This document shows, in pieces, positions 1 through 64,000 of a stretch of DNA of 64,000 nucleotides; the stretch's first letter is position 1; each line of letters opens with the position of its first letter. The notes below the pieces were generated by a model that saw only the letters and a list, made by a program, of their open reading frames with translations, did not search any database and had not been told where the DNA came from. The stretch comes from an uncultured Candidatus Marinamargulisbacteria bacterium (GTDB taxonomy: Bacteria > Margulisbacteria > Riflemargulisbacteria > GWF2-35-9 > DYQY01): positions 8,441-72,440 of the forward strand of contig CAYSAQ010000002.1 of the NCBI GenBank assembly GCA_964429235.1. Reading direction: 5' to 3'. The position numbers were made by a program, and so were the translations under genes.

Positions 1-1
1 A

Positions 2-184
2 GGATATAGCATAAGAAAAGATCGGCAAATATTAAGCAGCACTATGGGTGAAGGTGGCAACGCCATTGTTGCTATAGCTAATAGTGGAAGCGAAGTGCTT
101 GAGATTGGCGAAGAATTCATGTTCTCTTCTAGAAATAGCAAATTCTCACAAGTAATCACTGGGGTCTATAAACGGATTAAATAA
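2..184 (+). CDS. 3' end of an unidentified gene that starts upstream of the window
   Basis: Frame 2 is open from the window edge (..GEGGNAIVAIANSGSEVLEIGEEF..VYKRIK) to TAA at 182-184. No family recognised. Confidence 0.3.
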   Translation, partial: GYSIRKDRQILSSTMGEGGNAIVAIANSGSEVLEIGEEFMFSSRNSKFSQVITGVYKRIK

Positions 185-198
185 AAAGGAGAATCATT

Positions 199-747
199 AT
201 GGATGCAATTGAAATGATCAAAGAAAGACGAAGTGTTAGACGTTACAAGGATACTCCTGTTGATAGAGAAATCATGAAAGAAATTATCGAAATAAGCAGA
301 TTTGCTCCTTCTTGGAGTAACCTACAAATAGCAAGATATACCCTAATAGATGATAGAAAGATTATAGAAAGACTTGGCAAAGAGAGTGTTCATGGTTTCA
401 CTTACAATGTTAAGACTCTAAAAGAGGCAAGCGGCGTAGCTATTCTTAGCTTTATAAAAGGCAAAAGCGGCAAAATTGGTAAAGATGAATATGCAACTTC
501 CAAGGACAGCACCTGGGAAGTGTTCGATACTGGTATAGCTTGTCAGACATTCTGCCTAGCAGCACATGCAAAAGGTGTTGGCACTGTAATAATGGGTGTT
601 ATTAATGATGAATCTGTTTCTGAAATAGTTGGGATGCCTAAAGAAGAAACAGTTGCCGCTCTTATTGTTTACGGATATGAAGAGGGCGACCATAGACCTG
701 CTACTCCAAGATTGGAAGCTGAAGAAATAATGCGTTTCGCAAACTAA
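199..747 (+). CDS. Nitroreductase family protein
   Basis: ORF track. N-terminal RRSVRRYKD nitroreductase signature. AAGGAG Shine-Dalgarno upstream of the ATG. Confidence 0.85.
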   Translation: MDAIEMIKERRSVRRYKDTPVDREIMKEIIEISRFAPSWSNLQIARYTLIDDRKIIERLGKESVHGFTYNVKTLKEASGVAILSFIKGKSGKIGKDEYATSKDSTWEVFDTGIACQTFCLAAHAKGVGTVIMGVINDESVSEIVGMPKEETVAALIVYGYEEGDHRPATPRLEAEEIMRFAN

Positions 748-759
748 AGGAGAAATAAT

Positions 760-1413
760 ATGGATTTAGTAAAAGTTTTAAATAAAAGATATTCAGCAAA
801 AACATTTGACCCGAATGAAAATATTCCTGAGAACGTATGGAAACAGATGGAGGCGGCACTGCGCCTAAGTGCTTCCAGCACAAATGCTCAACCATGGCAT
901 TTCGTTATTGTTTCAACAAAGGAAGGCAAAGATAAACTAGCAAACGCATCTAATGAGAAATACGGATTTAACTCTCAGAAGATTATAGATGCACCTTACT
1001 CTGTACTGTTCTGTACTAAAAATGATATTGATGAGGAGTACTTGTTACATGTCTTAGATATTGAGGATAAAGATGGCCGTTATACTAATCCAGAGCTCAA
1101 GGAAATGATGCATGGCGGGAGAAGTTTTTTTGTGAATATGCATAAAGATACTGTTAAAGACCTCGCACAATGGAACGAGAAACAGGTTTATTTAAATGTT
1201 GGCAATGCCCTATTAAGTGCAGCTATACTTGGTATCGATGCACTTCCTATGGAGGGGATAGATATTGAGGCACTAAATAAAGAATTTGGTTTATCGCGAA
1301 AAGGTTTAACTGCTTCTGTATTAGTATCATTTGGGTATCATACTGCTGAAGATTTCAATGCAGACCTCCCTAAATCTAGGCTACCAGAAGAAGAGATCTT
1401 TACCAGGGCTTAA
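760..1413 (+). CDS. Oxygen-insensitive NAD(P)H nitroreductase (NfsB-like)
   Basis: RYSAKTFD and STNAQPWHFVIV motifs typical of NfsB/FRase I-type nitroreductases. AAGGAG upstream. Confidence 0.85.
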   Translation: MDLVKVLNKRYSAKTFDPNENIPENVWKQMEAALRLSASSTNAQPWHFVIVSTKEGKDKLANASNEKYGFNSQKIIDAPYSVLFCTKNDIDEEYLLHVLDIEDKDGRYTNPELKEMMHGGRSFFVNMHKDTVKDLAQWNEKQVYLNVGNALLSAAILGIDALPMEGIDIEALNKEFGLSRKGLTASVLVSFGYHTAEDFNADLPKSRLPEEEIFTRA

Positions 1414-1466
1414 TTTTAGTGAGTTTGCAGATAGCGTGCCCAAAGTAAAATGCTATAATATCCCCA

Positions 1467-2189
1467 ATGTACAACGATATAGCAAAAATCTATGATGAGC
1501 TTTTTCCAATAACAGAATCTCAAAAAGAGTTCTTTATCCAACTGGCAAAAGACATAGCGCCACCTCGAAACCTATTAGACGTTGGCTGTGCTACTGGCGA
1601 ACTAGCTGTCGCACTAGACGACCACTACAACTATATTGCCGCTATAGATCTAAACCAATCATTATTAGAAGTAGCAGCAAAGAAGCCTCATAGCAACCAT
1701 TTAGACTTTAGAAGAATGGATATGACACGTATTGCTAATGTGTATTTCAACCGTTCATTCTCTGCCATCAGCTGTCTGGGGAACACTCTAGCCCATCTAA
1801 GAGACGCCTTAGACATCCAACTGTTTCTTAGCGGGTGTCATAAATTGCTCCGAGCTAAGGGAACTCTTGTTTTGCAGATACTTAATTATGACAAAATCTT
1901 AGATAACGAAACAACAACCCTTTCGCCTATAAAATCTGAAAACTATCTTTTCGAACGTGAATACGATATCAGAAACGACCAGAACATAGTCTTTAGAACA
2001 ATAGTTACAGATAAAAAGTCTCAGAAACAGGACATTTCAGATACCAATCTAGTTCCGCTAAGACCAAAAGCACTAGAAGGCCTATTAAAAGACTCTGAAT
2101 TTGAAAATATAACCTTATATGAAGATCTCTCCAAAACACCGTTTACTGCTAATTCAACTGTCTTAGTTGTTCAAGCTACTGCTGGCTGA
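1467..2189 (+). CDS. Class I SAM-dependent methyltransferase
   Basis: Motif I LLDVGCATGELA and overall methyltransferase-11/25-like layout. Confidence 0.8.
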   Translation: MYNDIAKIYDELFPITESQKEFFIQLAKDIAPPRNLLDVGCATGELAVALDDHYNYIAAIDLNQSLLEVAAKKPHSNHLDFRRMDMTRIANVYFNRSFSAISCLGNTLAHLRDALDIQLFLSGCHKLLRAKGTLVLQILNYDKILDNETTTLSPIKSENYLFEREYDIRNDQNIVFRTIVTDKKSQKQDISDTNLVPLRPKALEGLLKDSEFENITLYEDLSKTPFTANSTVLVVQATAG

Positions 2190-2273
2190 GACACTTAATC
2201 ACTACAAAAAAACTTGTAAATAGCAACACGTTTACGCTACTATATAACTACTAAAAAAATAAAGGATTCTAAT

Positions 2274-3152
2274 ATGAAAAAAATCACACTAATTATACTA
2301 ATATCGTTACTAGCTTCTTTCGGCTGGAGTGCAAAGGTTAACATTCTAAATGATGACCCAAATGTAGATGTCCAGATAAATGGAACATTTGTTGGAAAAG
2401 GAAGTGTAAGCAATTATGAGCTACCTCCTGGACAACACTATATAAAAATCTTTTCTAACGGAACTATTATATATGCAGAACCATTAAACATTGCGTATGG
2501 CGACAACATGAAGACTATCAATACTTCTCATTTTGTAGTGGCAAAGAAATCTAATATCGCTAATGCTGGCTCTACTAGAGTTGAGGCTAAAAGAATTAGA
2601 GACGCTCGTGGTGACTACTCTATCGGAATGTATTACTCTGACTCTATCTCTGGTTTAAGCTTCAAATACTTCCCTCTTGGCAACTTCGGTTTCCAACTAA
2701 TGGGCTGGTCTACTAACAACGCTCCTAGCGACATCTATGAAACATTATTAATAAGACCTATCTGGCAGCTCGGTGACTATATCTTATTCGATAGACATAT
2801 GAATACTTATGTTGCTCTTGGCTTTGGCTCTAAAAGAGTAAAAAACAGCAACACAGATATGACTGCAACTATCTCGCAAGCTATGTTTGGAGTAGAGGGT
2901 CCATCTGCCTTACTAGGACTTCCATTAGCGGTTACTTCTATAGTAATGATGGCTGTTAATAGTGATGGAGATAAAAACAATCTAAGTTCTGAAGAGCTAA
3001 TGTATTTGGCAGGAGCTGCTGGTGGATTACTGATAACCGTAATTCCAAACGCTTATGTAGATATAGAAGTAGGCTATGAAAGACTAGACCTTGGTGGTGG
3101 GAACTACCAGTCTGGAATGAAAATAGCTACTGGAATGCACTTCTACTTTTAA
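2274..3152 (+). CDS. Secreted PEGA-like / beta-barrel-type outer membrane protein (paralog 1)
   Basis: Signal peptide. PEGA-like N-terminal module (VNILNDDPNVDVQINGTFVGKGSVSNYELPPGQHYIKI). C-terminal GMHFYF aromatic terminus typical of OMP barrels. Confidence 0.6.
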   Translation: MKKITLIILISLLASFGWSAKVNILNDDPNVDVQINGTFVGKGSVSNYELPPGQHYIKIFSNGTIIYAEPLNIAYGDNMKTINTSHFVVAKKSNIANAGSTRVEAKRIRDARGDYSIGMYYSDSISGLSFKYFPLGNFGFQLMGWSTNNAPSDIYETLLIRPIWQLGDYILFDRHMNTYVALGFGSKRVKNSNTDMTATISQAMFGVEGPSALLGLPLAVTSIVMMAVNSDGDKNNLSSEELMYLAGAAGGLLITVIPNAYVDIEVGYERLDLGGGNYQSGMKIATGMHFYF

Positions 3153-3155
3153 AAG

Positions 3156-4049
3156 ATGCGCAAACAACTATTTGTAATTTCATTATGTTTTCTCGCTTCT
3201 TTTGTGTTGAGCATCCCTGTTAACATCCTAAACGATGACCCAAATGCAGAGATACAAATAAACGGAATACTCGCAGGAAAAGGAAGCGTCAGCAACTACG
3301 AGCTGCAACCAGGGCAACACTTTATAAAAGTCATTTCAGACGGCAGTATTATTTATGCAGAACCACTAAAAATTGATGCTTATGATAATATGAAGACCGT
3401 AAACACTTCTCACTTTGTGGCTGCTAAGACAACAAGCATTGCCAATGCAGGATCTACCAAGATAGAAGCAAAAAGAGTGCGCGAAGCACGTGGAGAGTTT
3501 GCCGCAGGAATATACTACTCTAAGGATATTACTGGTGTTAGTTTCAAATACTTTCCACTCGGCAACATTGGTATGCAAATCGTAGGCTGGGAAGATAACT
3601 CTCCAGGAGATATAAACCAAACATTCTTAGCAAGACCAATGCTCCAACTAGGAGACTACCTAATGTTTGGAAGGCATATGAACACATATATAGCTCTTGG
3701 ATATGGAACAAAGAAGGTAATAAATAATAGCAAATCTATTAATGCAGAGATATACCAAGCAGTGTTCGGGATAGAAGTAACCACAGCTCTTCTGGGAAAC
3801 CCTATGAGTACAGTAACTAAATTTGTTAACGATGAAAGAGCAAAAAACTATCACCGACATGATGACGATGATGAAGGCAGTGCCGAAGGATTTCTATTCT
3901 TCGTGGCTTGGTCTATTTTAGGCTATATGTTTGACTCAATGAACAATGCTTTTTTTGATATAGAGGTTGGATACGAACAGATCAAACATGCTACTGGTCT
4001 ACCTGTCTCTGAAATGAAGCTTGCTACAGGAATGCATTTTTATTTCTAG
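3156..4049 (+). CDS. Secreted PEGA-like / beta-barrel-type outer membrane protein (paralog 2)
   Basis: Collinear similarity to the preceding ORF over its whole length (VNILNDDPNAEIQINGILAGKGSVSNYELQPGQHFIKV ... ATGMHFYF). Starts 3 nt after the previous stop codon. Confidence 0.6.
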   Translation: MRKQLFVISLCFLASFVLSIPVNILNDDPNAEIQINGILAGKGSVSNYELQPGQHFIKVISDGSIIYAEPLKIDAYDNMKTVNTSHFVAAKTTSIANAGSTKIEAKRVREARGEFAAGIYYSKDITGVSFKYFPLGNIGMQIVGWEDNSPGDINQTFLARPMLQLGDYLMFGRHMNTYIALGYGTKKVINNSKSINAEIYQAVFGIEVTTALLGNPMSTVTKFVNDERAKNYHRHDDDDEGSAEGFLFFVAWSILGYMFDSMNNAFFDIEVGYEQIKHATGLPVSEMKLATGMHFYF

Positions 4050-4066
4050 CCAATTACTAACAACTT

Positions 4067-7000
4067 CTAATCTCTAGCTTGAGCCATTCTTAGCAAATCT
4101 GCGGTATCTTCTTCACCTAATTTATATCCGCCTGCAACTACTCTCGCTATATCCTCTGCTTGGTTAGTAACGGTTTTCAGCTTTTCGTATAGTTGTCTTG
4201 CAAGACCATCTGGAAGTTCTAATGTCTTATCCTTTGCCTTTGTTTGCAATCGTTTTAATAACACCTTTTTAAACACATGATAACTCGGCATCTCTAGGAG
4301 CCTATGTTCTTTTGTAACATACTTGCCATTGCTCTGATACACCAACGCTCCTCTAATAACTTTTGATGTTAGTAATGGAACTTCCTTGCCTTCAGCCACC
4401 TGACAAAATGGATGCAAACTCTCTGAAATAATCTCATCAAACATATCATCAGACACCAATCCGAAACTATAATCTTTATACTCCTTTATGCCAGTATTTT
4501 TTATATAGTCAGCTGTCTTTTCCGAGACCAATCCCATCTCTGCTAATCCTGGTAAGTTTGCTGAATCGGTAACAGCTAAAAGCTCTTGTGCTGCTACAAA
4601 CACTGGATTAAAGCTAGCATCTGGAGCAAACTTCCTATCACTTTCGCTCATAGTAGTGCTAATAAAAGCTGTCATATAAAACAACGCATATTGGGAATAA
4701 TACTCTCGATTATTTTCTGCAAGATTCTTTTTCTTAGCATACTTATTCCAAGTCCGCTGAAAGGCAGAATCGTATAACCTCTGATTAATTTTAGGAAACT
4801 GTTTAATTGCTGGCACACTGTTTGTCAAAAGACGGAATTCATACAAAGAACGAAACTCTGTCATAAGCCCTAATAAATTCTCTGCTGCTACTGCTTTTCT
4901 AGTAATATAAGTTAAATAGTTATCTATTTTCTTTTTATAATTAGCGATCCTGCCTGTTCTTGCTTCCGCTCTTTCCGCTACAATTTTATTCTGTTCCAGA
5001 AGTGCTGCAATATCGTCTGCTAGGTTGGATATCTCTGCTCGCATAGTTTGTACTGTTCTTTGCAAATAAGAACTACCCTTTTCTTTTAGCTTAGTTTCTT
5101 TACTTGTAATAAATGCCTGTTTTGTAGCGATATCTTGTCTGATTCTAAACTGTTCATTAAGAACAGGGATAAGCGTTTGCTTCTCTTTATGCATTTCTTT
5201 TAGAAAGTGGTCTATTTTAAGTGCCGAGAAGAAGCTAAGCCCAAACTCTGGCTCTTGAAGATGTGGCGTTTCGTTTAGAATTGAACCAATAGTTTTTCCA
5301 ACTCCGCCCTCTTCATACTTCAGTAGCAACAAACTTGCACTGTCCCATTCTTTCGTAATATAAGGGCTGTTCTTTATTCTTGGAACCGGACCAATAGGAT
5401 TATTTGCATATTCCGCTACTGCATGTCTTATATTGATACAAAGCTCTAGCATATCTACATTTCTTTTATGTGTTAGAGAACGCAACACTGCTCTTCTGCC
5501 TTGTTGCATCTCACGCATTCTAACTGAAACATCTCTACGAAGTTCTTTCATATTTACACTATTACGGTGCTCTACAAAAAAGTTTTTAGAAAAGAAAACG
5601 CTAAAACCTTTTTGACGTGGATAGCATAACAACCTATTCTCTTCGCTTATATATTCTTGAGACTGAAGATCACTATAAATGCTGCCTGCTTCTAACCCAT
5701 GTTTCTTGACTATGTCTGCAAATATTGTGGGAGACAATTCTCCTGCATCTAGATTCTCCCTAATATGCGCTGCATCAGAGATACGAATTCTAAGAAACCC
5801 TATCGCTCTTCCAATACATTTATAAGCATTATCGATTGTGCCTATTCTTAAATGCGCTAAAGCTTCATCTAGCTCTAATTTGGCAGAGTTCTTATCTACT
5901 AAAGGCGATCTTTTAATTAAATCAATTGCCTTAATAACTCTGTCTTCAAAACTTATGATAGTCTCTTTTTTTAGCTTGCTTCCATTATCACTAGATTTAC
6001 GCATATGGATATATGCTGGTTCTAGAATCCTTACTACTTCCGGCATCTTAGTAACTTGTTCTTTTATCTCGCCAGCTATTGCCGCGTCTACTGCTCTGCT
6101 TGCTTGATACATCAGATCAAACTTAGTTTCACCTTCTACTGAAACATTATGTTCTAAATCTTTATCCCCCCAATGTGTTGGGTGATAGGACTGCTTGATA
6201 ATAATCTGTTCTTGTTCCAAATCTGGTCGCAATCTACTAGTAGGAACCATTACTTTTGGCAATGTGCCGACCCTATGTTGTCTCATATTAAGCGTTTCTT
6301 GTTGGCTAAGAGAAATACCAAGCATAATCTGCTCGAAAGCATCTTCCGCATTTCCTGTGCTAGGATTTTTCCCTATCTCTGCTATCTCTTTTTTAAGAGC
6401 TGCAAGAAAAGGCGAGCAAGCAAACTGCTCTAAATCATTATTTGTTTTAGTCTTAACTCTCTGGGGAATCTCTGCTATTTCTTTTTTGCAATATTCTAGT
6501 TGGTGCTTAGCAACAGTGTATTCGATTAACACCTTCAACATTTCAGTAATCGCTGTCACATCTTTTTTAAATGGTCTAAACAAATCACCGGTTGTTTGCC
6601 TCATCAATTTGCGAAGTTTTACTGATATTTTTGCATTGTTTGGAACAAGGTTTATTAGTCTTAAGCGTAGCTTTTGCTCTGCTGACTTAAAGTTCTCTGA
6701 TAATCGCAATTTCTGTCCTGCCTTTGGCATTCTATCTAAAATCAAATATCCATGTCGTTGACTTTTGTATCTTACGATATAACCTTGTCTTGCTAATTCC
6801 TTAAGGATATCTGTAGAAGTTACTCCTAGCTCGGTAGCAATATCATCAAATACATTAGAATTAACATAGCCAGCTTCTTTGATAGGGTCTTGGGCTATAT
6901 AGCCAGAAGTAACACCATGCAAAGTACGAATATTCTGCAATGTGTCTACTAAAGTTCTTCCATTAATCCCTGCTTCTATCAATCCCTTTGGCAAAACGCT

Positions 7001-7267
7001 GCCGGCAAACCACGCATCATATATCTTTGTAGACTGTTCTTTTGATGGCTCGATATTGTACTTTTCTTTTAGCTCATGCCCTAACCATTCCAGCTCTACT
7101 TCTCTCATTTCACGCTCTATTAAAAGAGGTCGCAGCGAAGTAACTGCCTCGTATAACGACAAATAGATGCTTACAAGAACTGTCTCTTCCCAGAAAGGAA
7201 GCAGCTTAAATTGTTTGGATACAGAAGAATTTTCTGCTACTACTTTATACCGAATATACTGTGTCAT
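4067..7267 (-). CDS. Large hypothetical protein (1066 aa), no recognised domain
   Basis: Uninterrupted 3.2-kb ORF. The opposite-strand ORFs inside it are short. Helix/coiled-coil-rich sequence. Confidence 0.6.
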   Translation of the reverse strand: MTQYIRYKVVAENSSVSKQFKLLPFWEETVLVSIYLSLYEAVTSLRPLLIEREMREVELEWLGHELKEKYNIEPSKEQSTKIYDAWFAGSVLPKGLIEAGINGRTLVDTLQNIRTLHGVTSGYIAQDPIKEAGYVNSNVFDDIATELGVTSTDILKELARQGYIVRYKSQRHGYLILDRMPKAGQKLRLSENFKSAEQKLRLRLINLVPNNAKISVKLRKLMRQTTGDLFRPFKKDVTAITEMLKVLIEYTVAKHQLEYCKKEIAEIPQRVKTKTNNDLEQFACSPFLAALKKEIAEIGKNPSTGNAEDAFEQIMLGISLSQQETLNMRQHRVGTLPKVMVPTSRLRPDLEQEQIIIKQSYHPTHWGDKDLEHNVSVEGETKFDLMYQASRAVDAAIAGEIKEQVTKMPEVVRILEPAYIHMRKSSDNGSKLKKETIISFEDRVIKAIDLIKRSPLVDKNSAKLELDEALAHLRIGTIDNAYKCIGRAIGFLRIRISDAAHIRENLDAGELSPTIFADIVKKHGLEAGSIYSDLQSQEYISEENRLLCYPRQKGFSVFFSKNFFVEHRNSVNMKELRRDVSVRMREMQQGRRAVLRSLTHKRNVDMLELCINIRHAVAEYANNPIGPVPRIKNSPYITKEWDSASLLLLKYEEGGVGKTIGSILNETPHLQEPEFGLSFFSALKIDHFLKEMHKEKQTLIPVLNEQFRIRQDIATKQAFITSKETKLKEKGSSYLQRTVQTMRAEISNLADDIAALLEQNKIVAERAEARTGRIANYKKKIDNYLTYITRKAVAAENLLGLMTEFRSLYEFRLLTNSVPAIKQFPKINQRLYDSAFQRTWNKYAKKKNLAENNREYYSQYALFYMTAFISTTMSESDRKFAPDASFNPVFVAAQELLAVTDSANLPGLAEMGLVSEKTADYIKNTGIKEYKDYSFGLVSDDMFDEIISESLHPFCQVAEGKEVPLLTSKVIRGALVYQSNGKYVTKEHRLLEMPSYHVFKKVLLKRLQTKAKDKTLELPDGLARQLYEKLKTVTNQAEDIARVVAGGYKLGEEDTADLLRMAQARD

Positions 7268-7435
7268 GCTGGTAATATATCGATAAATAGTTGGAGTTAT
7301 TGCAGTTATTTAAGAAGGGTTATTTTACTGCTTGTTTGGCAAAATGCTCTTTTATTTCTTCATTATTCACAATACTAATTGTAGAGATATTCCTACATAT
7401 TATCCATAGTCCTATTATGCGACTTTTGATAATGT

Positions 7436-7464
7436 TTGCTTCAAACAGAAAAAACGCCTATAAT
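7436..7464 (+). promoter_or_regulatory. Candidate sigma70-type promoter of typA
   Basis: TTGCTT, 17-nt spacer, TATAAT, about 38 nt upstream of the typA ATG. Confidence 0.45.
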
Positions 7465-7501
7465 CACTTGGTTAATAATAATATAAGAAGCAGGTACTCA
7501 C

Positions 7502-9310
7502 ATGAAACAGGAACAGATAAGAAATGTAGCAATCATTGCCCACGTAGACCATGGAAAAACAACTCTAGTAGACGAACTTTTTAAACAAAGTGGTATCTTC
7601 AGTGAAAGAGAAGAAGTAGTTGAAAGACGTATGGATTCTATGGACTTAGAAAAAGAACGTGGCATTACTATCAAATCTAAAAATGGTTCTTGTGAATACA
7701 AAGGACATCACGTAAATATCATCGATACTCCAGGACACGCTGATTTCGGTGGAGAAGTGGAACGTGTTTTACACATGGCAGACGGAGCAGTATTTCTTGT
7801 AGATGCAGCAGAAGGTCCAATGCCACAATCTTATTTCGTACTAAAGAAAGCTATCGCACTTAATCTTCCAATTATTGTTGTAGTAAACAAAATAGACAAA
7901 CCTGCCGCTAGATGCGAATGGGTTGTTGACCATGTGTTTGATCTTATGGCACAGCTAGAAGCACCTGATGATATCCTAGATTTCCCTGTAATCTATGCTT
8001 CATCTAAAAACGGTATCGCTTCTACTTCTATGGATATCCAAGGAAAGAATATTCTTCCTGTATTAGATGCTATTATCGAAAATGTACCTCCTCCAAAAGG
8101 TGATATTGATGGACCTTTCCAATTGCAAATATCAGCAATAGATTATTCGAACTATCATGGAAGAATGGCTATCGGGAAAATTACTTCTGGTAAAATATCT
8201 GTCAACGAAGAATTCGCTGTCACAAAGAATAACGAAATATTAAGAATAGGCAGAATATCAAAACTATATAGATTTAATGCAGATAAAAGAATAGAAGCCA
8301 AAACAGCTATTTGCGGAGACATTATCTCTTTAGCTGGCTTTGATCAAATGAAGGTAGGCGAAACTATCACTTGTAAGGACAATCCAATGTACTTACCAAC
8401 AAGAGATGTAGATCCACCAACAATTTCTATGAACTTCTTACCAAACGCATCACCATTTGCTGGAACAGAAGGCGACTATGTAACATCAAGACATATTAAA
8501 GACAGATTAGAAAGAGAACTTCTTTCTGATGTTGCTCTTCATGTAGAAGAACTAACAGAAGCTACTGGCTACAAAGTATCTGGTAGAGGTGAGCTTCATA
8601 TCGCTATCCTAATTGAGAAAATGAGAAGAGAAGGATACGAGTTTGAAGTATCTAGACCAAATGTAATCTTCCACGAAGTAGATGGCAAAAAGATGGAACC
8701 TTATGAGCATGTGTTTATTGAAGTGCCTGAAGTATACCAAGGTAAGGTTATTGAAAAAATGGGGCTTAAAAAAGGTCAACTGCTAGATATGGAACTAGAT
8801 AAAGATATCGTAAAAATGAAGTTTGCTATCCCAACAAGAGGCTTGCTTGGTTATCATGCAGAGTTCATGATGGACACTAAAGGAATGGGAACTATCAACT
8901 ATATTTTCTACAAATACAAAGCATATTGTGGTGAGATTGCTAACCGTAAAAATGGCGTAATTATATCAAAAGAAACTTCTGTTACTATTGCTTATGCATT
9001 ATTTAACCTTCAAGAACGTGGCGAACTTTTTCTTGGTGCTGGAATCTCAGTCTACGAGGGACAGATAATCGGCAAAGCTGCTAAAGAAGGAGAGATGGTT
9101 GTTAATGCTGCTAAAGGCAAAAAACTGTCCAATGTCCGTTCCTCTGGAACAGATGAAGCAGTAACGCTTACTCCTCATACAAGAATGACATTAGAAGACT
9201 GTCTGTCATTCATTGATAATGATGAATTAGTAGAAGTAACGCCTAAAGCTATCAGGATGAGAAAAATATTCATCAAAGAAGTTGATAGACGTAGATTAAA
9301 AAATAAATAG
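7502..9310 (+). CDS. typA: Translational GTPase TypA/BipA
   Basis: N-terminal G domain ([27 protein letters not shown]) and full-length collinearity with the TypA architecture. Confidence 0.95.
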
Positions 9311-9382
9311 TCTAAGCTCTAAACTTTACTTTCTACCCTAATTTATATAATCTAGAATTATATCTATATTTAGGAGGCAACT

Positions 9383-9973
9383 ATGTTAGAGAATAAAGAG
9401 ATTACAACAAAAGCCAGAAGCATTTTAAAAGGTAATTGGGTTCTAGTTATTATTACCAGCATTTCCATTACAGTAGTAGCTGAAATACTATCTGCATTTC
9501 TTTCAGCATTACCAATACTTGGATTCTTTTTACAAATAGCTTTAGACGGAATTGTTGCTGTTGGGCTCAGCTTATTCTTCTTAAATCTTGTTAATAATAA
9601 CAACCCCATATTTAAAGATGGCCTTGATGGATTAGAACATGCCATACAAGCTTCTAAGCTATACTTGCTGAATTTGCTATATATTTTACTGTGGGCTCTT
9701 CTGCTAATAATCCCTGGGATAATAGCTGCTATTAATTATTCACTACTTGGATTTATCTTCGCTGAAAATAAAGACATGCCTGTTAAGGAAATATTACAAA
9801 AGTCTAAAGAAATGATGCTTGGTCACAAATGGCAAGCTGTGAGACTTTGCCTTAGATTAATCTTATGGGTAATCCCTTGCTTGTTAACTCTAGGCATAGG
9901 ATTCGTTTGGTTGATACCATATGCACATACTAGCTTTACTGTTTTCTATAATGAGGTAAAAGCAGCTAATTAA
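9383..9973 (+). CDS. DUF975 family integral membrane protein
   Basis: N-terminal KARSILKGNW motif followed by several hydrophobic helices. AGGAGG Shine-Dalgarno upstream. Confidence 0.65.
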   Translation: MLENKEITTKARSILKGNWVLVIITSISITVVAEILSAFLSALPILGFFLQIALDGIVAVGLSLFFLNLVNNNNPIFKDGLDGLEHAIQASKLYLLNLLYILLWALLLIIPGIIAAINYSLLGFIFAENKDMPVKEILQKSKEMMLGHKWQAVRLCLRLILWVIPCLLTLGIGFVWLIPYAHTSFTVFYNEVKAAN

Positions 9974-9982
9974 TCGAAGGGT

Positions 9983-10016
9983 GCTCTAAACTCCCAGCAA
10001 TAATGGATGTTTGTTC
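9983..10016. repeat. 34-nt direct repeat copy 1 (relic of the 3' end of the methyltransferase gene at 15507-16448)
   Basis: 31/34 nt identical to 15511-15544. The minus-strand translation TNIHYCWEFRA matches the real C-terminus TNIHSCWEFRA. Confidence 0.8.
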
Positions 10017-10075
10017 AGAATGGATACCTGCTTTAGAAATAAACAAGTATCCAATTAATAACCTAATCAAGTCAT

Positions 10076-13000
10076 TTAAATAAGCGTTTCTTTCATCTTG
10101 AATCCTACTTTGCCAAGTAACCTGGCAGTAACGCCCTTAATATCTTCTGCTACATGATAGAAACATGGCACAAGAATAAGAGTTATCACTGTTGCAAAAA
10201 TAAGCCCATAGCCAAATGCCAAACCTAATGGTGCCACAAACGCATCTTTACCACCTAGCCCATAAATAGTTGGGATAAGTCCGAGTACTGTCGTTCCACT
10301 AGTTAAAATAACTGGTCTAAACCTCAATGCTCCACCATGGACAACTGCTTCCGTAACGTTTAATCCTTCTTCTTTTCTTAAATTATTAATAAAGTGAACT
10401 AATACCAAGGTATTACTAACTATTACTCCAGCTAAACTGAATAATCCTAATACTGACATAAAGGACATTGGCTGACCATGAGAAAGCAATGCGAACGCAA
10501 CACCTATTAGAGAAAAGGGGATGCAAACCATTATTACTATTGGCAACCAAATAGAATTAAAGAAAGCTACTAATACAAGAAAGATTACAGCTAAGGCTAC
10601 TATAAACAACCTTCCCAAATCACTCATACTGTCACCAGTCTCCTCTTGCTCTCCTGCATAATTTACAAAAACCCCAGGGTTCTCACGTTCAATGCTTTCA
10701 AACTTTTCTACAAGCATTTTATTAACTTTCATTGCAGTTACTTTATTCAAGTCTATATTTGCATCTACTTTTACTACTCGTTTATAGTCTTTTCTATTAA
10801 TCGCAGCATAGCCTCTTTTCTTCTCATAAGAAGTTACTTTTTCTAAAGAAACTAAACCTCCATATTTATTCTCAATCATTACGTCATCAAGACTATCAAC
10901 ACTTCTTCTTGCCCAATCTGGAAACCTTACTCGCACGTCTATCTCTTCATCACCCTTTTTAACCTTGGTGGCTACAGCACCTTTGTAAGAAAAAAGAATC
11001 GACTGTGCAACATCGGCAACCGTAAGACCTGCTCGCATCGCATTCACTTCGTTAATTTTATATCTAAACTCTGTTTTACCTTGCTCTAAATCCATAACAA
11101 TATCGCTAACACCATCTATTGTATGTAAAAACGCACTATACTCATTTGCAATAACTGCCGCTTTATCTAAATCATTACCTCGGATCTCAATACTAATAGG
11201 CTTACCCTTTGGCATACCATCTGCAGATAACTCAAATAGAAACTGAACATCCTTATTTATTAAATCCTTATCTTGCAACTTAACAATATTTTTTCTTAAT
11301 TGCGCTACAATCTCTTCCGCAGAGCGATCTCTATCTCCGGCAGGCGTTAAATTTAAATAAACTACAGATTTATGGGTCCCATCTTTTGGTCTCATATCAA
11401 GACCACTAGACATATGAACACCAACTCTTGTTCTAATCGACTCTACTTCTGTTTTAGGCAACAATCTCACCAATTCTTCAAAAGGTATTGTAACCTTATT
11501 GGTCTCCTCAAGATTTGTACCCTGTGGCATAGTCAACTTAATATAAATACCTTTATATGTGCTTGGCATAAAGACAAAGTCTACAGCAGATAACGCCTTC
11601 AACGAACCAAACAAAAGAGCAATAATAATAACCACAACAATATACCTACGTTGAACCATTTTTCTAAGAATCTTCTCATAAGAACCAGGTTGAGATTTTT
11701 CTTCTTTATTTTTTTTAACCTTTGGTGCTTTCACTAAACTGTCTAAATAATTAGGCAATATAAACAAAGCGCAAAACCATGAAGCGACTAAACAAAGAAT
11801 AATCACCATTGGAATAGCATAAATAAACTTACCAACAAGACCACCAACAAAAAGTAATGGAGCAAACGCAGCTACAATACAAATCAATGTAACTGTCATT
11901 GGGGCAGCTACCTCTAAAACACCTTTTCTGATAGCTTTACGCTTATCTTTTTCGATCCCCATATGCCGGTATGAATTCTCAGAAATAACAATGGAAAAAT
12001 CTACTATCATTCCAAGAACCATGACTAACGCGAACATGCTAATAACATTCAAAGTAATCCCTTGCTGTTGCATCAATATAAAAGCCATCATAAAAGATAT
12101 TGGGATACTCAATCCAACAACTAAAGATAATCTTTTGCCTAAAATAAACAGCAATATAAGCGCTAAAAAAACAAACCCTACCGAAGCATTTGTAACTAAC
12201 GAAGAAAGTCTTGATCTTACAAACACACTAGAATCATTAAAATATGAAGAACTTATTCCTTTTGATAATGTTGAATCGAATTCAGCCAAATGTTCTTTAA
12301 GCTTATCTGTAATCCTAATAGTATCAGCAGCCTTTTTCTTAGATATCTCTAAAACTATTGCATCATTAAGGTCTACTCGCTCATGAATCTCTTTTTCTTC
12401 AAAGGTATCTGATATACGAGCGATATCGCTAAGTTTTGTTACAAACCCCGCATCATTTGAAAACACGACTAAATTTTCTACTTCTTCTATATCTTTAAAC
12501 TGTCCTATTGTTCTAAGTAAATATTCCTTACCTTCTACTCGAAGTGCCCCTCCTGGCAAATCAATATTTCTTGCCATTAATCTGCCAATTACAGCATTAA
12601 GGCCTATTCTATATTGCTGCAATGACTCTGGCATTACTTCTACTAGATATTCTCTGTCTCGATATCCCAGCTTATTTATCTCTGCTACTCCATCAATAAA
12701 TAGAATTTCTTCTTCCAGCCTCTTTGCAGTAGCACGTAACTCAGCATATCCAGCTTCATCTTTTCTAGTTGTTGTTAATGCTATATCAAATACTTGCATC
12801 TTTTCTGTGGTTATTTCTTCTACTTCTGGATCTAATGCATCTTCTGGCAAATCTGAGATACCCTCAACCGCATCTTTAACATCTGTTACTGCCTTAGCCT
12901 TCTTCTTATCGGTCAAACTATCATCAAGATAAACAACCATAACCGATACGTTCTCTATATTAAAACCTTCTACTTTACTAATGCCGCTAACTTCTCTAAG

Positions 13001-13213
13001 CTCTTTCTCTATTGGAATAGAAATAAGGTTCTCTACTTCATCTGGAGCTGCCCCTGGATAGATTGTAAGAACTGTTACCATATCAAGGCTAACATCAGGG
13101 AATGCTTCCCTATTCATATCCGCAACAATTGTTAGCCCCACGGCTAAAATTACAAAAACAATTAAGTTAATAACTAACTTTGACTTAATAACGTAATCTA
13201 TAATCTTTTTCAT
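10076..13213 (-). CDS. RND family efflux transporter permease (AcrB/AcrD/AcrF family)
   Basis: 1045 aa. Twelve-helix layout with two large periplasmic loops. Family-typical N-terminus (IDYVIKSKLVINLIVFVILAVG...YPGAAPDEVE). Confidence 0.9.
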   Translation of the reverse strand: MKKIIDYVIKSKLVINLIVFVILAVGLTIVADMNREAFPDVSLDMVTVLTIYPGAAPDEVENLISIPIEKELREVSGISKVEGFNIENVSVMVVYLDDSLTDKKKAKAVTDVKDAVEGISDLPEDALDPEVEEITTEKMQVFDIALTTTRKDEAGYAELRATAKRLEEEILFIDGVAEINKLGYRDREYLVEVMPESLQQYRIGLNAVIGRLMARNIDLPGGALRVEGKEYLLRTIGQFKDIEEVENLVVFSNDAGFVTKLSDIARISDTFEEKEIHERVDLNDAIVLEISKKKAADTIRITDKLKEHLAEFDSTLSKGISSSYFNDSSVFVRSRLSSLVTNASVGFVFLALILLFILGKRLSLVVGLSIPISFMMAFILMQQQGITLNVISMFALVMVLGMIVDFSIVISENSYRHMGIEKDKRKAIRKGVLEVAAPMTVTLICIVAAFAPLLFVGGLVGKFIYAIPMVIILCLVASWFCALFILPNYLDSLVKAPKVKKNKEEKSQPGSYEKILRKMVQRRYIVVVIIIALLFGSLKALSAVDFVFMPSTYKGIYIKLTMPQGTNLEETNKVTIPFEELVRLLPKTEVESIRTRVGVHMSSGLDMRPKDGTHKSVVYLNLTPAGDRDRSAEEIVAQLRKNIVKLQDKDLINKDVQFLFELSADGMPKGKPISIEIRGNDLDKAAVIANEYSAFLHTIDGVSDIVMDLEQGKTEFRYKINEVNAMRAGLTVADVAQSILFSYKGAVATKVKKGDEEIDVRVRFPDWARRSVDSLDDVMIENKYGGLVSLEKVTSYEKKRGYAAINRKDYKRVVKVDANIDLNKVTAMKVNKMLVEKFESIERENPGVFVNYAGEQEETGDSMSDLGRLFIVALAVIFLVLVAFFNSIWLPIVIMVCIPFSLIGVAFALLSHGQPMSFMSVLGLFSLAGVIVSNTLVLVHFINNLRKEEGLNVTEAVVHGGALRFRPVILTSGTTVLGLIPTIYGLGGKDAFVAPLGLAFGYGLIFATVITLILVPCFYHVAEDIKGVTARLLGKVGFKMKETLI

Positions 13214-14784
13214 TACTTCGCTCCTCCTGCCATAGAAATGTATTCATCAATATCTATCCCATAATCCTCAAACAAAGTATTTGTTTGTACTTTCATGTTA
13301 ATAAGTGAAATGTTGTATGCTACAAGTATCTCTGTTTTTGCCATTCTTATTGCGGTTAACATATCAACGCTATCCTTAAGTTCTACAGTGCTCACCTTCG
13401 CCTGTTTCAGCCTTATTATAAGGCTCTCAACATATATAACTGCATCTTTCTGAGACTTATCTAACAACACATAAGAATCATATAGTGTATTGATAAGTGA
13501 GATAGAGTCCTGAACCTCATTCTCAATATTTTTCTTTAAATATGTCAAATAAGTCGTAGCTTGTTCAAGCTGCTTCTGAACATCTCTATATTTTGTTTCA
13601 GATTGCCTGTCATCTAATAACTGCTTATAGGTGAACTTTATTTCAGTACTGGCGTTTTTAAATTTTGCTATCTCCTTTGCAGCATTTACTGCATCTGCAT
13701 CCTCACCCATTAAGGCATAGCTGATCCCTACGTTTAATTCCGGCAACGTTTCATTCTTATAATTTGTGAGTTGTTTTTGCAATATTGCTACATTGTTCAG
13801 CGCCTCTAAATAATCGGCCCTATTTGCATAAGCCTCTTCTAATAATTTTGTCTCATTCAGCCCTGGAGTAACTTTATCTAGTGAAAGAACTTTCAAACTA
13901 CCAGAATTTTCTTCTGCCATTAAATTGAAATAGTTTTGATTTAAAAGACTCTGAATAGATGAAGCATTACTTTTAAGCTCAACCATTGTTCCATAAATTA
14001 ACGAGTTAAACTGATTCAAGGTATATGCTTCCATAACGCCTAACTCAACATTATTCTTTATAGTTCCTTTAATAATCTCATACACAGATTCTTTTATAGA
14101 AATATCACAATGATCTCTATATTTCTTTATTAATTGAAATTGGTCATACATTGTAGAGAATGTAAGTCCGGCAATATTTTTTTTAATGTTTAGCTTATCA
14201 GAATCTGCTTTTAATCCTAATAATTCTTCTGTCCTTATATCATTACCACCAAAAGCATTTTTTAATAACTTTTGCTCCATCTGAACAAAGAAGGTTGGCG
14301 AATAGATAGAAGTACTCGCATGTTTATACGTTCCAGTTAATCCTGTGGCTACCGCAAGTCCCCCTTTTAGGTTTTGTGCGTAAGTTAAGTTTCCTTCAAA
14401 TTTTTTAGTCTCAGAAGCAGCTGTTGCCGGAAGCGTCATATGGGAAAGGTCAGTCTGCGTGTACCCAAAAGATGAAGATATATAAGGAGAATAATAAGCC
14501 TTAAACTGTTGATAATCTGAATCAGCTATTGCGTACCCGTTATACTGGATACTAACAAGTAAATTTCTATCTAAAACATCTTTCATGAAATCAGAAACCT
14601 GATAATTTCCTTTATGCTCTATGTTTACGTCAACCCCATCTCTAAAACTTACAGCATTATAATCTCCATAACCTTTAAGCGTTGCGTCATACTGAGGAAG
14701 ACTAGCTAATGAAGGGAATGCAAACCCCATCATAATAGTAACAAAACCTATAATACCTATCTTTTGTGAATTATTTTTAATCAT
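13213..14784 (-). CDS. TolC-like outer membrane efflux protein
   Basis: Signal peptide. Long helical repeats with OMF-like motifs (LEEAYANRADYLEALNNVAILQKQL). Its stop codon overlaps the RND start codon by 1 nt (shared base 13213). Confidence 0.6.
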   Translation of the reverse strand: MIKNNSQKIGIIGFVTIMMGFAFPSLASLPQYDATLKGYGDYNAVSFRDGVDVNIEHKGNYQVSDFMKDVLDRNLLVSIQYNGYAIADSDYQQFKAYYSPYISSSFGYTQTDLSHMTLPATAASETKKFEGNLTYAQNLKGGLAVATGLTGTYKHASTSIYSPTFFVQMEQKLLKNAFGGNDIRTEELLGLKADSDKLNIKKNIAGLTFSTMYDQFQLIKKYRDHCDISIKESVYEIIKGTIKNNVELGVMEAYTLNQFNSLIYGTMVELKSNASSIQSLLNQNYFNLMAEENSGSLKVLSLDKVTPGLNETKLLEEAYANRADYLEALNNVAILQKQLTNYKNETLPELNVGISYALMGEDADAVNAAKEIAKFKNASTEIKFTYKQLLDDRQSETKYRDVQKQLEQATTYLTYLKKNIENEVQDSISLINTLYDSYVLLDKSQKDAVIYVESLIIRLKQAKVSTVELKDSVDMLTAIRMAKTEILVAYNISLINMKVQTNTLFEDYGIDIDEYISMAGGAK

Positions 14785-14843
14785 TCTTATTCAGCTCCTT
14801 TTCATCATATATATATTAATTAGGAGCTAAGAATAACACCTTG

Positions 14844-14857
14844 TGACTATATAGTCA
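14844..14857. promoter_or_regulatory. Candidate TetR operator (perfect 14-nt palindrome) within the divergent efflux/tetR promoter region
   Basis: TGACTATATAGTCA lies between TTGTGA (14841) and TATAAT (14863-14868). An extra TAGTCA half-site is at 14872-14877. Confidence 0.5.
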
Positions 14858-14910
14858 AAGTTTATAATAATTAGTCAAAAACAAGAACTCGTGGTATATT
14901 TATATGTATT

Positions 14911-15510
14911 ATGAAAGAACTAAGCAGAAAAGAAAAAGAAAAATTACAAAGAAAAAGCTATATCATGGATGCGGCGGCAGAATTGTTTTCTGAACAAGGA
15001 TATGATGACACAACTATTGATGAAATAGCCGAAAAAGCAGAATTCTCTAAAGGCTCTATTTATCAATACTTTTCAAGCAAAGAAGAAATATATATAACTA
15101 TTTATGATGACCTTGCCGAAACCATGGCCTCGGCAATATTTGCTATCAGCACTATGGACTTGCCTCCAGATGAAAAAATTAAAAAAACTATATTTACTGG
15201 TTTTGAACAAGCCTTAAAAAGTAAAAAACTAGCGAAAATACTCCTACAAAGAGAAGGTCATCTGCTTTGCGCAAAAGAATCTATAACAAATAAAGTAGAC
15301 AAAAAAATGATAAACACATATCGAACTTCTGTAGAAGAAGGAATCAAGCAGAAAATTATAAAAATAAATGAGCCACAAATACTAGAAACACTTATTGAAG
15401 GAATGATAATTAAAAGCATCAGCACACTGATACAGAATGATTCTCCAGAAGAAGACTATATAAAATATGCAGAAATAATAAGCAAAGTTTTTTTGCAAGG
15501 CTGCTGCTAA
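14911..15510 (+). CDS. TetR/AcrR family transcriptional regulator
   Basis: N-terminal HTH (TIDEIAEKAEFSKGSIYQYFSSKEEIY). Divergent from the efflux operon. Confidence 0.9.
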   Translation: MKELSRKEKEKLQRKSYIMDAAAELFSEQGYDDTTIDEIAEKAEFSKGSIYQYFSSKEEIYITIYDDLAETMASAIFAISTMDLPPDEKIKKTIFTGFEQALKSKKLAKILLQREGHLLCAKESITNKVDKKMINTYRTSVEEGIKQKIIKINEPQILETLIEGMIIKSISTLIQNDSPEEDYIKYAEIISKVFLQGCC

Positions 15511-16448
15511 GCTCTAAACTCCCAGCAAGAATGAATATTTGTTCCTTGAAAATCAAAAGGAATAGTTTGTTCTGTAATATCTGTAATTTTAGTCTTTTGA
15601 AGAAATAGCTTCTTATCTAGCTTAAATTTTCTAGAATTTGTACTAAAATAAAGCACACCATCGTCATTTAAGAGTCTAAGCATTGGCTTAAGCAATTCAG
15701 CATAGTCTCTGTCTACTACAAACTCGTTCGCATGCCTGTTTTTAGAATTACTAAATGATGGTGGGTCGCAAATAATAATGTCATATTTTCTGCCAGCATC
15801 AAGTGCTTTATGCACAAAAGTTATACAATCTTCTGCTACAAATCGATATTTTTTTGAGTGCTCAAAGCCATTACGCTCCATATTCCTCATTGCCCACTCT
15901 GTATAATTCTTACTCAAATCAACAGTAGTAACAGATCTTGCGCCACCTTTTGCAGCATGCATGCTGAATGCTCCTGTATAAGAAAAAAGATTCAATACAT
16001 CTTTATCTTTAGAAGTTTCCCCAACTAGTGTTCTTAAAGGACGATGGTCTAGAAACAATCCTACATCAACATACTTTATTGGGTTAATCTCAAACTCCAA
16101 CCCACCCTCAAAAGCTTTTAACTCTACATCTATCCAAGAATTATGCTTTTCCTGATTATGTCCTTGCTGTCTGGTATGTCGCTTTATATAAACATTGGTT
16201 CTCTCAAACTCTGTTCCAGCAACAACTTGTTCTTTTACACTGTCTAGAAATGCCTGGGCTAATTCTGGAGTGTCGTCTTTTGTGCGAGGGTAAGTCCAGA
16301 CAATAGCATTATCTTCAAATAAATCAATAATAAGTGGGTACTCAGGGATATCTTTTGAGTATAGACGATAACAAGTTATCCCCTGTTTTCTAGCCCATTT
16401 ACCAAGAATCTTTTTACGTTTGCGAATCCTGTTTTCTAAATCATTCAT
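15507..16448 (-). CDS. Class I SAM-dependent (rRNA-type, RlmI/RlmKL C-terminal-like) methyltransferase
   Basis: LNLFSYTGAFSMHAAKGGA (motif I) and IICDPPSF (motif IV). Confidence 0.7.
   Translation of the reverse strand: MNDLENRIRKRKKILGKWARKQGITCYRLYSKDIPEYPLIIDLFEDNAIVWTYPRTKDDTPELAQAFLDSVKEQVVAGTEFERTNVYIKRHTRQQGHNQEKHNSWIDVELKAFEGGLEFEINPIKYVDVGLFLDHRPLRTLVGETSKDKDVLNLFSYTGAFSMHAAKGGARSVTTVDLSKNYTEWAMRNMERNGFEHSKKYRFVAEDCITFVHKALDAGRKYDIIICDPPSFSNSKNRHANEFVVDRDYAELLKPMLRLLNDDGVLYFSTNSRKFKLDKKLFLQKTKITDITEQTIPFDFQGTNIHSCWEFRA
15511..15544. repeat. 34-nt direct repeat copy 2 (authentic 3' end of the methyltransferase gene)
   Basis: Pairs with 9983-10016. The two copies bracket the efflux/TetR block. 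Confidence 0.8.
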
Positions 16449-16463
16449 ACATACATTATAGAC

Positions 16464-16490
16464 TAAAAAAGCCCGAGATAACTCGGGCTT
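16464..16490 (-). terminator. Rho-independent terminator downstream of the peroxiredoxin gene
   Basis: Minus strand reads AAGCCCGAG-TTAT-CTCGGGCTT followed by a T run. Confidence 0.75.
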
Positions 16491-16514
16491 TCAAATATTA
16501 ACAAAGAATAGCTA

Positions 16515-17171
<657 letters not shown>

Positions 17172-17242
17172 TTTATTCCTCCTTCTTTTTTACCTTACTA
17201 TTTCATTAAACTCCAATTTTTATCAAAGTCAACAATCCATAC

Positions 17243-18394
17243 TTAACTACAATTCATATTCTTATCTTTCATCAAACCAGAACAAACTAGCTGACCTATA
17301 AACAATTTAAAAAACAACAACGATGCTATTACTATAGCTGCCACTATTGCAGTATAGAAAAATGGATTAGGCACAAACATATTATTTGCAAAACTCCCAA
17401 GCACTCCAAAGGCAACTACTGGACAAACAAATCCCCATTGCGAAACATAGAACTCTTTCTTAAAAAAATGCTCTTTAAAATAATCTTTCATTAAGGCTAA
17501 TCCAAACAATAAATACCATATCTCAAATGCAAAACTAAGCATTATTACTGCAGTAAAATACCCTGGTAAATGAACTCCAAATTGATGCTCGTAATAATGT
17601 CCTAATCTAAAAGCAGTAAGCGCATATAGAGTAACGTTAGGAACAACTATCAAAAAGCTTGGCATGAATTGTTTTTCTGGAAGCCCATCTGCATTAAAAT
17701 GACTCTTGAATAAAGTCACCATTTTTACTGACAACAAAAATAACCCCATACTAAAGGTGATCATAGAAAGAAATGCTGCAAAATGGGCAACATTTGGATT
17801 CTTTGCCATTGCGGCAATCCCAGAACCAGTTACAGTAACCATTCCAATTGCAAAGGGGTGTAGTAACCACCCGAAGTTAATTTTATCCAAATCAAATCCT
17901 TTTACGAATGATACTTTCAGCAATCTTATTTCTGTTATTAATAACGCAAGCCATAACACAGACCAAACAATAACAGCAGGAAGCATAAATGCTTGAAGGT
18001 TATTTGCAAAAGATGGAATAAAGAACCTAACCGGTGCTATAAAAACATTCATTGTCATTGCTAACGACAAAAACGGTGTCACTAATGCAGAATTTTTTAA
18101 TGGATTCCCGGACATTTCCTTCTGCTCAGCACTTCCAAGCCATCCAAACAACTTAGCAAGAAAAACAACTGTTAATACCAAATGCATGATAGTAAAAAAT
18201 ATCATTACAGCATACAAAAAATACATTAATACTTGTTGCGGCAAACCAAGTCCGGACATAACGATATCGGATATTTTTATTAATCCTTTCCCATGCGGAA
18301 AATTATATTGCAATAAGGAAAACGGCATTACAGAAATACCCCCAGCGCCTAATGATGCTAAAAACAACAATGGATTAAAACTTTTTTTCTTCAT
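17243..18394 (-). CDS. Polytopic membrane transporter, possibly TDT (TehA/Mae1-like) family
   Basis: 383 aa with about ten hydrophobic helices. The family assignment is tentative. Confidence 0.45.
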   Translation of the reverse strand: MKKKSFNPLLFLASLGAGGISVMPFSLLQYNFPHGKGLIKISDIVMSGLGLPQQVLMYFLYAVMIFFTIMHLVLTVVFLAKLFGWLGSAEQKEMSGNPLKNSALVTPFLSLAMTMNVFIAPVRFFIPSFANNLQAFMLPAVIVWSVLWLALLITEIRLLKVSFVKGFDLDKINFGWLLHPFAIGMVTVTGSGIAAMAKNPNVAHFAAFLSMITFSMGLFLLSVKMVTLFKSHFNADGLPEKQFMPSFLIVVPNVTLYALTAFRLGHYYEHQFGVHLPGYFTAVIMLSFAFEIWYLLFGLALMKDYFKEHFFKKEFYVSQWGFVCPVVAFGVLGSFANNMFVPNPFFYTAIVAAIVIASLLFFKLFIGQLVCSGLMKDKNMNCS

Positions 18395-18543
18395 ATCTTA
18401 TCTCCTTTATAATTATCTGTTCGCAAAATGATACCCCCGGGGGGTGCTTATTGTCAATTACATATTTTCACATCTTAATATTTGGATGCGTCTTTATTAA
18501 CAAGGGATTAAGCGCAAAACCCTTCGCACGACAAATAGATTTG

Positions 18544-18593
18544 TTGACAAAAAAACGCTACAGTAATACACTGCTTTTTGAGAATTATTCTCA
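18544..18593 (+). promoter_or_regulatory. Promoter plus Fur-family box upstream of the MBL-hydrolase/Mrp operon
   Basis: TTGACA (18544-18549), 17 nt, TACACT (18567-18572), 6 nt, then the 7-1-7 palindrome TGAGAATTATTCTCA (18579-18593). Confidence 0.6.
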
Positions 18594-18617
18594 TTTACTT
18601 ATTGGTTAGGAATAAAA

Positions 18618-19427
18618 ATGATAACAAATTGCAAACTTACAGTTTTAGCAGAAAATAAAACCACTCAAACAAAATACAAAGTAGAACATGGCTTATCACT
18701 ATTGATACAAGCAGATAATAATAGCTACATCTTTGATACTGGAAAAACAAATCTATTCCAACAAAACGCATTAATAATGAACAAATCCCTATCGGAAATT
18801 GATGGTGTTATACTCTCTCATAGCCACTATGATCATACTGGAGGATTAGAATTTCTTTATAACAAACAAGTTTATTTACATTCAAGTTTCTTCAATAAAA
18901 AACATAAAAAAATCAATGGTAAAAACGTATTTATAGGCATTCGCTATATTGAAAAACATTATAAAAACAGAAACAACCTCCATTTCAACTATATTAAAGA
19001 CAACAACGACCTTGCTAATAATATTAAGATAATTAGCAACTTTAAAAACAATGATGCTCAAGATTATTTCTACGTTCAAAAAGGAAGCGATATAATAAAA
19101 GATACATTTGAGGATGAACTAGTTATGACAATTAAAACAGATAAAGGATTAATAATAATAACTGGCTGCTCACATAACGGAATAATTCCTATTATTAAAA
19201 AATGTATTGCTGAAGCTAACTCTCATAACATATATGCGCTTATAGGAGGCTTCCATCTTTCTAAACTCAAAGAATCAGAAGTAAAAAAAATTGCAGCACA
19301 AATAGATAAATTTAAAATACAAAATATCGGCATCTCTCATTGCACCGGTGATGCCTTAATCAAATACTTATCTCATGGAAACGTTTTTAATTTTAATACA
19401 GGCGATATCTTTACAATTAACGAATAA
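18618..19427 (+). CDS. MBL-fold metallo-hydrolase
   Basis: HSHYDHTGG metal-binding motif. Confidence 0.8.
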   Translation: MITNCKLTVLAENKTTQTKYKVEHGLSLLIQADNNSYIFDTGKTNLFQQNALIMNKSLSEIDGVILSHSHYDHTGGLEFLYNKQVYLHSSFFNKKHKKINGKNVFIGIRYIEKHYKNRNNLHFNYIKDNNDLANNIKIISNFKNNDAQDYFYVQKGSDIIKDTFEDELVMTIKTDKGLIIITGCSHNGIIPIIKKCIAEANSHNIYALIGGFHLSKLKESEVKKIAAQIDKFKIQNIGISHCTGDALIKYLSHGNVFNFNTGDIFTINE

Positions 19428-19442
19428 AAGAAGGAGAGTAAA

Positions 19443-20210
19443 ATGAGCAACCTAGACAAAAAGGCTATTGAAGAAAACTTAAAGGGAATAAAAAATAAAA
19501 TTATCATTCTTAGTAATAAGGGTGGTGTTGGTAAAAGCACGGTATCTGCACTCTTAGCCAGCCATCTTGCCAATCAGGGAAAGAAAGTTGGTCTACTAGA
19601 TATAGATATTCATGGTCCTTCACAAGGAAGTCTATTTAATATTACCAGTCAAAGATTAATGGGAAATGAGTTTGGTAGAATTGAACCAATAGAATACAGC
19701 GAAAACTTAAAAATAATTTCTGTAGCAAATATGATTCAAAATGAAGATGATGCTTTGATATGGAGAGGACCAATGAAAACAAGTATCATAACTCAATTCA
19801 TAAAAGACGTAGAATGGGGCAACCTAGATTACTTAATTATTGATGCGCCTCCGGGAACAGGAGATGAGCCAATGACTATTGCTGGAATGATTGCAGACAT
19901 TAAAGCATTCATTGTAACAACGCCTCAAAAAATGGCAATAATTGACGTAAAGAAAGCAATTAATTTCTTAAAGAAAATGAATGTTCCTGTACTTGGTCTT
20001 ATTGAAAATATGGCTATTTCCATCTGCCCTGAATGCCATAAAGAAATAGATTTATTTAAATCTAAAAAAAGTAATGACACAGAAATTTCGCCAAAATATA
20101 ACATTCCATTTATTCGCTCTTTATTTGAAGCAGCTGAAGAAGGAAAAATCTATGAAGGCGTACAGAAAAACAACGATATTACGAAATATATAGAAGACAT
20201 TCTGCGTTGA
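19443..20210 (+). CDS. Mrp/NBP35 (ApbC-like) Fe-S cluster carrier ATPase
   Basis: Deviant Walker A SNKGGVGKST, DAPPGTGDE, and a CPECHK cysteine pair. Confidence 0.9.
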   Translation: MSNLDKKAIEENLKGIKNKIIILSNKGGVGKSTVSALLASHLANQGKKVGLLDIDIHGPSQGSLFNITSQRLMGNEFGRIEPIEYSENLKIISVANMIQNEDDALIWRGPMKTSIITQFIKDVEWGNLDYLIIDAPPGTGDEPMTIAGMIADIKAFIVTTPQKMAIIDVKKAINFLKKMNVPVLGLIENMAISICPECHKEIDLFKSKKSNDTEISPKYNIPFIRSLFEAAEEGKIYEGVQKNNDITKYIEDILR

Positions 20211-20256
20211 CAAAAGAATTGTTGAGGAATAAACTTCTTAATGAGAACAGTTCTCA
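20207..20256 (+). promoter_or_regulatory. Promoter plus Fur-family box upstream of the fur-like gene
   Basis: TTGACA (20207-20212), 17 nt, TAAACT (20230-20235), 6 nt, then TGAGAACAGTTCTCA (20242-20256). The palindrome extends to 20238-20260. Confidence 0.6.
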
Positions 20257-20278
20257 TTAAGCGATAAAAGGAATTAAT

Positions 20279-20749
20279 ATGCCCGGATGTGGTAAAAGGA
20301 AAAATTGGTGTATGAATGGTCTTCGTGGTGGAGGTTACAGAATGACTGTAACAAGACAAAGTATCATTAATGTATTAAATACCACGAAGGAACATCTAAG
20401 CGCTGAAGATATATTCGAGAAAGTGAAAAATATTCACGAAGGAATTGGGCTTGCTAGTGTTTATAGAAACCTTGAGCTTCTTATTGAGCTAAATCTCGTA
20501 CATAAACATAATTTTGGAGAAGGCAAATCTCGGTATGAAATTACCACCGACGAGAACGCCAACACAAATCATCATCATCTTATTTGTACTAGTTGTGGAA
20601 AAATAGTAGACTACGACGAAATTTTAAGCGAAGAAAAATCAATGTCTAAAAATACTGAGCAAAAGCTTACTAAAAAGTATGGTTTTTCTATTGAGCGCCA
20701 CAACGTTCAATATTTGGGAACTTGTAAAAAATGTATTGCTGCTAATTGA
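20279..20749 (+). CDS. Fur family transcriptional regulator
   Basis: wHTH region, then HHHLICTSCGKI and a C-terminal CKKC zinc-site pair. The start may instead be the internal Met at 20341. Confidence 0.85.
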   Translation: MPGCGKRKNWCMNGLRGGGYRMTVTRQSIINVLNTTKEHLSAEDIFEKVKNIHEGIGLASVYRNLELLIELNLVHKHNFGEGKSRYEITTDENANTNHHHLICTSCGKIVDYDEILSEEKSMSKNTEQKLTKKYGFSIERHNVQYLGTCKKCIAAN

Positions 20750-20800
20750 TTTTTTTTGTTGAGTAATTGAGAATTAGTCTCAATAAGAAAGGAGAACATC

Positions 20801-21037
20801 ATGGCTAGAAGAGATGGAACAGGACCAACGGGAGAAGGAGAAATGACTGGAAGAGGATTAGGAGATTGCGCATCTAATAGCGAAAATAAAGGTACAGACA
20901 AGAAAAGTATTTTAGGATTTGGCTTTGGACTAGGTCGCGGTAGAGGAAGAGGTCGCGGAATGGGCTTAGGAAGAATGATGCCTTGGGCAACAAATAATAA
21001 AGGAGCAAATAATGAAAATAGCAGTAGCAACGGATAA
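20801..21037 (+). CDS. DUF5320 family protein
   Basis: MARRDGTGPTGEGEMTGRGLGDC N-terminus and a Gly/Arg-rich middle typical of DUF5320. Confidence 0.65.
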   Translation: MARRDGTGPTGEGEMTGRGLGDCASNSENKGTDKKSILGFGFGLGRGRGRGRGMGLGRMMPWATNNKGANNENSSSNG

Positions 21038-21386
21038 CGGTGTAGTATCAGAGCATTTTGGGAGATGCCCATCATACACAATTACAGACATCATTGATAA
21101 CAAAATTGAAAACCAATTACTTGTAGATAATCCTGGACACGAACCTGGCAAAATCCCTGAATTTCTAAACGATTTAGGTGTACAAGTAATTATTGCAGGA
21201 GGCATGGGACCAAGAGCTGTTGGATTCTTTACTGACTATAAAATTCAAGTAATTATGGGTGCCACAGGCCCAGTAGAAGCCATAGTTTCAAACTATGCAA
21301 ACGAAACGCTCACCACAGGCGACTCAACTTGCACTGAAGGTGGCGGAAAAGGTTATGGCCTTGATAAAGCCGTCTGTGATCATTAA
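21012..21386 (+). CDS. NifB/NifX-like (dinitrogenase FeMo-cofactor-binding domain) protein
   Basis: MKIAVATDNGVVSEHFGRCPSYTI start typical of this family. AAAGGAG Shine-Dalgarno upstream. Confidence 0.8.
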   Translation: MKIAVATDNGVVSEHFGRCPSYTITDIIDNKIENQLLVDNPGHEPGKIPEFLNDLGVQVIIAGGMGPRAVGFFTDYKIQVIMGATGPVEAIVSNYANETLTTGDSTCTEGGGKGYGLDKAVCDH

Positions 21387-21412
21387 ATATAAAGCTAAAA
21401 CAGGAGAAAAAA

Positions 21413-21775
21413 ATGAAAATAGCAATTACTGCAGAACAAGATAATATAAGCTCTATGCTAGACCCTCGATTTGGCAGAGGCAAATACTTTGTTATCTATA
21501 ACACTGATACTGATAAAATAGAAAAAATAATAAACAACAATGACAATGTAGAAATACAAGGTGGAGCAGGAACTAGTGCTGCACAAAAGATTGCTGATGA
21601 AGATGCTGAAGCTATTATCTCTGGAAACTTTGGTCCCAATGCAAGCAAAGGTCTAAATGCTTTTGGAATTAAAATGTATTCAGCAGAACCAGACAGATTA
21701 CAAAATGTTATCACTCGCTTTAAAAAAGGAGAGCTAACGCTTGTAAATGAAGCAACTGTAGCTGGACACCACTAA
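21413..21775 (+). CDS. NifB/NifX-like protein (second copy)
   Basis: MKIAITAEQDN..DPRFGRGKYFVIY, same fold family. Confidence 0.75.
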   Translation: MKIAITAEQDNISSMLDPRFGRGKYFVIYNTDTDKIEKIINNNDNVEIQGGAGTSAAQKIADEDAEAIISGNFGPNASKGLNAFGIKMYSAEPDRLQNVITRFKKGELTLVNEATVAGHH

Positions 21776-22617
21776 TGAAAATTGCAGTTGCAAGTGGCAA
21801 AGGAGGAACAGGAAAAACGCTTGTTTCAACTAATCTCTTCAGTGTACTAAAAGACTCTGCTTTTTTAGATTGTGATGTTGAAGAACCTAATGGCCATATT
21901 TTTTTAAAGCCAAATGAAACAAAAATTATTCCTGTTGATGTAAAAACTCCTGTAGTTGATGAAGCCAAATGTTCACACTGTGGAAAGTGCGCACAGGTCT
22001 GTAACTTTAATGCAATACTAAGCGCCAAACAAAAAGTGCTAGTATTCCCAGAGCTATGCCACAGTTGTGGAAGTTGCAGTTATTTTTGCCCAGAAAATGC
22101 TATATCTGAACAATCAAGAGAGATTGGTAACATTAAAGTTGATACAAACAAACACATTTATACAGGCAGACTAAACATAGGAGAACCTATGGCTCCTCCT
22201 GTTATAAAATTACTTAAAAACTGTATTACAAAAAACTATAAAGACATTGTCTTAGACGCTCCTCCGGGAACATCTTGTCCTGTGGTAGAAACCATCGCTG
22301 GAGTAGACTATGTTGTACTCGTTACAGAAGCAACACCCTTTGGTCTAAATGATTTAAAACTTGCAGTAGAAGTTGTGAAAAAAACAAATATTCCTGTTGG
22401 CGTTGTAGTGAATAAAACTTTTGAGGAAGAAACACTAATTGCAAAATATTGCGAATCAGAGAATATTCCTGTTTTGCTTAATATCCCACATGATAATTGG
22501 ATAGCTAGTGAATACTCAAAAGGAAACTTAATTACTTCTAATGAAGAATATAAAAACATGTTTATAAAATTAAGAGAAGATATTCAAAATGACTTGAAAG
22601 GACGGAGTTTATGCTGA
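21775..22617 (+). CDS. MinD/ParA-type P-loop ATPase with 4Fe-4S ferredoxin insert
   Basis: ASGKGGTGKT. Two Cys clusters (CSHCGKCAQVC, CHSCGSCSYFC). DAPPGTSCP. Confidence 0.85.
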   Translation: MKIAVASGKGGTGKTLVSTNLFSVLKDSAFLDCDVEEPNGHIFLKPNETKIIPVDVKTPVVDEAKCSHCGKCAQVCNFNAILSAKQKVLVFPELCHSCGSCSYFCPENAISEQSREIGNIKVDTNKHIYTGRLNIGEPMAPPVIKLLKNCITKNYKDIVLDAPPGTSCPVVETIAGVDYVVLVTEATPFGLNDLKLAVEVVKKTNIPVGVVVNKTFEEETLIAKYCESENIPVLLNIPHDNWIASEYSKGNLITSNEEYKNMFIKLREDIQNDLKGRSLC

Positions 22618-23480
22618 GCAAAGTCGAAGTAAAACAAATCACTGTTATTAGCGGAAAAGGTGGAACTGGGAAAACAACAATTACGGCTGCATTAGCACAT
22701 CTCGCACAAAACACTGTGTTTGCTGATTGCGACGTTGATGCTGCAGACCTTCATATTTTACTTAAACCTTCTATACAAGAAACCTATTCGTTTTTAGCAG
22801 GTCAATCTTATCAAATTGATAATACAAAATGTACTGATTGCGGGAAATGTAGAGACTTATGCAGATACGATGCAATTTCATCTGAACATGTAATAGATCC
22901 TATTGCCTGTGAAGGTTGTGGCCTCTGTTATAACCTTTGCCCTGACGTTATTACTGAAACTAATAAGGAGGCAGGAAAATACTTTATTTCTAAAACATAT
23001 TTTGAAGCAATGATGGTACATGCAAAGCTGAATATAGCTGAAGATAACTCTGGAAAACTTGTATCTATGGTAAGAAAAAAAGCACGAGAAATTGCAATCA
23101 AAAACAACAACGAATACATTTTATTAGATGGCCCTCCTGGAACTGGCTGCCCTGTAAATGCAGCTATAGTAGGAGTGAATCTTGCGCTAGTGGTAACAGA
23201 ACCTACTCTTTCGGGTATTCATGATTTAGAAAGAATACTAGCTGTTGCCAAACATTTTGGGATTACATCCGCTGTTGTTATCAACAAATTTGATATAAAT
23301 GAAGAAAACACAGCTCTTATTGAAGAAATCTGTAAGAAACAAAACATTAACTGTCTTGAAAAAATCCCTTATGACAAAATTATGGTAGAGTCTTTAATCG
23401 CCGAACAAAGCATTATTAGTTTTGCGCCAGAGCATTTGATTAGTAAATTAATAAAAAACATCTGGGAGCAAATTAAATAG
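22611..23480 (+). CDS. MinD/ParA-type P-loop ATPase with 4Fe-4S ferredoxin insert (second copy)
   Basis: SGKGGTGKTT. CTDCGKCRDLC and CEGCGLCYNLC. DGPPGTGCP. Confidence 0.85.
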   Translation: MLSKVEVKQITVISGKGGTGKTTITAALAHLAQNTVFADCDVDAADLHILLKPSIQETYSFLAGQSYQIDNTKCTDCGKCRDLCRYDAISSEHVIDPIACEGCGLCYNLCPDVITETNKEAGKYFISKTYFEAMMVHAKLNIAEDNSGKLVSMVRKKAREIAIKNNNEYILLDGPPGTGCPVNAAIVGVNLALVVTEPTLSGIHDLERILAVAKHFGITSAVVINKFDINEENTALIEEICKKQNINCLEKIPYDKIMVESLIAEQSIISFAPEHLISKLIKNIWEQIK

Positions 23481-23834
23481 ATGGAGACAAGCTTTGAGGA
23501 TTTATCCACGGCTAGAAAACTTCTTGGACTAAAGGAAGAAGCTAGCTACGCTGATATAAAAGAACATTTTTATGAGAAAATCAAAAAATATCATCCTGAC
23601 AAAAACAGGTCAGATAACGATGCTCACTGGGAATCCATCAGAATAACAAAAGCTTATGAAATAGTTATGAAATATTGCCAAAAATACAAAATATCATTTA
23701 GAAAAGAAGATTACTTAAAACAAGAAACAAAAATTGAACTGCATTCATCAGGCTCAGCAGAATACCACAAATGGTGGATGGACACCTATGGGGATGACCC
23801 AGCTTGGGGTAAAGGTGGCATAACAGATGATTGA
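23481..23834 (+). CDS. J-domain (DnaJ-like) protein
   Basis: HPD motif in KKYHPDKN within a J-domain-sized N-terminus. Confidence 0.75.
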   Translation: METSFEDLSTARKLLGLKEEASYADIKEHFYEKIKKYHPDKNRSDNDAHWESIRITKAYEIVMKYCQKYKISFRKEDYLKQETKIELHSSGSAEYHKWWMDTYGDDPAWGKGGITDD

Positions 23835-24462
23835 ACAAAGCCCTTTCGAAGAACATGCAAAAGAGTATGACAATTGGTTTGAAAAAAATCATAACACCTA
23901 TCTATCTGAACTCCTTTTAATTAGTGGATTATTTCCTGCTTCTGGAAAAGGAATTGAGATAGGAGTAGGAACCGGAAGGTTCGCGCAATTTCTAAAAATC
24001 AAAGAGGGTGTAGATATTTCAAAAAAAATGATGGAAATCGCAGAAAAAAGAGGTATAAAAACACATTTTGCTCATGCTGATTCTTTACCATTTAAAGACA
24101 ACTCATATAATAATGTATTAATGGTAACAACTATCTGCTTTGTAAAAGATCCTCTTGCTGCACTAAAAGAAGCTTATCGGATCTTAGCTAATAATGGAGT
24201 CATTGTTGTTGGATTTGTTGATAAAGATAGTTTGATTGGCAAAAATTATCAAAAAAAGAAATATCAAAATAAATTCTACAAAAATGCCACCTTTTACAAC
24301 AGCAATGAAATTGTTTCGTTACTTGAGAGAGCTAACTTTAAAATTCAAAAAATCAAACAAACGCTATATGATAAATCAGAAAACATAACAGAACTTCAAG
24401 AAATAAAAGATGGGCATGCTGACGGAAGCTTTATTGGCATAAAAGCTATAAAAACCTGCTAG
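23827..24462 (+). CDS. Class I SAM-dependent methyltransferase
   Basis: Motif I GIEIGVGTGRF, methyltransferase-11-like. Confidence 0.8.
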   Translation: MIEQSPFEEHAKEYDNWFEKNHNTYLSELLLISGLFPASGKGIEIGVGTGRFAQFLKIKEGVDISKKMMEIAEKRGIKTHFAHADSLPFKDNSYNNVLMVTTICFVKDPLAALKEAYRILANNGVIVVGFVDKDSLIGKNYQKKKYQNKFYKNATFYNSNEIVSLLERANFKIQKIKQTLYDKSENITELQEIKDGHADGSFIGIKAIKTC

Positions 24463-24471
24463 AATATATCC

Positions 24472-24708
24472 ATGTTAAAACACAATGTTTCTAAAGAAGA
24501 AAAACTTAAACTTATCAATCAGCTGCAAGAATTCTTTGCTGTAGAACGAGATGAAGACTTAGGAGTAATTGCAGCCGAAGAATTGCTTGATTTCTTTACA
24601 GAAGAAATCGCTGAGGATTACTACAAAAAAGGTTTAGCTGATTCCAAAAAATGGTTCATGCAAAAGTTTCATGAACTAGACTTAGATTTCGATTCTTTTC
24701 ACAACTAG
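24472..24708 (+). CDS. DUF2164-like small protein
   Basis: 78 aa. The [22 protein letters not shown] pattern resembles DUF2164. Confidence 0.5.
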
Positions 24709-25229
24709 CTTAGTTCGTCTAAAAGAGCATTCCAAATATCTAGCTGCATAGTTACTTCTTCTGGAAGGTTTTCTAATTCGCCATCTATTTTTAGAGTTTC
24801 AATGATATCGCCTTGAGCGATTTCGTTTACTACCTTCATATCTTTCTTTGCTACAACTTTTCCAAACACTGTGTGTTTTCCGTCTAACCAAGCTGTTTCT
24901 ACATGCGTGATAAAGAACTGGCTACCATTTGTTCCTGGTCCAGAGTTTGCCATAGAAAGAACTCCTGGCTCATCATGCTTAAGATCAGCTCTGCATTCAT
25001 CTGCAAAATCATATCCAGGACCACCAGATCCGATTCCAAGTGGACAACCACCTTGAACCATAAAGTCTTCTATTACTCTATGAAACTTTAGACCATCGTA
25101 ATAGCCTCTTTTTGCTAAGTTAGAAAAATTAGCTACTGTTAATGGAGTCTTCTCAAGATAAAGATCTAATCTAATAGACCCTTTATTTGTTTTCATTGTT
25201 GCTCTTATTGTTCCTTTTGGTCTTTTCAT
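24705..25229 (-). CDS. Cyclophilin-type peptidyl-prolyl cis-trans isomerase
   Basis: [13 protein letters not shown] and [10 protein letters not shown] motifs. Confidence 0.9.
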
Positions 25230-25401
25230 TTTAAATCACTCCATAACTAATTTTGATATATTTTATTAACAGACTAAGTTTACCAACTTGCTGAGCTTTC
25301 GGCAATTAATGAAACTTACTACCTCGACTATTTGCAAATTTACTTTCAAAAAATCTCACTATGTTACTATATTAAATACAATTACAATTTAAGGAACAAT
25401 C

Positions 25402-26238
25402 ATGACAAAACTATCAGCGACTTCAGCGCTAGTATTGCTTTGGGGCGATCACAAAAGCTACAAAAGCGAATGTGCTAAGGATTATCTATCCCAACTAGAT
25501 TTGAGCGAAGGCAGGTCTCTTTATGAACAGTGCGAGAATATCTGTCCTTACTATGCTGAAGTTATAAAGAATCGAAAATATGGCGTATTGCATTTAGTAA
25601 AGCAAGTTATCGATAACGAGAACAAGCTGTTCCAGGTAATAATAGCTGGGGCCGGCCTTGATGCTCTTGGCATAGAAATAGCGGGAAATTACCCTAATAC
25701 CAATTTGTTCGAGCTTGATTGCGATAATATGAACTTAAAATCAAAACTACATGGGAATATAAAAGCTAAAACAAGGTCGAATATAGTCTTTATTGAAGCT
25801 GACCTTTTAAACACACCTTCAGTTCATAAGCTTCTTATTGCTGCTGGCTGGAGTTCGCTTAAGCCAACACTACTAATTATGGAAGGTGTCAGCTATTATT
25901 TATCCGAAAAATCAATTGCTAATCTAGTGGAAAAAATTAAACCTAATTGGACGATTTTTGAATTTCTAAAACAAGATAGTACAGTTGCGGATGATAAGCT
26001 ATCCATCGCAAATAGTATCTTTGGCCTTATTTCATCTGACTGCAATTTAACTAGTATCCACAAATATGATTATTCTATGATTGAAAACTTTATTGATAAT
26101 ATGATTATCACCAACAAGCTTAACATGAAAGATTTGGAACAAAAAAGAACCGGGCATAACAAATTTTTCCCAAAAGAAGCCAGTGGCTGGATTGATATTT
26201 GCTTATTAGAAAAACTTCCAAAAAAAACTAAAATTTAG
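25402..26238 (+). CDS. SAM-dependent methyltransferase (leucine carboxyl / O-methyltransferase-like)
   Basis: VIIAGAGLDALGIE motif I region typical of LCM-type methyltransferases. Confidence 0.55.
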   Translation: MTKLSATSALVLLWGDHKSYKSECAKDYLSQLDLSEGRSLYEQCENICPYYAEVIKNRKYGVLHLVKQVIDNENKLFQVIIAGAGLDALGIEIAGNYPNTNLFELDCDNMNLKSKLHGNIKAKTRSNIVFIEADLLNTPSVHKLLIAAGWSSLKPTLLIMEGVSYYLSEKSIANLVEKIKPNWTIFEFLKQDSTVADDKLSIANSIFGLISSDCNLTSIHKYDYSMIENFIDNMIITNKLNMKDLEQKRTGHNKFFPKEASGWIDICLLEKLPKKTKI

Positions 26239-26317
26239 AGCGATTAAAATATTTCTTGCACAAACAATAAAAATATCTTACCATATCGCCAGATAACTAT
26301 ATGGATGGGAGCGTTAC

Positions 26318-26668
26318 TTGAATAATCTTGAACAAATATTAAAAACATTAGCAGACAAAAACAGGCTCAGGATATTCATGATACTAAGAACAAAAGAATG
26401 CTGCGTATGCGAATTATCCTATATGCTCGGCATTAAGCAACCAAGTGTCTCTCAGCATTTAAAAAAAATGAAGGATGCCGGACTTGTTGAAAGCAAACAA
26501 GAAGGATTTTGGACAAGTTACCATCTAACACCTATTACTCTCCCATATTTAAATATTTTATTAAATGTAATCTCCGAATGGATTGTCACTGATAACACTA
26601 TAAAAAATGACATAAATCTTCTCTCAAAAACAGACAGAAAATTAATTAAAGGAAAACCAAATGAATAA
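26318..26668 (+). CDS. ArsR/SmtB family metalloregulator
   Basis: CCVCEL metal-site motif plus wHTH (LGIKQPSVSQHLKKMKDAGLV). TTG start. Confidence 0.85.
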   Translation: MNNLEQILKTLADKNRLRIFMILRTKECCVCELSYMLGIKQPSVSQHLKKMKDAGLVESKQEGFWTSYHLTPITLPYLNILLNVISEWIVTDNTIKNDINLLSKTDRKLIKGKPNE

Positions 26669-27818
26669 AAAAAACAAAATGTTACTCATACTTGGATTTA
26701 TGGCCTTTCTTGCAAATGGCGACAACTACGCAGTTGCCCTACTACTAATTAATATAGCCAATGATTTAGGATTGCAGTTATCAACTGCTGCCATATCTGT
26801 TAGTGCTTACATGCTTTCTTTTGGCTTATTTACTATACTTTTTGGACCGTTATCTGATCGATTTGGCAAAGTTCAAATCATCACAATTGCGGCATTTGGA
26901 ACTTCCATTTTTAGCATCCTAGGTGGATTTGCGTTTAATCTGCCTTCTCTTATATTTTTCAGGGCCGTTAATGGCGCTTTTGCTGCTGGCATTTTCCCGG
27001 TTACATTAGCTCTAGTTGGCCAATCTTTTGACGATAATTCCCGACATAAAGCAATAGGCAAAGTAATGGGACTGATGTTTCTTGGTGGAGCAATGGCTAC
27101 AATTATAGGCGGCGCTTTAGCATATTTTGCATCATGGAGACTAGTTTATATTGGCTACGGCGTAGCCGAACTTTTAGTTTCATTTATTATGATTAAGTTT
27201 CTCGAGAAAGACTCCAATATTGTTGAGAAACTAAGATTTTTTAATGCATACAAAGCACCATTATCTAACATGAAATTCATGAGGCTAGTCTTCGTTATCT
27301 TCTTGGTTGGTTTCAGCGTATTTGGTAGTTTTACCTATTCAGGGAAGCTAATACAATCTATCAGCACTTTAAACATCTTACAAATAGGGATAATCCTCTC
27401 ATTATTTGGAGTCGGAACTGTTCTTGGCGGTAAAATCGCTCCTAAAATTAAAAAATCTTTTGGCAACATATATTTCCTTATTGCTGGAGCAATTGGCTTT
27501 ACATCCCTTGCTGCATTAGGCTCGATTACAGCTATATGGCTACTGTGCCTTGGTTTTATTGGTTTTGGTGTTGCCTTTATTATGATGCAATCTTCTCTTG
27601 TAGGAGCCGCACAAGAAATGCTTCCTAAAATGCGAGGAACAGCAATGTCACTAGCATCCTTTAACATGTTTGTTGGCGGCGCAATTGGCACAGCAGTTAA
27701 TGGGCTTATAGTTAAAAACTTCAACATCGCTAATATCTATTTAATAACTGCTTTTATCTTTCTTATTGCAACTATTCTCGCAACAATTTTTATAGGAAAT
27801 TTTAAAAAAGGAACCTAG
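26661..27818 (+). CDS. MFS transporter
   Basis: Twelve-helix profile. The GPLSDRFGK motif lies between TM2 and TM3. Overlaps the arsR-like gene by 8 nt. Confidence 0.85.
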   Translation: MNKKNKMLLILGFMAFLANGDNYAVALLLINIANDLGLQLSTAAISVSAYMLSFGLFTILFGPLSDRFGKVQIITIAAFGTSIFSILGGFAFNLPSLIFFRAVNGAFAAGIFPVTLALVGQSFDDNSRHKAIGKVMGLMFLGGAMATIIGGALAYFASWRLVYIGYGVAELLVSFIMIKFLEKDSNIVEKLRFFNAYKAPLSNMKFMRLVFVIFLVGFSVFGSFTYSGKLIQSISTLNILQIGIILSLFGVGTVLGGKIAPKIKKSFGNIYFLIAGAIGFTSLAALGSITAIWLLCLGFIGFGVAFIMMQSSLVGAAQEMLPKMRGTAMSLASFNMFVGGAIGTAVNGLIVKNFNIANIYLITAFIFLIATILATIFIGNFKKGT

Positions 27819-27880
27819 AAGAGGAATAAGCAGATTATTCAGGCTAAGTAGTGGTCATCGTCTAAAAAAAGAAATAGTGC

Positions 27881-27909
27881 TTGTCTAAACATAGCTTATT
27901 TCCTATAAT
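27881..27909 (+). promoter_or_regulatory. Candidate promoter of tRNA-Tyr
   Basis: TTGTCT, 17-nt spacer, TATAAT. The -10 hexamer ends 17 nt before the mature tRNA 5' end. Confidence 0.5.
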
Positions 27910-27926
27910 TACTCGTATCGTTTTGT

Positions 27927-28013
27927 GGACAGGTGGCCGAGTGGCTAAAGGCGGCAGACTGTAAATCTGCTCCGGTTTCCGGTACGTAGGTTCGAATCCT
28001 ACCCTGTCCACCA
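27927..28013 (+). tRNA. tRNA-Tyr (anticodon GTA), class II with long variable arm, CCA encoded
   Basis: Hand-folded cloverleaf. Acceptor GGACAGG/CCTGTCC. Anticodon stem GCAGA/TCTGC with loop CTGTAAA. Variable arm CCGG-TTT-CCGG. T arm GTAGG-TTCGAAT-CCTAC. Ends ACCA. Confidence 0.9.
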
Positions 28014-29459
28014 TTTCGGACCTTCATATCTACTAAAGAGCAATTTGCCAAGCTCAGTCCAGGCTATTGCTAGCTTTCCATCTTTCATAATTAGGTTCGA
28101 AACATAGTTTTTCATTAATTCTTGAAATAAGCTCGCATTTTCAATCTTATACCAGTACTTATCAAGATTAACGGCTAGTTCGAAAAGATTTGTAAAATCT
28201 TCTCTGGTCTTAATTGAAACAGACACATTTGCACTATATCTAGAAGTCTCCATGTTTAACTTATCTTGAAGGCTAGCTTTTCTTTCTACGAATTCCTCTT
28301 TGTTGATTAAGTCATCATCTAGATAGTCAAATAGTTTAGTGATTTTAGTTTTAATTCTTTGTATGGCCTTATTATTCTTTTCACTTGAGACTTTAGCTTC
28401 AGATTCAATATTATTAAACATTTCTTTTAACAATAATTGAATTTGTTTTTTATCTTCTTCAGTAAAACTTAACGTTTCAATGAAAGGTTGTAATTGTTTA
28501 ATGATTTTATTCTCTGAAAGATACTTTACAGAGTTAGTGCATTTTTTAGATTTACAACCATAAGTTGTAATACCCTTAGCTTTTTTATACTCTCCATACA
28601 TTTTGCTACCACAATCACAATAAATATAACCAGAAAACTTAAAGACACGTTTTGTTGCATCTTTTTTGTTGTTTCTCTTTCCAGACAACCTTTGTACCTT
28701 CTCAAACTCTTTTGGGGAAACAGCTGTTTCATAAATATGTCGATACAACTCTCCCTTAGATCTGCCATATCCCATATAAAAAGGATTTTTTAAACAATAG
28801 TTAACATTAGATTTTCTCATTTCTTTTGTTTTACTAATTTCAGTGGCGATTTTGCCGATGGAATACCCTTCCAGGGCCAATTCAAACATTTTCTTAACCA
28901 ATGGGAAGTGTTCGTCTGGGATAATTGTTTTTTTACCGTTAATAACCGTGTTTTTATAACCGAAAGGAGCTATGTGTCCCCATTCGCCACTCTTTCTTTT
29001 TTGGTCCATCCCTTTTTTTATTTCTTCAGAAAGATTATTGATATAGTTTTTAGCCAATACAACCTGAATATCTAGATTAAATTTATCTTGTGATTTTGAG
29101 TTCTTATCAAGCTTTAGCCCATTCTTGATAATATGAACTTGTGTATCTGTTGTTTCAATTAAATTATAGATTTCTATAAGGTCTTTGAAATTTCTGGTCA
29201 TTCTATCAACTTTTTCAAATATAATTACATCTATATTGTTCTTCCTAACATAGGAAAGCATTTCTTTAAATAGTTTTCTGTCGGCGTTCTTAGCAGATTC
29301 AGACTCTAAGTACTCCTTATCAATTTTTAATTTATTTTTCTTAGCATAATCTTTAAAAAGCTCAACTTGAGCAGGTATTGAGTATCCTTCTCTTTCCTGT
29401 TCCTTAGTGGATACCCTGGCATAGAATACCGCTTTAGTTACCATTAGGAATATCCTCAA
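27999..29459 (-). CDS. Large serine recombinase (integrase)
   Basis: Resolvase catalytic motif YARVSTKEQ. Recombinase domain. Cys-rich zinc ribbon (CDCGSKMYG..YGCKSKKC). Coiled-coil tail. The last four codons (WWTG) and the stop lie inside the tRNA-Tyr 3' end. Confidence 0.9.
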   Translation of the reverse strand: MRIFLMVTKAVFYARVSTKEQEREGYSIPAQVELFKDYAKKNKLKIDKEYLESESAKNADRKLFKEMLSYVRKNNIDVIIFEKVDRMTRNFKDLIEIYNLIETTDTQVHIIKNGLKLDKNSKSQDKFNLDIQVVLAKNYINNLSEEIKKGMDQKRKSGEWGHIAPFGYKNTVINGKKTIIPDEHFPLVKKMFELALEGYSIGKIATEISKTKEMRKSNVNYCLKNPFYMGYGRSKGELYRHIYETAVSPKEFEKVQRLSGKRNNKKDATKRVFKFSGYIYCDCGSKMYGEYKKAKGITTYGCKSKKCTNSVKYLSENKIIKQLQPFIETLSFTEEDKKQIQLLLKEMFNNIESEAKVSSEKNNKAIQRIKTKITKLFDYLDDDLINKEEFVERKASLQDKLNMETSRYSANVSVSIKTREDFTNLFELAVNLDKYWYKIENASLFQELMKNYVSNLIMKDGKLAIAWTELGKLLFSRYEGPKWWTG

Positions 29460-29652
29460 ACATGTCTTTGGGTTTAACAGCTAATGCATGGACTATTTTC
29501 TCTATTATCTCCATAGATGGCTTTCTGCGATTTTGCTCAATATTTGCAATGAAGGTAGAAGTAACCCCTACCTGCTCGGCAAGATCTACTTGCCTTAGGC
29601 CCTTTAACTTTCTAAGTCTTTTTAAGTTATAAGAAAATTCTTTCATTTGCAA
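29434..29652 (-). CDS. XRE-family helix-turn-helix regulator
   Basis: LRKLKGLRQVDLAEQVGVTSTFIANIEQNRRKPS is a canonical HTH_3 sequence. Confidence 0.85.
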   Translation of the reverse strand: MQMKEFSYNLKRLRKLKGLRQVDLAEQVGVTSTFIANIEQNRRKPSMEIIEKIVHALAVKPKDMFEDIPNGN

Positions 29653-29657
29653 TAATT

Positions 29658-29672
29658 ATAACACAGTGTTAT
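29658..29672. promoter_or_regulatory. Candidate operator (perfect 7-1-7 palindrome) between the XRE gene and the divergent ORF
   Basis: ATAACACAGTGTTAT, 6 nt upstream of the XRE start codon. Confidence 0.45.
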
Positions 29673-29697
29673 GATATAGTCAAAGAAAGGTGTTTGC

Positions 29698-30807
29698 ATG
29701 AATTATTTTAGTGAATCATTTATTGAATTAATTATACTATTTTTATATGGGAAACTGCCATTATATAAGGGGGGATATGCAAGAGTTAAGCTTAAGCAGT
29801 TTAATGACTCCCAACGATCAGACATATTGTGGGACATTAAAGAACATGACCTATCAAGTATTTTCAATTTTAGGTTAACTGCTGACGAATGTGAAATCGA
29901 TAACAACATACGAGATAACTATAAAAAGGAAGACGAGGAAACCCCAATTATTAGAAATGGGATGAATGACCTTTTCAAGAATAAGAAAACCGATTTCATG
30001 TCAATCGTGATGACAACACTTGAGATTCAAAATAATTTTGATATCGAACCTGTGGGGTGGATGTATGCGATAGAGCTTATAGATCAAGATAGTCTTGCAT
30101 TACTATTACATTCTTATATAGAAGCATTTCAGCTTGATACGCTAACTTGTGCTAAAGAGAATTTCTATTCTCATAAAAAGTCCCTAGAAATTGTTCCATA
30201 TTTGTTTACGGATTATTACAATGACTATGGCCCTGATTTTAATATAAACAAAGGCTTAATTAGGCTTACGAAGCCAGGGTATGCTCAAACTTTAAAAGCA
30301 GAAGGCTTTGACCTAAGAGCTATAAAAATAAATATAAGAATATATGAGTTGATACTTTCATTAGAAGAACAGGGGTATCTAACAATTAACCAGGCTAATT
30401 TTGATGGTATGCATTTTTTTCTAAACATAGCATTACAAAAAACACCTAAAGAAGTATATGATATCTCAAAATATTGGATATGGTATGGCGACATAAGAGT
30501 AAATAAAACAGATGGAAAAGCATTTTATAAAAACATTGCCTATTCTTTTAGGTCAACTAAGCAAAAGGCATTTAAGTTGCTATGTTTCTTAGTTGCAAAT
30601 GCTGGCAAAAAACTAGATATAGAAGAAACATATGATTCACTGTTTGAAACAGAAGAGAATGAAATTGTAGATAAAAAAGCTGCATTGTCAGATTATACTA
30701 AAGAAATTAAGAAGAATTTTAAGATGCAAGAAGAAGACTATTCGGCAGTAACATTTACAATAACTGGTGAAAATATACTGTTAATCTCAAATCCCCCTAT
30801 AAAATAG
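29698..30807 (+). CDS. Hypothetical protein (369 aa)
   Basis: Long ORF divergent from the XRE gene. The C-terminal part loosely resembles an OmpR-type wHTH (STKQKAFKLLCFLVANAGKKLDIEETYDSLF). No firm family. Confidence 0.55.
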   Translation: MNYFSESFIELIILFLYGKLPLYKGGYARVKLKQFNDSQRSDILWDIKEHDLSSIFNFRLTADECEIDNNIRDNYKKEDEETPIIRNGMNDLFKNKKTDFMSIVMTTLEIQNNFDIEPVGWMYAIELIDQDSLALLLHSYIEAFQLDTLTCAKENFYSHKKSLEIVPYLFTDYYNDYGPDFNINKGLIRLTKPGYAQTLKAEGFDLRAIKINIRIYELILSLEEQGYLTINQANFDGMHFFLNIALQKTPKEVYDISKYWIWYGDIRVNKTDGKAFYKNIAYSFRSTKQKAFKLLCFLVANAGKKLDIEETYDSLFETEENEIVDKKAALSDYTKEIKKNFKMQEEDYSAVTFTITGENILLISNPPIK

Positions 30808-30995
30808 ACCAAATCCCTCCACAATGCTGACTATCATCCCATAATTCTAGGATGAGAAGATATAAGCATGGAAACTTGGACAACAAAAACAGAAAATCAA
30901 ATGAAGGATGTTTTAAGCATTTGGCTCAAAATTATTGAGGACCAGCCAGACATTCTATGTCCAGAAGATTCCAAATAAATAATAAGGAGAAAGGT

Positions 30996-31301
30996 ATGGG
31001 ATTAACAAGATATGAGCAAGAGACAATAATAAATTTTAATGAAGAGGAGGACTTTGTAACAATTTATACGGCTAGCAAAAGAAGTAAGCGTGAAATTGAA
31101 AAAAAAGGTTTTGTTCAATATAAAGACCCTATATTAAACAGAAAGACAAAAAAGCCTATTGCTTGGTTTTTTAAAGGTCCAATAGACAGGTTTTCTTTTA
31201 CAATAAGAAAACGCAGAACTACTTCTGCTATTCAAAGAGAGAAATTACGACAACAGGCCATTGATAACTTCAGTTCTAAGAATCAAAAACAGGGTAAATA
31301 A
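30996..31301 (+). CDS. Hypothetical small basic protein
   Basis: Start refined to the ATG preceded by AAGGAG (30985-30990). The track ORF begins at 30957. Confidence 0.5.
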   Translation: MGLTRYEQETIINFNEEEDFVTIYTASKRSKREIEKKGFVQYKDPILNRKTKKPIAWFFKGPIDRFSFTIRKRRTTSAIQREKLRQQAIDNFSSKNQKQGK

Positions 31302-31347
31302 CAGTGAGTTTGAAATTATTTAATAGAGATGAAAGAGTTAGTATGTA

Positions 31348-31683
31348 ATGAAAAACTTTTTAGCAATAAGACCGATAAATAAACATGAATTTAATAGTCC
31401 AAATAGAAAGAAGAAATCCTTCTCCAAATTGGAAGCAAGAATTTCTTTACAGCTAGATTATGATAACCAAAATTTAGTGAGTTATTCTGGATATTCAACT
31501 TTATGGGAATGGAATCAAAGAACAGTAAAGAATTTTATAGTAGACGCCTGCCTGATGCAAATATCAAGAATAAGTAACGACAGAAAAGCACTAGGAACAT
31601 TGAAGGCAACAGAAGAGGCAAGGAAGCTAGAAAACGATAGTCCTATTATTTTAGATAAAAATGGGTACAGACGTAGAAGCTAA
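31348..31683 (+). CDS. Hypothetical protein (111 aa)
   Basis: ORF track only. No family recognised. Confidence 0.45.
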   Translation: MKNFLAIRPINKHEFNSPNRKKKSFSKLEARISLQLDYDNQNLVSYSGYSTLWEWNQRTVKNFIVDACLMQISRISNDRKALGTLKATEEARKLENDSPIILDKNGYRRRS

Positions 31684-31832
31684 TGATAGCTAAGAAAAAC
31701 ATAGCACAGTACACAAGAGACACGTCTAAATACAAGATACCATACATAACTGGAAGTCTTTCTACAAGCGCATATCAAGCAAATCGTACAGAAGGCGATA
31801 CAAACAACTATATAAATAAAGAAGTTATATAG
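31683..31832 (+). CDS. Possible 49-aa ORF translationally coupled to the preceding gene
   Basis: Its ATG overlaps the upstream TAA (TAATGA). Translates to MIAKKNIAQYTRDTSKYKIPYITGSL... Below the ORF-track size cutoff. Confidence 0.3.
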   Translation: MIAKKNIAQYTRDTSKYKIPYITGSLSTSAYQANRTEGDTNNYINKEVI

Positions 31833-31849
31833 TAAGCGGAGGGTAAGTA

Positions 31850-32722
31850 ATGACAAAGAAGAAGATATTAGAATTTATAGAATTATTCCAAGAAACATAT
31901 ATTGTTTTATTGGATGATAATAAAAAACACAGTCCTATTAAAATAGGTGATTATATTGATTACAAAAAATGTAAAAGAATGAATGATAAAGGATACGGAG
32001 TGTTCTTTACCCCAAATGGTCATAAAAGGGGATGGAAAAAAGATAATCTTTCACAGATTAATTGTTGGTATGTTGATATAGATAAAGGCAGTAAACGCAG
32101 CCAATTGAAAACAATTAAGGCATCGCCAATTAGCCCATCTATAACAATTGAAAGTAAAAGAGGCTATCACTTATATTGGTTAGCTAAAGATGGAACAGCA
32201 TCTAATTTTACAAACATAGAAGAAGGTCTTATTGAATATTTTGGCTCAGACCCAACGACTAAGAAGACAAACCAGCTATTACGAGTGCCTTATTTTTATC
32301 ATAATAAAACACGTAATAGATTTAAGGTTAGAATAACAGAAGTGCAACCGGAACGAGTATATACAGAGGAAGAAATGATGTCGGCCTTCTCAAAAACTAA
32401 AAATGAAGTAATTGATAAGGAAATAAGAGAGCAGAAGAATTTGCACATTATAAAAGAGTACTATGAGATAAAAGAAGTGGACGAATTGTTTAAAGAAAGG
32501 GTAAGAAAAGAAAAGAGTAGAGAATATTTGCTAATATTATCTGGCACTCATTTCGTAAATTATGAGAAATATGATTTTATGCCAAATAAAGATGGGACCT
32601 CCCAAATACTTGTAAACGGAAAACCATCTTCATGCTGGCTAAGAAGGGATGGTTCGATAGGGTCTCATTCAGGTGGCGGACCAACCGTTATACAATGGAT
32701 TCAGTGGTTTCAGAACAAATAA
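31850..32722 (+). CDS. Primase-polymerase (AEP superfamily, prim-pol) domain protein
   Basis: AEP motifs in order: WYVDID (DxD), GYHLYW (sxH), LLRVPYFYHNK (R..P....K). GGAGGG Shine-Dalgarno upstream. Confidence 0.7.
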   Translation: MTKKKILEFIELFQETYIVLLDDNKKHSPIKIGDYIDYKKCKRMNDKGYGVFFTPNGHKRGWKKDNLSQINCWYVDIDKGSKRSQLKTIKASPISPSITIESKRGYHLYWLAKDGTASNFTNIEEGLIEYFGSDPTTKKTNQLLRVPYFYHNKTRNRFKVRITEVQPERVYTEEEMMSAFSKTKNEVIDKEIREQKNLHIIKEYYEIKEVDELFKERVRKEKSREYLLILSGTHFVNYEKYDFMPNKDGTSQILVNGKPSSCWLRRDGSIGSHSGGGPTVIQWIQWFQNK

Positions 32723-33067
32723 TGCCTATAGATAACCAAAAGGGTATATTAAATAGTTATAAACTATAGAAAATACTATATTAAATAAAAAATAATCTAT
32801 ATTCTATGCGTAGAGATGAATCTACAATGCCTACATGATAATAAGTAGTTTTATACTGTAGTTGCTATATATTCACTAAAAATCAGTCATAATAAATATA
32901 AGGCTAAATAATGTAGCTAGTGCCGCGTGTTCGCATGCCCACCTAGTTACAAGACACTAATACCAAATATAAGGAATAATGCTTAGATTATTGGGATTGC
33001 CCGTGATGTATAATAGGTAAAGGTAGTCAGCTATTTTGTGAGGGAGATATTTGTAGGAGGTCTTTCA

Positions 33068-33889
33068 ATGTCTAGTTTGTGGCTAGTGTGCACCAAATGT
33101 AATCATAAGGTCTTAATAGATGAGAAGTTTTTAAAGAAATTGCAGGATTTCGGAAGAGTATTTGATAGGTCCGATTTAAGCACATTTATTTGTTCGGCTT
33201 GCGAATCAAAAAACATTATACTTGTGGAGAAGATGTATGAGGAAGATGAGCAAAAGGCAAAAGAGAAGATCCAGACAGTAACACAGCAGGCTAAAGCGAA
33301 TATGAAAAAAGATAATATTGTTGTGAAAGTGCCAAAAAATACTCGGGAAAAAGCTCCGCGGGACATTGAGCTTCGGTCTGTAGCGGAGAGAACCACAAAG
33401 AAGAGATCTAATAACAAAGTAAAAAAGAGAACAGAATTTAAAGAAGTTAGCTTAATTGATAGTGTAAAAGATTATCATAAGGAACAAGAGGATACACATG
33501 TTAATCACTTAAATGGAAAAAATGTAAGAATGCTTGTATGCATGAGATGTGCTAATAGCTACCCTAGAAAAAGAGATGTAGCTATTGATAAAGATAATCT
33601 TTGTCCTAAATGTTATGAGAAATTAGTGCAGGACAGAAAACAAAAAAGTGAAGAGCACAGGCAGCTAAAGAACAGACAAATAATCAAGGGTGTAAGCATA
33701 GAAGATAAGCCTGCAAGGAAATTGGGTAACAAACCAGCATCAGGGGACCCAGTTAGTTATGACCATATTTTTTCAGGAGACAAAGATGTTAAATCTTGGG
33801 ATTATGGACAAGATGACTATAGGAAACCATGGACAACAAAGCAACAAAGGTCAGGGAGAACTAAGCTTGATGGTTCAAGGACTAAATAG
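33068..33889 (+). CDS. Hypothetical protein with two zinc-ribbon-like CxxC pairs
   Basis: Start refined to the ATG behind AGGAGG. CTKC..CSAC and CMRC..CPKC pairs. Lys/Arg-rich. Confidence 0.5.
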   Translation: MSSLWLVCTKCNHKVLIDEKFLKKLQDFGRVFDRSDLSTFICSACESKNIILVEKMYEEDEQKAKEKIQTVTQQAKANMKKDNIVVKVPKNTREKAPRDIELRSVAERTTKKRSNNKVKKRTEFKEVSLIDSVKDYHKEQEDTHVNHLNGKNVRMLVCMRCANSYPRKRDVAIDKDNLCPKCYEKLVQDRKQKSEEHRQLKNRQIIKGVSIEDKPARKLGNKPASGDPVSYDHIFSGDKDVKSWDYGQDDYRKPWTTKQQRSGRTKLDGSRTK

Positions 33890-33988
33890 CTCAGAATATA
33901 TAGGTTGATTTGAAATAAAAGATAGTGCCTTTAACGGAATCATTTTTGGCGCGAGAGAGTAAGTTTCGGTCATCAATATTAATTATTA

Positions 33989-34324
33989 TTATTTTTTACG
34001 CTTTTTTTTACGTCTTTTTTGTCCAAGACCACCATAAATGTAAGTTTCATAAATTTGATGTGACCTAAAAGGTTTGCCCTTTCTTTTTTCATAAGGGCGT
34101 TGATAGGGGAGTACTGTTATAGATGATAGGGCCTTCCCATTTATTTCACACTGTAATCTGTGTTCACGAATAAATTTCTTAAAATTAACTAATCTCTGCT
34201 CTTGTAAATATCCATGCCAATGAGTTTTGTTCCATTTAAACCCAGCAGCTTTTAGTGTGTCCTTTACCGGGAATGTGTTGCCGGTAATTTTAATTTTTAC
34301 CATTCGTTCAGGAGAGTCCCTCAT
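33989..34324 (-). CDS. Hypothetical small protein with poly-basic tail
   Basis: ORF track. ITGNTFPVKDTLKAAGFKWNKTHW motif. KRRKKKRKK C-terminus. Overlaps the upstream gene by 4 nt. Confidence 0.5.
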   Translation of the reverse strand: MRDSPERMVKIKITGNTFPVKDTLKAAGFKWNKTHWHGYLQEQRLVNFKKFIREHRLQCEINGKALSSITVLPYQRPYEKRKGKPFRSHQIYETYIYGGLGQKRRKKKRKK

Positions 34325-35064
34325 ATTTTGATTGTTTCTAAAAATGGTAATGGTATATCATCGATATCAATATAATCATCAATGATATTGGCTTCTAATT
34401 CGCCATAATTCTCCTCCTTTTCCAGTGCCGGGTAATCCAACCCTTGTTTTTGATATTTTGCTTCTGATAGTTGATTATACGGTAGCTTTGTTTGTGTCAA
34501 TTTATGCCATTTTTCAGGACTAATGATTTTGATAATACATTCTTGCGTAATTTCTTTTATAGTTCCTTGTTTATTTCTTATTATTGTTGGGATTTTTATA
34601 TTTGTTTTGTCCTTTTTGATTTCATTGTTTTCATCCTTTGGGACAAGCCTTACAACAAGCTTCATAAACATATCCTGATCCTTATAAGTCTTTTGAAATG
34701 GAGTGCTGGAAAGCTGTCCATTATTGTTTTTAAAATGGCAACGCAATAAATATCCATCAGATGAAGTTAATCTTTTTAGGTTGTTTATTTCATCTCCAAA
34801 GTAGACGCGGATCTTATATACAAAGTCTCTTTCAACATCTTCATGTTTATGAACAGAATAAAACAGTCTTGCTGCCTCATTTAAATACATAGGGATAATC
34901 AGTTGTTTCTTGATTCTCTTTAGAGACATGGACCCTAAGCCAATAGGTAGCGGTTTCTTGGGTTGTTCTTGCCTAAAAGTTCTTTGAAACGATACTTTTA
35001 AGCTTGAATTACTTTCATGGTCAGGGAAAGTGAACAATATGGTGTTATTAGTTGTTTTTATCAT
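34321..35064 (-). CDS. Hypothetical protein (247 aa), acidic C-terminal region
   Basis: ORF track. No family recognised. Confidence 0.5.
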   Translation of the reverse strand: MIKTTNNTILFTFPDHESNSSLKVSFQRTFRQEQPKKPLPIGLGSMSLKRIKKQLIIPMYLNEAARLFYSVHKHEDVERDFVYKIRVYFGDEINNLKRLTSSDGYLLRCHFKNNNGQLSSTPFQKTYKDQDMFMKLVVRLVPKDENNEIKKDKTNIKIPTIIRNKQGTIKEITQECIIKIISPEKWHKLTQTKLPYNQLSEAKYQKQGLDYPALEKEENYGELEANIIDDYIDIDDIPLPFLETIKI

Positions 35065-35084
35065 TATTAGGCCATTGTAATTAC

Positions 35085-35798
35085 TTATGTTATCCCAAAG
35101 TTTTTCTTAATGTTATCTATTAATTCCTTGTTTTCTTGTTCAAGCATACTTTCGGCTTGTCGTTTCACCATTTCAGGTAGTTGTTTAGCATATTCTACGA
35201 GTTCTTCTTCCCAGGTACCTTCAATAAAGGAATGAATCTCATATTGCGAACAGTTGCCGAAGCCATCATCAGCAAATGCCCCAAATAGTATAAAACAAAC
35301 CACATCATTATATTTTAATGTAATTTCTATAGGCATTTCATCGGTGTTTAGAATAGAATCATAGTTAAGAATTTCTTTTAAACTTTCATCCATATTTAAT
35401 AGCATGGATTTTTCTTCAGGTATTATGAACTCATAGTCCATTTGGAAAGCTCCATTTTTTGATTGGAACTCTGCAGAGTTAATTATTACTTTCTTTCCGT
35501 AAAGCTCATCAAAATCTTTTTCTTCGTGTAAAAAGTGTATATAGATAGAAACCAATGACTCTGGCAGTTTATTCTTAATTGCTTTTTCTTTTTTGCTGAT
35601 AAGTTTTCTTATTAATTCTGCGTTATTATTGTTGGCTCGAGTAGCTTTTTGAGTACTTAATGTAGCTGGCCTGTTCGCATGTTTATTAAGCTTGCTATTG
35701 CGGTCATTCCTATTCTTTTTTGCTTCAAAAAAACGCATCTTCTTTTCAGATTTTTTGCGGGTTAGTTCCATTTCTTTATCATCAAAATATTTGCTCAT
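35085..35798 (-). CDS. Hypothetical protein (237 aa)
   Basis: ORF track. Basic N-terminal third. No family recognised. Confidence 0.5.
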   Translation of the reverse strand: MSKYFDDKEMELTRKKSEKKMRFFEAKKNRNDRNSKLNKHANRPATLSTQKATRANNNNAELIRKLISKKEKAIKNKLPESLVSIYIHFLHEEKDFDELYGKKVIINSAEFQSKNGAFQMDYEFIIPEEKSMLLNMDESLKEILNYDSILNTDEMPIEITLKYNDVVCFILFGAFADDGFGNCSQYEIHSFIEGTWEEELVEYAKQLPEMVKRQAESMLEQENKELIDNIKKNFGIT

Positions 35799-35886
35799 TT
35801 ATAAATAATACTAAATAATTTATGAGCTGTAACTAATGATAGAGTTTAAAGTAATAAACTATTTATGCACTACATGTAAATTTTGA

Positions 35887-36672
35887 TTGAGCAAATGGTC
35901 TAATTCTTTGGTTAATAAAAGCATATATATTTGTAATCCATGCAAACATAAATACTTGTCTGACCGATCAAAAGCAGATGCTTGGAATTATCGTTTTAAC
36001 TGTTCTACTAATTTTGTGGACAGTGAACCACTGCTATGTACTTTGTGTGTGCAGGGGTGTATCATTATTATTATGAGTAAAGTTTTAATTGCAACTATAT
36101 ACCAACATTATTCAGTTATGGCTTCTTCTAATAAGTTTTCTATAGAGAAAATTATTTTACTAATAGATAACAATCCAGATGAAATTATGAATAACAATAT
36201 TAAGCTGATTGAGGAATCGTTAGGCTCTATCATGAAGATAGAGAAAGTTAAAACTGACTTATATGATATCGTTAATGTAGCAACTCAGGCGGTAGAAGTT
36301 ATAGATGGTCTTCCAGAAAAAGATGAGATTTATATAGACATTACTTCAGGGCGTAAGCCAAAGTCATTAGGCTTGTTGTTTGGAGCATATGCTAGAGCGA
36401 AAAAGATAAAAAGAATTTGCTATGTAACAGAAGATACTAAGCAGATAATTAGGCTTCCTAAAATGTCATACACCGCTAACAAAAATGAATGTTTTATTCT
36501 TCATCAGATTCAAAATAAACCAGGTATAAGCACTGTAGAAATAGCAGGCATGCTAGAGATTAACAAAAGCCTTGTTTATCGTTATATAAAAGAGCTTATT
36601 GAGATCGATGCGGTTGATAAAGAGAATGATAGTTTGGAGTTAACAGATTTTGGAAGGATATTGTTGTTGTGA
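35887..36672 (+). CDS. Csa3-like regulator: CARF-like Rossmann domain plus C-terminal MarR-type wHTH
   Basis: KVLIATIY, EKIILLID and IYIDITSGRKPKSLGLLFGAYA follow the CARF/Csa3 strand pattern with a D-x-T-x-G-x-K-type loop. The C-terminus is GISTVEIAGMLEINKSLVYRYIKELIE. The start is uncertain: TTG at 35887 adds a CxxC..CxxC zinc-ribbon-like extension, and ATG at 36073 is the alternative. Confidence 0.5.
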   Translation: MSKWSNSLVNKSIYICNPCKHKYLSDRSKADAWNYRFNCSTNFVDSEPLLCTLCVQGCIIIIMSKVLIATIYQHYSVMASSNKFSIEKIILLIDNNPDEIMNNNIKLIEESLGSIMKIEKVKTDLYDIVNVATQAVEVIDGLPEKDEIYIDITSGRKPKSLGLLFGAYARAKKIKRICYVTEDTKQIIRLPKMSYTANKNECFILHQIQNKPGISTVEIAGMLEINKSLVYRYIKELIEIDAVDKENDSLELTDFGRILLL

Positions 36673-39551
36673 CAACAAATTATCACGCAAAGTATTTTGC
36701 TCACGAAATAACCAAAGCTACCTCAGGGAATAGTACCGATAAGCTATCTATGTCCTTATTTAATGCATGTGTAGACTTAAACCCACACCAGGTAGAAGCT
36801 GCTCTTTTTGCATTTAGATCACCGTTGTCAAAAGGAGTGCTTCTTGCAGATGAGGTTGGCCTTGGAAAAACCATCGAAGCTGGACTTATTCTTTGTCAAT
36901 ATTGGGCTGAAAAAAAACGCAATCTCATTATTATTTGCCCTGCATCTCTAAGAAAACAATGGAGTCTTGAGTTATCTGAAAAATTTAATATTCCTAGTAT
37001 TATTCTTGAAACTAAGACCTATAACAATTTTATTGCCGATGGGAAAAATCCTTTTAATCAACAACAAGTTGTCCTAATGTCCTTTAACTTTGCAAACAAG
37101 ATGAAGTCTGAGATTAGAATCCATAAATGGAATTTAGCTGTAATAGATGAAGCTCATAAATTAAGAAATGTTTATAAACCTCAGAATAAAACTGGCCAAG
37201 GAATAAAATTTGCTTTAGAGGATACAAAGAAGATTTTATTGACAGCGACCCCACTTCAGAATTCATTAATGGAGTTATATGGTCTATCCACAATTATTAA
37301 CGACCATATTTTTGGTGATGCAAAATCTTTTAGGGCACAGTATGTTAATCATGGAGCAGATTTTGAAGAATTAAGAGAACGTTTAGTCTCATTCTCTAAA
37401 AGAACTCTAAGAAAAGATGTTCTGGAATATATAAAATACACTGAGCGAATTGCAATAACAAAAACATTCGAAGCAACTGATAAAGAGCAAGAGCTTTATT
37501 CAAAATTGTCCGAATTTTTGCAACGTGAGGATACATTTGCAATCCCTAAAAGCCAGCGAACATTGATTATTCTTGTCCTCAGAAAACTACTAGCATCATC
37601 TACCCATGCCATTATCGGAACATTAGATACAATTAAATCAAGATTGGAAGCAATTAAAGAAGATTTTTCAATATCTAAGAGGAAGTTAAACTTACAACTA
37701 GACGAAGATATGCAAGAACTTTTGGATGAGGAAGAAGATGAGATAGAGGAATTAAATGACAACGAAGAGTCAGATGAAGAAAAACAGTCTGAAGAAAATA
37801 TAATTAAAGAAAAGCTAGTCTTAATTGATAACGAGATAGCAGAAGTACAATCATTTATTGATATTGCTACAAATATTAAGATCGATTCTAAAACAAAAAA
37901 TTTAATATCAGCATTAGATGTCGGTTTCAGTGAAATGAATAAGGTAGGCGCAAAACGTAAGGCAATTATTTTTACCGAATCTCGAAGAACACAAGATTAT
38001 TTGAAAGAATTTCTTAATGAAAATGGATTTAAAGACAAAGTAGTTATATTTAATGGAACAAATAATTCAAAAGAGACGACTCAAATATATAAGCAATGGA
38101 TAGAAAAGAATAAGGATACGGGAAGGATGAGTGGCTCAACTACTTCGGATAAGCGTAATGCTATTATTGAACACTTTAGAGACTCTGCTGAAATTTTAGT
38201 TGCTACTGAATCGGCAGCAGAAGGCATTAATCTGCAGTTTTGCTCACTACTAGTTAATTATGATCTTCCGTGGAACCCACAGCGCGTAGAACAACGAATA
38301 GGCCGTTGTCATCGTTATGGTCAAAAACACGATGTTGTCGTAATAAACTTTTTAAATACACGTAATGAAGCGGATTGCCATGTATACACTTTACTAAAAG
38401 AGAAGTTTAATTTATTTAACGGTATTTTTGGAGCTTCTGATGAAGTGTTGGGCACAATAGAAAGTGGTGTTGATTTTGAAAAGAAGATACTTTCTATCTA
38501 TCAAACCTGTAGAACTCCTGAACAAATCGACACTGCATTTAACGCACTTCAAAAAGAAATGGATGAAAAAATTCAAAACAAAATGAAGCAAGCTAAGCGA
38601 GCAATACTAGAGCACTTTGATGAAGACGTACATGACAGGTTAAAGGTCAAACTCGATGAAACAAAACAAAACTTAAGTCGTTTGGAGAAAATGTTTTGGA
38701 CAACAACAAAAGTTGCCTTAAATCAATATGCTGATTTTGTTGAAAATGATTGTTCCTTTATGTTGCATCGAAAACCTGTTGGAACAGTATTAACTGGTCA
38801 TTATCAAATGATTTCAAAAGAACGTGATAATCCACAATCAAGATATTTATATCGGCTATCACATCCTTTGGGCGAATACGTTTTAGATAGAGCCAAAGAG
38901 CTTTCTACGGTTGGCGCTGAGTTGGTTTTCGATATATCCAAACATCCAACTAAAATATCGGTTATAGAAGCTTTTAAAAACAAATCTGGATACCTGATGC
39001 TTAATAAACTATCTATCGATTCGTTTGATTTTTCTGAGCATCTTTTATTTAATGGTTTCTCTGACAATAAAGATTTAGATCAGGAAACCTTGGAAAAATT
39101 ATTTCAACTTAACTGTACGGTAAACGATGGTGTAAATATTTCAAAAGAAGTAATAAAAAAACTCAATATTGATGCTAAATATCATGTTGAGGCAATTATT
39201 AATGGGTGTCGAAATAATAATAATGCTTACTTTATAGAAGAAGCAGATCGATTAGAAAAGTGGGCTGAAGATATGGTTAAATCAGCCGAAAAAGAGTTAA
39301 TTGACAACAAACGACTGCTCCGCGAAACAAGACGCCAAGAAAAACAATCCAAAACTTCAGAAGAACGTTTAGATTTTCAAAAGCAGATAAGAGATGCAGA
39401 AACAAAGCAAAGCAAATTACGACGTGAGATTTTTGATATTGAAGATGAAATCCACAAAAAAAGAGACCAGCTAATTAAAGAGCTAGAACAGCAAATGAAA
39501 GAGAAATCAAAACTTGAACAACTGTTTATTATTAAATGGAAAGTTATATAA
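36669..39551 (+). CDS. SNF2-family helicase/ATPase
   Basis: LLADEVGLGKTIEAG (motif I), VIDEAHKLRN (II), LLLTATPLQNS (III), and DLPWNPQRVEQRIGRCHRYGQ (VI). The GTG start overlaps the upstream stop (GTGA). Confidence 0.9.
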   Translation: MTTNYHAKYFAHEITKATSGNSTDKLSMSLFNACVDLNPHQVEAALFAFRSPLSKGVLLADEVGLGKTIEAGLILCQYWAEKKRNLIIICPASLRKQWSLELSEKFNIPSIILETKTYNNFIADGKNPFNQQQVVLMSFNFANKMKSEIRIHKWNLAVIDEAHKLRNVYKPQNKTGQGIKFALEDTKKILLTATPLQNSLMELYGLSTIINDHIFGDAKSFRAQYVNHGADFEELRERLVSFSKRTLRKDVLEYIKYTERIAITKTFEATDKEQELYSKLSEFLQREDTFAIPKSQRTLIILVLRKLLASSTHAIIGTLDTIKSRLEAIKEDFSISKRKLNLQLDEDMQELLDEEEDEIEELNDNEESDEEKQSEENIIKEKLVLIDNEIAEVQSFIDIATNIKIDSKTKNLISALDVGFSEMNKVGAKRKAIIFTESRRTQDYLKEFLNENGFKDKVVIFNGTNNSKETTQIYKQWIEKNKDTGRMSGSTTSDKRNAIIEHFRDSAEILVATESAAEGINLQFCSLLVNYDLPWNPQRVEQRIGRCHRYGQKHDVVVINFLNTRNEADCHVYTLLKEKFNLFNGIFGASDEVLGTIESGVDFEKKILSIYQTCRTPEQIDTAFNALQKEMDEKIQNKMKQAKRAILEHFDEDVHDRLKVKLDETKQNLSRLEKMFWTTTKVALNQYADFVENDCSFMLHRKPVGTVLTGHYQMISKERDNPQSRYLYRLSHPLGEYVLDRAKELSTVGAELVFDISKHPTKISVIEAFKNKSGYLMLNKLSIDSFDFSEHLLFNGFSDNKDLDQETLEKLFQLNCTVNDGVNISKEVIKKLNIDAKYHVEAIINGCRNNNNAYFIEEADRLEKWAEDMVKSAEKELIDNKRLLRETRRQEKQSKTSEERLDFQKQIRDAETKQSKLRREIFDIEDEIHKKRDQLIKELEQQMKEKSKLEQLFIIKWKVI

Positions 39552-39563
39552 CGGAGGGAAATT

Positions 39564-42500
39564 ATGAGCGAAAAAATTGAGGCACTAAGAAAAAAACTAA
39601 CAGAAATATTCCAATTGGATCAGACTGATTTAGATTTCGGTATATACCGAATTATGAATCAAAAAGCAGAAGAAATTACAGATTTCATGAACAACAGACT
39701 CCTTTCTCAAGTTAGCGAATCGTTTTCCCAGTTTAAATCAGACGGACAATCTGCTATACAACTAGAACTGGACAAGTTAATTGATACTCTAAAGCAAGCA
39801 GGAATGAACCCCGAAGATTCTCCTAAAGTACAAGATTTAAAATCAAAGCTAGCTGGAGCTGTAGATATTGCAGCTGTCGAAAATGAAGTTTTTTCCCATT
39901 TAACCAGTTTCTTTTCACGTTATTATGAAGGAGGAGATTTTTTATCTCTTCGTCGTTATAAAAAAGATGTCTATGCTATCCCCTATGAAGGCGAAGAAGT
40001 AAAACTTCATTGGGCAAATGCTGACCAGTATTATATAAAAAATTCAGAAAATTTTAGAGACTACTCTTTTAAACTTAATAATGGAAAAACTGTTCATTTT
40101 AAACTTATAGAAGCCGAAACTGAAAGAGATAATAATAAAACACAAGCTGATAAAGAACGTCGGTTTATTCTAATAAATGATGATCCCTTAATAATTGAAA
40201 ATGATGAGCTATATATTCGGTTTCAGTACATTGCAGATGAAAACAAGCTTACACAGGTTAAACATAACGAGCAAGCAATTCAAACTGTGTCTAGTTTAAT
40301 TCCTAAAGCGGAATTTGCTGGGTTTTTAGGACTTTTACAACTTAAGCCTACTGAAAAAAATAAAAAACGTACTTTGCTAGAAAAATATTTAAATGAATAT
40401 ACATCTAAATATAGCTTTGATTATTTCATTCATAAAGATTTAGGTGGATTTTTTAGAAGAGAGTTAGATTTTTATATAAAAAATGAAGTGTTATTTCTAG
40501 ATGACTTAGATGAAGATAATATCAAGTTTTCTTTAAGTAAAGCCAAGACAATTAAAGCGATTGCTAATAAATTTATTGATTTTTTGGAACAGTTAGAAAA
40601 CTTTCAGAAGAAAATCTGGCTAAAAAAGAAGTTTGTAGTAGATAGTGGCTACTGTCTAACAATCGATAACGTACCAGAAGATATGTATCCAGAAGTTATT
40701 GCTAATACAAAACAAATTGAAGAATGGGAAAGTCTGTTTACTATAAGTGAAATTAATGGGGATATGCTAACTATTTCAGGCAATATCTTGCTTAGTGATA
40801 AAGAAGATAAACAGAAAAAAATAGATTTCTTAAAACAAAATCCCTTTTTAGTTTTAGATACTAAATATTTTGATCAAGAATTTACTCAAAAATTACTTGC
40901 TTCAATCACGGATCTTGATGAAAAAACAAACGGACTTTTAATTAACGCAGATAATTTTCATGCATTAAACTTATTACAAGAAAAGTATAAAGAAAAAATT
41001 AAATGCACATATATTGACCCGCCATATAATACTGCCGCTTCGGAAATAATATATAAAAATAATTATAAGAATTCTTCATGGTTAACCTTTATTAATAGCA
41101 GATTAACAATGCTAAGTTCATTTGGTTTAAGTAGATCACCTCTGATGATAGCGATAGATGAATACCAACTAGTTGAACTAACTATGATGTTGGATAATCA
41201 ATATGGAAAAACGAATAGAGAGTTAATAGTAATTAATCACCATCCCCAAGGAGGCAAAGGTAAACATATCGCATATACTCATGAATATATGCTGTGCTAT
41301 ATCCCTGAAAATACATCAGCTTTTGTTAAAAAAATAACTGAAGCAGGTATAGAAGAGCGAAGTTTTATGAGAAGTGGTACTGCAGAGAGCAATTTTAGAC
41401 AATACCGTCCTAACAGTTTTTATGCTTTTATTGTTGATTCACAAACAAGTTCGATAATAGGCATAGAACAACCTCCAGAAAAAGAAGAACCCTATGATAA
41501 GGAGAAAACGAACGATGGATTTATTAGGATTTATCCCTTAAGTAGAGACGGACAAGAACGTGTTTGGAGAAATTCCTATGAGACTTGTTTGGAGCATATT
41601 AGTAACAAAAAAATTATTTGTAAAAATAATCGAACTATTTATCAAATCATTAATAACGAGGATAAATCAAATGCAATTTTCAGTAATTGGACTGATTCTA
41701 AATTTAATGCAGGACCAAATGGTACGAACTTATTGAGAGACCTACTAGGTGAACAAAATATTTTTTCATATCCTAAATCTATATATACTGTTGAAGAGTC
41801 TTTGCGAATAAGTGATGGAAGCAATCAAAATCAACCCATATTAGATTTTTTTGCTGGTTCTGGCACAACTGGTCACGCTGTTATCAACTTAAATCGCGAA
41901 GACGCTGGTAAGCGAAAATTTATTTTAGTAGAAATGGGGGCGTATTTCGATACAGTAACGAAACCACGTATCCAAAAGGTTATTTATTCTGAAAACTGGA
42001 AAAACGGCAAACCACTTTCGCGCAAAGGTTCTAGCCATATTTTTAAATACATTCGATTAGAATCTTATGAGGATGCCTTAAATAACCTTAAACCAAAAGA
42101 TACGAAACAAGCCCAGTTAGCATTAAAATCAGCCGATCCTTATGTGCAAGATCAATATATGTTGTCATATAAACTAGACTTCGAATATAAAGATAGTCTA
42201 ATTAATCTGGGGATGTTTGAGCACCCCTTTGATTATCAAATGAATATTTCTAACGGCACAGAAACTAAACTTGTTAAAGTTAATTTAATCGAAACTTTTA
42301 ATTATCTGATTGGTCTTTATGTTAAATCTGTTTATAACATCAATGATTTTCAAATAATAGAAGGAATGTCTCGCAAAGAAGAAAAAGTGTTGGTCATTTG
42401 GCGAGACATCAAAGAAAAAGACAACAAAACACTAGATGATCTGTTTAAAAAGCTTCGTGTGAATCCTAAAGATTTTGAATTTGATCGTATCTATGTAAAT

Positions 42501-42605
42501 GGTGACAATAACTTAGAGAATTTAAAACTTGATAAGGAAAACTGGAAAGTAACTTTGATCGAAGAAGAATTCAAACGACGCATGTTTGAAGTAGAAGATG
42601 TATAG
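39564..42605 (+). CDS. Beta-class N6-adenine/N4-cytosine DNA methyltransferase (type III Mod-like) with about 480-aa N-terminal extension
   Basis: Motif IV DPPY at 41016-41027 (aa 485) precedes motif I FFAGSGTTGHA at about 41846-41878 (aa 762), which is the beta permutation. GGAGGG Shine-Dalgarno upstream. Confidence 0.85.
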   Translation: MSEKIEALRKKLTEIFQLDQTDLDFGIYRIMNQKAEEITDFMNNRLLSQVSESFSQFKSDGQSAIQLELDKLIDTLKQAGMNPEDSPKVQDLKSKLAGAVDIAAVENEVFSHLTSFFSRYYEGGDFLSLRRYKKDVYAIPYEGEEVKLHWANADQYYIKNSENFRDYSFKLNNGKTVHFKLIEAETERDNNKTQADKERRFILINDDPLIIENDELYIRFQYIADENKLTQVKHNEQAIQTVSSLIPKAEFAGFLGLLQLKPTEKNKKRTLLEKYLNEYTSKYSFDYFIHKDLGGFFRRELDFYIKNEVLFLDDLDEDNIKFSLSKAKTIKAIANKFIDFLEQLENFQKKIWLKKKFVVDSGYCLTIDNVPEDMYPEVIANTKQIEEWESLFTISEINGDMLTISGNILLSDKEDKQKKIDFLKQNPFLVLDTKYFDQEFTQKLLASITDLDEKTNGLLINADNFHALNLLQEKYKEKIKCTYIDPPYNTAASEIIYKNNYKNSSWLTFINSRLTMLSSFGLSRSPLMIAIDEYQLVELTMMLDNQYGKTNRELIVINHHPQGGKGKHIAYTHEYMLCYIPENTSAFVKKITEAGIEERSFMRSGTAESNFRQYRPNSFYAFIVDSQTSSIIGIEQPPEKEEPYDKEKTNDGFIRIYPLSRDGQERVWRNSYETCLEHISNKKIICKNNRTIYQIINNEDKSNAIFSNWTDSKFNAGPNGTNLLRDLLGEQNIFSYPKSIYTVEESLRISDGSNQNQPILDFFAGSGTTGHAVINLNREDAGKRKFILVEMGAYFDTVTKPRIQKVIYSENWKNGKPLSRKGSSHIFKYIRLESYEDALNNLKPKDTKQAQLALKSADPYVQDQYMLSYKLDFEYKDSLINLGMFEHPFDYQMNISNGTETKLVKVNLIETFNYLIGLYVKSVYNINDFQIIEGMSRKEEKVLVIWRDIKEKDNKTLDDLFKKLRVNPKDFEFDRIYVNGDNNLENLKLDKENWKVTLIEEEFKRRMFEVEDV

Positions 42606-42630
42606 GTATAACGAAATGGAATCAATTTAG

Positions 42631-45600
42631 ATGGCAGCTAAAAAGAAAAAAAAGATCGATTTTCATAGAAAGCTGGTACTTTTTAAATACATATTAAGTT
42701 TATTTGAAACAAATACCATAGAAGGAATTGCTCCAAATATAAAAAATCCTGATTTGGAAGAGATCAATATAGAAAAAAGCAAAACTAATTTTCACTTAAC
42801 GATTACTAATCGCTTAATAGCTTTTGAGCATATTCCATTATCAAAACTAGAACAATACGATGATAATATTATTCGCCATACGCTACATATTCAAGATAAT
42901 CGACAGCAAAAATTAAAATGGAAATACTTCCAATATCTATCTCTATTATTTATTGAAATTTATTTAGATAAGTATTTTGAAGATCCCGCAAAATTATTAA
43001 TCAACATAAATGAATTTCGTAAGATATATAATGAAAAAGAGATTCCAGATGAACAAATAGCTCCGTATACCCTTTCTGATCTAAAAAAGTTAGCTTTTTG
43101 GAATGCCACTGGTTCAGGAAAAACGCTTCTTATGCACGTTAACATACTTCAATATAAACATTATTTAAATTTACATGGCAAAGAGAATGATTTAAATAAA
43201 ATAATACTACTTACACCAAATGAGGGTTTATCAAAACAGCACTTAGAAGAGTTCGCTTTATCAAGTTTAAATTCTGAAATTTTTAGTAAAGACCAAAATA
43301 TGTTTACAACTGTGTATAAACCAATAGAAATTATTGAAATAACTAAATTAAAAGACGAACATGGAGACAAAACAGTTGCTATCTCAGCATTCGAGGGCAA
43401 CAATCTTGTTTTGGTAGATGAAGGTCATCGCGGTTCAAGCGGAGAAGAGTGGAAAAGCAAAAGAGATGCGCTGTGTGCTGAAGGTTTCACCTTTGAATAC
43501 TCTGCAACTTTTGGCCAGGCTGTTAGAGCCTCGAACAAACAAGATTTAGAACAAGAATATTCTAAATGCATCATATTTGATTATTCATATAAATTTTTTT
43601 ATGGTGATGGCTACGGCAAAGATTATCGGATCCTAAACTTGTCAGATGATTCTAACGAAGAAAGTAGACAACAGTATCTTACAGCAAGCCTTCTTGCGTT
43701 TTTTCAGCAAATATCAATCTTTGAAGACAACAAACATGATTTTTCACCATTTTTATTAGAAAAACCGCTTTGGGTTTTTGTTGGTGGTAGCGTAAATGCT
43801 GTTCGTACAGAAAATAAAAGACAAGTTTCGGATGTCATTGATATTCTTCAATTTATAGGAGGCTTTGTCAAAGAGAAAGCAAGAAGTATTCGGTTCTTAG
43901 ATGATTTAATTAATCAAAGACACGGATTTTTAGATGCTAAGGGACTTAGTATCTTTGATAATAAATTTACTTATCTAATTGAGAAAAAAATATCTGCTGA
44001 AAAAATGTATTCACAAATAATTAGTACTGTATTTAATTGCCCAACCGATGGGGCTGATTTACATATAGAGAATTTAAAAGGTGCTGATGGCGAGCTTGGA
44101 CTACGTGTTGGCGGAAGTGATTACTTTGGAGTAATTAACGTCGGAGATTCGAACAAATTAATTAAACTCTGTGAAGCAAGTGGATTAAGTGCCAGTGACA
44201 AAGACTTTTCTGATTCATTATTTCATGGAATAAATAAAAAAGAATCGTCTATAAATCTTTTAATCGGTTCAAAGAAATTTACGGAAGGATGGAGTTCATG
44301 GCGTGTTTCGACGATGGGACTAATGAATATTGGTCGTACAGAAGGGTCTATGATCATTCAGTTATTCGGTAGAGGCGTAAGACTAAAGGGGTATAACTTC
44401 AGTTTGAAACGAAGTCGTTCTCAAAACTTTGTAAAAGAACCAAAAAATATAGATAAAGTTGAAACGTTAAACATCTTTGGTGTTAGAGCAGATTACATGA
44501 AAACATTTAGAGAATATTTAGAACAAGAAGGATTGCCTATAAACGACAACATAATTGAGTTTACGTTGCCGGTATTATCAAATTTGGGGCACGTTAAGAC
44601 ACCCCTTAAATATCCTCGTATTAAAGATGGCATATCCTTCAGGAAAGATGGTGGGCAAGTAGTATTAGAGTTGCCTCCAGACAAATTCATTATGAATCCT
44701 TTAATTTTAGACCTTTATTCTAAAGTACAGACGATTGAAGCAGTAAAAGGATATTCTGCTGAAAAAATAAAAAATGAAGAAGTCTTTAAATCTGATCATT
44801 TGGCTTTTATTGACACAGAAGAAATTTTTCTTGAATTAGAGCGGTATAAATATGAAAAAGCTTGGTATAACCTGAGTTTTGACAAAGAAACCATTGTTGA
44901 AATTTTAGGGCATCATAGTTGGTATATATTAAAAATACCTAGTTCCGATATGTATTTTAATGATTTTTCAAAAATTTATCGTTGGCGGGAAATAGCAAAA
45001 GTGCTGATGCAAAAATATATAGAGAGATTTTATAATTATAAGCGAAACGAATGGGAAGCGGAGCATCGAGAAATGGCTATATTAGACGATAATGATCCAA
45101 ATATGGTCAAAGAGTACGTTTTTTATATCCATGATTCCATGACAGATATAATCAGCAAGTTAAATCAGTTAAAAGATGAAATCAAAAAAAGACAAATCCT
45201 TGATATTGAATTTGGGAATTTTCAGACTATAAGCTGGTTAAACCATTTATATCAACCGTTAGTCTGTTTTGATAAAAGCAATGCAAATTTAAAAGTTACC
45301 CCAGTACAACTAAATGATGATGAAGCTCTATTTGTTAGTGATTTGAAAAAATATTATGAAAACAATATATCCTTTTTTAAGGATAAAGAATTGTACTTAC
45401 TCAGAAATCAAGGGAAAGGTCGTGGCGTTGGATTCTTTGAAGCTAATAATTTCCATCCTGACTTTGTCCTATGGTTAATAAAGGATGGCAAGCAATACGT
45501 CTCGTTTATAGATCCCAAGGGTCTAAATTGGTCTACAGGTATCAATGATTCCAAAATACAATTCCACAAAACCGTTAAGGATGTTGAAAAAGAAATGAAG

Positions 45601-45762
45601 GATTATAGTGTCATTTTAAATTCGTTTATTATTTCTAATACTGAATTTGAGCAATTAACGTTACGCCGAGAACATATTTCTAAACAGGAATTCGAGAATA
45701 ACAATGTTATTTTTCAAGCAGATAGCAACTATATTGAGAAGATATTGGTGAACGTGAAATAA
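42631..45762 (+). CDS. Type III restriction Res-like SF2 helicase with C-terminal PD-(D/E)xK-like motif
   Basis: Walker A ATGSGKT (43105-43125). DEGH (43417-43428). SAT. QLFGRGVR. The C-terminus has HPD (D944) followed by FIDPK (D961, K963). Confidence 0.8.
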   Translation: MAAKKKKKIDFHRKLVLFKYILSLFETNTIEGIAPNIKNPDLEEINIEKSKTNFHLTITNRLIAFEHIPLSKLEQYDDNIIRHTLHIQDNRQQKLKWKYFQYLSLLFIEIYLDKYFEDPAKLLININEFRKIYNEKEIPDEQIAPYTLSDLKKLAFWNATGSGKTLLMHVNILQYKHYLNLHGKENDLNKIILLTPNEGLSKQHLEEFALSSLNSEIFSKDQNMFTTVYKPIEIIEITKLKDEHGDKTVAISAFEGNNLVLVDEGHRGSSGEEWKSKRDALCAEGFTFEYSATFGQAVRASNKQDLEQEYSKCIIFDYSYKFFYGDGYGKDYRILNLSDDSNEESRQQYLTASLLAFFQQISIFEDNKHDFSPFLLEKPLWVFVGGSVNAVRTENKRQVSDVIDILQFIGGFVKEKARSIRFLDDLINQRHGFLDAKGLSIFDNKFTYLIEKKISAEKMYSQIISTVFNCPTDGADLHIENLKGADGELGLRVGGSDYFGVINVGDSNKLIKLCEASGLSASDKDFSDSLFHGINKKESSINLLIGSKKFTEGWSSWRVSTMGLMNIGRTEGSMIIQLFGRGVRLKGYNFSLKRSRSQNFVKEPKNIDKVETLNIFGVRADYMKTFREYLEQEGLPINDNIIEFTLPVLSNLGHVKTPLKYPRIKDGISFRKDGGQVVLELPPDKFIMNPLILDLYSKVQTIEAVKGYSAEKIKNEEVFKSDHLAFIDTEEIFLELERYKYEKAWYNLSFDKETIVEILGHHSWYILKIPSSDMYFNDFSKIYRWREIAKVLMQKYIERFYNYKRNEWEAEHREMAILDDNDPNMVKEYVFYIHDSMTDIISKLNQLKDEIKKRQILDIEFGNFQTISWLNHLYQPLVCFDKSNANLKVTPVQLNDDEALFVSDLKKYYENNISFFKDKELYLLRNQGKGRGVGFFEANNFHPDFVLWLIKDGKQYVSFIDPKGLNWSTGINDSKIQFHKTVKDVEKEMKDYSVILNSFIISNTEFEQLTLRREHISKQEFENNNVIFQADSNYIEKILVNVK

Positions 45763-45786
45763 TGAAAACATAGTTAAGGAGGAGTT

Positions 45787-45861
45787 ATGCATAACTTAAT
45801 TGATATGATCATAACAATAACAGAATTACATGCACAAAGAATACGTGAATTATTGGAGTAA
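45787..45861 (+). CDS. Possible 24-codon micro-ORF (MHNLIDMIITITELHAQRIRELLE)
   Basis: Near-consensus AAGGAGG 4 nt upstream of the ATG, in the 121-nt gap between the Res-like gene and recQ. Confidence 0.35.
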   Translation: MHNLIDMIITITELHAQRIRELLE

Positions 45862-45883
45862 TCTACATGCGTAAGATAATAAT

Positions 45884-47716
45884 ATGAGTTACCCTAAATC
45901 CCCAACAGAAATACTTAGTCAGGTTTTTGGCTACAAAACATTTGTAGGCAAACAGAATGAGATTATTGACCATGTTCTTAGTGGCAAGGATGCATTAGTT
46001 CTAATGCCTACGGGTGGCGGAAAATCTCTTTGCTTTCAATTGCCTGCGCTCATTTTTGATGGGGTTACTATTTGTATATCTCCATTAATAGCTCTAATGC
46101 AGGATCAGGTATCAGCTTTAAAGAACTTAGGAATAAATGCAGAATTTATAAATTCCAGTTTAAATTATTCTGAAAAGAAAGTTATTGAGGATAAAATACT
46201 AAAAAATGAAGTAGATTTAGTCTATGTGTCACCTGAAAAACTGAATATGGGTGATTTTTTATCTCTTTTAAAGCAATCTAATATTTCATTATTTGCCATA
46301 GATGAAGCTCACTGTGTTTCTCAGTGGGGTCATAATTTTAGACCAGAGTATACTAAATTCTCATCCTTAAAAGAAGATTTTCCAAATGTTCCAAGAATTG
46401 CTTTAACTGCTACAGCAGATGAGATCACAAGGATTGATATTATAAAGAACCTCAATCTTGAAAATGGTAGAGTATTTGTTTCTAGTTTTGACCGTCCTAA
46501 TATTAAGTACATAGTAAATACAAAAGATAAAGAAAAGAAACAATTATTAGATTTCATCAAAACAAAGCATGAAAATAATTCTGGGATCGTTTACTGCATA
46601 TCCAGAAAAAGAGTAGAAAATATTGCAGAATACTTAGCTGGAGAAGGATTTAATGCATTTCCATATCATGCTGGCATGGATAATAAAACTAGAGCAATCA
46701 ATCACGATAAATTCATTAAGGAAGAAGGCGTTATTATTGTTGCTACAATAGCTTTTGGCATGGGCATAGACAAGCCGGATGTAAGGTTTGTGGCACATCT
46801 TGATCTACCAAAAAGTATCGAAGCATATTATCAGGAAACTGGTCGTGCAGGACGAGATGGATTGCCATCCGATGCTTGGATGGTATATGGATTGAAAGAT
46901 ATTTTCCAATTACGTCAATTTATAGAAAATTCTGATGCAGCTCAAAACCAAAAAAGAGTTGAACATCAAAAATTAAACTCTTTGATTGGCTATGTGGAAG
47001 CTATTAGCTGTAGGAGGATAATTCTATTAGATTATTTTGGAGAAGAGTCAGCTGAAAAATGTCAAAATTGTGATACTTGTAATGAACCACCGATAGTATA
47101 TGACGCTACTATCGACGTACAAAAAGTATTATCTTGTATTTATAGAACACAGACAGAACGCTATGGGTTTGGTGGCAACCATATAATAAATATTTTACTT
47201 GGGAAAAACGATGAAAAAATAAGAAGATTTAATCATGATGAACTTAGCACATTTGCTATTGGGCAAGATGTTTCAGAGCCACAGTGGCGATCTATTATTA
47301 GACAAGTAGTTATTCTAGGATTTGTAGATATTGATATGCAACACTCAACATTAAAGATAAATGATGAAGGAATGAAGATATTGAAAAAGGATGGCCCTAA
47401 AGTTGAATTAAGGAAGGTAATCTTGAAAAGCAAAGCTTCTAAGAAAAAATCTAAATCAGCAGCAATAACCACCCTTACAGATTCTGATGATGTAGAATTA
47501 TTTAGTAAATTAAGAGCACTTCGTCTAGAGTTTGCTCGTAAAGAGAACATGCCTCCATATATTATTTTTAATGATCGCACCTTAAATGAAATGACTATAT
47601 CTAAACCAAAGAGTTTAGACGAAATGTCTGAAATATCAGGCGTGGGTCAACATAAATTACAAAAATATGGCAATGATTTTTTAGAAATTATAACAGAGCA
47701 CAGATATAATGAATAA
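45884..47716 (+). CDS. recQ: ATP-dependent DNA helicase RecQ (full length with Zn, RQC and HRDC regions)
   Basis: PTGGGKSLCFQLPAL. DEAHCVSQWGHNFRPEY. Cys cluster CRR..CQNCDTC. HRDC-like tail (LRALRLEFARKENMPPYIIFNDRTLNEM..GVGQHKLQKYG). Confidence 0.9.
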   Translation: MSYPKSPTEILSQVFGYKTFVGKQNEIIDHVLSGKDALVLMPTGGGKSLCFQLPALIFDGVTICISPLIALMQDQVSALKNLGINAEFINSSLNYSEKKVIEDKILKNEVDLVYVSPEKLNMGDFLSLLKQSNISLFAIDEAHCVSQWGHNFRPEYTKFSSLKEDFPNVPRIALTATADEITRIDIIKNLNLENGRVFVSSFDRPNIKYIVNTKDKEKKQLLDFIKTKHENNSGIVYCISRKRVENIAEYLAGEGFNAFPYHAGMDNKTRAINHDKFIKEEGVIIVATIAFGMGIDKPDVRFVAHLDLPKSIEAYYQETGRAGRDGLPSDAWMVYGLKDIFQLRQFIENSDAAQNQKRVEHQKLNSLIGYVEAISCRRIILLDYFGEESAEKCQNCDTCNEPPIVYDATIDVQKVLSCIYRTQTERYGFGGNHIINILLGKNDEKIRRFNHDELSTFAIGQDVSEPQWRSIIRQVVILGFVDIDMQHSTLKINDEGMKILKKDGPKVELRKVILKSKASKKKSKSAAITTLTDSDDVELFSKLRALRLEFARKENMPPYIIFNDRTLNEMTISKPKSLDEMSEISGVGQHKLQKYGNDFLEIITEHRYNE

Positions 47717-50700
47717 AATAGCATTTATTGATACAGAAACAGACGCTAAAGGTAAGAGATTACTTGATATTGGGGCTGTGGATCAGGATGGTTCAAAGTT
47801 TCATTCAAATTCAACCGTAGAACTTTTAGACTTTATAAGTCGTAACGATTATTTATGTGGACATAATATCATTAAACATGACTTGCCATGTATAGAAAAA
47901 GTAACTAGCACAGATTTATCTGGGGCATTAATCATTGATACGTTATTTTTATCTCCATTGTTATTTCCAACAAAGCCATATCACGCTCTATTAAAAGATG
48001 ACAAACTACAAACAGATGAGTTAAATAATCCTTTAAATGACGCAATAAAGGCAAAAGATCTTTTTTATGATGAAGTATCAGCATTTCAAGATATAGATAA
48101 TGATTTAAAACAGATATATTTTATTCTATTAAAAAACAAAGAAGAGTTTTGGGGTTTCTTTAACTTTGTAAATTACTCATGTCCTCTCATTGATATCAAA
48201 ACAATTATTTATGAAAGGTTTAAAGATAAAATTTGCCTAAATTCAAATTTAGAAAAGATAATACAAGAAAACCCTGTAGAGTTAGCGTATTCTTTAGCTT
48301 TAATTAATACTAATAGTAGATATTCTATAACTCCTCCATGGGTAATAAAGAACTATCCTGGAGTTGAAAGAGTCCTTTATTTATTAAGAGGCAATCCTTG
48401 CTTACAGGGATGTTTATATTGTAATAAATCACTTGATTCTAGAGCTGGTTTAAAAAAGTATTTTGGCTTTGATTCTTATAGATCATTTGAAGGCAAATCT
48501 TTGCAGGAGCAAGCTGTTAATGCTGCTATTAATAATAAATCTATTGTAGCAGTTTTTCCAACTGGTGGGGGAAAATCTGTAACATTTCAAGTGCCAGCTT
48601 TAATGAGTGGAGAAAATGTAAAAGGTTTAACAGTGGTTATTTCGCCATTACAGTCGTTAATGAAGGATCAAGTAGATAATTTAGAAAGGTCAAATATTAC
48701 TGAAGCTGTAACTATTAATGGTTTATTAGACCCAATCGAAAGGGCAAACTCTTTTGAGAGAGTCGAGAATGGTGCTGCATCTATGCTGTACATCTCTCCA
48801 GAATCTTTGAGGTCAAGATCTATTGAACGTCTCTTGCTTGGACGAAACATTGTTCGTTTTGTCATTGATGAGGCACATTGTTTTTCTGCCTGGGGACAGG
48901 ACTTTAGAGTTGATTATCTTTACATAGGAGATTTTATAAAATCATTACAAGAAAAGAAGAATATGGAAAGCAGTATTCCAGTTTCTTGTTTTACAGCGAC
49001 AGCAAAGCAAAATGTAATTCAAGATATTAAAGATTATTTCCAAGAAAAATTATCACTACAAATGGAAACATTTAATACAAACCCATCAAGAACAAATCTC
49101 ACCTATAAAGTAATCCCAAAAAATAATGATGAAGATAAATACGAGACATTAAGAAGCCTCATCGATGGAAAGAATTGTCCTGCCATAATTTATGTTTCAC
49201 GAAAAATTAGAGCATATAAGATTGCAGAACGATTATCTAGTGATGGATATTTGGCTAAGCCGTATCATGGGGGAATGGACAAAAAAGAAAAGTCTGAAAA
49301 CCAGGATGCATTTGTTCGTGGTGATGTGGATATTATGGTTGCTACATCTGCTTTTGGAATGGGAGTAGATAAAAAGGACGTTGGAATGATAATCCATTAT
49401 GAGATATCAGACTCGCTTGAAAATTACATTCAGGAAGCTGGCAGAGCTGGGAGGGATGAGAATATTGAAGCTGATTGCTATGTTCTATTTAACGAAGAAG
49501 ATTTAAGTAAGCATTTTATATTATTGAATCAATCTAAATTAAATATTAAGGAAATTCAACAAATATGGAAAGCAATAAAGGATATAACTCGTTTTAGGTC
49601 CAGTGTTTCAAACTCAGCTTTAGAAATTGCAAGAAAAGCAGGCTGGGATGACAGTGTTTTCGATATTGAATCGAGAGTTAAAACTGCAATTTGTGCTTTA
49701 GAAGAAGCCGGTTATCTTAAAAGAGGGCAAAATATGCCTAGAATATTTGCTAACAGTATCCTTTCTAAGAATGCAGAAGATGCCGTTAATAGGATAAATT
49801 CATCAGGAATATTTAATGATCGACAAAAGCAGCATGCAGTTAGAATCATAAAAAGTCTTCTATCAAATAAAAACACAAAAAATCCTAATGATGAAGTTGC
49901 TGAATCAAAGGTTGATTATATATCAGATAGGCTGGGGATTGTAAAAGAAGAAGTTATTAATGTGATTAATCTTTTGCGTGAAGCCAAAATATTAGCAGAT
50001 ACAAAAGATTTAACAGCGTTTATTAAAAAAGGTGAAAAGAAAAATAGGTCTTTAGCTATTGTGCATTCAATTAGTAAGATTGAGAAATTTTTGGTGTCAC
50101 AATTTGAGCAGGAAGAGAAATCCTTTCATATAAAAGAATTAAATGAATTAGCGGAGGAGAATGGATGCGCTGATGTGTCTCCAAAAAAGATCAAAGACAT
50201 AATTAATTTTTGGGTAATAAAAAATTGGATTAAGAGAAAACAAAATGATTTTTCTAAAAATTCTCTTACAATTATATCTAACTATTCAGGCACGGAATTA
50301 GAAGAGAAATTAAATAAGAGATATGAATTAGCTTGTTTTATAGTCGATTACTTATATGTAAAAAGTAACGAAGCCCCATCTCCAATAGATTGTGTTGTAG
50401 AAGAAGTTTTAGTTGAATTTTCAGTTCATGAGTTAAAAGATGCATATGAGAAAAACCTATTAATTAAGCTAAGCGTAACTATACCAGATGTAGAGGATGC
50501 TTTATTTTATTTATCAAAAATGGATTCAATAAAAATTGAAGGAGGCTTTCTTGTTATATACAATAAGCTTACAGTTGAAAGGTTGGAGCAGGACAATAAA
50601 AGAAAATATAAAGCAGATGATTATAAGAAACTTAATCTGTTCTATGAAAATAAAGTTCAGCAGATTCATATTGTAGGGGAATATGCGAAAAAAATGCTTA

Positions 50701-52505
50701 GTGATTATAAGGAAGCATTACAGTTCGTAGAGGATTACTTCCAGCTTAATTACAGTTCTTTTTTAAATAAATATTTTAAAGGTAGTAAACAAAAAGAAAT
50801 AAAAAGAAACATAACCCCTGCGAAGTTTAAACAACTTTTTGGTGAATTGTCTCCAGCACAATTAGCTATTATTAATGATGACAGTTCTCCTTATATTGCA
50901 GTAGCAGCTGGCCCAGGAAGTGGTAAAACAAGGGTATTAGTTCATAAACTTGCATCTTTATTATTGATGGAAGATGTAAAGCACGAGCAATTATTAATGG
51001 TAACTTTTTCAAGAGCGGCTGCAACAGAATTTAAGAAACGATTAATAGGATTAATTGGTAATGCTGCCTGTTTTATTGAAATAAACACTTTCCATGCTTA
51101 TTGTTTCGATTTGCTAGGAAAAGTTGGTTCACTTGAAAAATCACAAAGCATTATAAATGCGGCTGTAGAAAAGATTAAGAATAATGATATAGAACAAAAT
51201 CGTATTACAAAGGCAGTTCTAGTGATTGATGAAGCTCAAGATATGGATAGTCATGAATTTGAGTTAATAAAAGTATTAATGGAACATAACGAAGATATGA
51301 GAGTAATTGCTGTCGGAGATGATGATCAAAATATATATGAATTCAGGGGTGCAAGTTCTCAATATTTGGAGCAATTCATTACAGAGAAAAATGCCAAAAA
51401 AATTGAATTGGTTGAAAACTATCGGAGTAAGTCAAATCTTGTTGAATTTACAAATAAGTTTGTTGAAAAGATTCATAATCGTCTTAAAATAACTCCAATT
51501 ATTTCTAACACTACGGAAACAGGAGTGGTAAAGCTAATTAAGTATGCAAGTTCTAGTTTAATTACCCCAGTAGTTAACTATATAGCAAAATTAGAACTGA
51601 GAGGCACAACATGTATTTTAACTCATAAAAATTATGATGCATTGCAAATAGCAGGATTATTACTACAGAAAAATTTGCCTGCAAAGCTTATTCAAACAAA
51701 TGATAGTTTTAGTTTATATAATATGTTAGAAATCCGCTATTTTATTGAACAACTTAATTTTCGTGACGATAAATTTATTATCAGCGAAGAAAGTTGGGAA
51801 TTTGCTAAAAGGAAGTTGTGGGGAACATATCAGGAAAGCCCTAAAATTGATATATGTATCAATCTAATTAATGCTTTTGAGCAAAGCACGCCAAAAAAGA
51901 AATATCAATCAGATTTCGAGGTTTTTATAAGAGAATCAAAGCTTGAAGACTTTACTATTACGAACAGAGACACTATTTTTGTTTCAACGATTCATAAGGC
52001 AAAAGGTAAAGAGTTTGATAATGTGATATTAATGTTAAATGATTTTAGTTTGGATAGTAATGCTAGAAAGCGAGAGCTGTATGTCGCAATGACAAGAGCA
52101 AAACAAAATCTGATAATTCATTTAAACGGGAACTATTTAAATGACATTACCTGTCAAAACATAGATCAAGAAAATGATAATTATCAGTATGAGACATCAA
52201 ATTTGTTGATTATGCATCTATCATATAGAGACATTTGGTTGAGTTATTTTATTTCAAGGCAGGATATGGTTTCTAAGCTTAAAAGTGGAGGTATACTGAA
52301 AGCTGATAGTGAAGGGTGCATAGATAGCAATGGTAATTATATAGTTAAGTTCTCAAATAGTTTTAAAGAAAGAATAATAGGCTTTAAGAATAAAGGATAT
52401 GAGCTAATAGAGTCTAAAATAAATTATATTATATACTGGCAACCAGAAGAAAATTCTGATGAAATAAAAATAGTATTACCGGAGTTAAGGTTTGTGAAAA
52501 AATGA
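47709..52505 (+). CDS. Triple-fusion protein: DnaQ-like exonuclease + RecQ-type helicase + UvrD/REP-type helicase (1598 aa)
   Basis: N-terminus FIDTETD and GHNIIKHD (DEDD Exo I/II). FPTGGGKSVTFQVPAL and DEAHCFSAWGQDFR (RecQ core, aa 280-600). AAGPGSGKT at 50909-50929, VIDEAQDM, GDDDQNIYEFRGA, VSTIHKAKGKEFD and YVAMTRAK (UvrD core, aa 1060-1470). Confidence 0.85.
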   Translation: MNKIAFIDTETDAKGKRLLDIGAVDQDGSKFHSNSTVELLDFISRNDYLCGHNIIKHDLPCIEKVTSTDLSGALIIDTLFLSPLLFPTKPYHALLKDDKLQTDELNNPLNDAIKAKDLFYDEVSAFQDIDNDLKQIYFILLKNKEEFWGFFNFVNYSCPLIDIKTIIYERFKDKICLNSNLEKIIQENPVELAYSLALINTNSRYSITPPWVIKNYPGVERVLYLLRGNPCLQGCLYCNKSLDSRAGLKKYFGFDSYRSFEGKSLQEQAVNAAINNKSIVAVFPTGGGKSVTFQVPALMSGENVKGLTVVISPLQSLMKDQVDNLERSNITEAVTINGLLDPIERANSFERVENGAASMLYISPESLRSRSIERLLLGRNIVRFVIDEAHCFSAWGQDFRVDYLYIGDFIKSLQEKKNMESSIPVSCFTATAKQNVIQDIKDYFQEKLSLQMETFNTNPSRTNLTYKVIPKNNDEDKYETLRSLIDGKNCPAIIYVSRKIRAYKIAERLSSDGYLAKPYHGGMDKKEKSENQDAFVRGDVDIMVATSAFGMGVDKKDVGMIIHYEISDSLENYIQEAGRAGRDENIEADCYVLFNEEDLSKHFILLNQSKLNIKEIQQIWKAIKDITRFRSSVSNSALEIARKAGWDDSVFDIESRVKTAICALEEAGYLKRGQNMPRIFANSILSKNAEDAVNRINSSGIFNDRQKQHAVRIIKSLLSNKNTKNPNDEVAESKVDYISDRLGIVKEEVINVINLLREAKILADTKDLTAFIKKGEKKNRSLAIVHSISKIEKFLVSQFEQEEKSFHIKELNELAEENGCADVSPKKIKDIINFWVIKNWIKRKQNDFSKNSLTIISNYSGTELEEKLNKRYELACFIVDYLYVKSNEAPSPIDCVVEEVLVEFSVHELKDAYEKNLLIKLSVTIPDVEDALFYLSKMDSIKIEGGFLVIYNKLTVERLEQDNKRKYKADDYKKLNLFYENKVQQIHIVGEYAKKMLSDYKEALQFVEDYFQLNYSSFLNKYFKGSKQKEIKRNITPAKFKQLFGELSPAQLAIINDDSSPYIAVAAGPGSGKTRVLVHKLASLLLMEDVKHEQLLMVTFSRAAATEFKKRLIGLIGNAACFIEINTFHAYCFDLLGKVGSLEKSQSIINAAVEKIKNNDIEQNRITKAVLVIDEAQDMDSHEFELIKVLMEHNEDMRVIAVGDDDQNIYEFRGASSQYLEQFITEKNAKKIELVENYRSKSNLVEFTNKFVEKIHNRLKITPIISNTTETGVVKLIKYASSSLITPVVNYIAKLELRGTTCILTHKNYDALQIAGLLLQKNLPAKLIQTNDSFSLYNMLEIRYFIEQLNFRDDKFIISEESWEFAKRKLWGTYQESPKIDICINLINAFEQSTPKKKYQSDFEVFIRESKLEDFTITNRDTIFVSTIHKAKGKEFDNVILMLNDFSLDSNARKRELYVAMTRAKQNLIIHLNGNYLNDITCQNIDQENDNYQYETSNLLIMHLSYRDIWLSYFISRQDMVSKLKSGGILKADSEGCIDSNGNYIVKFSNSFKERIIGFKNKGYELIESKINYIIYWQPEENSDEIKIVLPELRFVKK

Positions 52506-54007
52506 AAATTACAGCTTCACATCTTTATTCATACATCCAATGTCCTCATAGGATATGGCGGGACATTTATGGTCCTCAGCATGAAAAATCAAAAGAAGAT
52601 AACGCTTTTTTGCAAATGTTATGGGAAAAAGGTGTTGCACATGAAAAGAAAATAATAGATTTATTAGATGAGTTTGTTGATATATCTAAATTCCCAATAA
52701 GTAAAAGAAAAGAAGAAACTATTAAAGCCATAAAGGGTAAGGCACGGCACATCTATCAAGGAGTTATTGCTTATGATGATCTATACGGTATACCTGATTT
52801 GCTTGAGTTACAAGGTGATGGTTTTTATATGCCAGTTGATATTAAATCTGGTATAGGATATGAGGAAACTGACTTAGGTGATGCTAAGCTTAAGAAGCCT
52901 TATGCAGTACAACTTGCTTTATATGTTGAGATTCTTAATAAATTAGGAGTGCAGTCTTCAAAAGATGCATGTGTTTGGAATATAAATGCAGATCGTATTT
53001 TATATCAATTAGAACAACCACAGGGAGCAAGAACTCCTCAAACCTATTGGGAGCTGTATGAGGAGACAAAAAATAGTGTCAGGTTATTGATGCAAAATAA
53101 AAAACAAAATAAACCGGTTATTGCGGCAACATGCAAGGTTTGCCACTGGTACGAAAGTTGTAAGAATTGGTGTATAGATAATGACGATTTAACTAGAGTT
53201 TTTTATCTTGGCAGAACTAAGCGAGATGTATTTAATCAGGAATTAGGTGTGTTTTCTGTTGAAGATTTAGCGAAACAAGATGTGGTTGAGATATTAGCAA
53301 TAAAAAAAGAAAGAAAAGGAGCACTTCCAGGAATTGGCGAGACAAATTTGCCAAAATTCCTTCGAAGAGCCAAATTGCTGCAAGATGATGGGCTTCCTGT
53401 TTTGTACGAAATGGTGGCGTTCCCCAAAGTAGATTATGAGCTTTATTTTGATATAGAGACAGATCCTACACAGGACATAGTGTATTTGCATGGTTTTTAT
53501 GAGAGGAATTTGATAACGAATGAAACTAGATTTGTGTCATTTGTTGCTGAAAGTATTTCCGATGCAGCTGAGTCTACAGCATGGGCACAAGCTATTGAGT
53601 ATATACAAAGTTTCTCAGAAGATAATATGGCCATGTACTATTATTCAGCATATGAAAAGACTATGTATCGTCATCTGCAAGAAAAATATCCAGAAATAAT
53701 AACAGGAAGAGATCTTGATAAGTTATTTGCAAGAGAGAATGTTATCGATCTATATACGAATGTTGTATTTAAAAAGACGGATTGGCCTTTATCCAGTTAT
53801 TCAATAAAAGAAATAGCTGTATATTTAGGGTTTGCATGGCGGGACGAATCTCCTTCAGGAGCGCTTTCAATAAAGTGGTATAACGACTATTGTCAGGCAA
53901 GAGATGGAAAGCTCTTGCAGCGCATTTTAGATTATAATGAAGATGATTGTATAGCGACCATGATCGTAAAAGACGGCATAGAGAATATGCAAAAGAATAA
54001 ATCATAG
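52502..54007 (+). CDS. RecB-family nuclease (TM0106-like): Cas4-like PD-(D/E)xK N-domain plus RNase H-like C-domain
   Basis: Cys near the N-terminus (YIQCPHRIW). IPDLL..VDIKSG. QLALYVEIL. CKVCHWYESC cluster. C-terminal YFDIETDP exonuclease-like motif. Overlaps the upstream gene by 4 nt. Confidence 0.75.
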   Translation: MKITASHLYSYIQCPHRIWRDIYGPQHEKSKEDNAFLQMLWEKGVAHEKKIIDLLDEFVDISKFPISKRKEETIKAIKGKARHIYQGVIAYDDLYGIPDLLELQGDGFYMPVDIKSGIGYEETDLGDAKLKKPYAVQLALYVEILNKLGVQSSKDACVWNINADRILYQLEQPQGARTPQTYWELYEETKNSVRLLMQNKKQNKPVIAATCKVCHWYESCKNWCIDNDDLTRVFYLGRTKRDVFNQELGVFSVEDLAKQDVVEILAIKKERKGALPGIGETNLPKFLRRAKLLQDDGLPVLYEMVAFPKVDYELYFDIETDPTQDIVYLHGFYERNLITNETRFVSFVAESISDAAESTAWAQAIEYIQSFSEDNMAMYYYSAYEKTMYRHLQEKYPEIITGRDLDKLFARENVIDLYTNVVFKKTDWPLSSYSIKEIAVYLGFAWRDESPSGALSIKWYNDYCQARDGKLLQRILDYNEDDCIATMIVKDGIENMQKNKS

Positions 54008-54441
54008 TGCAAGGTCGAGATACTTTAACTAGATTCCTTGATGCTCAAGGATATATGTATGATCGAGCATTAAAAAGAGATAAAAGCTGGAAGAAAGCGT
54101 AGCCACTGGATGTGGCATGTATTTCCTCAGATAAAGGACTTGGGAAAAGCCCAACAGCTATTAAATATGCTATCCAGAGCAAACAAGAAGCAGAAGCATA
54201 TATTAATCATCCAGTTCTTGGCCCAAGATTAATAGAGATTTCAGAAGCTTTTATGGCGATTGAGGGGAAGACAGCTAATGAGATATTAGATTCCCCAGAT
54301 GACATAAAAATGAAGTCTTGTATGACATTGTTTAATCTTGTTAGTGATAATCCTATCTTGCAGAAGGTTATTGATAAGTATTACGAAGGCGAACAGGATG
54401 TTAAAACGTTAGAGATAATTAACAGCGTAGGGAAAGGTTAG
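54007..54441 (+). pseudogene. DUF1810 family gene interrupted by two compensating frameshifts
   Basis: Frame 0 from GTG 54007 reads VQGRDTLTRFLDAQGYMYDRALK. Frame +1 (54074-54136) reads KEIKAGRKRSHWMWHVFPQIK, the family hallmark. Frame 0 resumes at GLGKSPTAIKYAIQSKQEAEAYINHPVLGPRL. The shifts occur at the A5 run 54072-54076 and at AAAGG near 54133-54137. Confidence 0.7.
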
Positions 54442-54453
54442 GATTAAAATAAT

Positions 54454-54750
54454 ATGCAAGATATAGATAGTATAGAGTTTCAATATCTGGCAAATAATAG
54501 AGTTTGTCCTCAGCCCATGAAGTGGAATGAGCTTTATAGTTTATTGCCAAGTAATCAAAACATGAAGGGTAATGGAGCTGAAGCTTCTCCTCCATTGATA
54601 CTAAGCGCATGGTGGCATAGTTCTGATCAAGATAAAAGAATTCGTTTTTTAGGGCACCTTAAGTGGGCTGAGGATAACGATGTAATAGATGCAGTATCTA
54701 AATTCTTAGATAGGTTAAATGAAGAAGATTGGTATCATTTTGGTGAGTAA
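54454..54750 (+). CDS. Hypothetical protein (98 aa)
   Basis: ORF track. No family recognised. Confidence 0.45.
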   Translation: MQDIDSIEFQYLANNRVCPQPMKWNELYSLLPSNQNMKGNGAEASPPLILSAWWHSSDQDKRIRFLGHLKWAEDNDVIDAVSKFLDRLNEEDWYHFGE

Positions 54751-54795
54751 TACATGCAGTATTATTCCTAAATAATAAATTAGAAGGAGACATTT

Positions 54796-55260
54796 ATGAC
54801 ATCATACTCTTATGTATTAAACCTAACAAAGGCAGAAGCTGATTTCTTAAAGATGGTTATAATATATGCATTGGGAGCTTATGATGCACTAGCTCCAGGT
54901 CCTAATGATAATCCCAAACCGTACGTACTGGAGGCATTTAAGGAAGGTTTGATTGAAATATTACGTCTCTTATCAAAAAGTAACAAATTGGTTGTTTCAG
55001 ATGTTGCCAGTCAGTATGGGCAACTAAGTAATATTATTGAAAGAACTTTAACATACTCCCAAATAATAGAAGATGATGACATTAAAGATTCTCTTGTTGT
55101 TTATTCTAATTATCTAGATAGCCTTCATAAACGTAATGAAAAAAAAGAGGTGACTTTTTGGGACAATGATTTAATTGGATTAAAATATCTTACCTCCACA
55201 AATCCTGATCTATGTGCCGCTATTATTGAGAAGCTTCATGGTTCGAGGTGTGGTATATGA
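54796..55260 (+). CDS. Hypothetical protein (154 aa)
   Basis: ORF track. GGAG upstream. No family recognised. Confidence 0.5.
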   Translation: MTSYSYVLNLTKAEADFLKMVIIYALGAYDALAPGPNDNPKPYVLEAFKEGLIEILRLLSKSNKLVVSDVASQYGQLSNIIERTLTYSQIIEDDDIKDSLVVYSNYLDSLHKRNEKKEVTFWDNDLIGLKYLTSTNPDLCAAIIEKLHGSRCGI

Positions 55261-55736
55261 TTTTTAATCATGCTTTTTGACAATTCGGTGTTCAGAAAAT
55301 CATGATTGATTTTTACGCCGACTCTCCCTAAATCTAATCTATCAGCATCCCAGCAACATGCAATTGCAAGATTGTTAGTATGTTTTTTATCTGTATGATG
55401 AGCGCAAGCATAATATAGAAGGTCCAATTCCTGTTCATTTATTAAATTTGTTCCAGAGAGGTATGTTAATGCTAACTCGGCTCCTCTCAAACCATGGGCA
55501 TCGTCTTTGCCATCATTTACTCTTTGCGAATCATGAAATATGGCAAATAGTTCAATGACTACATTGCTTACGTTATAGTGTTTTGCAAGGTATAATCCGT
55601 TTTTTTTAACATTTTCCCAATGTTTAGGTCCATGTATTGTTGATAATTGGTTTTGTTGAGAAATAACATATTCCCATACAGTAGATAAGTCCATATGAAG
55701 TATTATACTATGACTGCCAGTATTCTTTAGTATCAA
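55236..55736 (-). CDS. HD-domain phosphohydrolase
   Basis: HGPKHW..FHDSQR..DDAHG..HHTD..WDADRLDLGR metal-ligand pattern. An alternative start at 55694 would remove the overlap with the upstream gene. Confidence 0.7.
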   Translation of the reverse strand: MILKNTGSHSIILHMDLSTVWEYVISQQNQLSTIHGPKHWENVKKNGLYLAKHYNVSNVVIELFAIFHDSQRVNDGKDDAHGLRGAELALTYLSGTNLINEQELDLLYYACAHHTDKKHTNNLAIACCWDADRLDLGRVGVKINHDFLNTELSKSMIKNHIPHLEP

Positions 55737-56409
55737 CGTTCATAATTGTTAACTTGCCATCAGGATATCCTGAACCAGTATCAATGTTCCAAATCTTGCC
55801 AATATTTATTGGAGTCGATTTGCCGTAGATAAGTGTTGATGTATGTCCAAGATAAATCTCGGAATACTTGGTTCTCTTTTGTTTGTTGGTCATAATAGCT
55901 GACGTAAAAAATGAACGATTACACATAAGCTCATCAGGTGTATTTTCCTCGATACTCAGTTCAATGTTGATGCCAGCATGGACAAACAATCGTTTCTTTT
56001 TGTCTAGATAATATGGTTTTGCATTTTTTAGTAAATCAATATGTTCTGGAGGTATATAATCATTGAAGTCCTCCTTCCCCATTTCCCATGCTCTAAAGAA
56101 TTTCATGTGCTCATCAGGTAGATTTGTGTAACTTTCAATAGTTTCAAGTCCGCCCTGTGTTAACCATGCTGTAGAACCTACACCTGTCATAATCCAGTCC
56201 AGAAACATCTGATCATGGTTACCTTGTATTAGTATTAAGTTTTTTATTGTTAGGAGCAGAGTAATGCATGCTTTCGTTTGGGTTCCCCTGTCACAGAGGT
56301 CGCCAAGTGAAATTAATTGGTCGATATCTTTATCAAAGTTAGCTTGGTTTAAGCAACTTTCGAGAGCTGATACATTTCCGTGGATATCTCCTATTACAAA
56401 AGTTTTCAT
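55708..56409 (-). CDS. Metallophosphoesterase (lambda/PrpE-like Ser/Thr phosphatase or ApaH-like)
   Basis: Start refined to MKTFVIGDIHGN. Motifs GDIHG, GDLCDRG, GNHD. The track ORF extends to 56514. Confidence 0.8.
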   Translation of the reverse strand: MKTFVIGDIHGNVSALESCLNQANFDKDIDQLISLGDLCDRGTQTKACITLLLTIKNLILIQGNHDQMFLDWIMTGVGSTAWLTQGGLETIESYTNLPDEHMKFFRAWEMGKEDFNDYIPPEHIDLLKNAKPYYLDKKKRLFVHAGINIELSIEENTPDELMCNRSFFTSAIMTNKQKRTKYSEIYLGHTSTLIYGKSTPINIGKIWNIDTGSGYPDGKLTIMNVDTKEYWQS

Positions 56410-56467
56410 AATAAATATTATACAAGGATATGTGTTGATACATAGTTTTTGATGGAAAAAGCAGAGG

Positions 56468-56914
56468 ATGAGACTAAAAAGAAAACTTACGTCGGTGTAT
56501 AATATAAAAGTCATGAAGAATAATCAAACAAATGATTCATTAAATATAGGCAAATTTTTTAGTAGTGGCGAGGACTTTGTAAGATTTTTTGTATCACTTA
56601 AAACAGTTGGCGTTTTATCTAAAGATGAAAAGTTTTATTCTACCCTAACAAAAACAGGAAAAGGATACTGGATTTTTCGTATAGATTCTCAAGATGGAGA
56701 AAAGTGGATTGGCGATTATATTCAATCAGTTAAACCTACAAAACAAAACTTAGAGATAATAAACCAAGGCTATCGTACATTATTCGAGAGATTGATGATT
56801 TATCGCAAAACAAATAATTATGACTTAGTCCCAGAAGAGCCTCCAGCATTTGGCGAGATAACGCTTAATGACCCTCCCGAATACGGGGAAATAATACCGA
56901 ATATTGATGAGTAA
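56468..56914 (+). CDS. Hypothetical protein
   Basis: ORF track. The start is more likely the Met at 56513. The C-terminus has a short tandem PPxxGEI motif (PPAFGEI..PPEYGEI). Confidence 0.45.
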   Translation: MRLKRKLTSVYNIKVMKNNQTNDSLNIGKFFSSGEDFVRFFVSLKTVGVLSKDEKFYSTLTKTGKGYWIFRIDSQDGEKWIGDYIQSVKPTKQNLEIINQGYRTLFERLMIYRKTNNYDLVPEEPPAFGEITLNDPPEYGEIIPNIDE

Positions 56915-56928
56915 TTACAGAGCACGCA

Positions 56929-57450
56929 ATGACTAATACAAATAAACCTAATAAAGATAACACACCTTCTGAGTTTAGTTTGTTAATGGAGAATGGTTTG
57001 CCAAGCAGAGTCTCGGCCATATTGCTTTCTGATGGCAGAGAGGTCTATATTAATCAATTGATTCAATATATTAAAGATTATGATGTATTAGTAGGAGTTA
57101 CAACTGCAGAAATAAACAAAGAGCTAATTGAAGATGCTTTAACTGATGCAAAAGATAGCATCGGGGGTGCATCTAAGCCGCTGCTCATACCACCGGTAAT
57201 GTTAGAACCAAAATTTACGGAGAAGGATAGGCAAAAATACCTCTTTGCAGAAGACCCTCAAATTCTTCCAGAAGTTACATGTGTTGCTTCTCTTGATTCT
57301 AATGTGCCTGTAAAGGATGTTTCAGCAGATGGGGCACAATTAACAATTGTTTGGTTTCAAGATCAATACGCATTTCCGATTGCCCCACATATTATTAAAC
57401 ATATAAGTGAATTAGATTGGGATAATGTTGCCACTGACTATAATTTTTAA
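56929..57450 (+). CDS. Hypothetical protein (173 aa)
   Basis: ORF track. No family recognised. Confidence 0.45.
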   Translation: MTNTNKPNKDNTPSEFSLLMENGLPSRVSAILLSDGREVYINQLIQYIKDYDVLVGVTTAEINKELIEDALTDAKDSIGGASKPLLIPPVMLEPKFTEKDRQKYLFAEDPQILPEVTCVASLDSNVPVKDVSADGAQLTIVWFQDQYAFPIAPHIIKHISELDWDNVATDYNF

Positions 57451-57519
57451 ATATCCTAATATGAGCTTGAATATTTATTGTCAGTAACTGCAAAAGAAAC
57501 ATAAAAAAAGGAGAATAAC

Positions 57520-58116
57520 ATGGCCGTTTTAGTAGAAGCACTTTCAGTAATTATCAAGGCAGATTCTATATTAAAGAAATATAAAGGTGGGTGGGAAGCA
57601 TTTAAGCAAGATCTACCAAATAATACACTTTGCGCAGATACCGAATTGGTTAGAGTTGGATTTATGTCGCCAAACGATGTTGGAGTGTTTATTGATAAAC
57701 TTAAAGCAAAAGGGTTTGTTCATTTGGAAAATAATACAGCGATAGATTTGGTAGTGATTGACCAACAAGAAGGAAGCACAAGCAGCTGTGAATGGGCAGA
57801 GTATGGACATATATCCCTAAAAGATAGTAAACAAGAAGTTGCTGCTTGCAGGTTAAAAGGGAGCAGTATTTCTCAAATTATATATCCTGAAGGGTGGAAA
57901 TATGAAACATCACTTAGTAATTCATATGTATACATGACTCCAGGAGAGGAAGAAGGTTCAATTAAAATACTTAACCATTCAAAAGAAGAAGACGGGACAA
58001 GGACAGATATTTCTAATGTTCCATTATACTGTGGAGAAGCTTTTCCAGATAAAGATAAAACTTATAAAGATAGGTTATTTGATTTAGGTAGAAAAATAAG
58101 AGGCTGGGGTAAATAG
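57520..58116 (+). CDS. Hypothetical protein (198 aa)
   Basis: ORF track. AGGAGA upstream. No family recognised. Confidence 0.5.
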   Translation: MAVLVEALSVIIKADSILKKYKGGWEAFKQDLPNNTLCADTELVRVGFMSPNDVGVFIDKLKAKGFVHLENNTAIDLVVIDQQEGSTSSCEWAEYGHISLKDSKQEVAACRLKGSSISQIIYPEGWKYETSLSNSYVYMTPGEEEGSIKILNHSKEEDGTRTDISNVPLYCGEAFPDKDKTYKDRLFDLGRKIRGWGK

Positions 58117-58144
58117 TCAAACGAAGACAACGATTACGCTACAT

Positions 58145-58202
58145 TATCCCACTCCTCAAAAACTCTCTGTAGGTTCGGAATAACGTCCAACTCTGTCCAC
58201 CA
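58145..58202. repeat. 58-nt direct repeat copy A (3' part resembles the tRNA-Tyr T-arm/acceptor end)
   Basis: 51/58 nt identical to 59636-59693. It contains GTAGGTTCG..AAT....CTGTCCACCA, compared with GTAGGTTCGAATCCTACCCTGTCCACCA in the tRNA. Confidence 0.7.
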
Positions 58203-58264
58203 ACTAAACCTTTTCCTAATTTAGCTGTGAAAATTATTACTAAATAGACTCAATTAAATGAACA

Positions 58265-59431
58265 TTACAATTTAGAAAGATTTTTAGACAAATAACGAAA
58301 ATTTATTAATTCTGTCCCATTAATGTTTTGCTGTAAATGTCCTGCATAGCAAAGAAACTTTTTAGTAATTAGTGAAGAGAAGTTTTTTTCAAAATAATTA
58401 AGACCTTTTAGATAATCTCGAGAGAAGGTCTCGGCTGATTTTATTTCAACTGCAACAACTTTTCTTTTTGATTCATATATTAAGTCAATTTCATTTTGAT
58501 TGCTGTCTCGATAAAAATATAAGTTGCTATCTTTGCCAAGATTGTAGCGAGTTTTTAATACTTCTAATACAACAAGGTTTTCAAATAAATTGCCTCTCAG
58601 AGGGTCTCGTGATAATTGGTTTGTATCTTCGAGTCTTAGTAAGTATGAGGCAAGCCCTGTGTCATAAAAGTATAGTTTAGGTGATTTTATTAATCTTTTA
58701 TTGCTGTTGCTATAAAATGGTGGCAGTAAATACAAAATATATGAAGCTTCTAAAACAGAAAGCCATGAATTAATTGTAGGGACAGATACCCCAACCTCAT
58801 TTGCTAAGTGAGAAGCAACAAAGATGTGGCCAATTCTTCCAGCACAAAGTCGCATAAACTTTTTAAATAAACTGAGGTCTTTTATTGCTATTAGTTGTCT
58901 TACGTCTCTTTCAATATATGTTTCATAATAATTTCGATAAACAGTGGTCGGATTTAAGTTTTTATCAAATATTCTAGGATAAAATCCTGTAAAGATAATT
59001 TCGTTTAGGGACCTATCTTCAAAATCTTGTAATTCTTCTAAAGAAAAAGGTAGAAGTTTAAGTAGTCCAGTCCTGCCTGCTAAAGATTGAGTGACTTTTT
59101 GTAATAGTTCAAATTGTTGGCTTCCTGTAAGTATAAATTGACCTGCGTTATTATTATTGTCTACTATTTCTTGTAAATAAGATAATAATTGTGGGGCTCT
59201 TTGAATCTCATCAATAATCGCGTTGTTGTTAAGTTCTCTTAAAAATTTTCTAGGATCACTTAATGCTAAATCAAGCTGGTCTGGTGACTCTAGCGTAACA
59301 TAGGCTTTATTAGGAAAAGTGTTTTTGGCCAAAGTTGTTTTCCCTGATTGTCTTGGACCTGTAATTGTTACTATGGGAAATGAGCGGGAAAGTTCCAGTA
59401 ATTCATAGGTTATAGTACGTTTAATAATCAT
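58265..59431 (-). CDS. AAA+ ATPase with DUF4143-type C-terminal domain
   Basis: Start refined to MIIKRTITYELLEL. Walker A GPRQSGKTTL. Walker B IIDEIQ. The track ORF extends to a TTG at 59452. Confidence 0.8.
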   Translation of the reverse strand: MIIKRTITYELLELSRSFPIVTITGPRQSGKTTLAKNTFPNKAYVTLESPDQLDLALSDPRKFLRELNNNAIIDEIQRAPQLLSYLQEIVDNNNNAGQFILTGSQQFELLQKVTQSLAGRTGLLKLLPFSLEELQDFEDRSLNEIIFTGFYPRIFDKNLNPTTVYRNYYETYIERDVRQLIAIKDLSLFKKFMRLCAGRIGHIFVASHLANEVGVSVPTINSWLSVLEASYILYLLPPFYSNSNKRLIKSPKLYFYDTGLASYLLRLEDTNQLSRDPLRGNLFENLVVLEVLKTRYNLGKDSNLYFYRDSNQNEIDLIYESKRKVVAVEIKSAETFSRDYLKGLNYFEKNFSSLITKKFLCYAGHLQQNINGTELINFRYLSKNLSKL

Positions 59432-59443
59432 GATACTAGTATT

Positions 59444-59500
59444 ATACACCAATTTATGTAATTTTAAACTATAACTTTATAATTGCATAAATTGGTGTAT
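59444..59500. promoter_or_regulatory. Perfect 15-bp inverted repeat just upstream of the AAA ATPase gene
   Basis: ATACACCAATTTATG (59444-59458) and CATAAATTGGTGTAT (59486-59500), separated by a 27-nt AT-rich spacer. Confidence 0.5.
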
Positions 59501-59635
59501 TGTTTCTATTAACTCAAATATTCCAGTAGTAGTTTACAATAAACAGGAGTTTTAGTTTTTAATCCTTAGTCAAAATCCTAAATTGTTTAATTCGATATGA
59601 TTGCTTTTAAAGGTAATCATCTTAAATAACTAAAG

Positions 59636-59693
59636 TATCCCACTCCTCAAAAACTCTCTTTAGGTTCGGAATCACGTCCAAAGAGCTCCACCA
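59636..59693. repeat. 58-nt direct repeat copy B
   Basis: Pairs with 58145-58202. It ends TCCACCATT, like the tRNA-Tyr 3' junction (TCCACCATT). Confidence 0.7.
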
Positions 59694-59805
59694 TTCTTTC
59701 TTTTTTCTCGAACACAAATTTTTTGGATGATTTGTAAAAGTCTGCTCCAGCTATTCCCGCTTTTTTACGAACCAAAGAATCAAAACAAGTAGCTTTATTT
59801 TAAAT

Positions 59806-61836
59806 CTATTTAACTCGTTCCACTTGAATCCTCTGATTTGAAACTAAAGGTATTTTGTCCTTACCAGAAATTCCAACAGGACAAAACATAGTCACATATA
59901 AAGATGAACCATATCTTGATTTATTATCGATATTATCTATTAACAACTCACTATTTTGAAGATCTTTAACAAATCTTTTCTTATTACCCTGAACTTTAAT
60001 TTTATATCTCTTTAAATTATATGATCCCTGTTTCCACTCAACACTTTCTGTAGAATTTTGCTTATCCTTTTCATCTAATTTATCATACTGATTTGCTGTT
60101 AATAACTCCTTTGAATATTGACCTTTTCTTTGTACTGCTATTACCTTATCTCCTGGCGAAACTTCTTTTGGATTATATCTAACTTTCATTCTATCTACTC
60201 CATCAACTGTAACTGATAATAACGTATTTTGTATTTTCTTGAGTTGTTTCTTAATCTCACTAATACTGCTCATTTCCTTTTTTACTTTTTGTTTTCTTTG
60301 CCTATTTACTGATCTTAATTGTTCTTCAGTAAAATCTAACTTTATAATATCGCCTTTTCGTAGTTTAGAATAAATTGAAGGATATATTTTTTTTCCATTC
60401 CTAATAATTGTAACTCCTTTAAGAGTTACTGCAGCTTTAGAGTGTAATGTGGAGGCAAAATCAATTATGGTTTGTCCTTCAGGAACAATATGCGCAACTT
60501 TATCATCCATAAACACATAAGTATTACCAATAGCCAGATCATTCCCAAGTTCATTGGATATATCAAGTCCTTGCTTCATTATATATTCCTGATAATTAGA
60601 CAAATCAACTCCCTTAGTAGCGTGTCCTTTATAGCTAGCATGAGCACAAACCCCAAATTCTGCCTCATCATGCATTCGAGAATCTCGTATTTGAATTTCT
60701 ACAGAATTTACGTCTGTTTGAAAGATTGCATGGATGGATTGATATCCGTTTCCTTTTGGAAAAGATATATAATCGCACAAATCCTTCTGTTTAGGATATA
60801 AATCTTGCAATAAGGCAAATGCTTTGAAACAATCTTCTTTGCTTGTTTTACTATAAGGAACAATTATCCTGAAAGCAAAAAGATCTTTTACTGAAGCGAT
60901 TCCAAGTTCATTATATTTATTCAAATACCTTCCTGTTATTTTTTTATGAATTGAATAAATAGATTTTGGCCTGCCACTAACTATAGCTCCACGAATATCC
61001 TTACTCCGCATAGGGATTCCGTTTCTTAGTAATTGCTTTCCAATACTACTAATCGTTGCGTTAATATATATATCATTATCAATACCAAGATTATCTATTT
61101 GATCTTTAATTTCTGTATATTTCCCATAATTGCTAATTTTAAACCCCAAATCCTCAATTTCTGTCTTCATTCTATTAAGACCAAGTCTATGAGCGATTGG
61201 CGCAAAACTACTAATAGCAATTCTACCTAAATCAATCTGCTCTTGTGTTATATTACTAAAATCCGCAATTGTAGAATCGAAGTATTGAAGCTCAGAATTA
61301 ACTTGAGCTAGTTTTATAATAACTACCATTAAATCTTCTGACATCGTTATAAAACTATCTGCGAAATCTTCTGTAGATAATTTATTGAAAATATTAAACC
61401 TTGCCAGTTTATCTAATTTCTTTACAACACTTGTCATTTCTTTTCCAAAATCATTATCAATTTTATCAAAAGCAATCTTTCTATTATCTGAATCTTCAGA
61501 AATACTAGTGTTAGCCAACATACTCGCCAGAATTAACTGCTCTCCAGCATGACTATCCAGTAAAACATTAACAGTTTCTAATTTACGACAAATATTATAG
61601 GTAATTGTAGGAATCCCGACACTAGCTCTAATCTCGTAATATGCTTTCATTGCTTTAATCGCTATATCTATATCAATTGCAGAAGCCTCTGCTAAAGGCT
61701 CGAAAAGCTGTTTTTCTTTTTTGAGAAAAACTATGTTATTTGTTTTAAAATAATCCAATAAAGCATCGATCTTTCCCCATCTAGGCACAGAAGTTGTTTT
61801 AAAAGATATTGTTTTGTATTTAATTGTATTATTCAT
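59806..61836 (-). CDS. RelA/SpoT homolog (long RSH) with degenerate hydrolase motifs, intact synthetase and TGS regions, atypical C-terminus
   Basis: Synthetase motifs GRPKSIYSIHKKI, DLFAFRIIV, DYISFPKGNGYQSIH and EIQIRDSRMHDEAEFGVCAHASYK. TGS-like VPEGQTIIDFASTLHS. The HD positions read MLANTSISED and KLAQVNSELQ instead of LHDvvEDT and KLADRLHN. Confidence 0.8.
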   Translation of the reverse strand: MNNTIKYKTISFKTTSVPRWGKIDALLDYFKTNNIVFLKKEKQLFEPLAEASAIDIDIAIKAMKAYYEIRASVGIPTITYNICRKLETVNVLLDSHAGEQLILASMLANTSISEDSDNRKIAFDKIDNDFGKEMTSVVKKLDKLARFNIFNKLSTEDFADSFITMSEDLMVVIIKLAQVNSELQYFDSTIADFSNITQEQIDLGRIAISSFAPIAHRLGLNRMKTEIEDLGFKISNYGKYTEIKDQIDNLGIDNDIYINATISSIGKQLLRNGIPMRSKDIRGAIVSGRPKSIYSIHKKITGRYLNKYNELGIASVKDLFAFRIIVPYSKTSKEDCFKAFALLQDLYPKQKDLCDYISFPKGNGYQSIHAIFQTDVNSVEIQIRDSRMHDEAEFGVCAHASYKGHATKGVDLSNYQEYIMKQGLDISNELGNDLAIGNTYVFMDDKVAHIVPEGQTIIDFASTLHSKAAVTLKGVTIIRNGKKIYPSIYSKLRKGDIIKLDFTEEQLRSVNRQRKQKVKKEMSSISEIKKQLKKIQNTLLSVTVDGVDRMKVRYNPKEVSPGDKVIAVQRKGQYSKELLTANQYDKLDEKDKQNSTESVEWKQGSYNLKRYKIKVQGNKKRFVKDLQNSELLIDNIDNKSRYGSSLYVTMFCPVGISGKDKIPLVSNQRIQVERVK

Positions 61837-62100
61837 ATATAGTTTTATTGGTTTTTTCTACAAAAAATCGCATCCATATATACTTATACCCAGATTTTGG
61901 GATTTATAACTTAAAATTAATTAAATTTATCCCCCCTCAATTTGAGGTTGCCCACTACCACATCTGCAGAATGTGCCTTTTGGCACTATATAAACATGCA
62001 AATATATTTAAAGACGAAGTAGAAACGCTAAACAACTGGTATACAAATTAGCTTAGCAAAGTTGATGGTGCTGACAAAAAACCGCAAATTCAAGAAAAGA

Positions 62101-63999
62101 CTAAACTTTATGCGTTGCCCAGAATACTATCTCTGGAAATCTTGCATAAATAAGCTTTATTTTCTGAAAACTTGTTAAGCCCCTATCTTTCAATACGGAC
62201 TCTTCATACGTTCGAATCTTTGACCTTAACTCGTCTGGGATACTTGCTAAATCTAAATCCCAAGTAGATTGATTGCCCAAGGCCTTGTTCTCAACACCAT
62301 ATTCTATTCTATAATCTTGATCCGGCAATAAGCTAATAGAGCATAGGCTGCTAAGCATTAACAACTCATGTTGAGGTGACACGGTATATTCTCCGTCATC
62401 TGAAGGCTGACAGCTATACATGGTTGTACAAGAAAACTTTGTATCATTTCTATTGGTGTTAATTTTTAAACCAATATTTGAAATCTTATCTTCCATATAA
62501 ATATTATCTTTATAGTACTGCCTAATCTCTCCATCTAGTGGGAACGGAGACCCTTCTATTCTATAATTTTCTCCTTCATACCAATCAAATGTTGTTGGAA
62601 ATGCCACTATCGGATTAAAAGAAATCAAATTATTAGAGCGATTCCAAATCTCAACTGTTACCTTTGTATCATTAGTGCTATATTTTTTTATTATATCTAC
62701 CTGATTACCGCAAAACTTAACTCTGTTAACAAAAGTAAGCATTGTGCCCTCGCCATACTGATCTTGGTACAGATTGCTACTAATATGCTCTACCGGCAAC
62801 ATATTCAAATCGACATAAGAACGCATTGGGCTATTAATTATCTTCGAGCTCATCAACCACACTTGTCCCCAAGCTGTTGGGTATGGCTGCACTGTTGAAA
62901 GCTCTTGGTCATATACATCTTTTTTAGGGTGAGTCTTATTAAACAAGTCGCTATTCTGCATTCCTGCTAAATCGAGCGCAGTCACTAGCTCATGTGATGA
63001 AGCTGTTCCTCCCTCTTTCTCAACTAAGGCAAATTCCTCAATATCTTCTCTTCCACTAGCTAATTCTCGAATAATACTTGAATATCCTTCTCTATGCCTT
63101 GAAAACCCAGAAACAAGTGGATGTAAATTTTTGGTATTACAAATAAACACTGCATCACCTCGTTCGTTGAGAATTTTGATATCCTCAGCTATCTTCAGCA
63201 ATGTCCACTCTTTACCATTAACCTCAACTGTCTTGAAAATATTATCCTGATTATAAATAAGTGTAGCTATCCCAGCTAACTGAGAAGCAATATTTAATCT
63301 AAAAAACAATATAGATGCGCCACCGAAAAATCCAATAAAGTTTGGACAACTAGCTCTGTTTTTATTCCAAATATGTAAAAGATTTCCAAGATTTGAACTT
63401 TCATCCTGTAAGCTTTCACTCAAAGATTCAATGCTTAATGCTGACGAAGTTATCTCTTTATAAAAGAACTGTGCTAATTCCCAGTTTAGTTTTATCTCTG
63501 GATACTTCTCAAACTGCCCCTCTTGCCAGCTTATTGGCTTTCTTATAAAAGAAACATACCAATCTATGTCTTCTTGCAAAATGCCTATATCTTGGACATC
63601 ATCGTCGCTTAAGTTTTTTATATGTTGCACGCTATTAATATTATTATTAATAAAAATTAAAGTTAGTTCTCTCCATCGTTCTACATCTTCGGGCTTGTTG
63701 TTCCAAATAATGGAAAACTCTTTATATGAACTTGGGTTAATATGGTTGATTTCTTTATATTCTGGTTGATGATCTTCAAGCTGTTTCATGTGATACGGAT
63801 TAAACATGTTAGATGATTGCTCTATATAACGAAGAAAATGTCTTCTCTCCTCAAAAGCAAATTCTTGGGTGCCAGTCCAGCTGCCATTTTTCTCTAGGTC
63901 ATCTACAAAGAAAACTAGTAAAGGCTCAATTGAAGTTAACCGCTCCTCAGCTTCTGCTAAAAAACTATTAATCTTTGTACTTGCTTCGCTTACGCCCTT
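62101..63999 (-). CDS. Large hypothetical protein, 5'-truncated by the window edge
   Basis: The track gives 62101-63807 from the first Met. The same frame stays open for 64 more codons up to the window end (KGVSEASTKINSFLAEAEERL...SSNMFNPYH), so the gene probably starts beyond 64000. Confidence 0.55.
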   Translation of the reverse strand, partial: KGVSEASTKINSFLAEAEERLTSIEPLLVFFVDDLEKNGSWTGTQEFAFEERRHFLRYIEQSSNMFNPYHMKQLEDHQPEYKEINHINPSSYKEFSIIWNNKPEDVERWRELTLIFINNNINSVQHIKNLSDDDVQDIGILQEDIDWYVSFIRKPISWQEGQFEKYPEIKLNWELAQFFYKEITSSALSIESLSESLQDESSNLGNLLHIWNKNRASCPNFIGFFGGASILFFRLNIASQLAGIATLIYNQDNIFKTVEVNGKEWTLLKIAEDIKILNERGDAVFICNTKNLHPLVSGFSRHREGYSSIIRELASGREDIEEFALVEKEGGTASSHELVTALDLAGMQNSDLFNKTHPKKDVYDQELSTVQPYPTAWGQVWLMSSKIINSPMRSYVDLNMLPVEHISSNLYQDQYGEGTMLTFVNRVKFCGNQVDIIKKYSTNDTKVTVEIWNRSNNLISFNPIVAFPTTFDWYEGENYRIEGSPFPLDGEIRQYYKDNIYMEDKISNIGLKINTNRNDTKFSCTTMYSCQPSDDGEYTVSPQHELLMLSSLCSISLLPDQDYRIEYGVENKALGNQSTWDLDLASIPDELRSKIRTYEESVLKDRGLTSFQKIKLIYARFPEIVFWATHKV

Positions 64000-64000
64000 A

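Follow-up and report, generated by a model that had tools for sequence, protein, structure and literature searches.

[quoted passage not shown] A variation on this theme was described by Murray et al. (2021, PLoS One; PMC8259958), who characterized Eco86II from Escherichia coli NCTC86, the original isolate of the species, and BspHIV from Acinetobacter sp. H as type III systems in which an extra gene, encoding a helicase-like ATPase, lies 5' of mod and is co-localized with it in more than 500 genomes. In their work, M.Eco86II alone methylated one strand of the short asymmetric sequence GAGCC, yielding m4C, and a native Eco86II preparation of Mod and Res cut downstream of the site, the site-directed cleavage being only partial. 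The ATPase was dispensable for cleavage in vitro and methylation in vivo in those assays (PMC8259958). R.Eco86II is handled as type III by both REBASE and Murray et al., who did not class the ATPase as SNF2/DrmD-like and never used the word SNF2 (PMC8259958). Our literature search by accession (WP_004197497 and others) gave no match.

Comparison of the locus with Eco86II and classical type III systems

In the window, meaning the whole 64,000-nucleotide stretch analyzed here, three consecutive genes on the plus strand follow the Eco86II order of ATPase, mod, and res. They encode a SNF2-family ATPase (positions 36669 to 39551; 960 aa, GTG start), a type III Mod-type methyltransferase (39564 to 42605; 1013 aa), and a Res-like SF2 ATPase with a C-terminal PD-(D/E)xK nuclease (42631 to 45762; 1043 aa). 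Rechecking of ORF and motif positions bore out the three reading frames of the initial annotation and all the motifs assigned to them. All three proteins are homologous over their full length to those of Eco86II, which we located in NCTC86 at NZ_LR217818.1 4332797-4342214, and carry the same motifs. By BLASTP, the SNF2 protein shares 50% identity with WP_000580534.1 of NCTC86 (aa 2-960), Res shares 40% with R.Eco86II (aa 2-1039), and Mod shares 40% (aa 4-579) and 43% (aa 750-1011) with M.Eco86II, the specificity region excluded. Both Mods, of 1013 aa in the window and 1040 aa in Eco86II, have N- and C-terminal extensions. As in Eco86II-type loci, an extra SF2-like ATPase gene that lacks a nuclease motif ends 12 nt before mod. 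The comparison with the group relies on the Eco86II proteins, as BspHIV is known here from the paper only.

The locus is, consequently, a further member of the Eco86II/BspHIV group, with the long N-terminal extension of Mod as a group hallmark, and adds one more case to a large cross-phylum set of three-gene type III systems. Judging from these homologies, it very probably constitutes a three-gene type III R-M system of that group. The initial annotation had singled out the SNF2 gene and the long Mod as atypical; both are real, but they are defining features of the Eco86II/BspHIV group (PMC8259958), and the implied novelty falls away because the arrangement has been published under those names. 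What is new beyond that work (PMC8259958) is the assignment of the ATPase to a DrmD-like SNF2 clade that serves several type III families and co-diverges with Res, as set out below. The annotation was also right in placing SNF2 in front of mod, which it described as translationally coupled, but the two do not overlap; the 12-nt gap holds a GGAGG Shine-Dalgarno sequence. The gap between mod and res is 25 nt.

The window differs from Eco86II in the specificity domain of Mod, in the gene upstream of SNF2 (a CARF-wHTH gene, versus a truncated small HTH gene in NCTC86), and in its setting, beside tRNA-Tyr and a serine recombinase in a host of ~33% GC. With EcoP15I and EcoPI it shares a beta-class Mod with a central target recognition domain, mod upstream of res, and a Res combining an SF2 ATPase with a C-terminal PD-(D/E)xK motif. 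In contrast to these classical systems, its Mod is ~370 aa longer, owing to the extra N- and C-terminal domains, and a third ATPase gene is present.

Sequence features of the three proteins

The listed motif residues of SNF2, Mod, and Res are invariant or nearly so in alignments of 34 to 36 homologues, and the catalytic motifs are intact in all three enzymes. Mod matches a single Pfam family, N6_N4_Mtase (PF01555), and scores 826 bits against the PADLOC model MTase_III (PDLC03646). The beta permutation (motif IV before motif I) reported in the initial annotation was confirmed, with the catalytic motif IV, DPPY (aa 485-488; positions 41016 to 41027, plus strand), ahead of the AdoMet-binding motif I, FAGSG (aa 763-767; 41850 to 41864, plus strand), both invariant. 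A PDB profile search matched the core (positions 440-841) to the solved type III Mods 6k0w, 7dsu, and 4zcf with E values of 1e-45 to 5e-36. The predicted fold gave the EcoP15I, H. pylori, and Mbo45V Mods (4zcf, 6k0w, and 7dsu) as top Foldseek matches (E about 1e-16); in such whole-chain searches, the methyltransferase core or generic SF2 cores dominate the matches. Between motifs IV and I, aa 521-760 (41124 to 41843, plus strand) are hypervariable, with a column conservation of 0.33-0.43 versus 0.65-0.86 in the flanks, and cannot be aligned with M.Eco86II. This stretch is therefore the predicted target recognition, or specificity, domain, as expected for a type III Mod.

The DPPY motif fits both N4-cytosine and N6-adenine methyltransferases. 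The base methylated by this Mod may be N4-cytosine instead of adenine, N6-adenine being also possible; the former is the better guess because the characterized relatives make m4C, not m6A as in classical type III systems.

The N-terminal extension of Mod (aa 1-470, or about 450-480 aa; positions 39564 to 40973, plus strand), given as ~480 aa in the initial annotation, is real and strongly conserved. It holds many invariant residues, column conservation reaches 0.72-0.86 in blocks 121-160 and 281-400, and searches of Pfam and of PDB sequences returned no match for it. A conserved C-terminal extension of ~200 aa (aa 800-1013), absent from the initial annotation, likewise matched no fold or family. 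A role of the N-terminal extension as a SNF2 docking domain was considered and rejected: the extension is kept in loci without SNF2 and is missing from short Mods paired with the SNF2 clade, so that it is not simply a SNF2 adaptor.

Res matches Pfam ResIII (PF04851) at aa 149-294 and the PADLOC model REase_III (PDLC03654) at 741 bits. Its helicase motifs are GSGKT (aa 161-165), DEGH (263-266), SAT (291-293), and GRGVR (580-584). The stretch from Walker A (43111-43125) to Walker B (43417-43428) lies at positions 43111 to 43428 of the plus strand, and both motifs are invariant. The C-terminal nuclease motif, PD(943-944)...D961-P-K963, occupies aa 943-963 (45457 to 45519, plus strand); K963 is kept in at least 90% of homologues, and the other four residues named (P943, D944, D961, and P962) in all. 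Motifs, PF04851, and gene order thus agree with the earlier description of an SF2 protein with a C-terminal PD..DxK motif downstream of mod. A search for PDB sequence matches returned none for Res, even with a 34-sequence profile. The hhalign probability was 2% to EcoP15I-like Res and 74% to another Res family, in the helicase N-lobe only. Fold matches of the AF2 model (pLDDT 77) were to generic SF2 motors only, 4zcf_C (EcoP15I Res) was missing from the top 50, and no fold or family was found for the termini. The protein is Res-like by architecture only, these comparisons having given no convincing link in sequence or fold that ties it specifically to EcoP15I Res; consequently, the type III label rests on Mod, on the architecture, and on the Eco86II data.

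The SNF2 protein has the Pfam domains SNF2-rel_dom and Helicase_C and the motifs GLGKT (aa 64-68), DEAH (160-163), TATP (192-195), and QRIGRCHRYGQ (542-552). The stretch from Walker A (36858-36872) to Walker B (37146-37157) lies at positions 36858 to 37157 of the plus strand, and both motifs are invariant in 34 homologues. The motor covers aa 30-680, preceded by at most ~30 aa, and is followed by a 280-aa C-terminal region, for which no Pfam match, fold, or family was found and which ends in a helical, charged tail. By Pfam, the protein contains SNF2 motifs only, with no nuclease or other effector domain. Its top PDB sequence match is RapA, and its closest PADLOC model is DrmD (672 bits), the match to HmaA being weaker (196 bits). 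The ATPase belongs to a SNF2/DrmD-like clade whose members accompany no fewer than three mutually unrelated families of type III systems, EcoP15I-like ones included. In one locus (L156), for example, the same clade stands beside an EcoP15I-type system whose Res matches 4zcf_C at 8e-60.

Co-conservation of SNF2, Mod, and Res

At least 8000 Mod and at least 8000 Res homologues were scored. Of 72 genome loci anchored on Mod, 59 (82%) have a SNF2 homologue immediately upstream, and Res lies downstream in 67 of 68. Conversely, 110 of 122 SNF2-anchored loci (90%) have a type III Mod beside SNF2, made up of 62/68 metagenome and 48/54 IMG/VR loci. The association of SNF2 with Mod spans many phyla, on plasmids and chromosomes alike, in three independent samples, and SNF2 always keeps the same 5' position on the same strand. 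Pairwise-distance (mirror-tree) correlations were 0.83 for SNF2-Res, 0.83 for Mod-Res, and 0.67 for SNF2-Mod (Mantel p=0.001). Across phyla, sequence comparison shows the three genes to stay together and to diverge in step. The type III-like pair with a functionally linked SNF2 gene in front, as first proposed, is supported by this co-conservation together with the Mod matches.

Among 5426 complete E. coli genomes, 151 carry the triad at ≥80% coverage; NCTC86, whose three-gene system was published in 2021 (PMC8259958), and IncF plasmids from E. coli and Klebsiella offer tractable test beds. One such IncF plasmid copy lies at NZ_CP018955.1 36053-29496. Mod/Res operons also host unrelated defense genes (AAA_21 with DUF4276, GmrSD, DUF1016, AbiU-like, LmuB-like, and OLD), and these passengers differ from locus to locus.

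Proposed mechanism and alternative explanations

In the proposed mechanism, a Mod dimer would read its own asymmetric motif of 4-6 bp and methylate it. On unmethylated sites, Mod2-Res would undergo an ATP-driven switch to sliding and then cut with the C-terminal PD-(D/E)xK domain. In the most speculative step, SNF2, without a nuclease domain, would be an accessory double-strand DNA translocase acting only in vivo, and might strip proteins off incoming DNA or help complexes meet. The idea of an accessory motor comes from the analogy with DrmD of class 1 DISARM and BrxHII of type 3 BREX. The part of SNF2 in restriction is hypothetical, since Eco86II cleavage and methylation need no ATPase (PMC8259958). 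What a dedicated SNF2 motor adds to an enzyme with an ATPase of its own is the question that this group poses. A bolder version, which we hold to be unlikely, makes SNF2 an obligatory third subunit in vivo that alters the search for, or the cleavage of, foreign DNA by type III enzymes. In the window, the operon would in addition be switched on by a CARF-domain regulator sensing a nucleotide second messenger, so that restriction and modification would come under signal control. Examples of what such a subunit might do are clearing protein-coated or replicating phage DNA and relaxing the two-site orientation rule.

The simplest alternative is an ordinary two-gene type III system with SNF2 as a chance neighbor in this genome. 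Mod and Res alone do fit the type III gene pattern, and automated annotation names each of the three genes without reference to the others, but the probability of this reading is close to negligible, given that co-occurrence reached 82% and 90% over the three independent samples, with many phyla and both plasmids and chromosomes represented, and given the Mantel result and the >500 genomes already reported (PMC8259958). The initial annotation had named co-conservation as the point on which an unrelated neighbor should be judged; it held, and these counts refute chance adjacency. Alternatively, SNF2 could be a self-contained defense or housekeeping gene lodged at the head of a type III operon, with no part in restriction or modification. 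Such a lodger would be in keeping with Eco86II cleavage in vitro and M.Eco86II methylation without the ATPase (PMC8259958), with the absence of an adjacent SNF2 from 13 of 72 Mod/Res loci (18%), scattered among relatives that have it, and with the unrelated defense genes (GmrSD, DUF1016, OLD, etc.) that these operons do house. We nevertheless regard it as quite improbable: SNF2 keeps a constant position and strand, lacks an effector domain, and adjoins a type III Mod in ~90% of its clade and in three unrelated Mod/Res families. Furthermore, its divergence tracks Res as closely as that of Mod does, whereas the embedded passengers vary by locus.

The remaining alternative, a reduced or variant class 1 DISARM made of DrmD, a methylase, and a helicase, starts from a real resemblance, which the initial annotation had pointed out. 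In both PADLOC and NCBIfam, SNF2 scores best against DrmD models (672 and 680 bits, respectively), the order SNF2, methylase, helicase resembles drmD-drmMI-drmA, and both systems place a SNF2 motor ahead of a methylase, with a presumed methylation-based self/non-self logic. However, the defining features are missing. Against NCBIfam DISARM_DrmD_b (NF038318), the 680 bits fall below the cut-off of 950, with only aa 30-682, the motor, aligned; the score against NF038317 was 271 with a cut-off of 610. The methylase is a PF01555 type III Mod, whereas DrmMI of class 1 DISARM is described as a PF13659 adenine methylase. In place of the DrmA/DrmB (DUF1998) core and DrmC (PLD), the window has a Res-type helicase-nuclease effector. 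No DrmA, DrmB, or PLD match was found for Res or its neighbors at 28-55 kb, or in the related loci examined, and the earlier observation that DUF1998 and PLD genes are lacking was upheld for the ORFs scanned in that interval. The case against DISARM extends to 160 related loci, in which a type III Res is the partner. Membership in class 1 DISARM is refuted, and we give the variant reading very little chance.

Relation to Hma, BREX, and MADS

Although SNF2 plus a methylase in three genes is also the layout of Hma, a PADLOC candidate with an m5C methyltransferase (HmaB) and an AAA ATPase (HmaC) (PMC8565338), that identity was rejected. The suggested PADLOC comparison yielded DrmD, MTase_III, and REase_III matches, but Mod and Res matched only MTase_III/MTase_II and REase_III models, with no DrmA, HmaB, or HmaC. 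Type 3 BREX, BREX-related (BR), and ARMADA systems also pair a RapA/SNF2-type ATPase with an N6/N4 amino-methyltransferase in a defense operon (PMC12839542, PMC12458937). However, these have PglX/YeeA-type gamma-class methylases, PglZ, YprA helicases, and HKD nucleases in place of the type III Mod and Res of the window. The window SNF2, unlike its BREX/ARMADA counterparts, has no N-terminal extension beyond the ~30 aa before its motor. ARMADA and BREX-related identities were rejected on the defining features (methylase class and partners). Through the SNF2-Mod-Res group, type III R-M joins DISARM and BREX in combining a SNF2 protein with a methylase.

MADS, in which MAD6, MAD7, and MAD8 are mandatory and the methylase motif is type I-like and bipartite, was set aside as well. 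Its sole link to these loci is that, in E. coli homologues, PGAP labels the small HTH gene preceding SNF2 "mads1", which proved to be the name of a small-HTH family; among the best 25 PADLOC families per protein, the window proteins matched no mad family.

Upstream regulator and genomic setting

Left unmentioned in the initial annotation, a CARF-wHTH (Csa3-like) transcription regulator gene (36073 to 36672, plus strand; 199 aa from ATG 36073) overlaps SNF2, its stop codon and the SNF2 GTG start sharing the 4 nt GTGA. The ATG at 36073 was chosen because the homologues are 198-201 aa long. The protein matches PADLOC CARF3 (PDLC01849) at 196 bits over the whole profile, has the Pfam domains HFX_2341_N and HTH_24, and scores slightly under the cut-off of TIGR01884. 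Transcription of the operon is probably under its control. Promoter-like and terminator-like sites gave no usable signal, their counts lying at or below those expected from shuffling (80 versus 94 expected and 9 versus 8 expected, respectively). The regulator is not kept with the triad elsewhere, one locus (L239) excepted; small HTH genes take the position upstream of SNF2 in other loci. As CARF-wHTH genes head this operon and other R-M operons, the expression of restriction systems may be controlled by a ligand.

The R-M system seems to belong to an element that has integrated beside tRNA-Tyr (27927-28013, plus strand; ARAGORN). A large serine recombinase (27999-29459, minus strand; Pfam Resolvase, Recombinase, and Zn_ribbon_recom) abuts the tRNA gene, and the pair (27927 to 29459) is likely the left end of that element. 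When att direct repeats matching the tRNA-Tyr end were sought, none exceeded 12 nt, and the window contains no CRISPR array. Between the recombinase and the operon lies a RepB-primase-like ORF (31850-32722).

Gene organization and protein identities

Three co-directional genes on the forward strand (36669-45762) encode an SNF2 ATPase (36669-39551, 960 aa; Pfam SNF2-rel_dom and Helicase_C; PADLOC DrmD, 672 bits), Mod (39564-42605, 1013 aa; Pfam N6_N4_Mtase; PADLOC MTase_III, 826 bits), and Res (42631-45762, 1043 aa; Pfam ResIII; PADLOC REase_III, 741 bits). The initial annotation had placed these open reading frames at exactly these coordinates, and all the motifs that it noted were found. The SNF2 protein carries GLGKT, DEAH, TATP, and QRIGRCHRYGQ; Res carries GSGKT, DEGH, SAT, and GRGVR, with a C-terminal PD...DPK (943-963); and in Mod, DPPY (aa 485-488) precedes FAGSG (763-767), the beta permutation noted in the initial annotation. 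Alignments of 34-36 homologues revealed that the motif residues of the three proteins are invariant or nearly so. SNF2 and mod, called translationally coupled in the initial annotation, do not overlap but lie 12 nt apart with a GGAGG site in the gap; the gene that truly overlaps SNF2 lies upstream and encodes a CARF-wHTH protein.

The core of Mod is a genuine type III Mod. Its family profile matches the H. pylori, Mbo45V, and EcoP15I Mods (positions 440-841, E of 1e-45 to 5e-36), and the same three were the top fold matches of its AlphaFold model (pLDDT 78; E of ~1e-16), well above other beta-class methylases. Conservation is low (0.33-0.43) in residues 521-760, the hypervariable interval from motif IV to motif I, and high (up to 0.86) in the N-terminal extension; the N-terminal 450 aa and C-terminal 200 aa had no match in Pfam or solved structures. 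Res is an SF2 ATPase with a PD-(D/E)xK nuclease, for which no specific relationship to EcoP15I Res was detectable by sequence, profile, or fold comparison. The SNF2 motor is nearest to DrmD, with an NCBIfam score of 680 that falls below the cut-off of 950 and a match that ends at residue 682; its C-terminal 280 aa are uncharacterised and had no Pfam match.

Membership in the Eco86II/BspHIV group

Among characterised type III systems that make m4C, two, Eco86II (GAGCC; E. coli NCTC86) and BspHIV, have one more gene directly 5' of mod. It encodes a highly conserved helicase-like ATPase that is non-homologous to Res, lacks a nuclease motif, and co-localises with Mod/Res in >500 genomes (Murray et al. 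2021, PMC8259958). In the same work, where the word SNF2 does not appear, methylation did not need the ATPase, and a partially purified Eco86II preparation without it still cut DNA. The NCTC86 locus (NZ_LR217818.1 4332797-4342214) encodes an SNF2-related protein of 963 aa, a methyltransferase of 1040 aa, and a DEAD/DEAH helicase of 1126 aa. The window proteins align with them at 50% identity (SNF2, full length), 40% and 43% (Mod, on the flanks of a non-alignable specificity region), and 40% (Res, full length). By these alignments, the window triad is a new member of the group published in 2021. The long Mod extension and the ATPase in front, both considered atypical in the initial annotation, are real features, but they are hallmarks of this group that the window shares. 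The overall reading of a type III-like Mod/Res pair preceded by SNF2 is supported by the type III core of Mod, the co-conservation of SNF2, and the Eco86II homologues. Of 5426 complete E. coli genomes, 151 contain the triad at a coverage of at least 80%.

Other identities were rejected. Class 1 DISARM requires DrmA, DrmB (DUF1998), and a PF13659 methylase, none of which was found in the triad or among the neighbouring ORFs scanned between 28 and 55 kb; Hma differs from the triad in having an m5C methylase together with an AAA ATPase; and the methylases of ARMADA and BREX-related systems are of PglX type, unlike the window Mod. In E. coli, the PGAP name "mads1" is attached solely to a small HTH gene ahead of SNF2, and true MADS composition differs.

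Linkage and possible role of SNF2

Mod was used to sample 80 loci in genomes of many phyla (42-57% identity). Upstream sequence sufficed in 72 of them, and 59 of these have a full-length SNF2 homologue directly upstream on the same strand; downstream sequence sufficed in 68, of which 67 have Res. Most of the 13 loci without SNF2 are dispersed among SNF2-bearing relatives, which suggests repeated loss or replacement of SNF2. Sampling from the SNF2 side (80 metagenome and 63 IMG/VR loci) gave an adjoining type III Mod in 62/68 and 48/54 loci with room, respectively. Furthermore, pairwise protein distances were correlated for SNF2-Res (0.83), Mod-Res (0.83), and SNF2-Mod (0.67; Mantel p=0.001, 46 loci plus the window). 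Seen from both sides and in the distances, this co-conservation argues against SNF2 being an unrelated neighbour. The triad is also plasmid-borne in Priestia, Klebsiella, and E. coli.

A homologue of the window system has been shown to behave as type III restriction-modification, and in the window the motifs of SNF2, Mod, and Res are intact and the genes co-inherited. A Mod dimer would methylate one strand of an asymmetric motif, and Mod2-Res would restrict unmethylated DNA in an ATP-dependent manner. As the product of Mod, m4C, which the characterised relatives make, is more likely than m6A. By analogy with DrmD and BrxHII, our preferred guess is that SNF2 acts as an accessory DNA translocase in vivo. 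The main alternative, that SNF2 is an independent passenger gene, seems improbable given its fixed position, its lack of an effector domain, its 90% association with type III systems, and its co-divergence with them. A role of the Mod N-terminal extension as a docking site for SNF2 is contradicted, as the extension is kept without SNF2 and SNF2 also pairs with short Mods.

Near-identical 9.4-kb copies of the triad (E. coli F9792, NCTC86, and others) vary in length by 1-2 nt (9417-9419 nt). In F9792, SNF2 is annotated as frameshifted, with Mod and Res intact, and NCTC86 has a truncated HTH gene ahead of SNF2. Such differences may stem from errors in sequencing, from decay, or from switching of the ATPase on and off.

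One SNF2 clade with three type III families

A single SNF2 clade (36-56% identity, usually across all 960 residues) pairs with three type III families: the long Mod and long Res of the window; a Mod of ~560 aa with a Res of ~890 aa (PADLOC PDLC03636/PDLC03648); and a Mod of ~660 aa with a Res of ~960 aa (PDLC03634/PDLC03647), the latter Res being a clear EcoP15I Res homologue (4zcf_C, E=8e-60). The normal-sized families were found downstream of this clade in metagenome and IMG/VR loci (L133, L149, L156, L157, and L184-L233). Since two further families are preceded by it, SNF2 appears to be a general type III accessory, not limited to the long-Mod family. Unrelated defence genes occupy the SNF2-mod or mod-res junction in many loci (L004, L008, L029, L032, L003, L164, L149, L157, and L134), including AAA_21 with DUF4276, an 874-aa AAA_21 protein, GmrSD pairs, DUF1016/YhcG nucleases, AbiU-like genes, LmuB/mad3-like SMC ATPases, and OLD nucleases.

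In ~29 complete E. coli genomes, an island beside tRNA-Sec contains an array (for example NZ_CP014583.1 2972014-2982559) that encodes a small HTH, SNF2, Abi, AIPR, a Mod of 568 aa, and a Res of 912 aa. The small HTH is named by PGAP as "MAD1 of the methylation-associated defense system", a potentially misleading annotation; no other MADS gene is annotated within the stretch shown.

The CARF-wHTH regulator

The gene overlapping the SNF2 start (36073-36672, 199 aa), absent from the initial annotation, encodes a Csa3-like CARF-wHTH protein (Pfam HFX_2341_N). In other loci the position upstream of SNF2 is held by small MerR/excisionase-like or XRE-like HTH genes. The CARF-wHTH family is small (49 matches), and homologues were placed in context on seven other contigs representing six distinct contexts (L168, L169, L170, L171, L238, L239, and L240). 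Several head restriction-modification-type operons, namely a type I system (L168), a DUF1016 nuclease with an N6_N4 methylase (L169 and L170), a PLD-SNF2 with an Eco57I-like methylase (L171), and a further type III system with SNF2 (L239), and no cas genes lie beside the homologues in the seven contigs. These positions suggest that ligands control the expression of restriction systems. In 2014, another family of CARF-like regulators was reported near restriction-modification systems (PMC4012209).

Genomic surroundings

In the interval 27927-32722, a tRNA-Tyr gene (27927-28013) adjoins the gene of a large serine recombinase encoded on the other strand; next come hypothetical genes and a RepB-primase-like ORF, and beyond them the defence cluster. 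This arrangement suggests that the cluster is cargo of an integrated mobile element; no att repeat longer than 12 nt, att site, or right-hand boundary was found. Three genes follow directly after Res (45884-54007). The first encodes a RecQ that exceeds the TIGR01389 cut-off, the second a helicase of 1598 aa in which RecQ-like and UvrD-like parts are fused, and the third a RecB-like nuclease of the TM0106 family; consecutive genes overlap at their ends, by 8 nt and by 4 nt. The run does not accompany the triad at other loci and may constitute a second module, separate from the triad, for defence or repair. Within the 121 nt that lie between Res and RecQ is a 24-codon ORF (45787-45861) with a strong AGGAGG ribosome-binding site.

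The closest relative on a long contig (L164, JGI contig Ga0643557_000308; Res 75% identical) is without the CARF-wHTH gene and has DUF1016 and GmrSD genes within and after the operon. Its triad lies a few hundred bases from typA/bipA; typA is at 7502-9310 in the window.

Follow-up and report, generated by a model that had tools for sequence, protein, structure and literature searches.

RecQ and UvrD motors are classical enzymes of recombination and repair, and several described systems combine such motors with nucleases. In WRN-type RecQ proteins, an N-terminal DnaQ/DEDD fold is followed by a RecQ-type SF2 core. AddAB and RecBCD join a UvrD-like SF1 motor to a RecB-family PD-(D/E)xK nuclease with a Fe-S-type cysteine cluster. 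The defence systems Gabija (GajAB), Hachiman (HamAB), Nhi and Hna follow a helicase plus nuclease logic as well, and their genes occur singly or in small groups within defence islands. Elements of all these arrangements are met in the locus described here.

In this study, we analysed a 64,000-nucleotide stretch (the window) from an uncultured Candidatus Marinamargulisbacteria bacterium, in which three overlapping genes encode a canonical RecQ helicase, a protein of 1598 aa (here called the giant) and a TM0106-family dual nuclease. Two distinct helicase motors and an exonuclease fold in one chain make the giant an unusual design. We show that it is a member of a large family of fixed architecture, which is horizontally mobile and often found beside defence genes, and that its homologs in the 160 loci inspected are stand-alone genes in variable neighbourhoods.

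A tRNA-Tyr island with three overlapping genes

The three genes, 8.1 kb in all, lie inside an island of approximately 30 kb integrated at tRNA-Tyr. The tRNA-Tyr gene (GTA; 27927..28013, + strand; ARAGORN) forms the left boundary (attL) and overlaps, at its 3' end, with the stop of the ORF encoding the island integrase, a large serine recombinase (27999..29459, - strand; Pfam Resolvase, Recombinase and Zn_ribbon_recom). Towards the right end, a repeat search (family D1) revealed a degenerate copy of the tRNA-Tyr 3' half at 58139..58202 (+ strand), a candidate attR having GTAGGTTCG.AAT...CTGTCCACCA in common with the tRNA gene upon alignment. A second degenerate att-like copy (59630..59693, + strand) was found by repeat search and alignment, and a DUF4143 ATPase gene (58265-59452, - strand; PADLOC PDC-S01, 2.8e-104) lies between the two. 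No regularly spaced repeat family or tandem array of the CRISPR type was found in 27-64 kb.

Directly upstream of the three genes, and likewise on the + strand, lies a restriction-modification-like (R-M-like) module. Its first gene encodes a Csa3-like CARF-wHTH regulator (35887..36672; Pfam HFX_2341_N/CARF and HTH_24; PADLOC CARF3, 1.6e-58), followed by a DrmD-like SNF2-family helicase (36669..39551; PADLOC DrmD, 2.5e-202), a type III-like DNA methyltransferase (39564..42605; PADLOC MTase_III, 9.6e-249) and a type III-like restriction helicase-nuclease, Res (42631..45762; PADLOC REase_III, 5.2e-223). The SNF2 helicase stays below the cutoffs of NCBIfam DISARM_DrmD_b (680 bits, cutoff 950) and of DpdE (207 bits, cutoff 500). 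The HTH, SNF2, methyltransferase and Res genes occur without the three downstream genes on the E. coli IncF plasmid pEC316_2. The tRNA-Tyr, the serine recombinase and the SNF2/Mod/Res genes thus bear out the original prediction, which had placed the locus in an integrase-bounded island just downstream of an R-M-like module.

Gene 1 (45884..47716, + strand), situated between the Res gene and the giant gene, encodes a canonical RecQ of 610 aa with the Pfam domains DEAD, Helicase_C, RecQ_Zn_bind, RQC and HRDC and the motifs GGGKS44, DEAH140 and CxxC393. Its 786 bits against the recQ equivalog TIGR01389 (cutoff 640) identify it as a bacterial RecQ. It overlaps the giant gene (gene 2; 47709..52505, + strand) by 8 nt, and the latter overlaps the TM0106 gene (gene 3; 52502..54007, + strand) by 4 nt (ATGA); the ORF coordinates agree with the co-directional overlaps as first read. 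Catalytic motifs are intact in all three proteins. In this genome the TM0106 nuclease is translationally coupled downstream of the giant. Both overlaps fit a co-translated operon, and the three proteins may cooperate in this organism.

Could these be ordinary chromosomal DNA-repair paralogs, located in the island by coincidence? The recQ equivalog score of gene 1 points in this direction, as do its closest homologs (72-76% identity), which in the three loci examined are solitary and adjoin housekeeping genes, namely SbcCD, glycolysis or sugar-nucleotide genes; moreover, the NCBI annotation of the giant is plain RecQ family helicase. Such an origin is nevertheless highly improbable: the genes share the interval from the serine recombinase/tRNA attL to the att-like remnants with R-M-like cargo, RecQ and TM0106 have their nearest relatives in other phyla, and the giant is patchily distributed across phyla, lacks synteny and has plasmid copies. 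With respect to the window, the earlier statement that this is no housekeeping recQ neighbourhood therefore holds.

The giant starts with a fold of the DnaQ/DEDD 3'-5' exonuclease type (residues 1-100; 47709..48008, + strand), assigned from an AlphaFold (AF2) model (pLDDT 83; about 90 for residues 1-100) and Foldseek, there being no Pfam match at the N-terminus. All top Foldseek matches of the N-terminus are DEDD/DnaQ-type exonuclease domains, including those of S. aureus DinG, PolB/T7 polymerase exonuclease, RNase AS and TREX; the DinG exonuclease (8zef/9ii8) gives weak E values of 9e-4 to 2e-3 at a probability of about 1.0. Residues D8, E10, D58, D97/D98 and D111 are invariant. The motif III His/Tyr of DEDD enzymes is ambiguous (N106/N107 versus H92), and because of this uncertain assignment exonuclease activity is only predicted. 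Between the exonuclease fold and the first motor, a helical region and a Cys knuckle are present.

The first motor is a RecQ-type SF2 core (residues 250-630; 48456..49598, + strand; PF00270, PF00271) with Walker A GGGKS286 and DEAH387. It is classified as RecQ-type by 276 bits against TIGR00614 over residues 248-614 (cutoff 219.8), and the giant has no Pfam match to RecQ Zn (PF16124), RQC (PF09382) or HRDC (PF00570). The family-defining middle region (residues 631-1045; 49599..50843, + strand) yields weak wHTH matches in Pfam and no PDB sequence match, and probably consists of tandem winged helices. Then follows a UvrD/PcrA-type SF1 core (residues 1046-1480; 50844..52148, + strand; PF00580, 2.2e-31; further PF13245, PF13361 and PF13538) with the motifs GSGKT1070 and DEAQ1174. 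At about 91-117 bits against the pcrA, uvrD and rep equivalogs (cutoffs 911-1144), this region is, as judged from profile scores, a UvrD-like core and not an ortholog of any of the three. A conserved alpha/beta domain (residues 1498-1598; 52200..52502, + strand; AF2 pLDDT above 90) forms the C-terminus, and has no significant structural match in the PDB (best E 0.27).

Gene 3 encodes a protein of 501 aa. Its residues 3-491 align to positions 1-460 of the 462 positions of TIGR03491 (TM0106), and a score of 223 bits (cutoff 97.45) makes it a full-length member. Residues 1-225 (52502..53176, + strand) form, by their motifs (C14...C211xxC214x5C220, D113-I-K115 and QLALY), a Cas4/RecB-like PD-(D/E)xK domain with a four-cysteine cluster, and residues 314-491 (53441..53974, + strand) an RNase-H-like (PolB-exonuclease-like) domain (PF13482 RNase_H_2, 2.4e-27) which carries YFDIETDP. 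In the three TM0106 homolog loci examined, the gene adjoins a ResIII helicase, a Type ISP enzyme and a SNF2 helicase; elsewhere TM0106 is fused to an SF1 AAA_11/AAA_12 helicase, with WYL, dGTPase, SIR2 and ubiquitin-like systems nearby. No experimentally defined role of the TM0106 family was found in the literature. Taken together, Pfam, NCBIfam, motifs and Foldseek corroborate the domain inventory originally given for the three proteins.

Distribution and neighbourhoods of the giant family

Relatives of the giant are numerous: more than 8000 word-sharing matches were obtained, the top 120 of which are all about 1600 aa long and 68-77% identical. At least 589 GTDB species (Bacteroidota, Clostridia, Deltaproteobacteria, Lentisphaerae, Patescibacteria) and at least 569 metagenome stretches encode one, and a phmmer search with the middle region against 1.84 billion representatives returned 721 proteins (clustered at 50% identity). 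Full-length members measure about 1585-1700 aa, have the middle region at about 630-1050 and keep a constant architecture. Near-full-length giants are present in 12 plasmid records, beside ParAB/rep, TA genes, type I R-M or IS elements. No full-length giant was found in 50,697 phage genomes, and only 1-2 full-length copies in IMG/VR. Concerning experimental data, none were found in the literature for any member of the family.

The original prediction took the three genes as a module. This was not supported when homologs of the 1598-aa protein were inspected in the best 80 of the at least 589 GTDB species and the best 80 of the at least 569 metagenome stretches (50-77% identity; Bacteroidota, Clostridia, Proteobacteria and others). 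A separate RecQ or TM0106 gene was flanking the giant in 0 of these 160 loci, and no family of flanking ORFs was conserved, the largest one occurring in 4 of 80 loci. Most intergenic gaps measure 100-500 bp, and neighbours are of mixed orientation. Several neighbours are ordinary metabolic genes.

The view that RecQ, giant and TM0106 are obligate partners in a novel three-gene anti-phage or anti-plasmid system draws on the overlapping stops and starts, on the position in a tRNA-integrated island straight after SNF2/Mod/Res, on the lack of a named system matching the three genes and on the habitual pairing of TM0106 modules with helicases. Tight packing within an island is no evidence of a system, though; conservation as a unit has to be tested, and the reading fails here because the unit is not conserved across the loci of giant homologs. 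The arrangement is also absent around the three RecQ and three TM0106 nearest homologs examined and occurs only in contigs identical to the window. Furthermore, the nearest relatives are discordant, being Bacteroidota for the giant (77%), Melainabacteria at 60-64% after a first relative at 76% for RecQ, and mostly Patescibacteria at about 50-55% for TM0106. A three-gene system is accordingly very unlikely. Rather, the locus is probably a lineage-specific, operon-like stack of independently acquired genes and not a conserved three-gene system. Beyond the best 80 loci per collection, a minority clade with all three genes could exist.

The neighbours of the giant also bear on the proposal, given as an alternative in the original prediction, that it serves, here with its two neighbours, as recombination, replication-restart or anti-restriction machinery of the mobile element carrying it. 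On Aliarcobacter pACIB the giant gene adjoins ParA/ParB, a replication initiator and a T4SS coupling protein, on a Bacteroides plasmid it is near ssb/ParA, and giants are found on large alpha- and gammaproteobacterial plasmids. The island in the window has a RepB-primase-like gene, and the two motors of the giant are of the recombination and repair classes. However, in most of the 160 loci the genes immediately beside the giant are not plasmid or conjugation genes, and the architecture of the giant is rigid as compared to the variable polyvalent proteins of conjugative elements (PMC5512222). Giant neighbours, moreover, appear enriched for matches to defence models: 153 PADLOC families were counted among 133 immediate neighbours versus 13 among 61 control ORFs (approximately fivefold), a crude measure in that it counts families and not proteins and uses a small control set drawn in part from other taxa. 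Matches next to giants include AbiEii (5.5e-100), SoFic (5.8e-105) and a type I REase (6.9e-278), further PARIS AriA, pAgo/SIR2, PbeA, HEC-01A and PDC-S families. We regard element machinery as unlikely, albeit less so than a three-gene system.

Proposed action of the giant

Most likely, the giant is an autonomous, horizontally mobile helicase-exonuclease acting on foreign or aberrant DNA. It would load on DNA that is branched or has a 3' tail, for example forks, D-loops and rolling-circle or recombination intermediates, unwind it by two 3'-to-5' motors and use its own exonuclease to trim the 3' ends set free; we infer that it would be directed at replicons that are foreign or aberrant. In the organism studied here, the Cas4-like Fe-S PD-(D/E)xK and PolB-exonuclease-like domains of TM0106 probably add strand degradation, and the canonical RecQ upstream would be an extra captured motor. 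For a role in defence the chances are slightly short of even; a role in element maintenance or repair is possible, at lower odds.

Tentatively, the giants of about 1600 aa could represent a widespread, previously unrecognised single-protein immune system directed at phages or plasmids. Both 3'-to-5' motors would sense intermediates of their replication or recombination and take them apart, leaving degradation to the built-in exonuclease or, optionally, to a promiscuous TM0106 dual-nuclease module, which may itself be an unrecognised helicase-associated effector. In Bacteroidota and Clostridia, gut taxa among them, the giant family is abundant, and if it is a defence or anti-plasmid factor a common one-gene system would be added to the catalogue. 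TM0106 proteins, paired with varied helicases and for years without assignment in annotation pipelines, would then gain a function.

Comparison with known systems

As the original prediction had anticipated, no named defence system is recognised in the three genes: PADLOC-DB v2 gives partial domain matches only, to DpdF and PsyrT for the RecQ cores, to GajB for the UvrD core and, weakly, to Cas4. The match to GajB (1.3e-44) is partial, and Gabija was rejected upon finding no GajA/OLD match among the six genes scanned. In contrast to Gabija, Hachiman and Nhi, the locus has no GajA/OLD, HamA or Nhi-type nuclease and fits no full-length PADLOC model. Neither these systems nor Hna have two motors in one chain or a DEDD exonuclease.

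The RecQ-type cores match the PsyrT model (5.6e-79), as in PsyrTA/RqlHI; this assignment was rejected, given that no PsyrA/RqlI antitoxin match was found in the three genes or those upstream and that the downstream gene is TM0106. They also match the PADLOC DpdF model. A Dpd system was dismissed at 197 and 215 bits against NF041063 DpdF (cutoff 550) and in view of the missing dpd gene set; judged from these sequence scores, the strong DpdF match of gene 1 is generic RecQ similarity. The N-terminal half of TM0106 shares motifs of the Cas4-type fold and the four-cysteine cluster with Cas4, and Cas4 identity was rejected at 22.4 bits against TIGR00372 (cutoff 65), the PADLOC Cas4 match being weak (2.6e-7).

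By analogy to AddAB and RecBCD, an SF1 motor and a PD-(D/E)xK nuclease suggest that ends are processed and linear DNA is degraded. Unlike in these enzymes, however, the nuclease is found on a separate protein, TM0106, and is not conserved together with the helicase, and the second motor of the giant is RecQ-type instead of RecD or an inactive AddB. AddA and RecB identities were rejected (addA 62 bits, cutoff 708; recB 53 bits, cutoff 696). With WRN-type RecQ the giant shares the order of exonuclease fold and RecQ-type core as well as the predicted action on forks, D-loops and 3' ends. It differs by the missing RecQ Zn, RQC and HRDC domains, a second motor of the UvrD-type SF1 class, a unique wHTH-rich middle region of about 415 aa, a unique C-terminal domain and its bacterial, horizontally mobile nature. 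The resemblance of the giant to WRN is convergent and does not reflect membership.

Gene structure and domains of the giant helicase protein

Three consecutive genes on the plus strand encode a RecQ of 610 aa (gene 1, 45884-47716), a fusion protein of 1598 aa with two helicase cores, here called the giant (gene 2, 47709-52505), and a TM0106-family nuclease of 501 aa (gene 3, 52502-54007). The first two overlap by 8 nt (ATGAATAA) and the last two by 4 nt (ATGA). Coordinates, strand and both overlaps of the original prediction were thus reproduced, and every one of its statements on domains and motifs proved correct by Pfam, NCBIfam and motif inspection. Gene 1 carries DEAD, Helicase_C, RecQ_Zn_bind, RQC and HRDC domains and reaches 786 bits with the recQ equivalog TIGR01389 (cutoff 640); judged by sequence, it is a complete canonical RecQ of a known family. 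Gene 3 scores 223 bits with TIGR03491 (cutoff 97), which assigns it as a predicted full-length member of the TM0106 family, likewise a known family. Its N-terminal half is Cas4-like (C14...C211xxC214x5C220, D113-I-K115, QLALY) and its C-terminal half matches PF13482 RNase_H_2 with YFDIETDP. In the limited library covered, no function is described for TM0106 proteins.

Domain profiles recognise a RecQ-family core and UvrD domains in the giant. The RecQ-type core (residues ~250-630) scores 276 bits with TIGR00614 (cutoff 219.8), and the UvrD-type core (residues ~1046-1480) is covered by PF00580, PF13245, PF13361 and PF13538. Each core retains an intact pair of Walker A and DExx motifs (GGGKS286/DEAH387 and GSGKT1070/DEAQ1174), and RecQ Zn, RQC and HRDC domains are absent from the protein. 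Orthology with RecQ, UvrD, PcrA, Rep, AddA or RecB is excluded, because the equivalog scores all lie far under cutoff.

Residues 1-245 match nothing in Pfam or PDB sequence searches. An AlphaFold2 model of the N-terminus, built from an alignment of 12 sequences (mean pLDDT 83; ~90 at residues 1-95), has DnaQ/DEDD-type 3'-5' exonuclease domains as its best Foldseek matches without exception, with weak E-values (~1e-3) and probabilities of ~1.0. Among them are the DinG exonuclease domain from S. aureus (8zef, 9ii8), the exonucleases of family-B and T7 DNA polymerases, E. coli Pol II, RNase AS, ISG20L2, oligoribonuclease and TREX1/2. D8, E10, D58, D97/D98 and D111 are invariant across the family. 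The model supports a DEDD-type exonuclease fold; the support extends to the fold and not to the activity, because no residue can be assigned with certainty as the general-base His/Tyr of motif III. A helical bundle (residues 108-226) and an invariant C231x3C235x2C238 knuckle follow.

The middle region (residues 631-1045) returned nothing in a PDB sequence search, and the unassigned segments of the giant gave at most weak wHTH matches against Pfam at E up to 5. This middle region is the signature of the family: an exhaustive phmmer search over 1.84 billion representatives found it in 721 proteins, 190 of them at E up to 1e-30, and all full-length proteins measure ~1585-1700 aa with the region placed at ~630-1050. 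The last 100 residues are modelled confidently (pLDDT above 90) as a small alpha/beta domain, for which Foldseek found no significant structural neighbour; a nuclease cannot be claimed there.

Distribution of the giant, RecQ and TM0106 families

The best 120 database clusters of the giant are all ~1600 aa long, are 68-77% identical to it over 94-100% of the query and belong to Marinilabiliales, Flavobacteriales, Goldiibacteriota and further taxa. Scanning GTDB at one genome per species confirmed at least 589 relatives, and a metagenome scan at least 569. The original prediction had presented the three genes as one compact module. Its conservation was examined at 160 loci, the best 80 of each of these two sets (50-77% identical), with Bacteroidota, Clostridia/Lachnospiraceae/Oscillospiraceae, Deltaproteobacteria, Lentisphaerae, Patescibacteria and Balneolales among their hosts. 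Searched by tblastn with every protein of the window, the flanks showed neither a TM0106 nor a separate RecQ, save at one locus (L042), where an unrelated RecQ lies on the opposite strand 2.5 kb from the giant homolog. All-against-all clustering of 1324 flanking ORFs yielded no family in more than 4 of 80 loci; neighbour orientation is mixed and intergenic gaps are typically 100-500 bp. Almost everywhere, therefore, the giant stands alone as a monocistronic gene.

The two other genes have histories of their own. For RecQ, the closest relatives (72-76% identity) are lone genes that adjoin sbcCD or genes for glycolysis or dTDP-sugars, and those of the second tier (60-64%) come from Melainabacteria/Campylobacteraceae. 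A metagenome scan with the RecQ protein alone gave 56 pattern matches and 0 relatives. The nearest TM0106 relatives are only ~50-55% identical and belong for the most part to Patescibacteria. The exact trio was recovered solely from metagenome contigs that match the window identically. A system made up of the three genes is not supported, and the claim of one dissolves; the original interpretation as a whole is supported in part.

Five metagenome contigs (L092-L096), assembled independently from five samples of Antarctic-lake-type metagenomes, all start at 52278-52342, no more than ~225 nt before the end of the giant gene, and from there are identical to the window across TM0106 and the downstream genes. 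The exact TM0106 protein occurs on 10 contigs, the exact giant cluster is listed on 2 and the RecQ on 4. Starts and counts together suggest variation between strains, or the boundary of a repeat, immediately 5' of 52278-52342. On another metagenome contig (L108, 6393-6767), a fragment 3' of a 77%-identical giant gene shows 30% identity to residues 1046-1160, the start of the UvrD core, and may come from another UvrD-like gene or be the remnant of a duplication.

Three TM0106 contexts in other genomes were read; the gene adjoins a type III Res-like helicase and a TnsA-like gene in one, a Type ISP R-M enzyme in the second, and a 1230-aa SNF2 helicase within a serine-recombinase/OLD/TA island in the third. 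On alphaproteobacterial plasmids the TM0106 module forms the N-terminal half of ~1111-aa proteins whose C-terminal half is an SF1 AAA_11/AAA_12 helicase (L190 5980-9315; L191 5971-9327; L192 5974-9321; L193 5980-9315), Upf1/DNA2-like and MkoA-like in kind. A divergent WYL regulator adjoins two of these four fusions. All four lie among genes of defence or conflict type (dGTPase, SIR2, ubiquitin-like E1/E2, Fic, VapBC, HNH), and PADLOC holds no full-length model for them.

Genomic surroundings and mobility

The original placing of the trio in an integrase-bounded island, downstream of an R-M-like module, holds. A large serine recombinase gene on the minus strand (27999-29459) reaches with its 3' end into the tRNA-Tyr gene (27927-28013). 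An exact second copy of the tRNA-Tyr 3' end that could serve as attR is absent, and only degenerate copies are present: two 64-nt direct repeats (58139-58202 and 59630-59693, 86% identical) resemble the T-arm/acceptor half of the tRNA, aligning through GTAGGTTCG.AAT...CTGTCCACCA. They look like stacked att remnants of successive integrations. The tRNA-Tyr/recombinase end and the repeats bound a ~30-kb island plus a 1.5-kb appendix, in which the repeats bracket a minus-strand DUF4143/AAA_14 ATPase gene (58265-59452) that matches the PADLOC candidate PDC-S01 (2.8e-104). Just beyond the second repeat, a 676-aa HD_4 and RelA_SpoT protein (59806-61836, minus strand) matches PADLOC PDC-S33 weakly (2.6e-10); it may represent a common (p)ppGpp synthetase/hydrolase or else a defence gene of alarmone type.

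Within the island, which also carries a RepB-primase-like gene and many ORFs without known function, the order is CARF-wHTH regulator, SNF2 (DrmD-like), type III-like methyltransferase, Res and trio, followed by small genes for a DUF1810 protein and a metallophosphatase. The trio as an extension of the SNF2/Mod/Res module is rejected, as on the E. coli plasmid pEC316_2 the module of HTH, SNF2, methyltransferase and Res stops at Res, with IS26 directly after it and no trio. Close homologs of Res are carried by Klebsiella plasmids. At 35887-45762 the CARF-wHTH (Csa3-like) gene overlaps the start of the SNF2/type III methyltransferase/type III Res operon; pEC316_2 has a small HTH regulator in its place, and the CARF sensor in front hints that a cyclic-oligonucleotide signal controls the R-M-like module. 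The linkage to Cas4/CRISPR prompted by this gene is rejected, given the lack of arrays in 27-64 kb and a sub-threshold cas4 score. The DUF1810 ORF (54112-54441, 109 aa, GTG start) covers only profile positions 40-136 of 136 and may be truncated N-terminally or have a mis-set start; a homolog lies near the giant gene of another locus (L146). Counts from a sigma-70 promoter/terminator scan did not exceed shuffle expectation, Bacteroidota-type promoters being outside its model.

Near-full-length copies of the giant occur in 12 plasmid records, among them Aliarcobacter pACIB (with ParAB/rep/T4CP) and plasmids of Bacteroides finegoldii (ssb/ParA), Cereibacter (RES-Xre and BrnT toxin genes), Allochromatium (type I R-M) and Microvirga (IS elements). 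In Nostoc punctiforme pNPUN02 (L090 7824-12842) the annotation divides it into three successive CDSs (RecQ family, UvrD-helicase domain, 3'-5' exonuclease), and in a plasmid of Nostoc sp. ATCC 53789 (H7) it is broken by an IS1634 transposase; both are likely decaying copies. None of 50,697 phage genomes has a full-length copy; IMG/VR holds one complete and one truncated copy. Complete E. coli genomes yielded no blastn match to the nearest 'Citrobacter' MAG copy.

The 133 immediate neighbours of giant homologs at the GTDB loci have hits to 143 different Pfam families, including AbiEii, Fic, HNH, SMC-like ATPases, Schlafen-type helicases and HsdR; thus there is no conserved partner. Against PADLOC (E up to 1e-10) the same neighbours match 153 families, such as AbiEii (5.5e-100), SoFic (5.8e-105), REase_I (6.9e-278), PDC-S41 (2.1e-285), PbeA, HEC-01A, AriA, pAgo and SIR2-APAZ. 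A control set (A6) of 61 ORFs from the left flank of the window (1-27.9 kb) and RecQ-homolog loci (L103-L107) matches 13, that is, by a crude statistic, ~1.15 families per ORF among giant neighbours versus ~0.21. This agrees in direction with the plasmid and island locations and points to an accessory, horizontally mobile gene keeping company with defence genes. Restriction of foreign DNA by the giant is our tentative reading, held at a little under an even chance; that it would serve the carrying element in maintenance, restart or anti-restriction is possible but somewhat doubtful, and other roles share the remaining probability.

One control ORF matches PADLOC RT_UG5-nitrilase (DRT) at 2.2e-194 and another Csa3. 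The reverse transcriptase is probably L105 15783-18875, since the 1066-aa ORF at 4067-7267 of the window has no YxDD motif; nor has it a PDB match.

Proposed mechanism and relation to known systems

RecQ and UvrD/PcrA-type motors translocate 3' to 5' on single-stranded DNA. With both motors, a probable wHTH array in between and an N-terminal 3'-5' exonuclease fold in one chain, the giant would best suit DNA that is branched or 3'-tailed, as in forks, D-loops and intermediates of rolling-circle or recombination-dependent replication. There each motor could act on a different strand, with the exonuclease trimming the freed 3' ends. In this genome the translationally coupled TM0106 could break down the two displaced strands with its predicted Fe-S Cas4-like nuclease and PolB-exonuclease-like domain, and the captured RecQ may add unwinding capacity; such cooperation of the three proteins is plausible as a prediction. 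A large family of fixed architecture, with a dual-motor helicase-exonuclease layout and defence-like genomic behaviour, is a reasonable experimental target.

The original prediction recognised no named defence system in these genes, and this was borne out: PADLOC-DB v2 has no full-length model of the giant, which is matched in part by DpdF and PsyrT (RecQ core) and GajB (UvrD core). For giant and trio, Gabija is ruled out by the lack of GajA, PsyrTA by the lack of PsyrA, and Dpd by a sub-threshold score and the missing dpd set; a Cas4/CRISPR identity of the trio is also ruled out. The limited library covered holds no description of the giant fusion family, which is absence of evidence rather than proof; a paper on polyvalent proteins mentions UvrD in another context only (PMC5512222). 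We class the giants as accessory or defence proteins of helicase-nuclease type, whose proposed action has its helicase-nuclease logic in common with WRN, RecBCD/AddAB and the helicase-nuclease defence systems.
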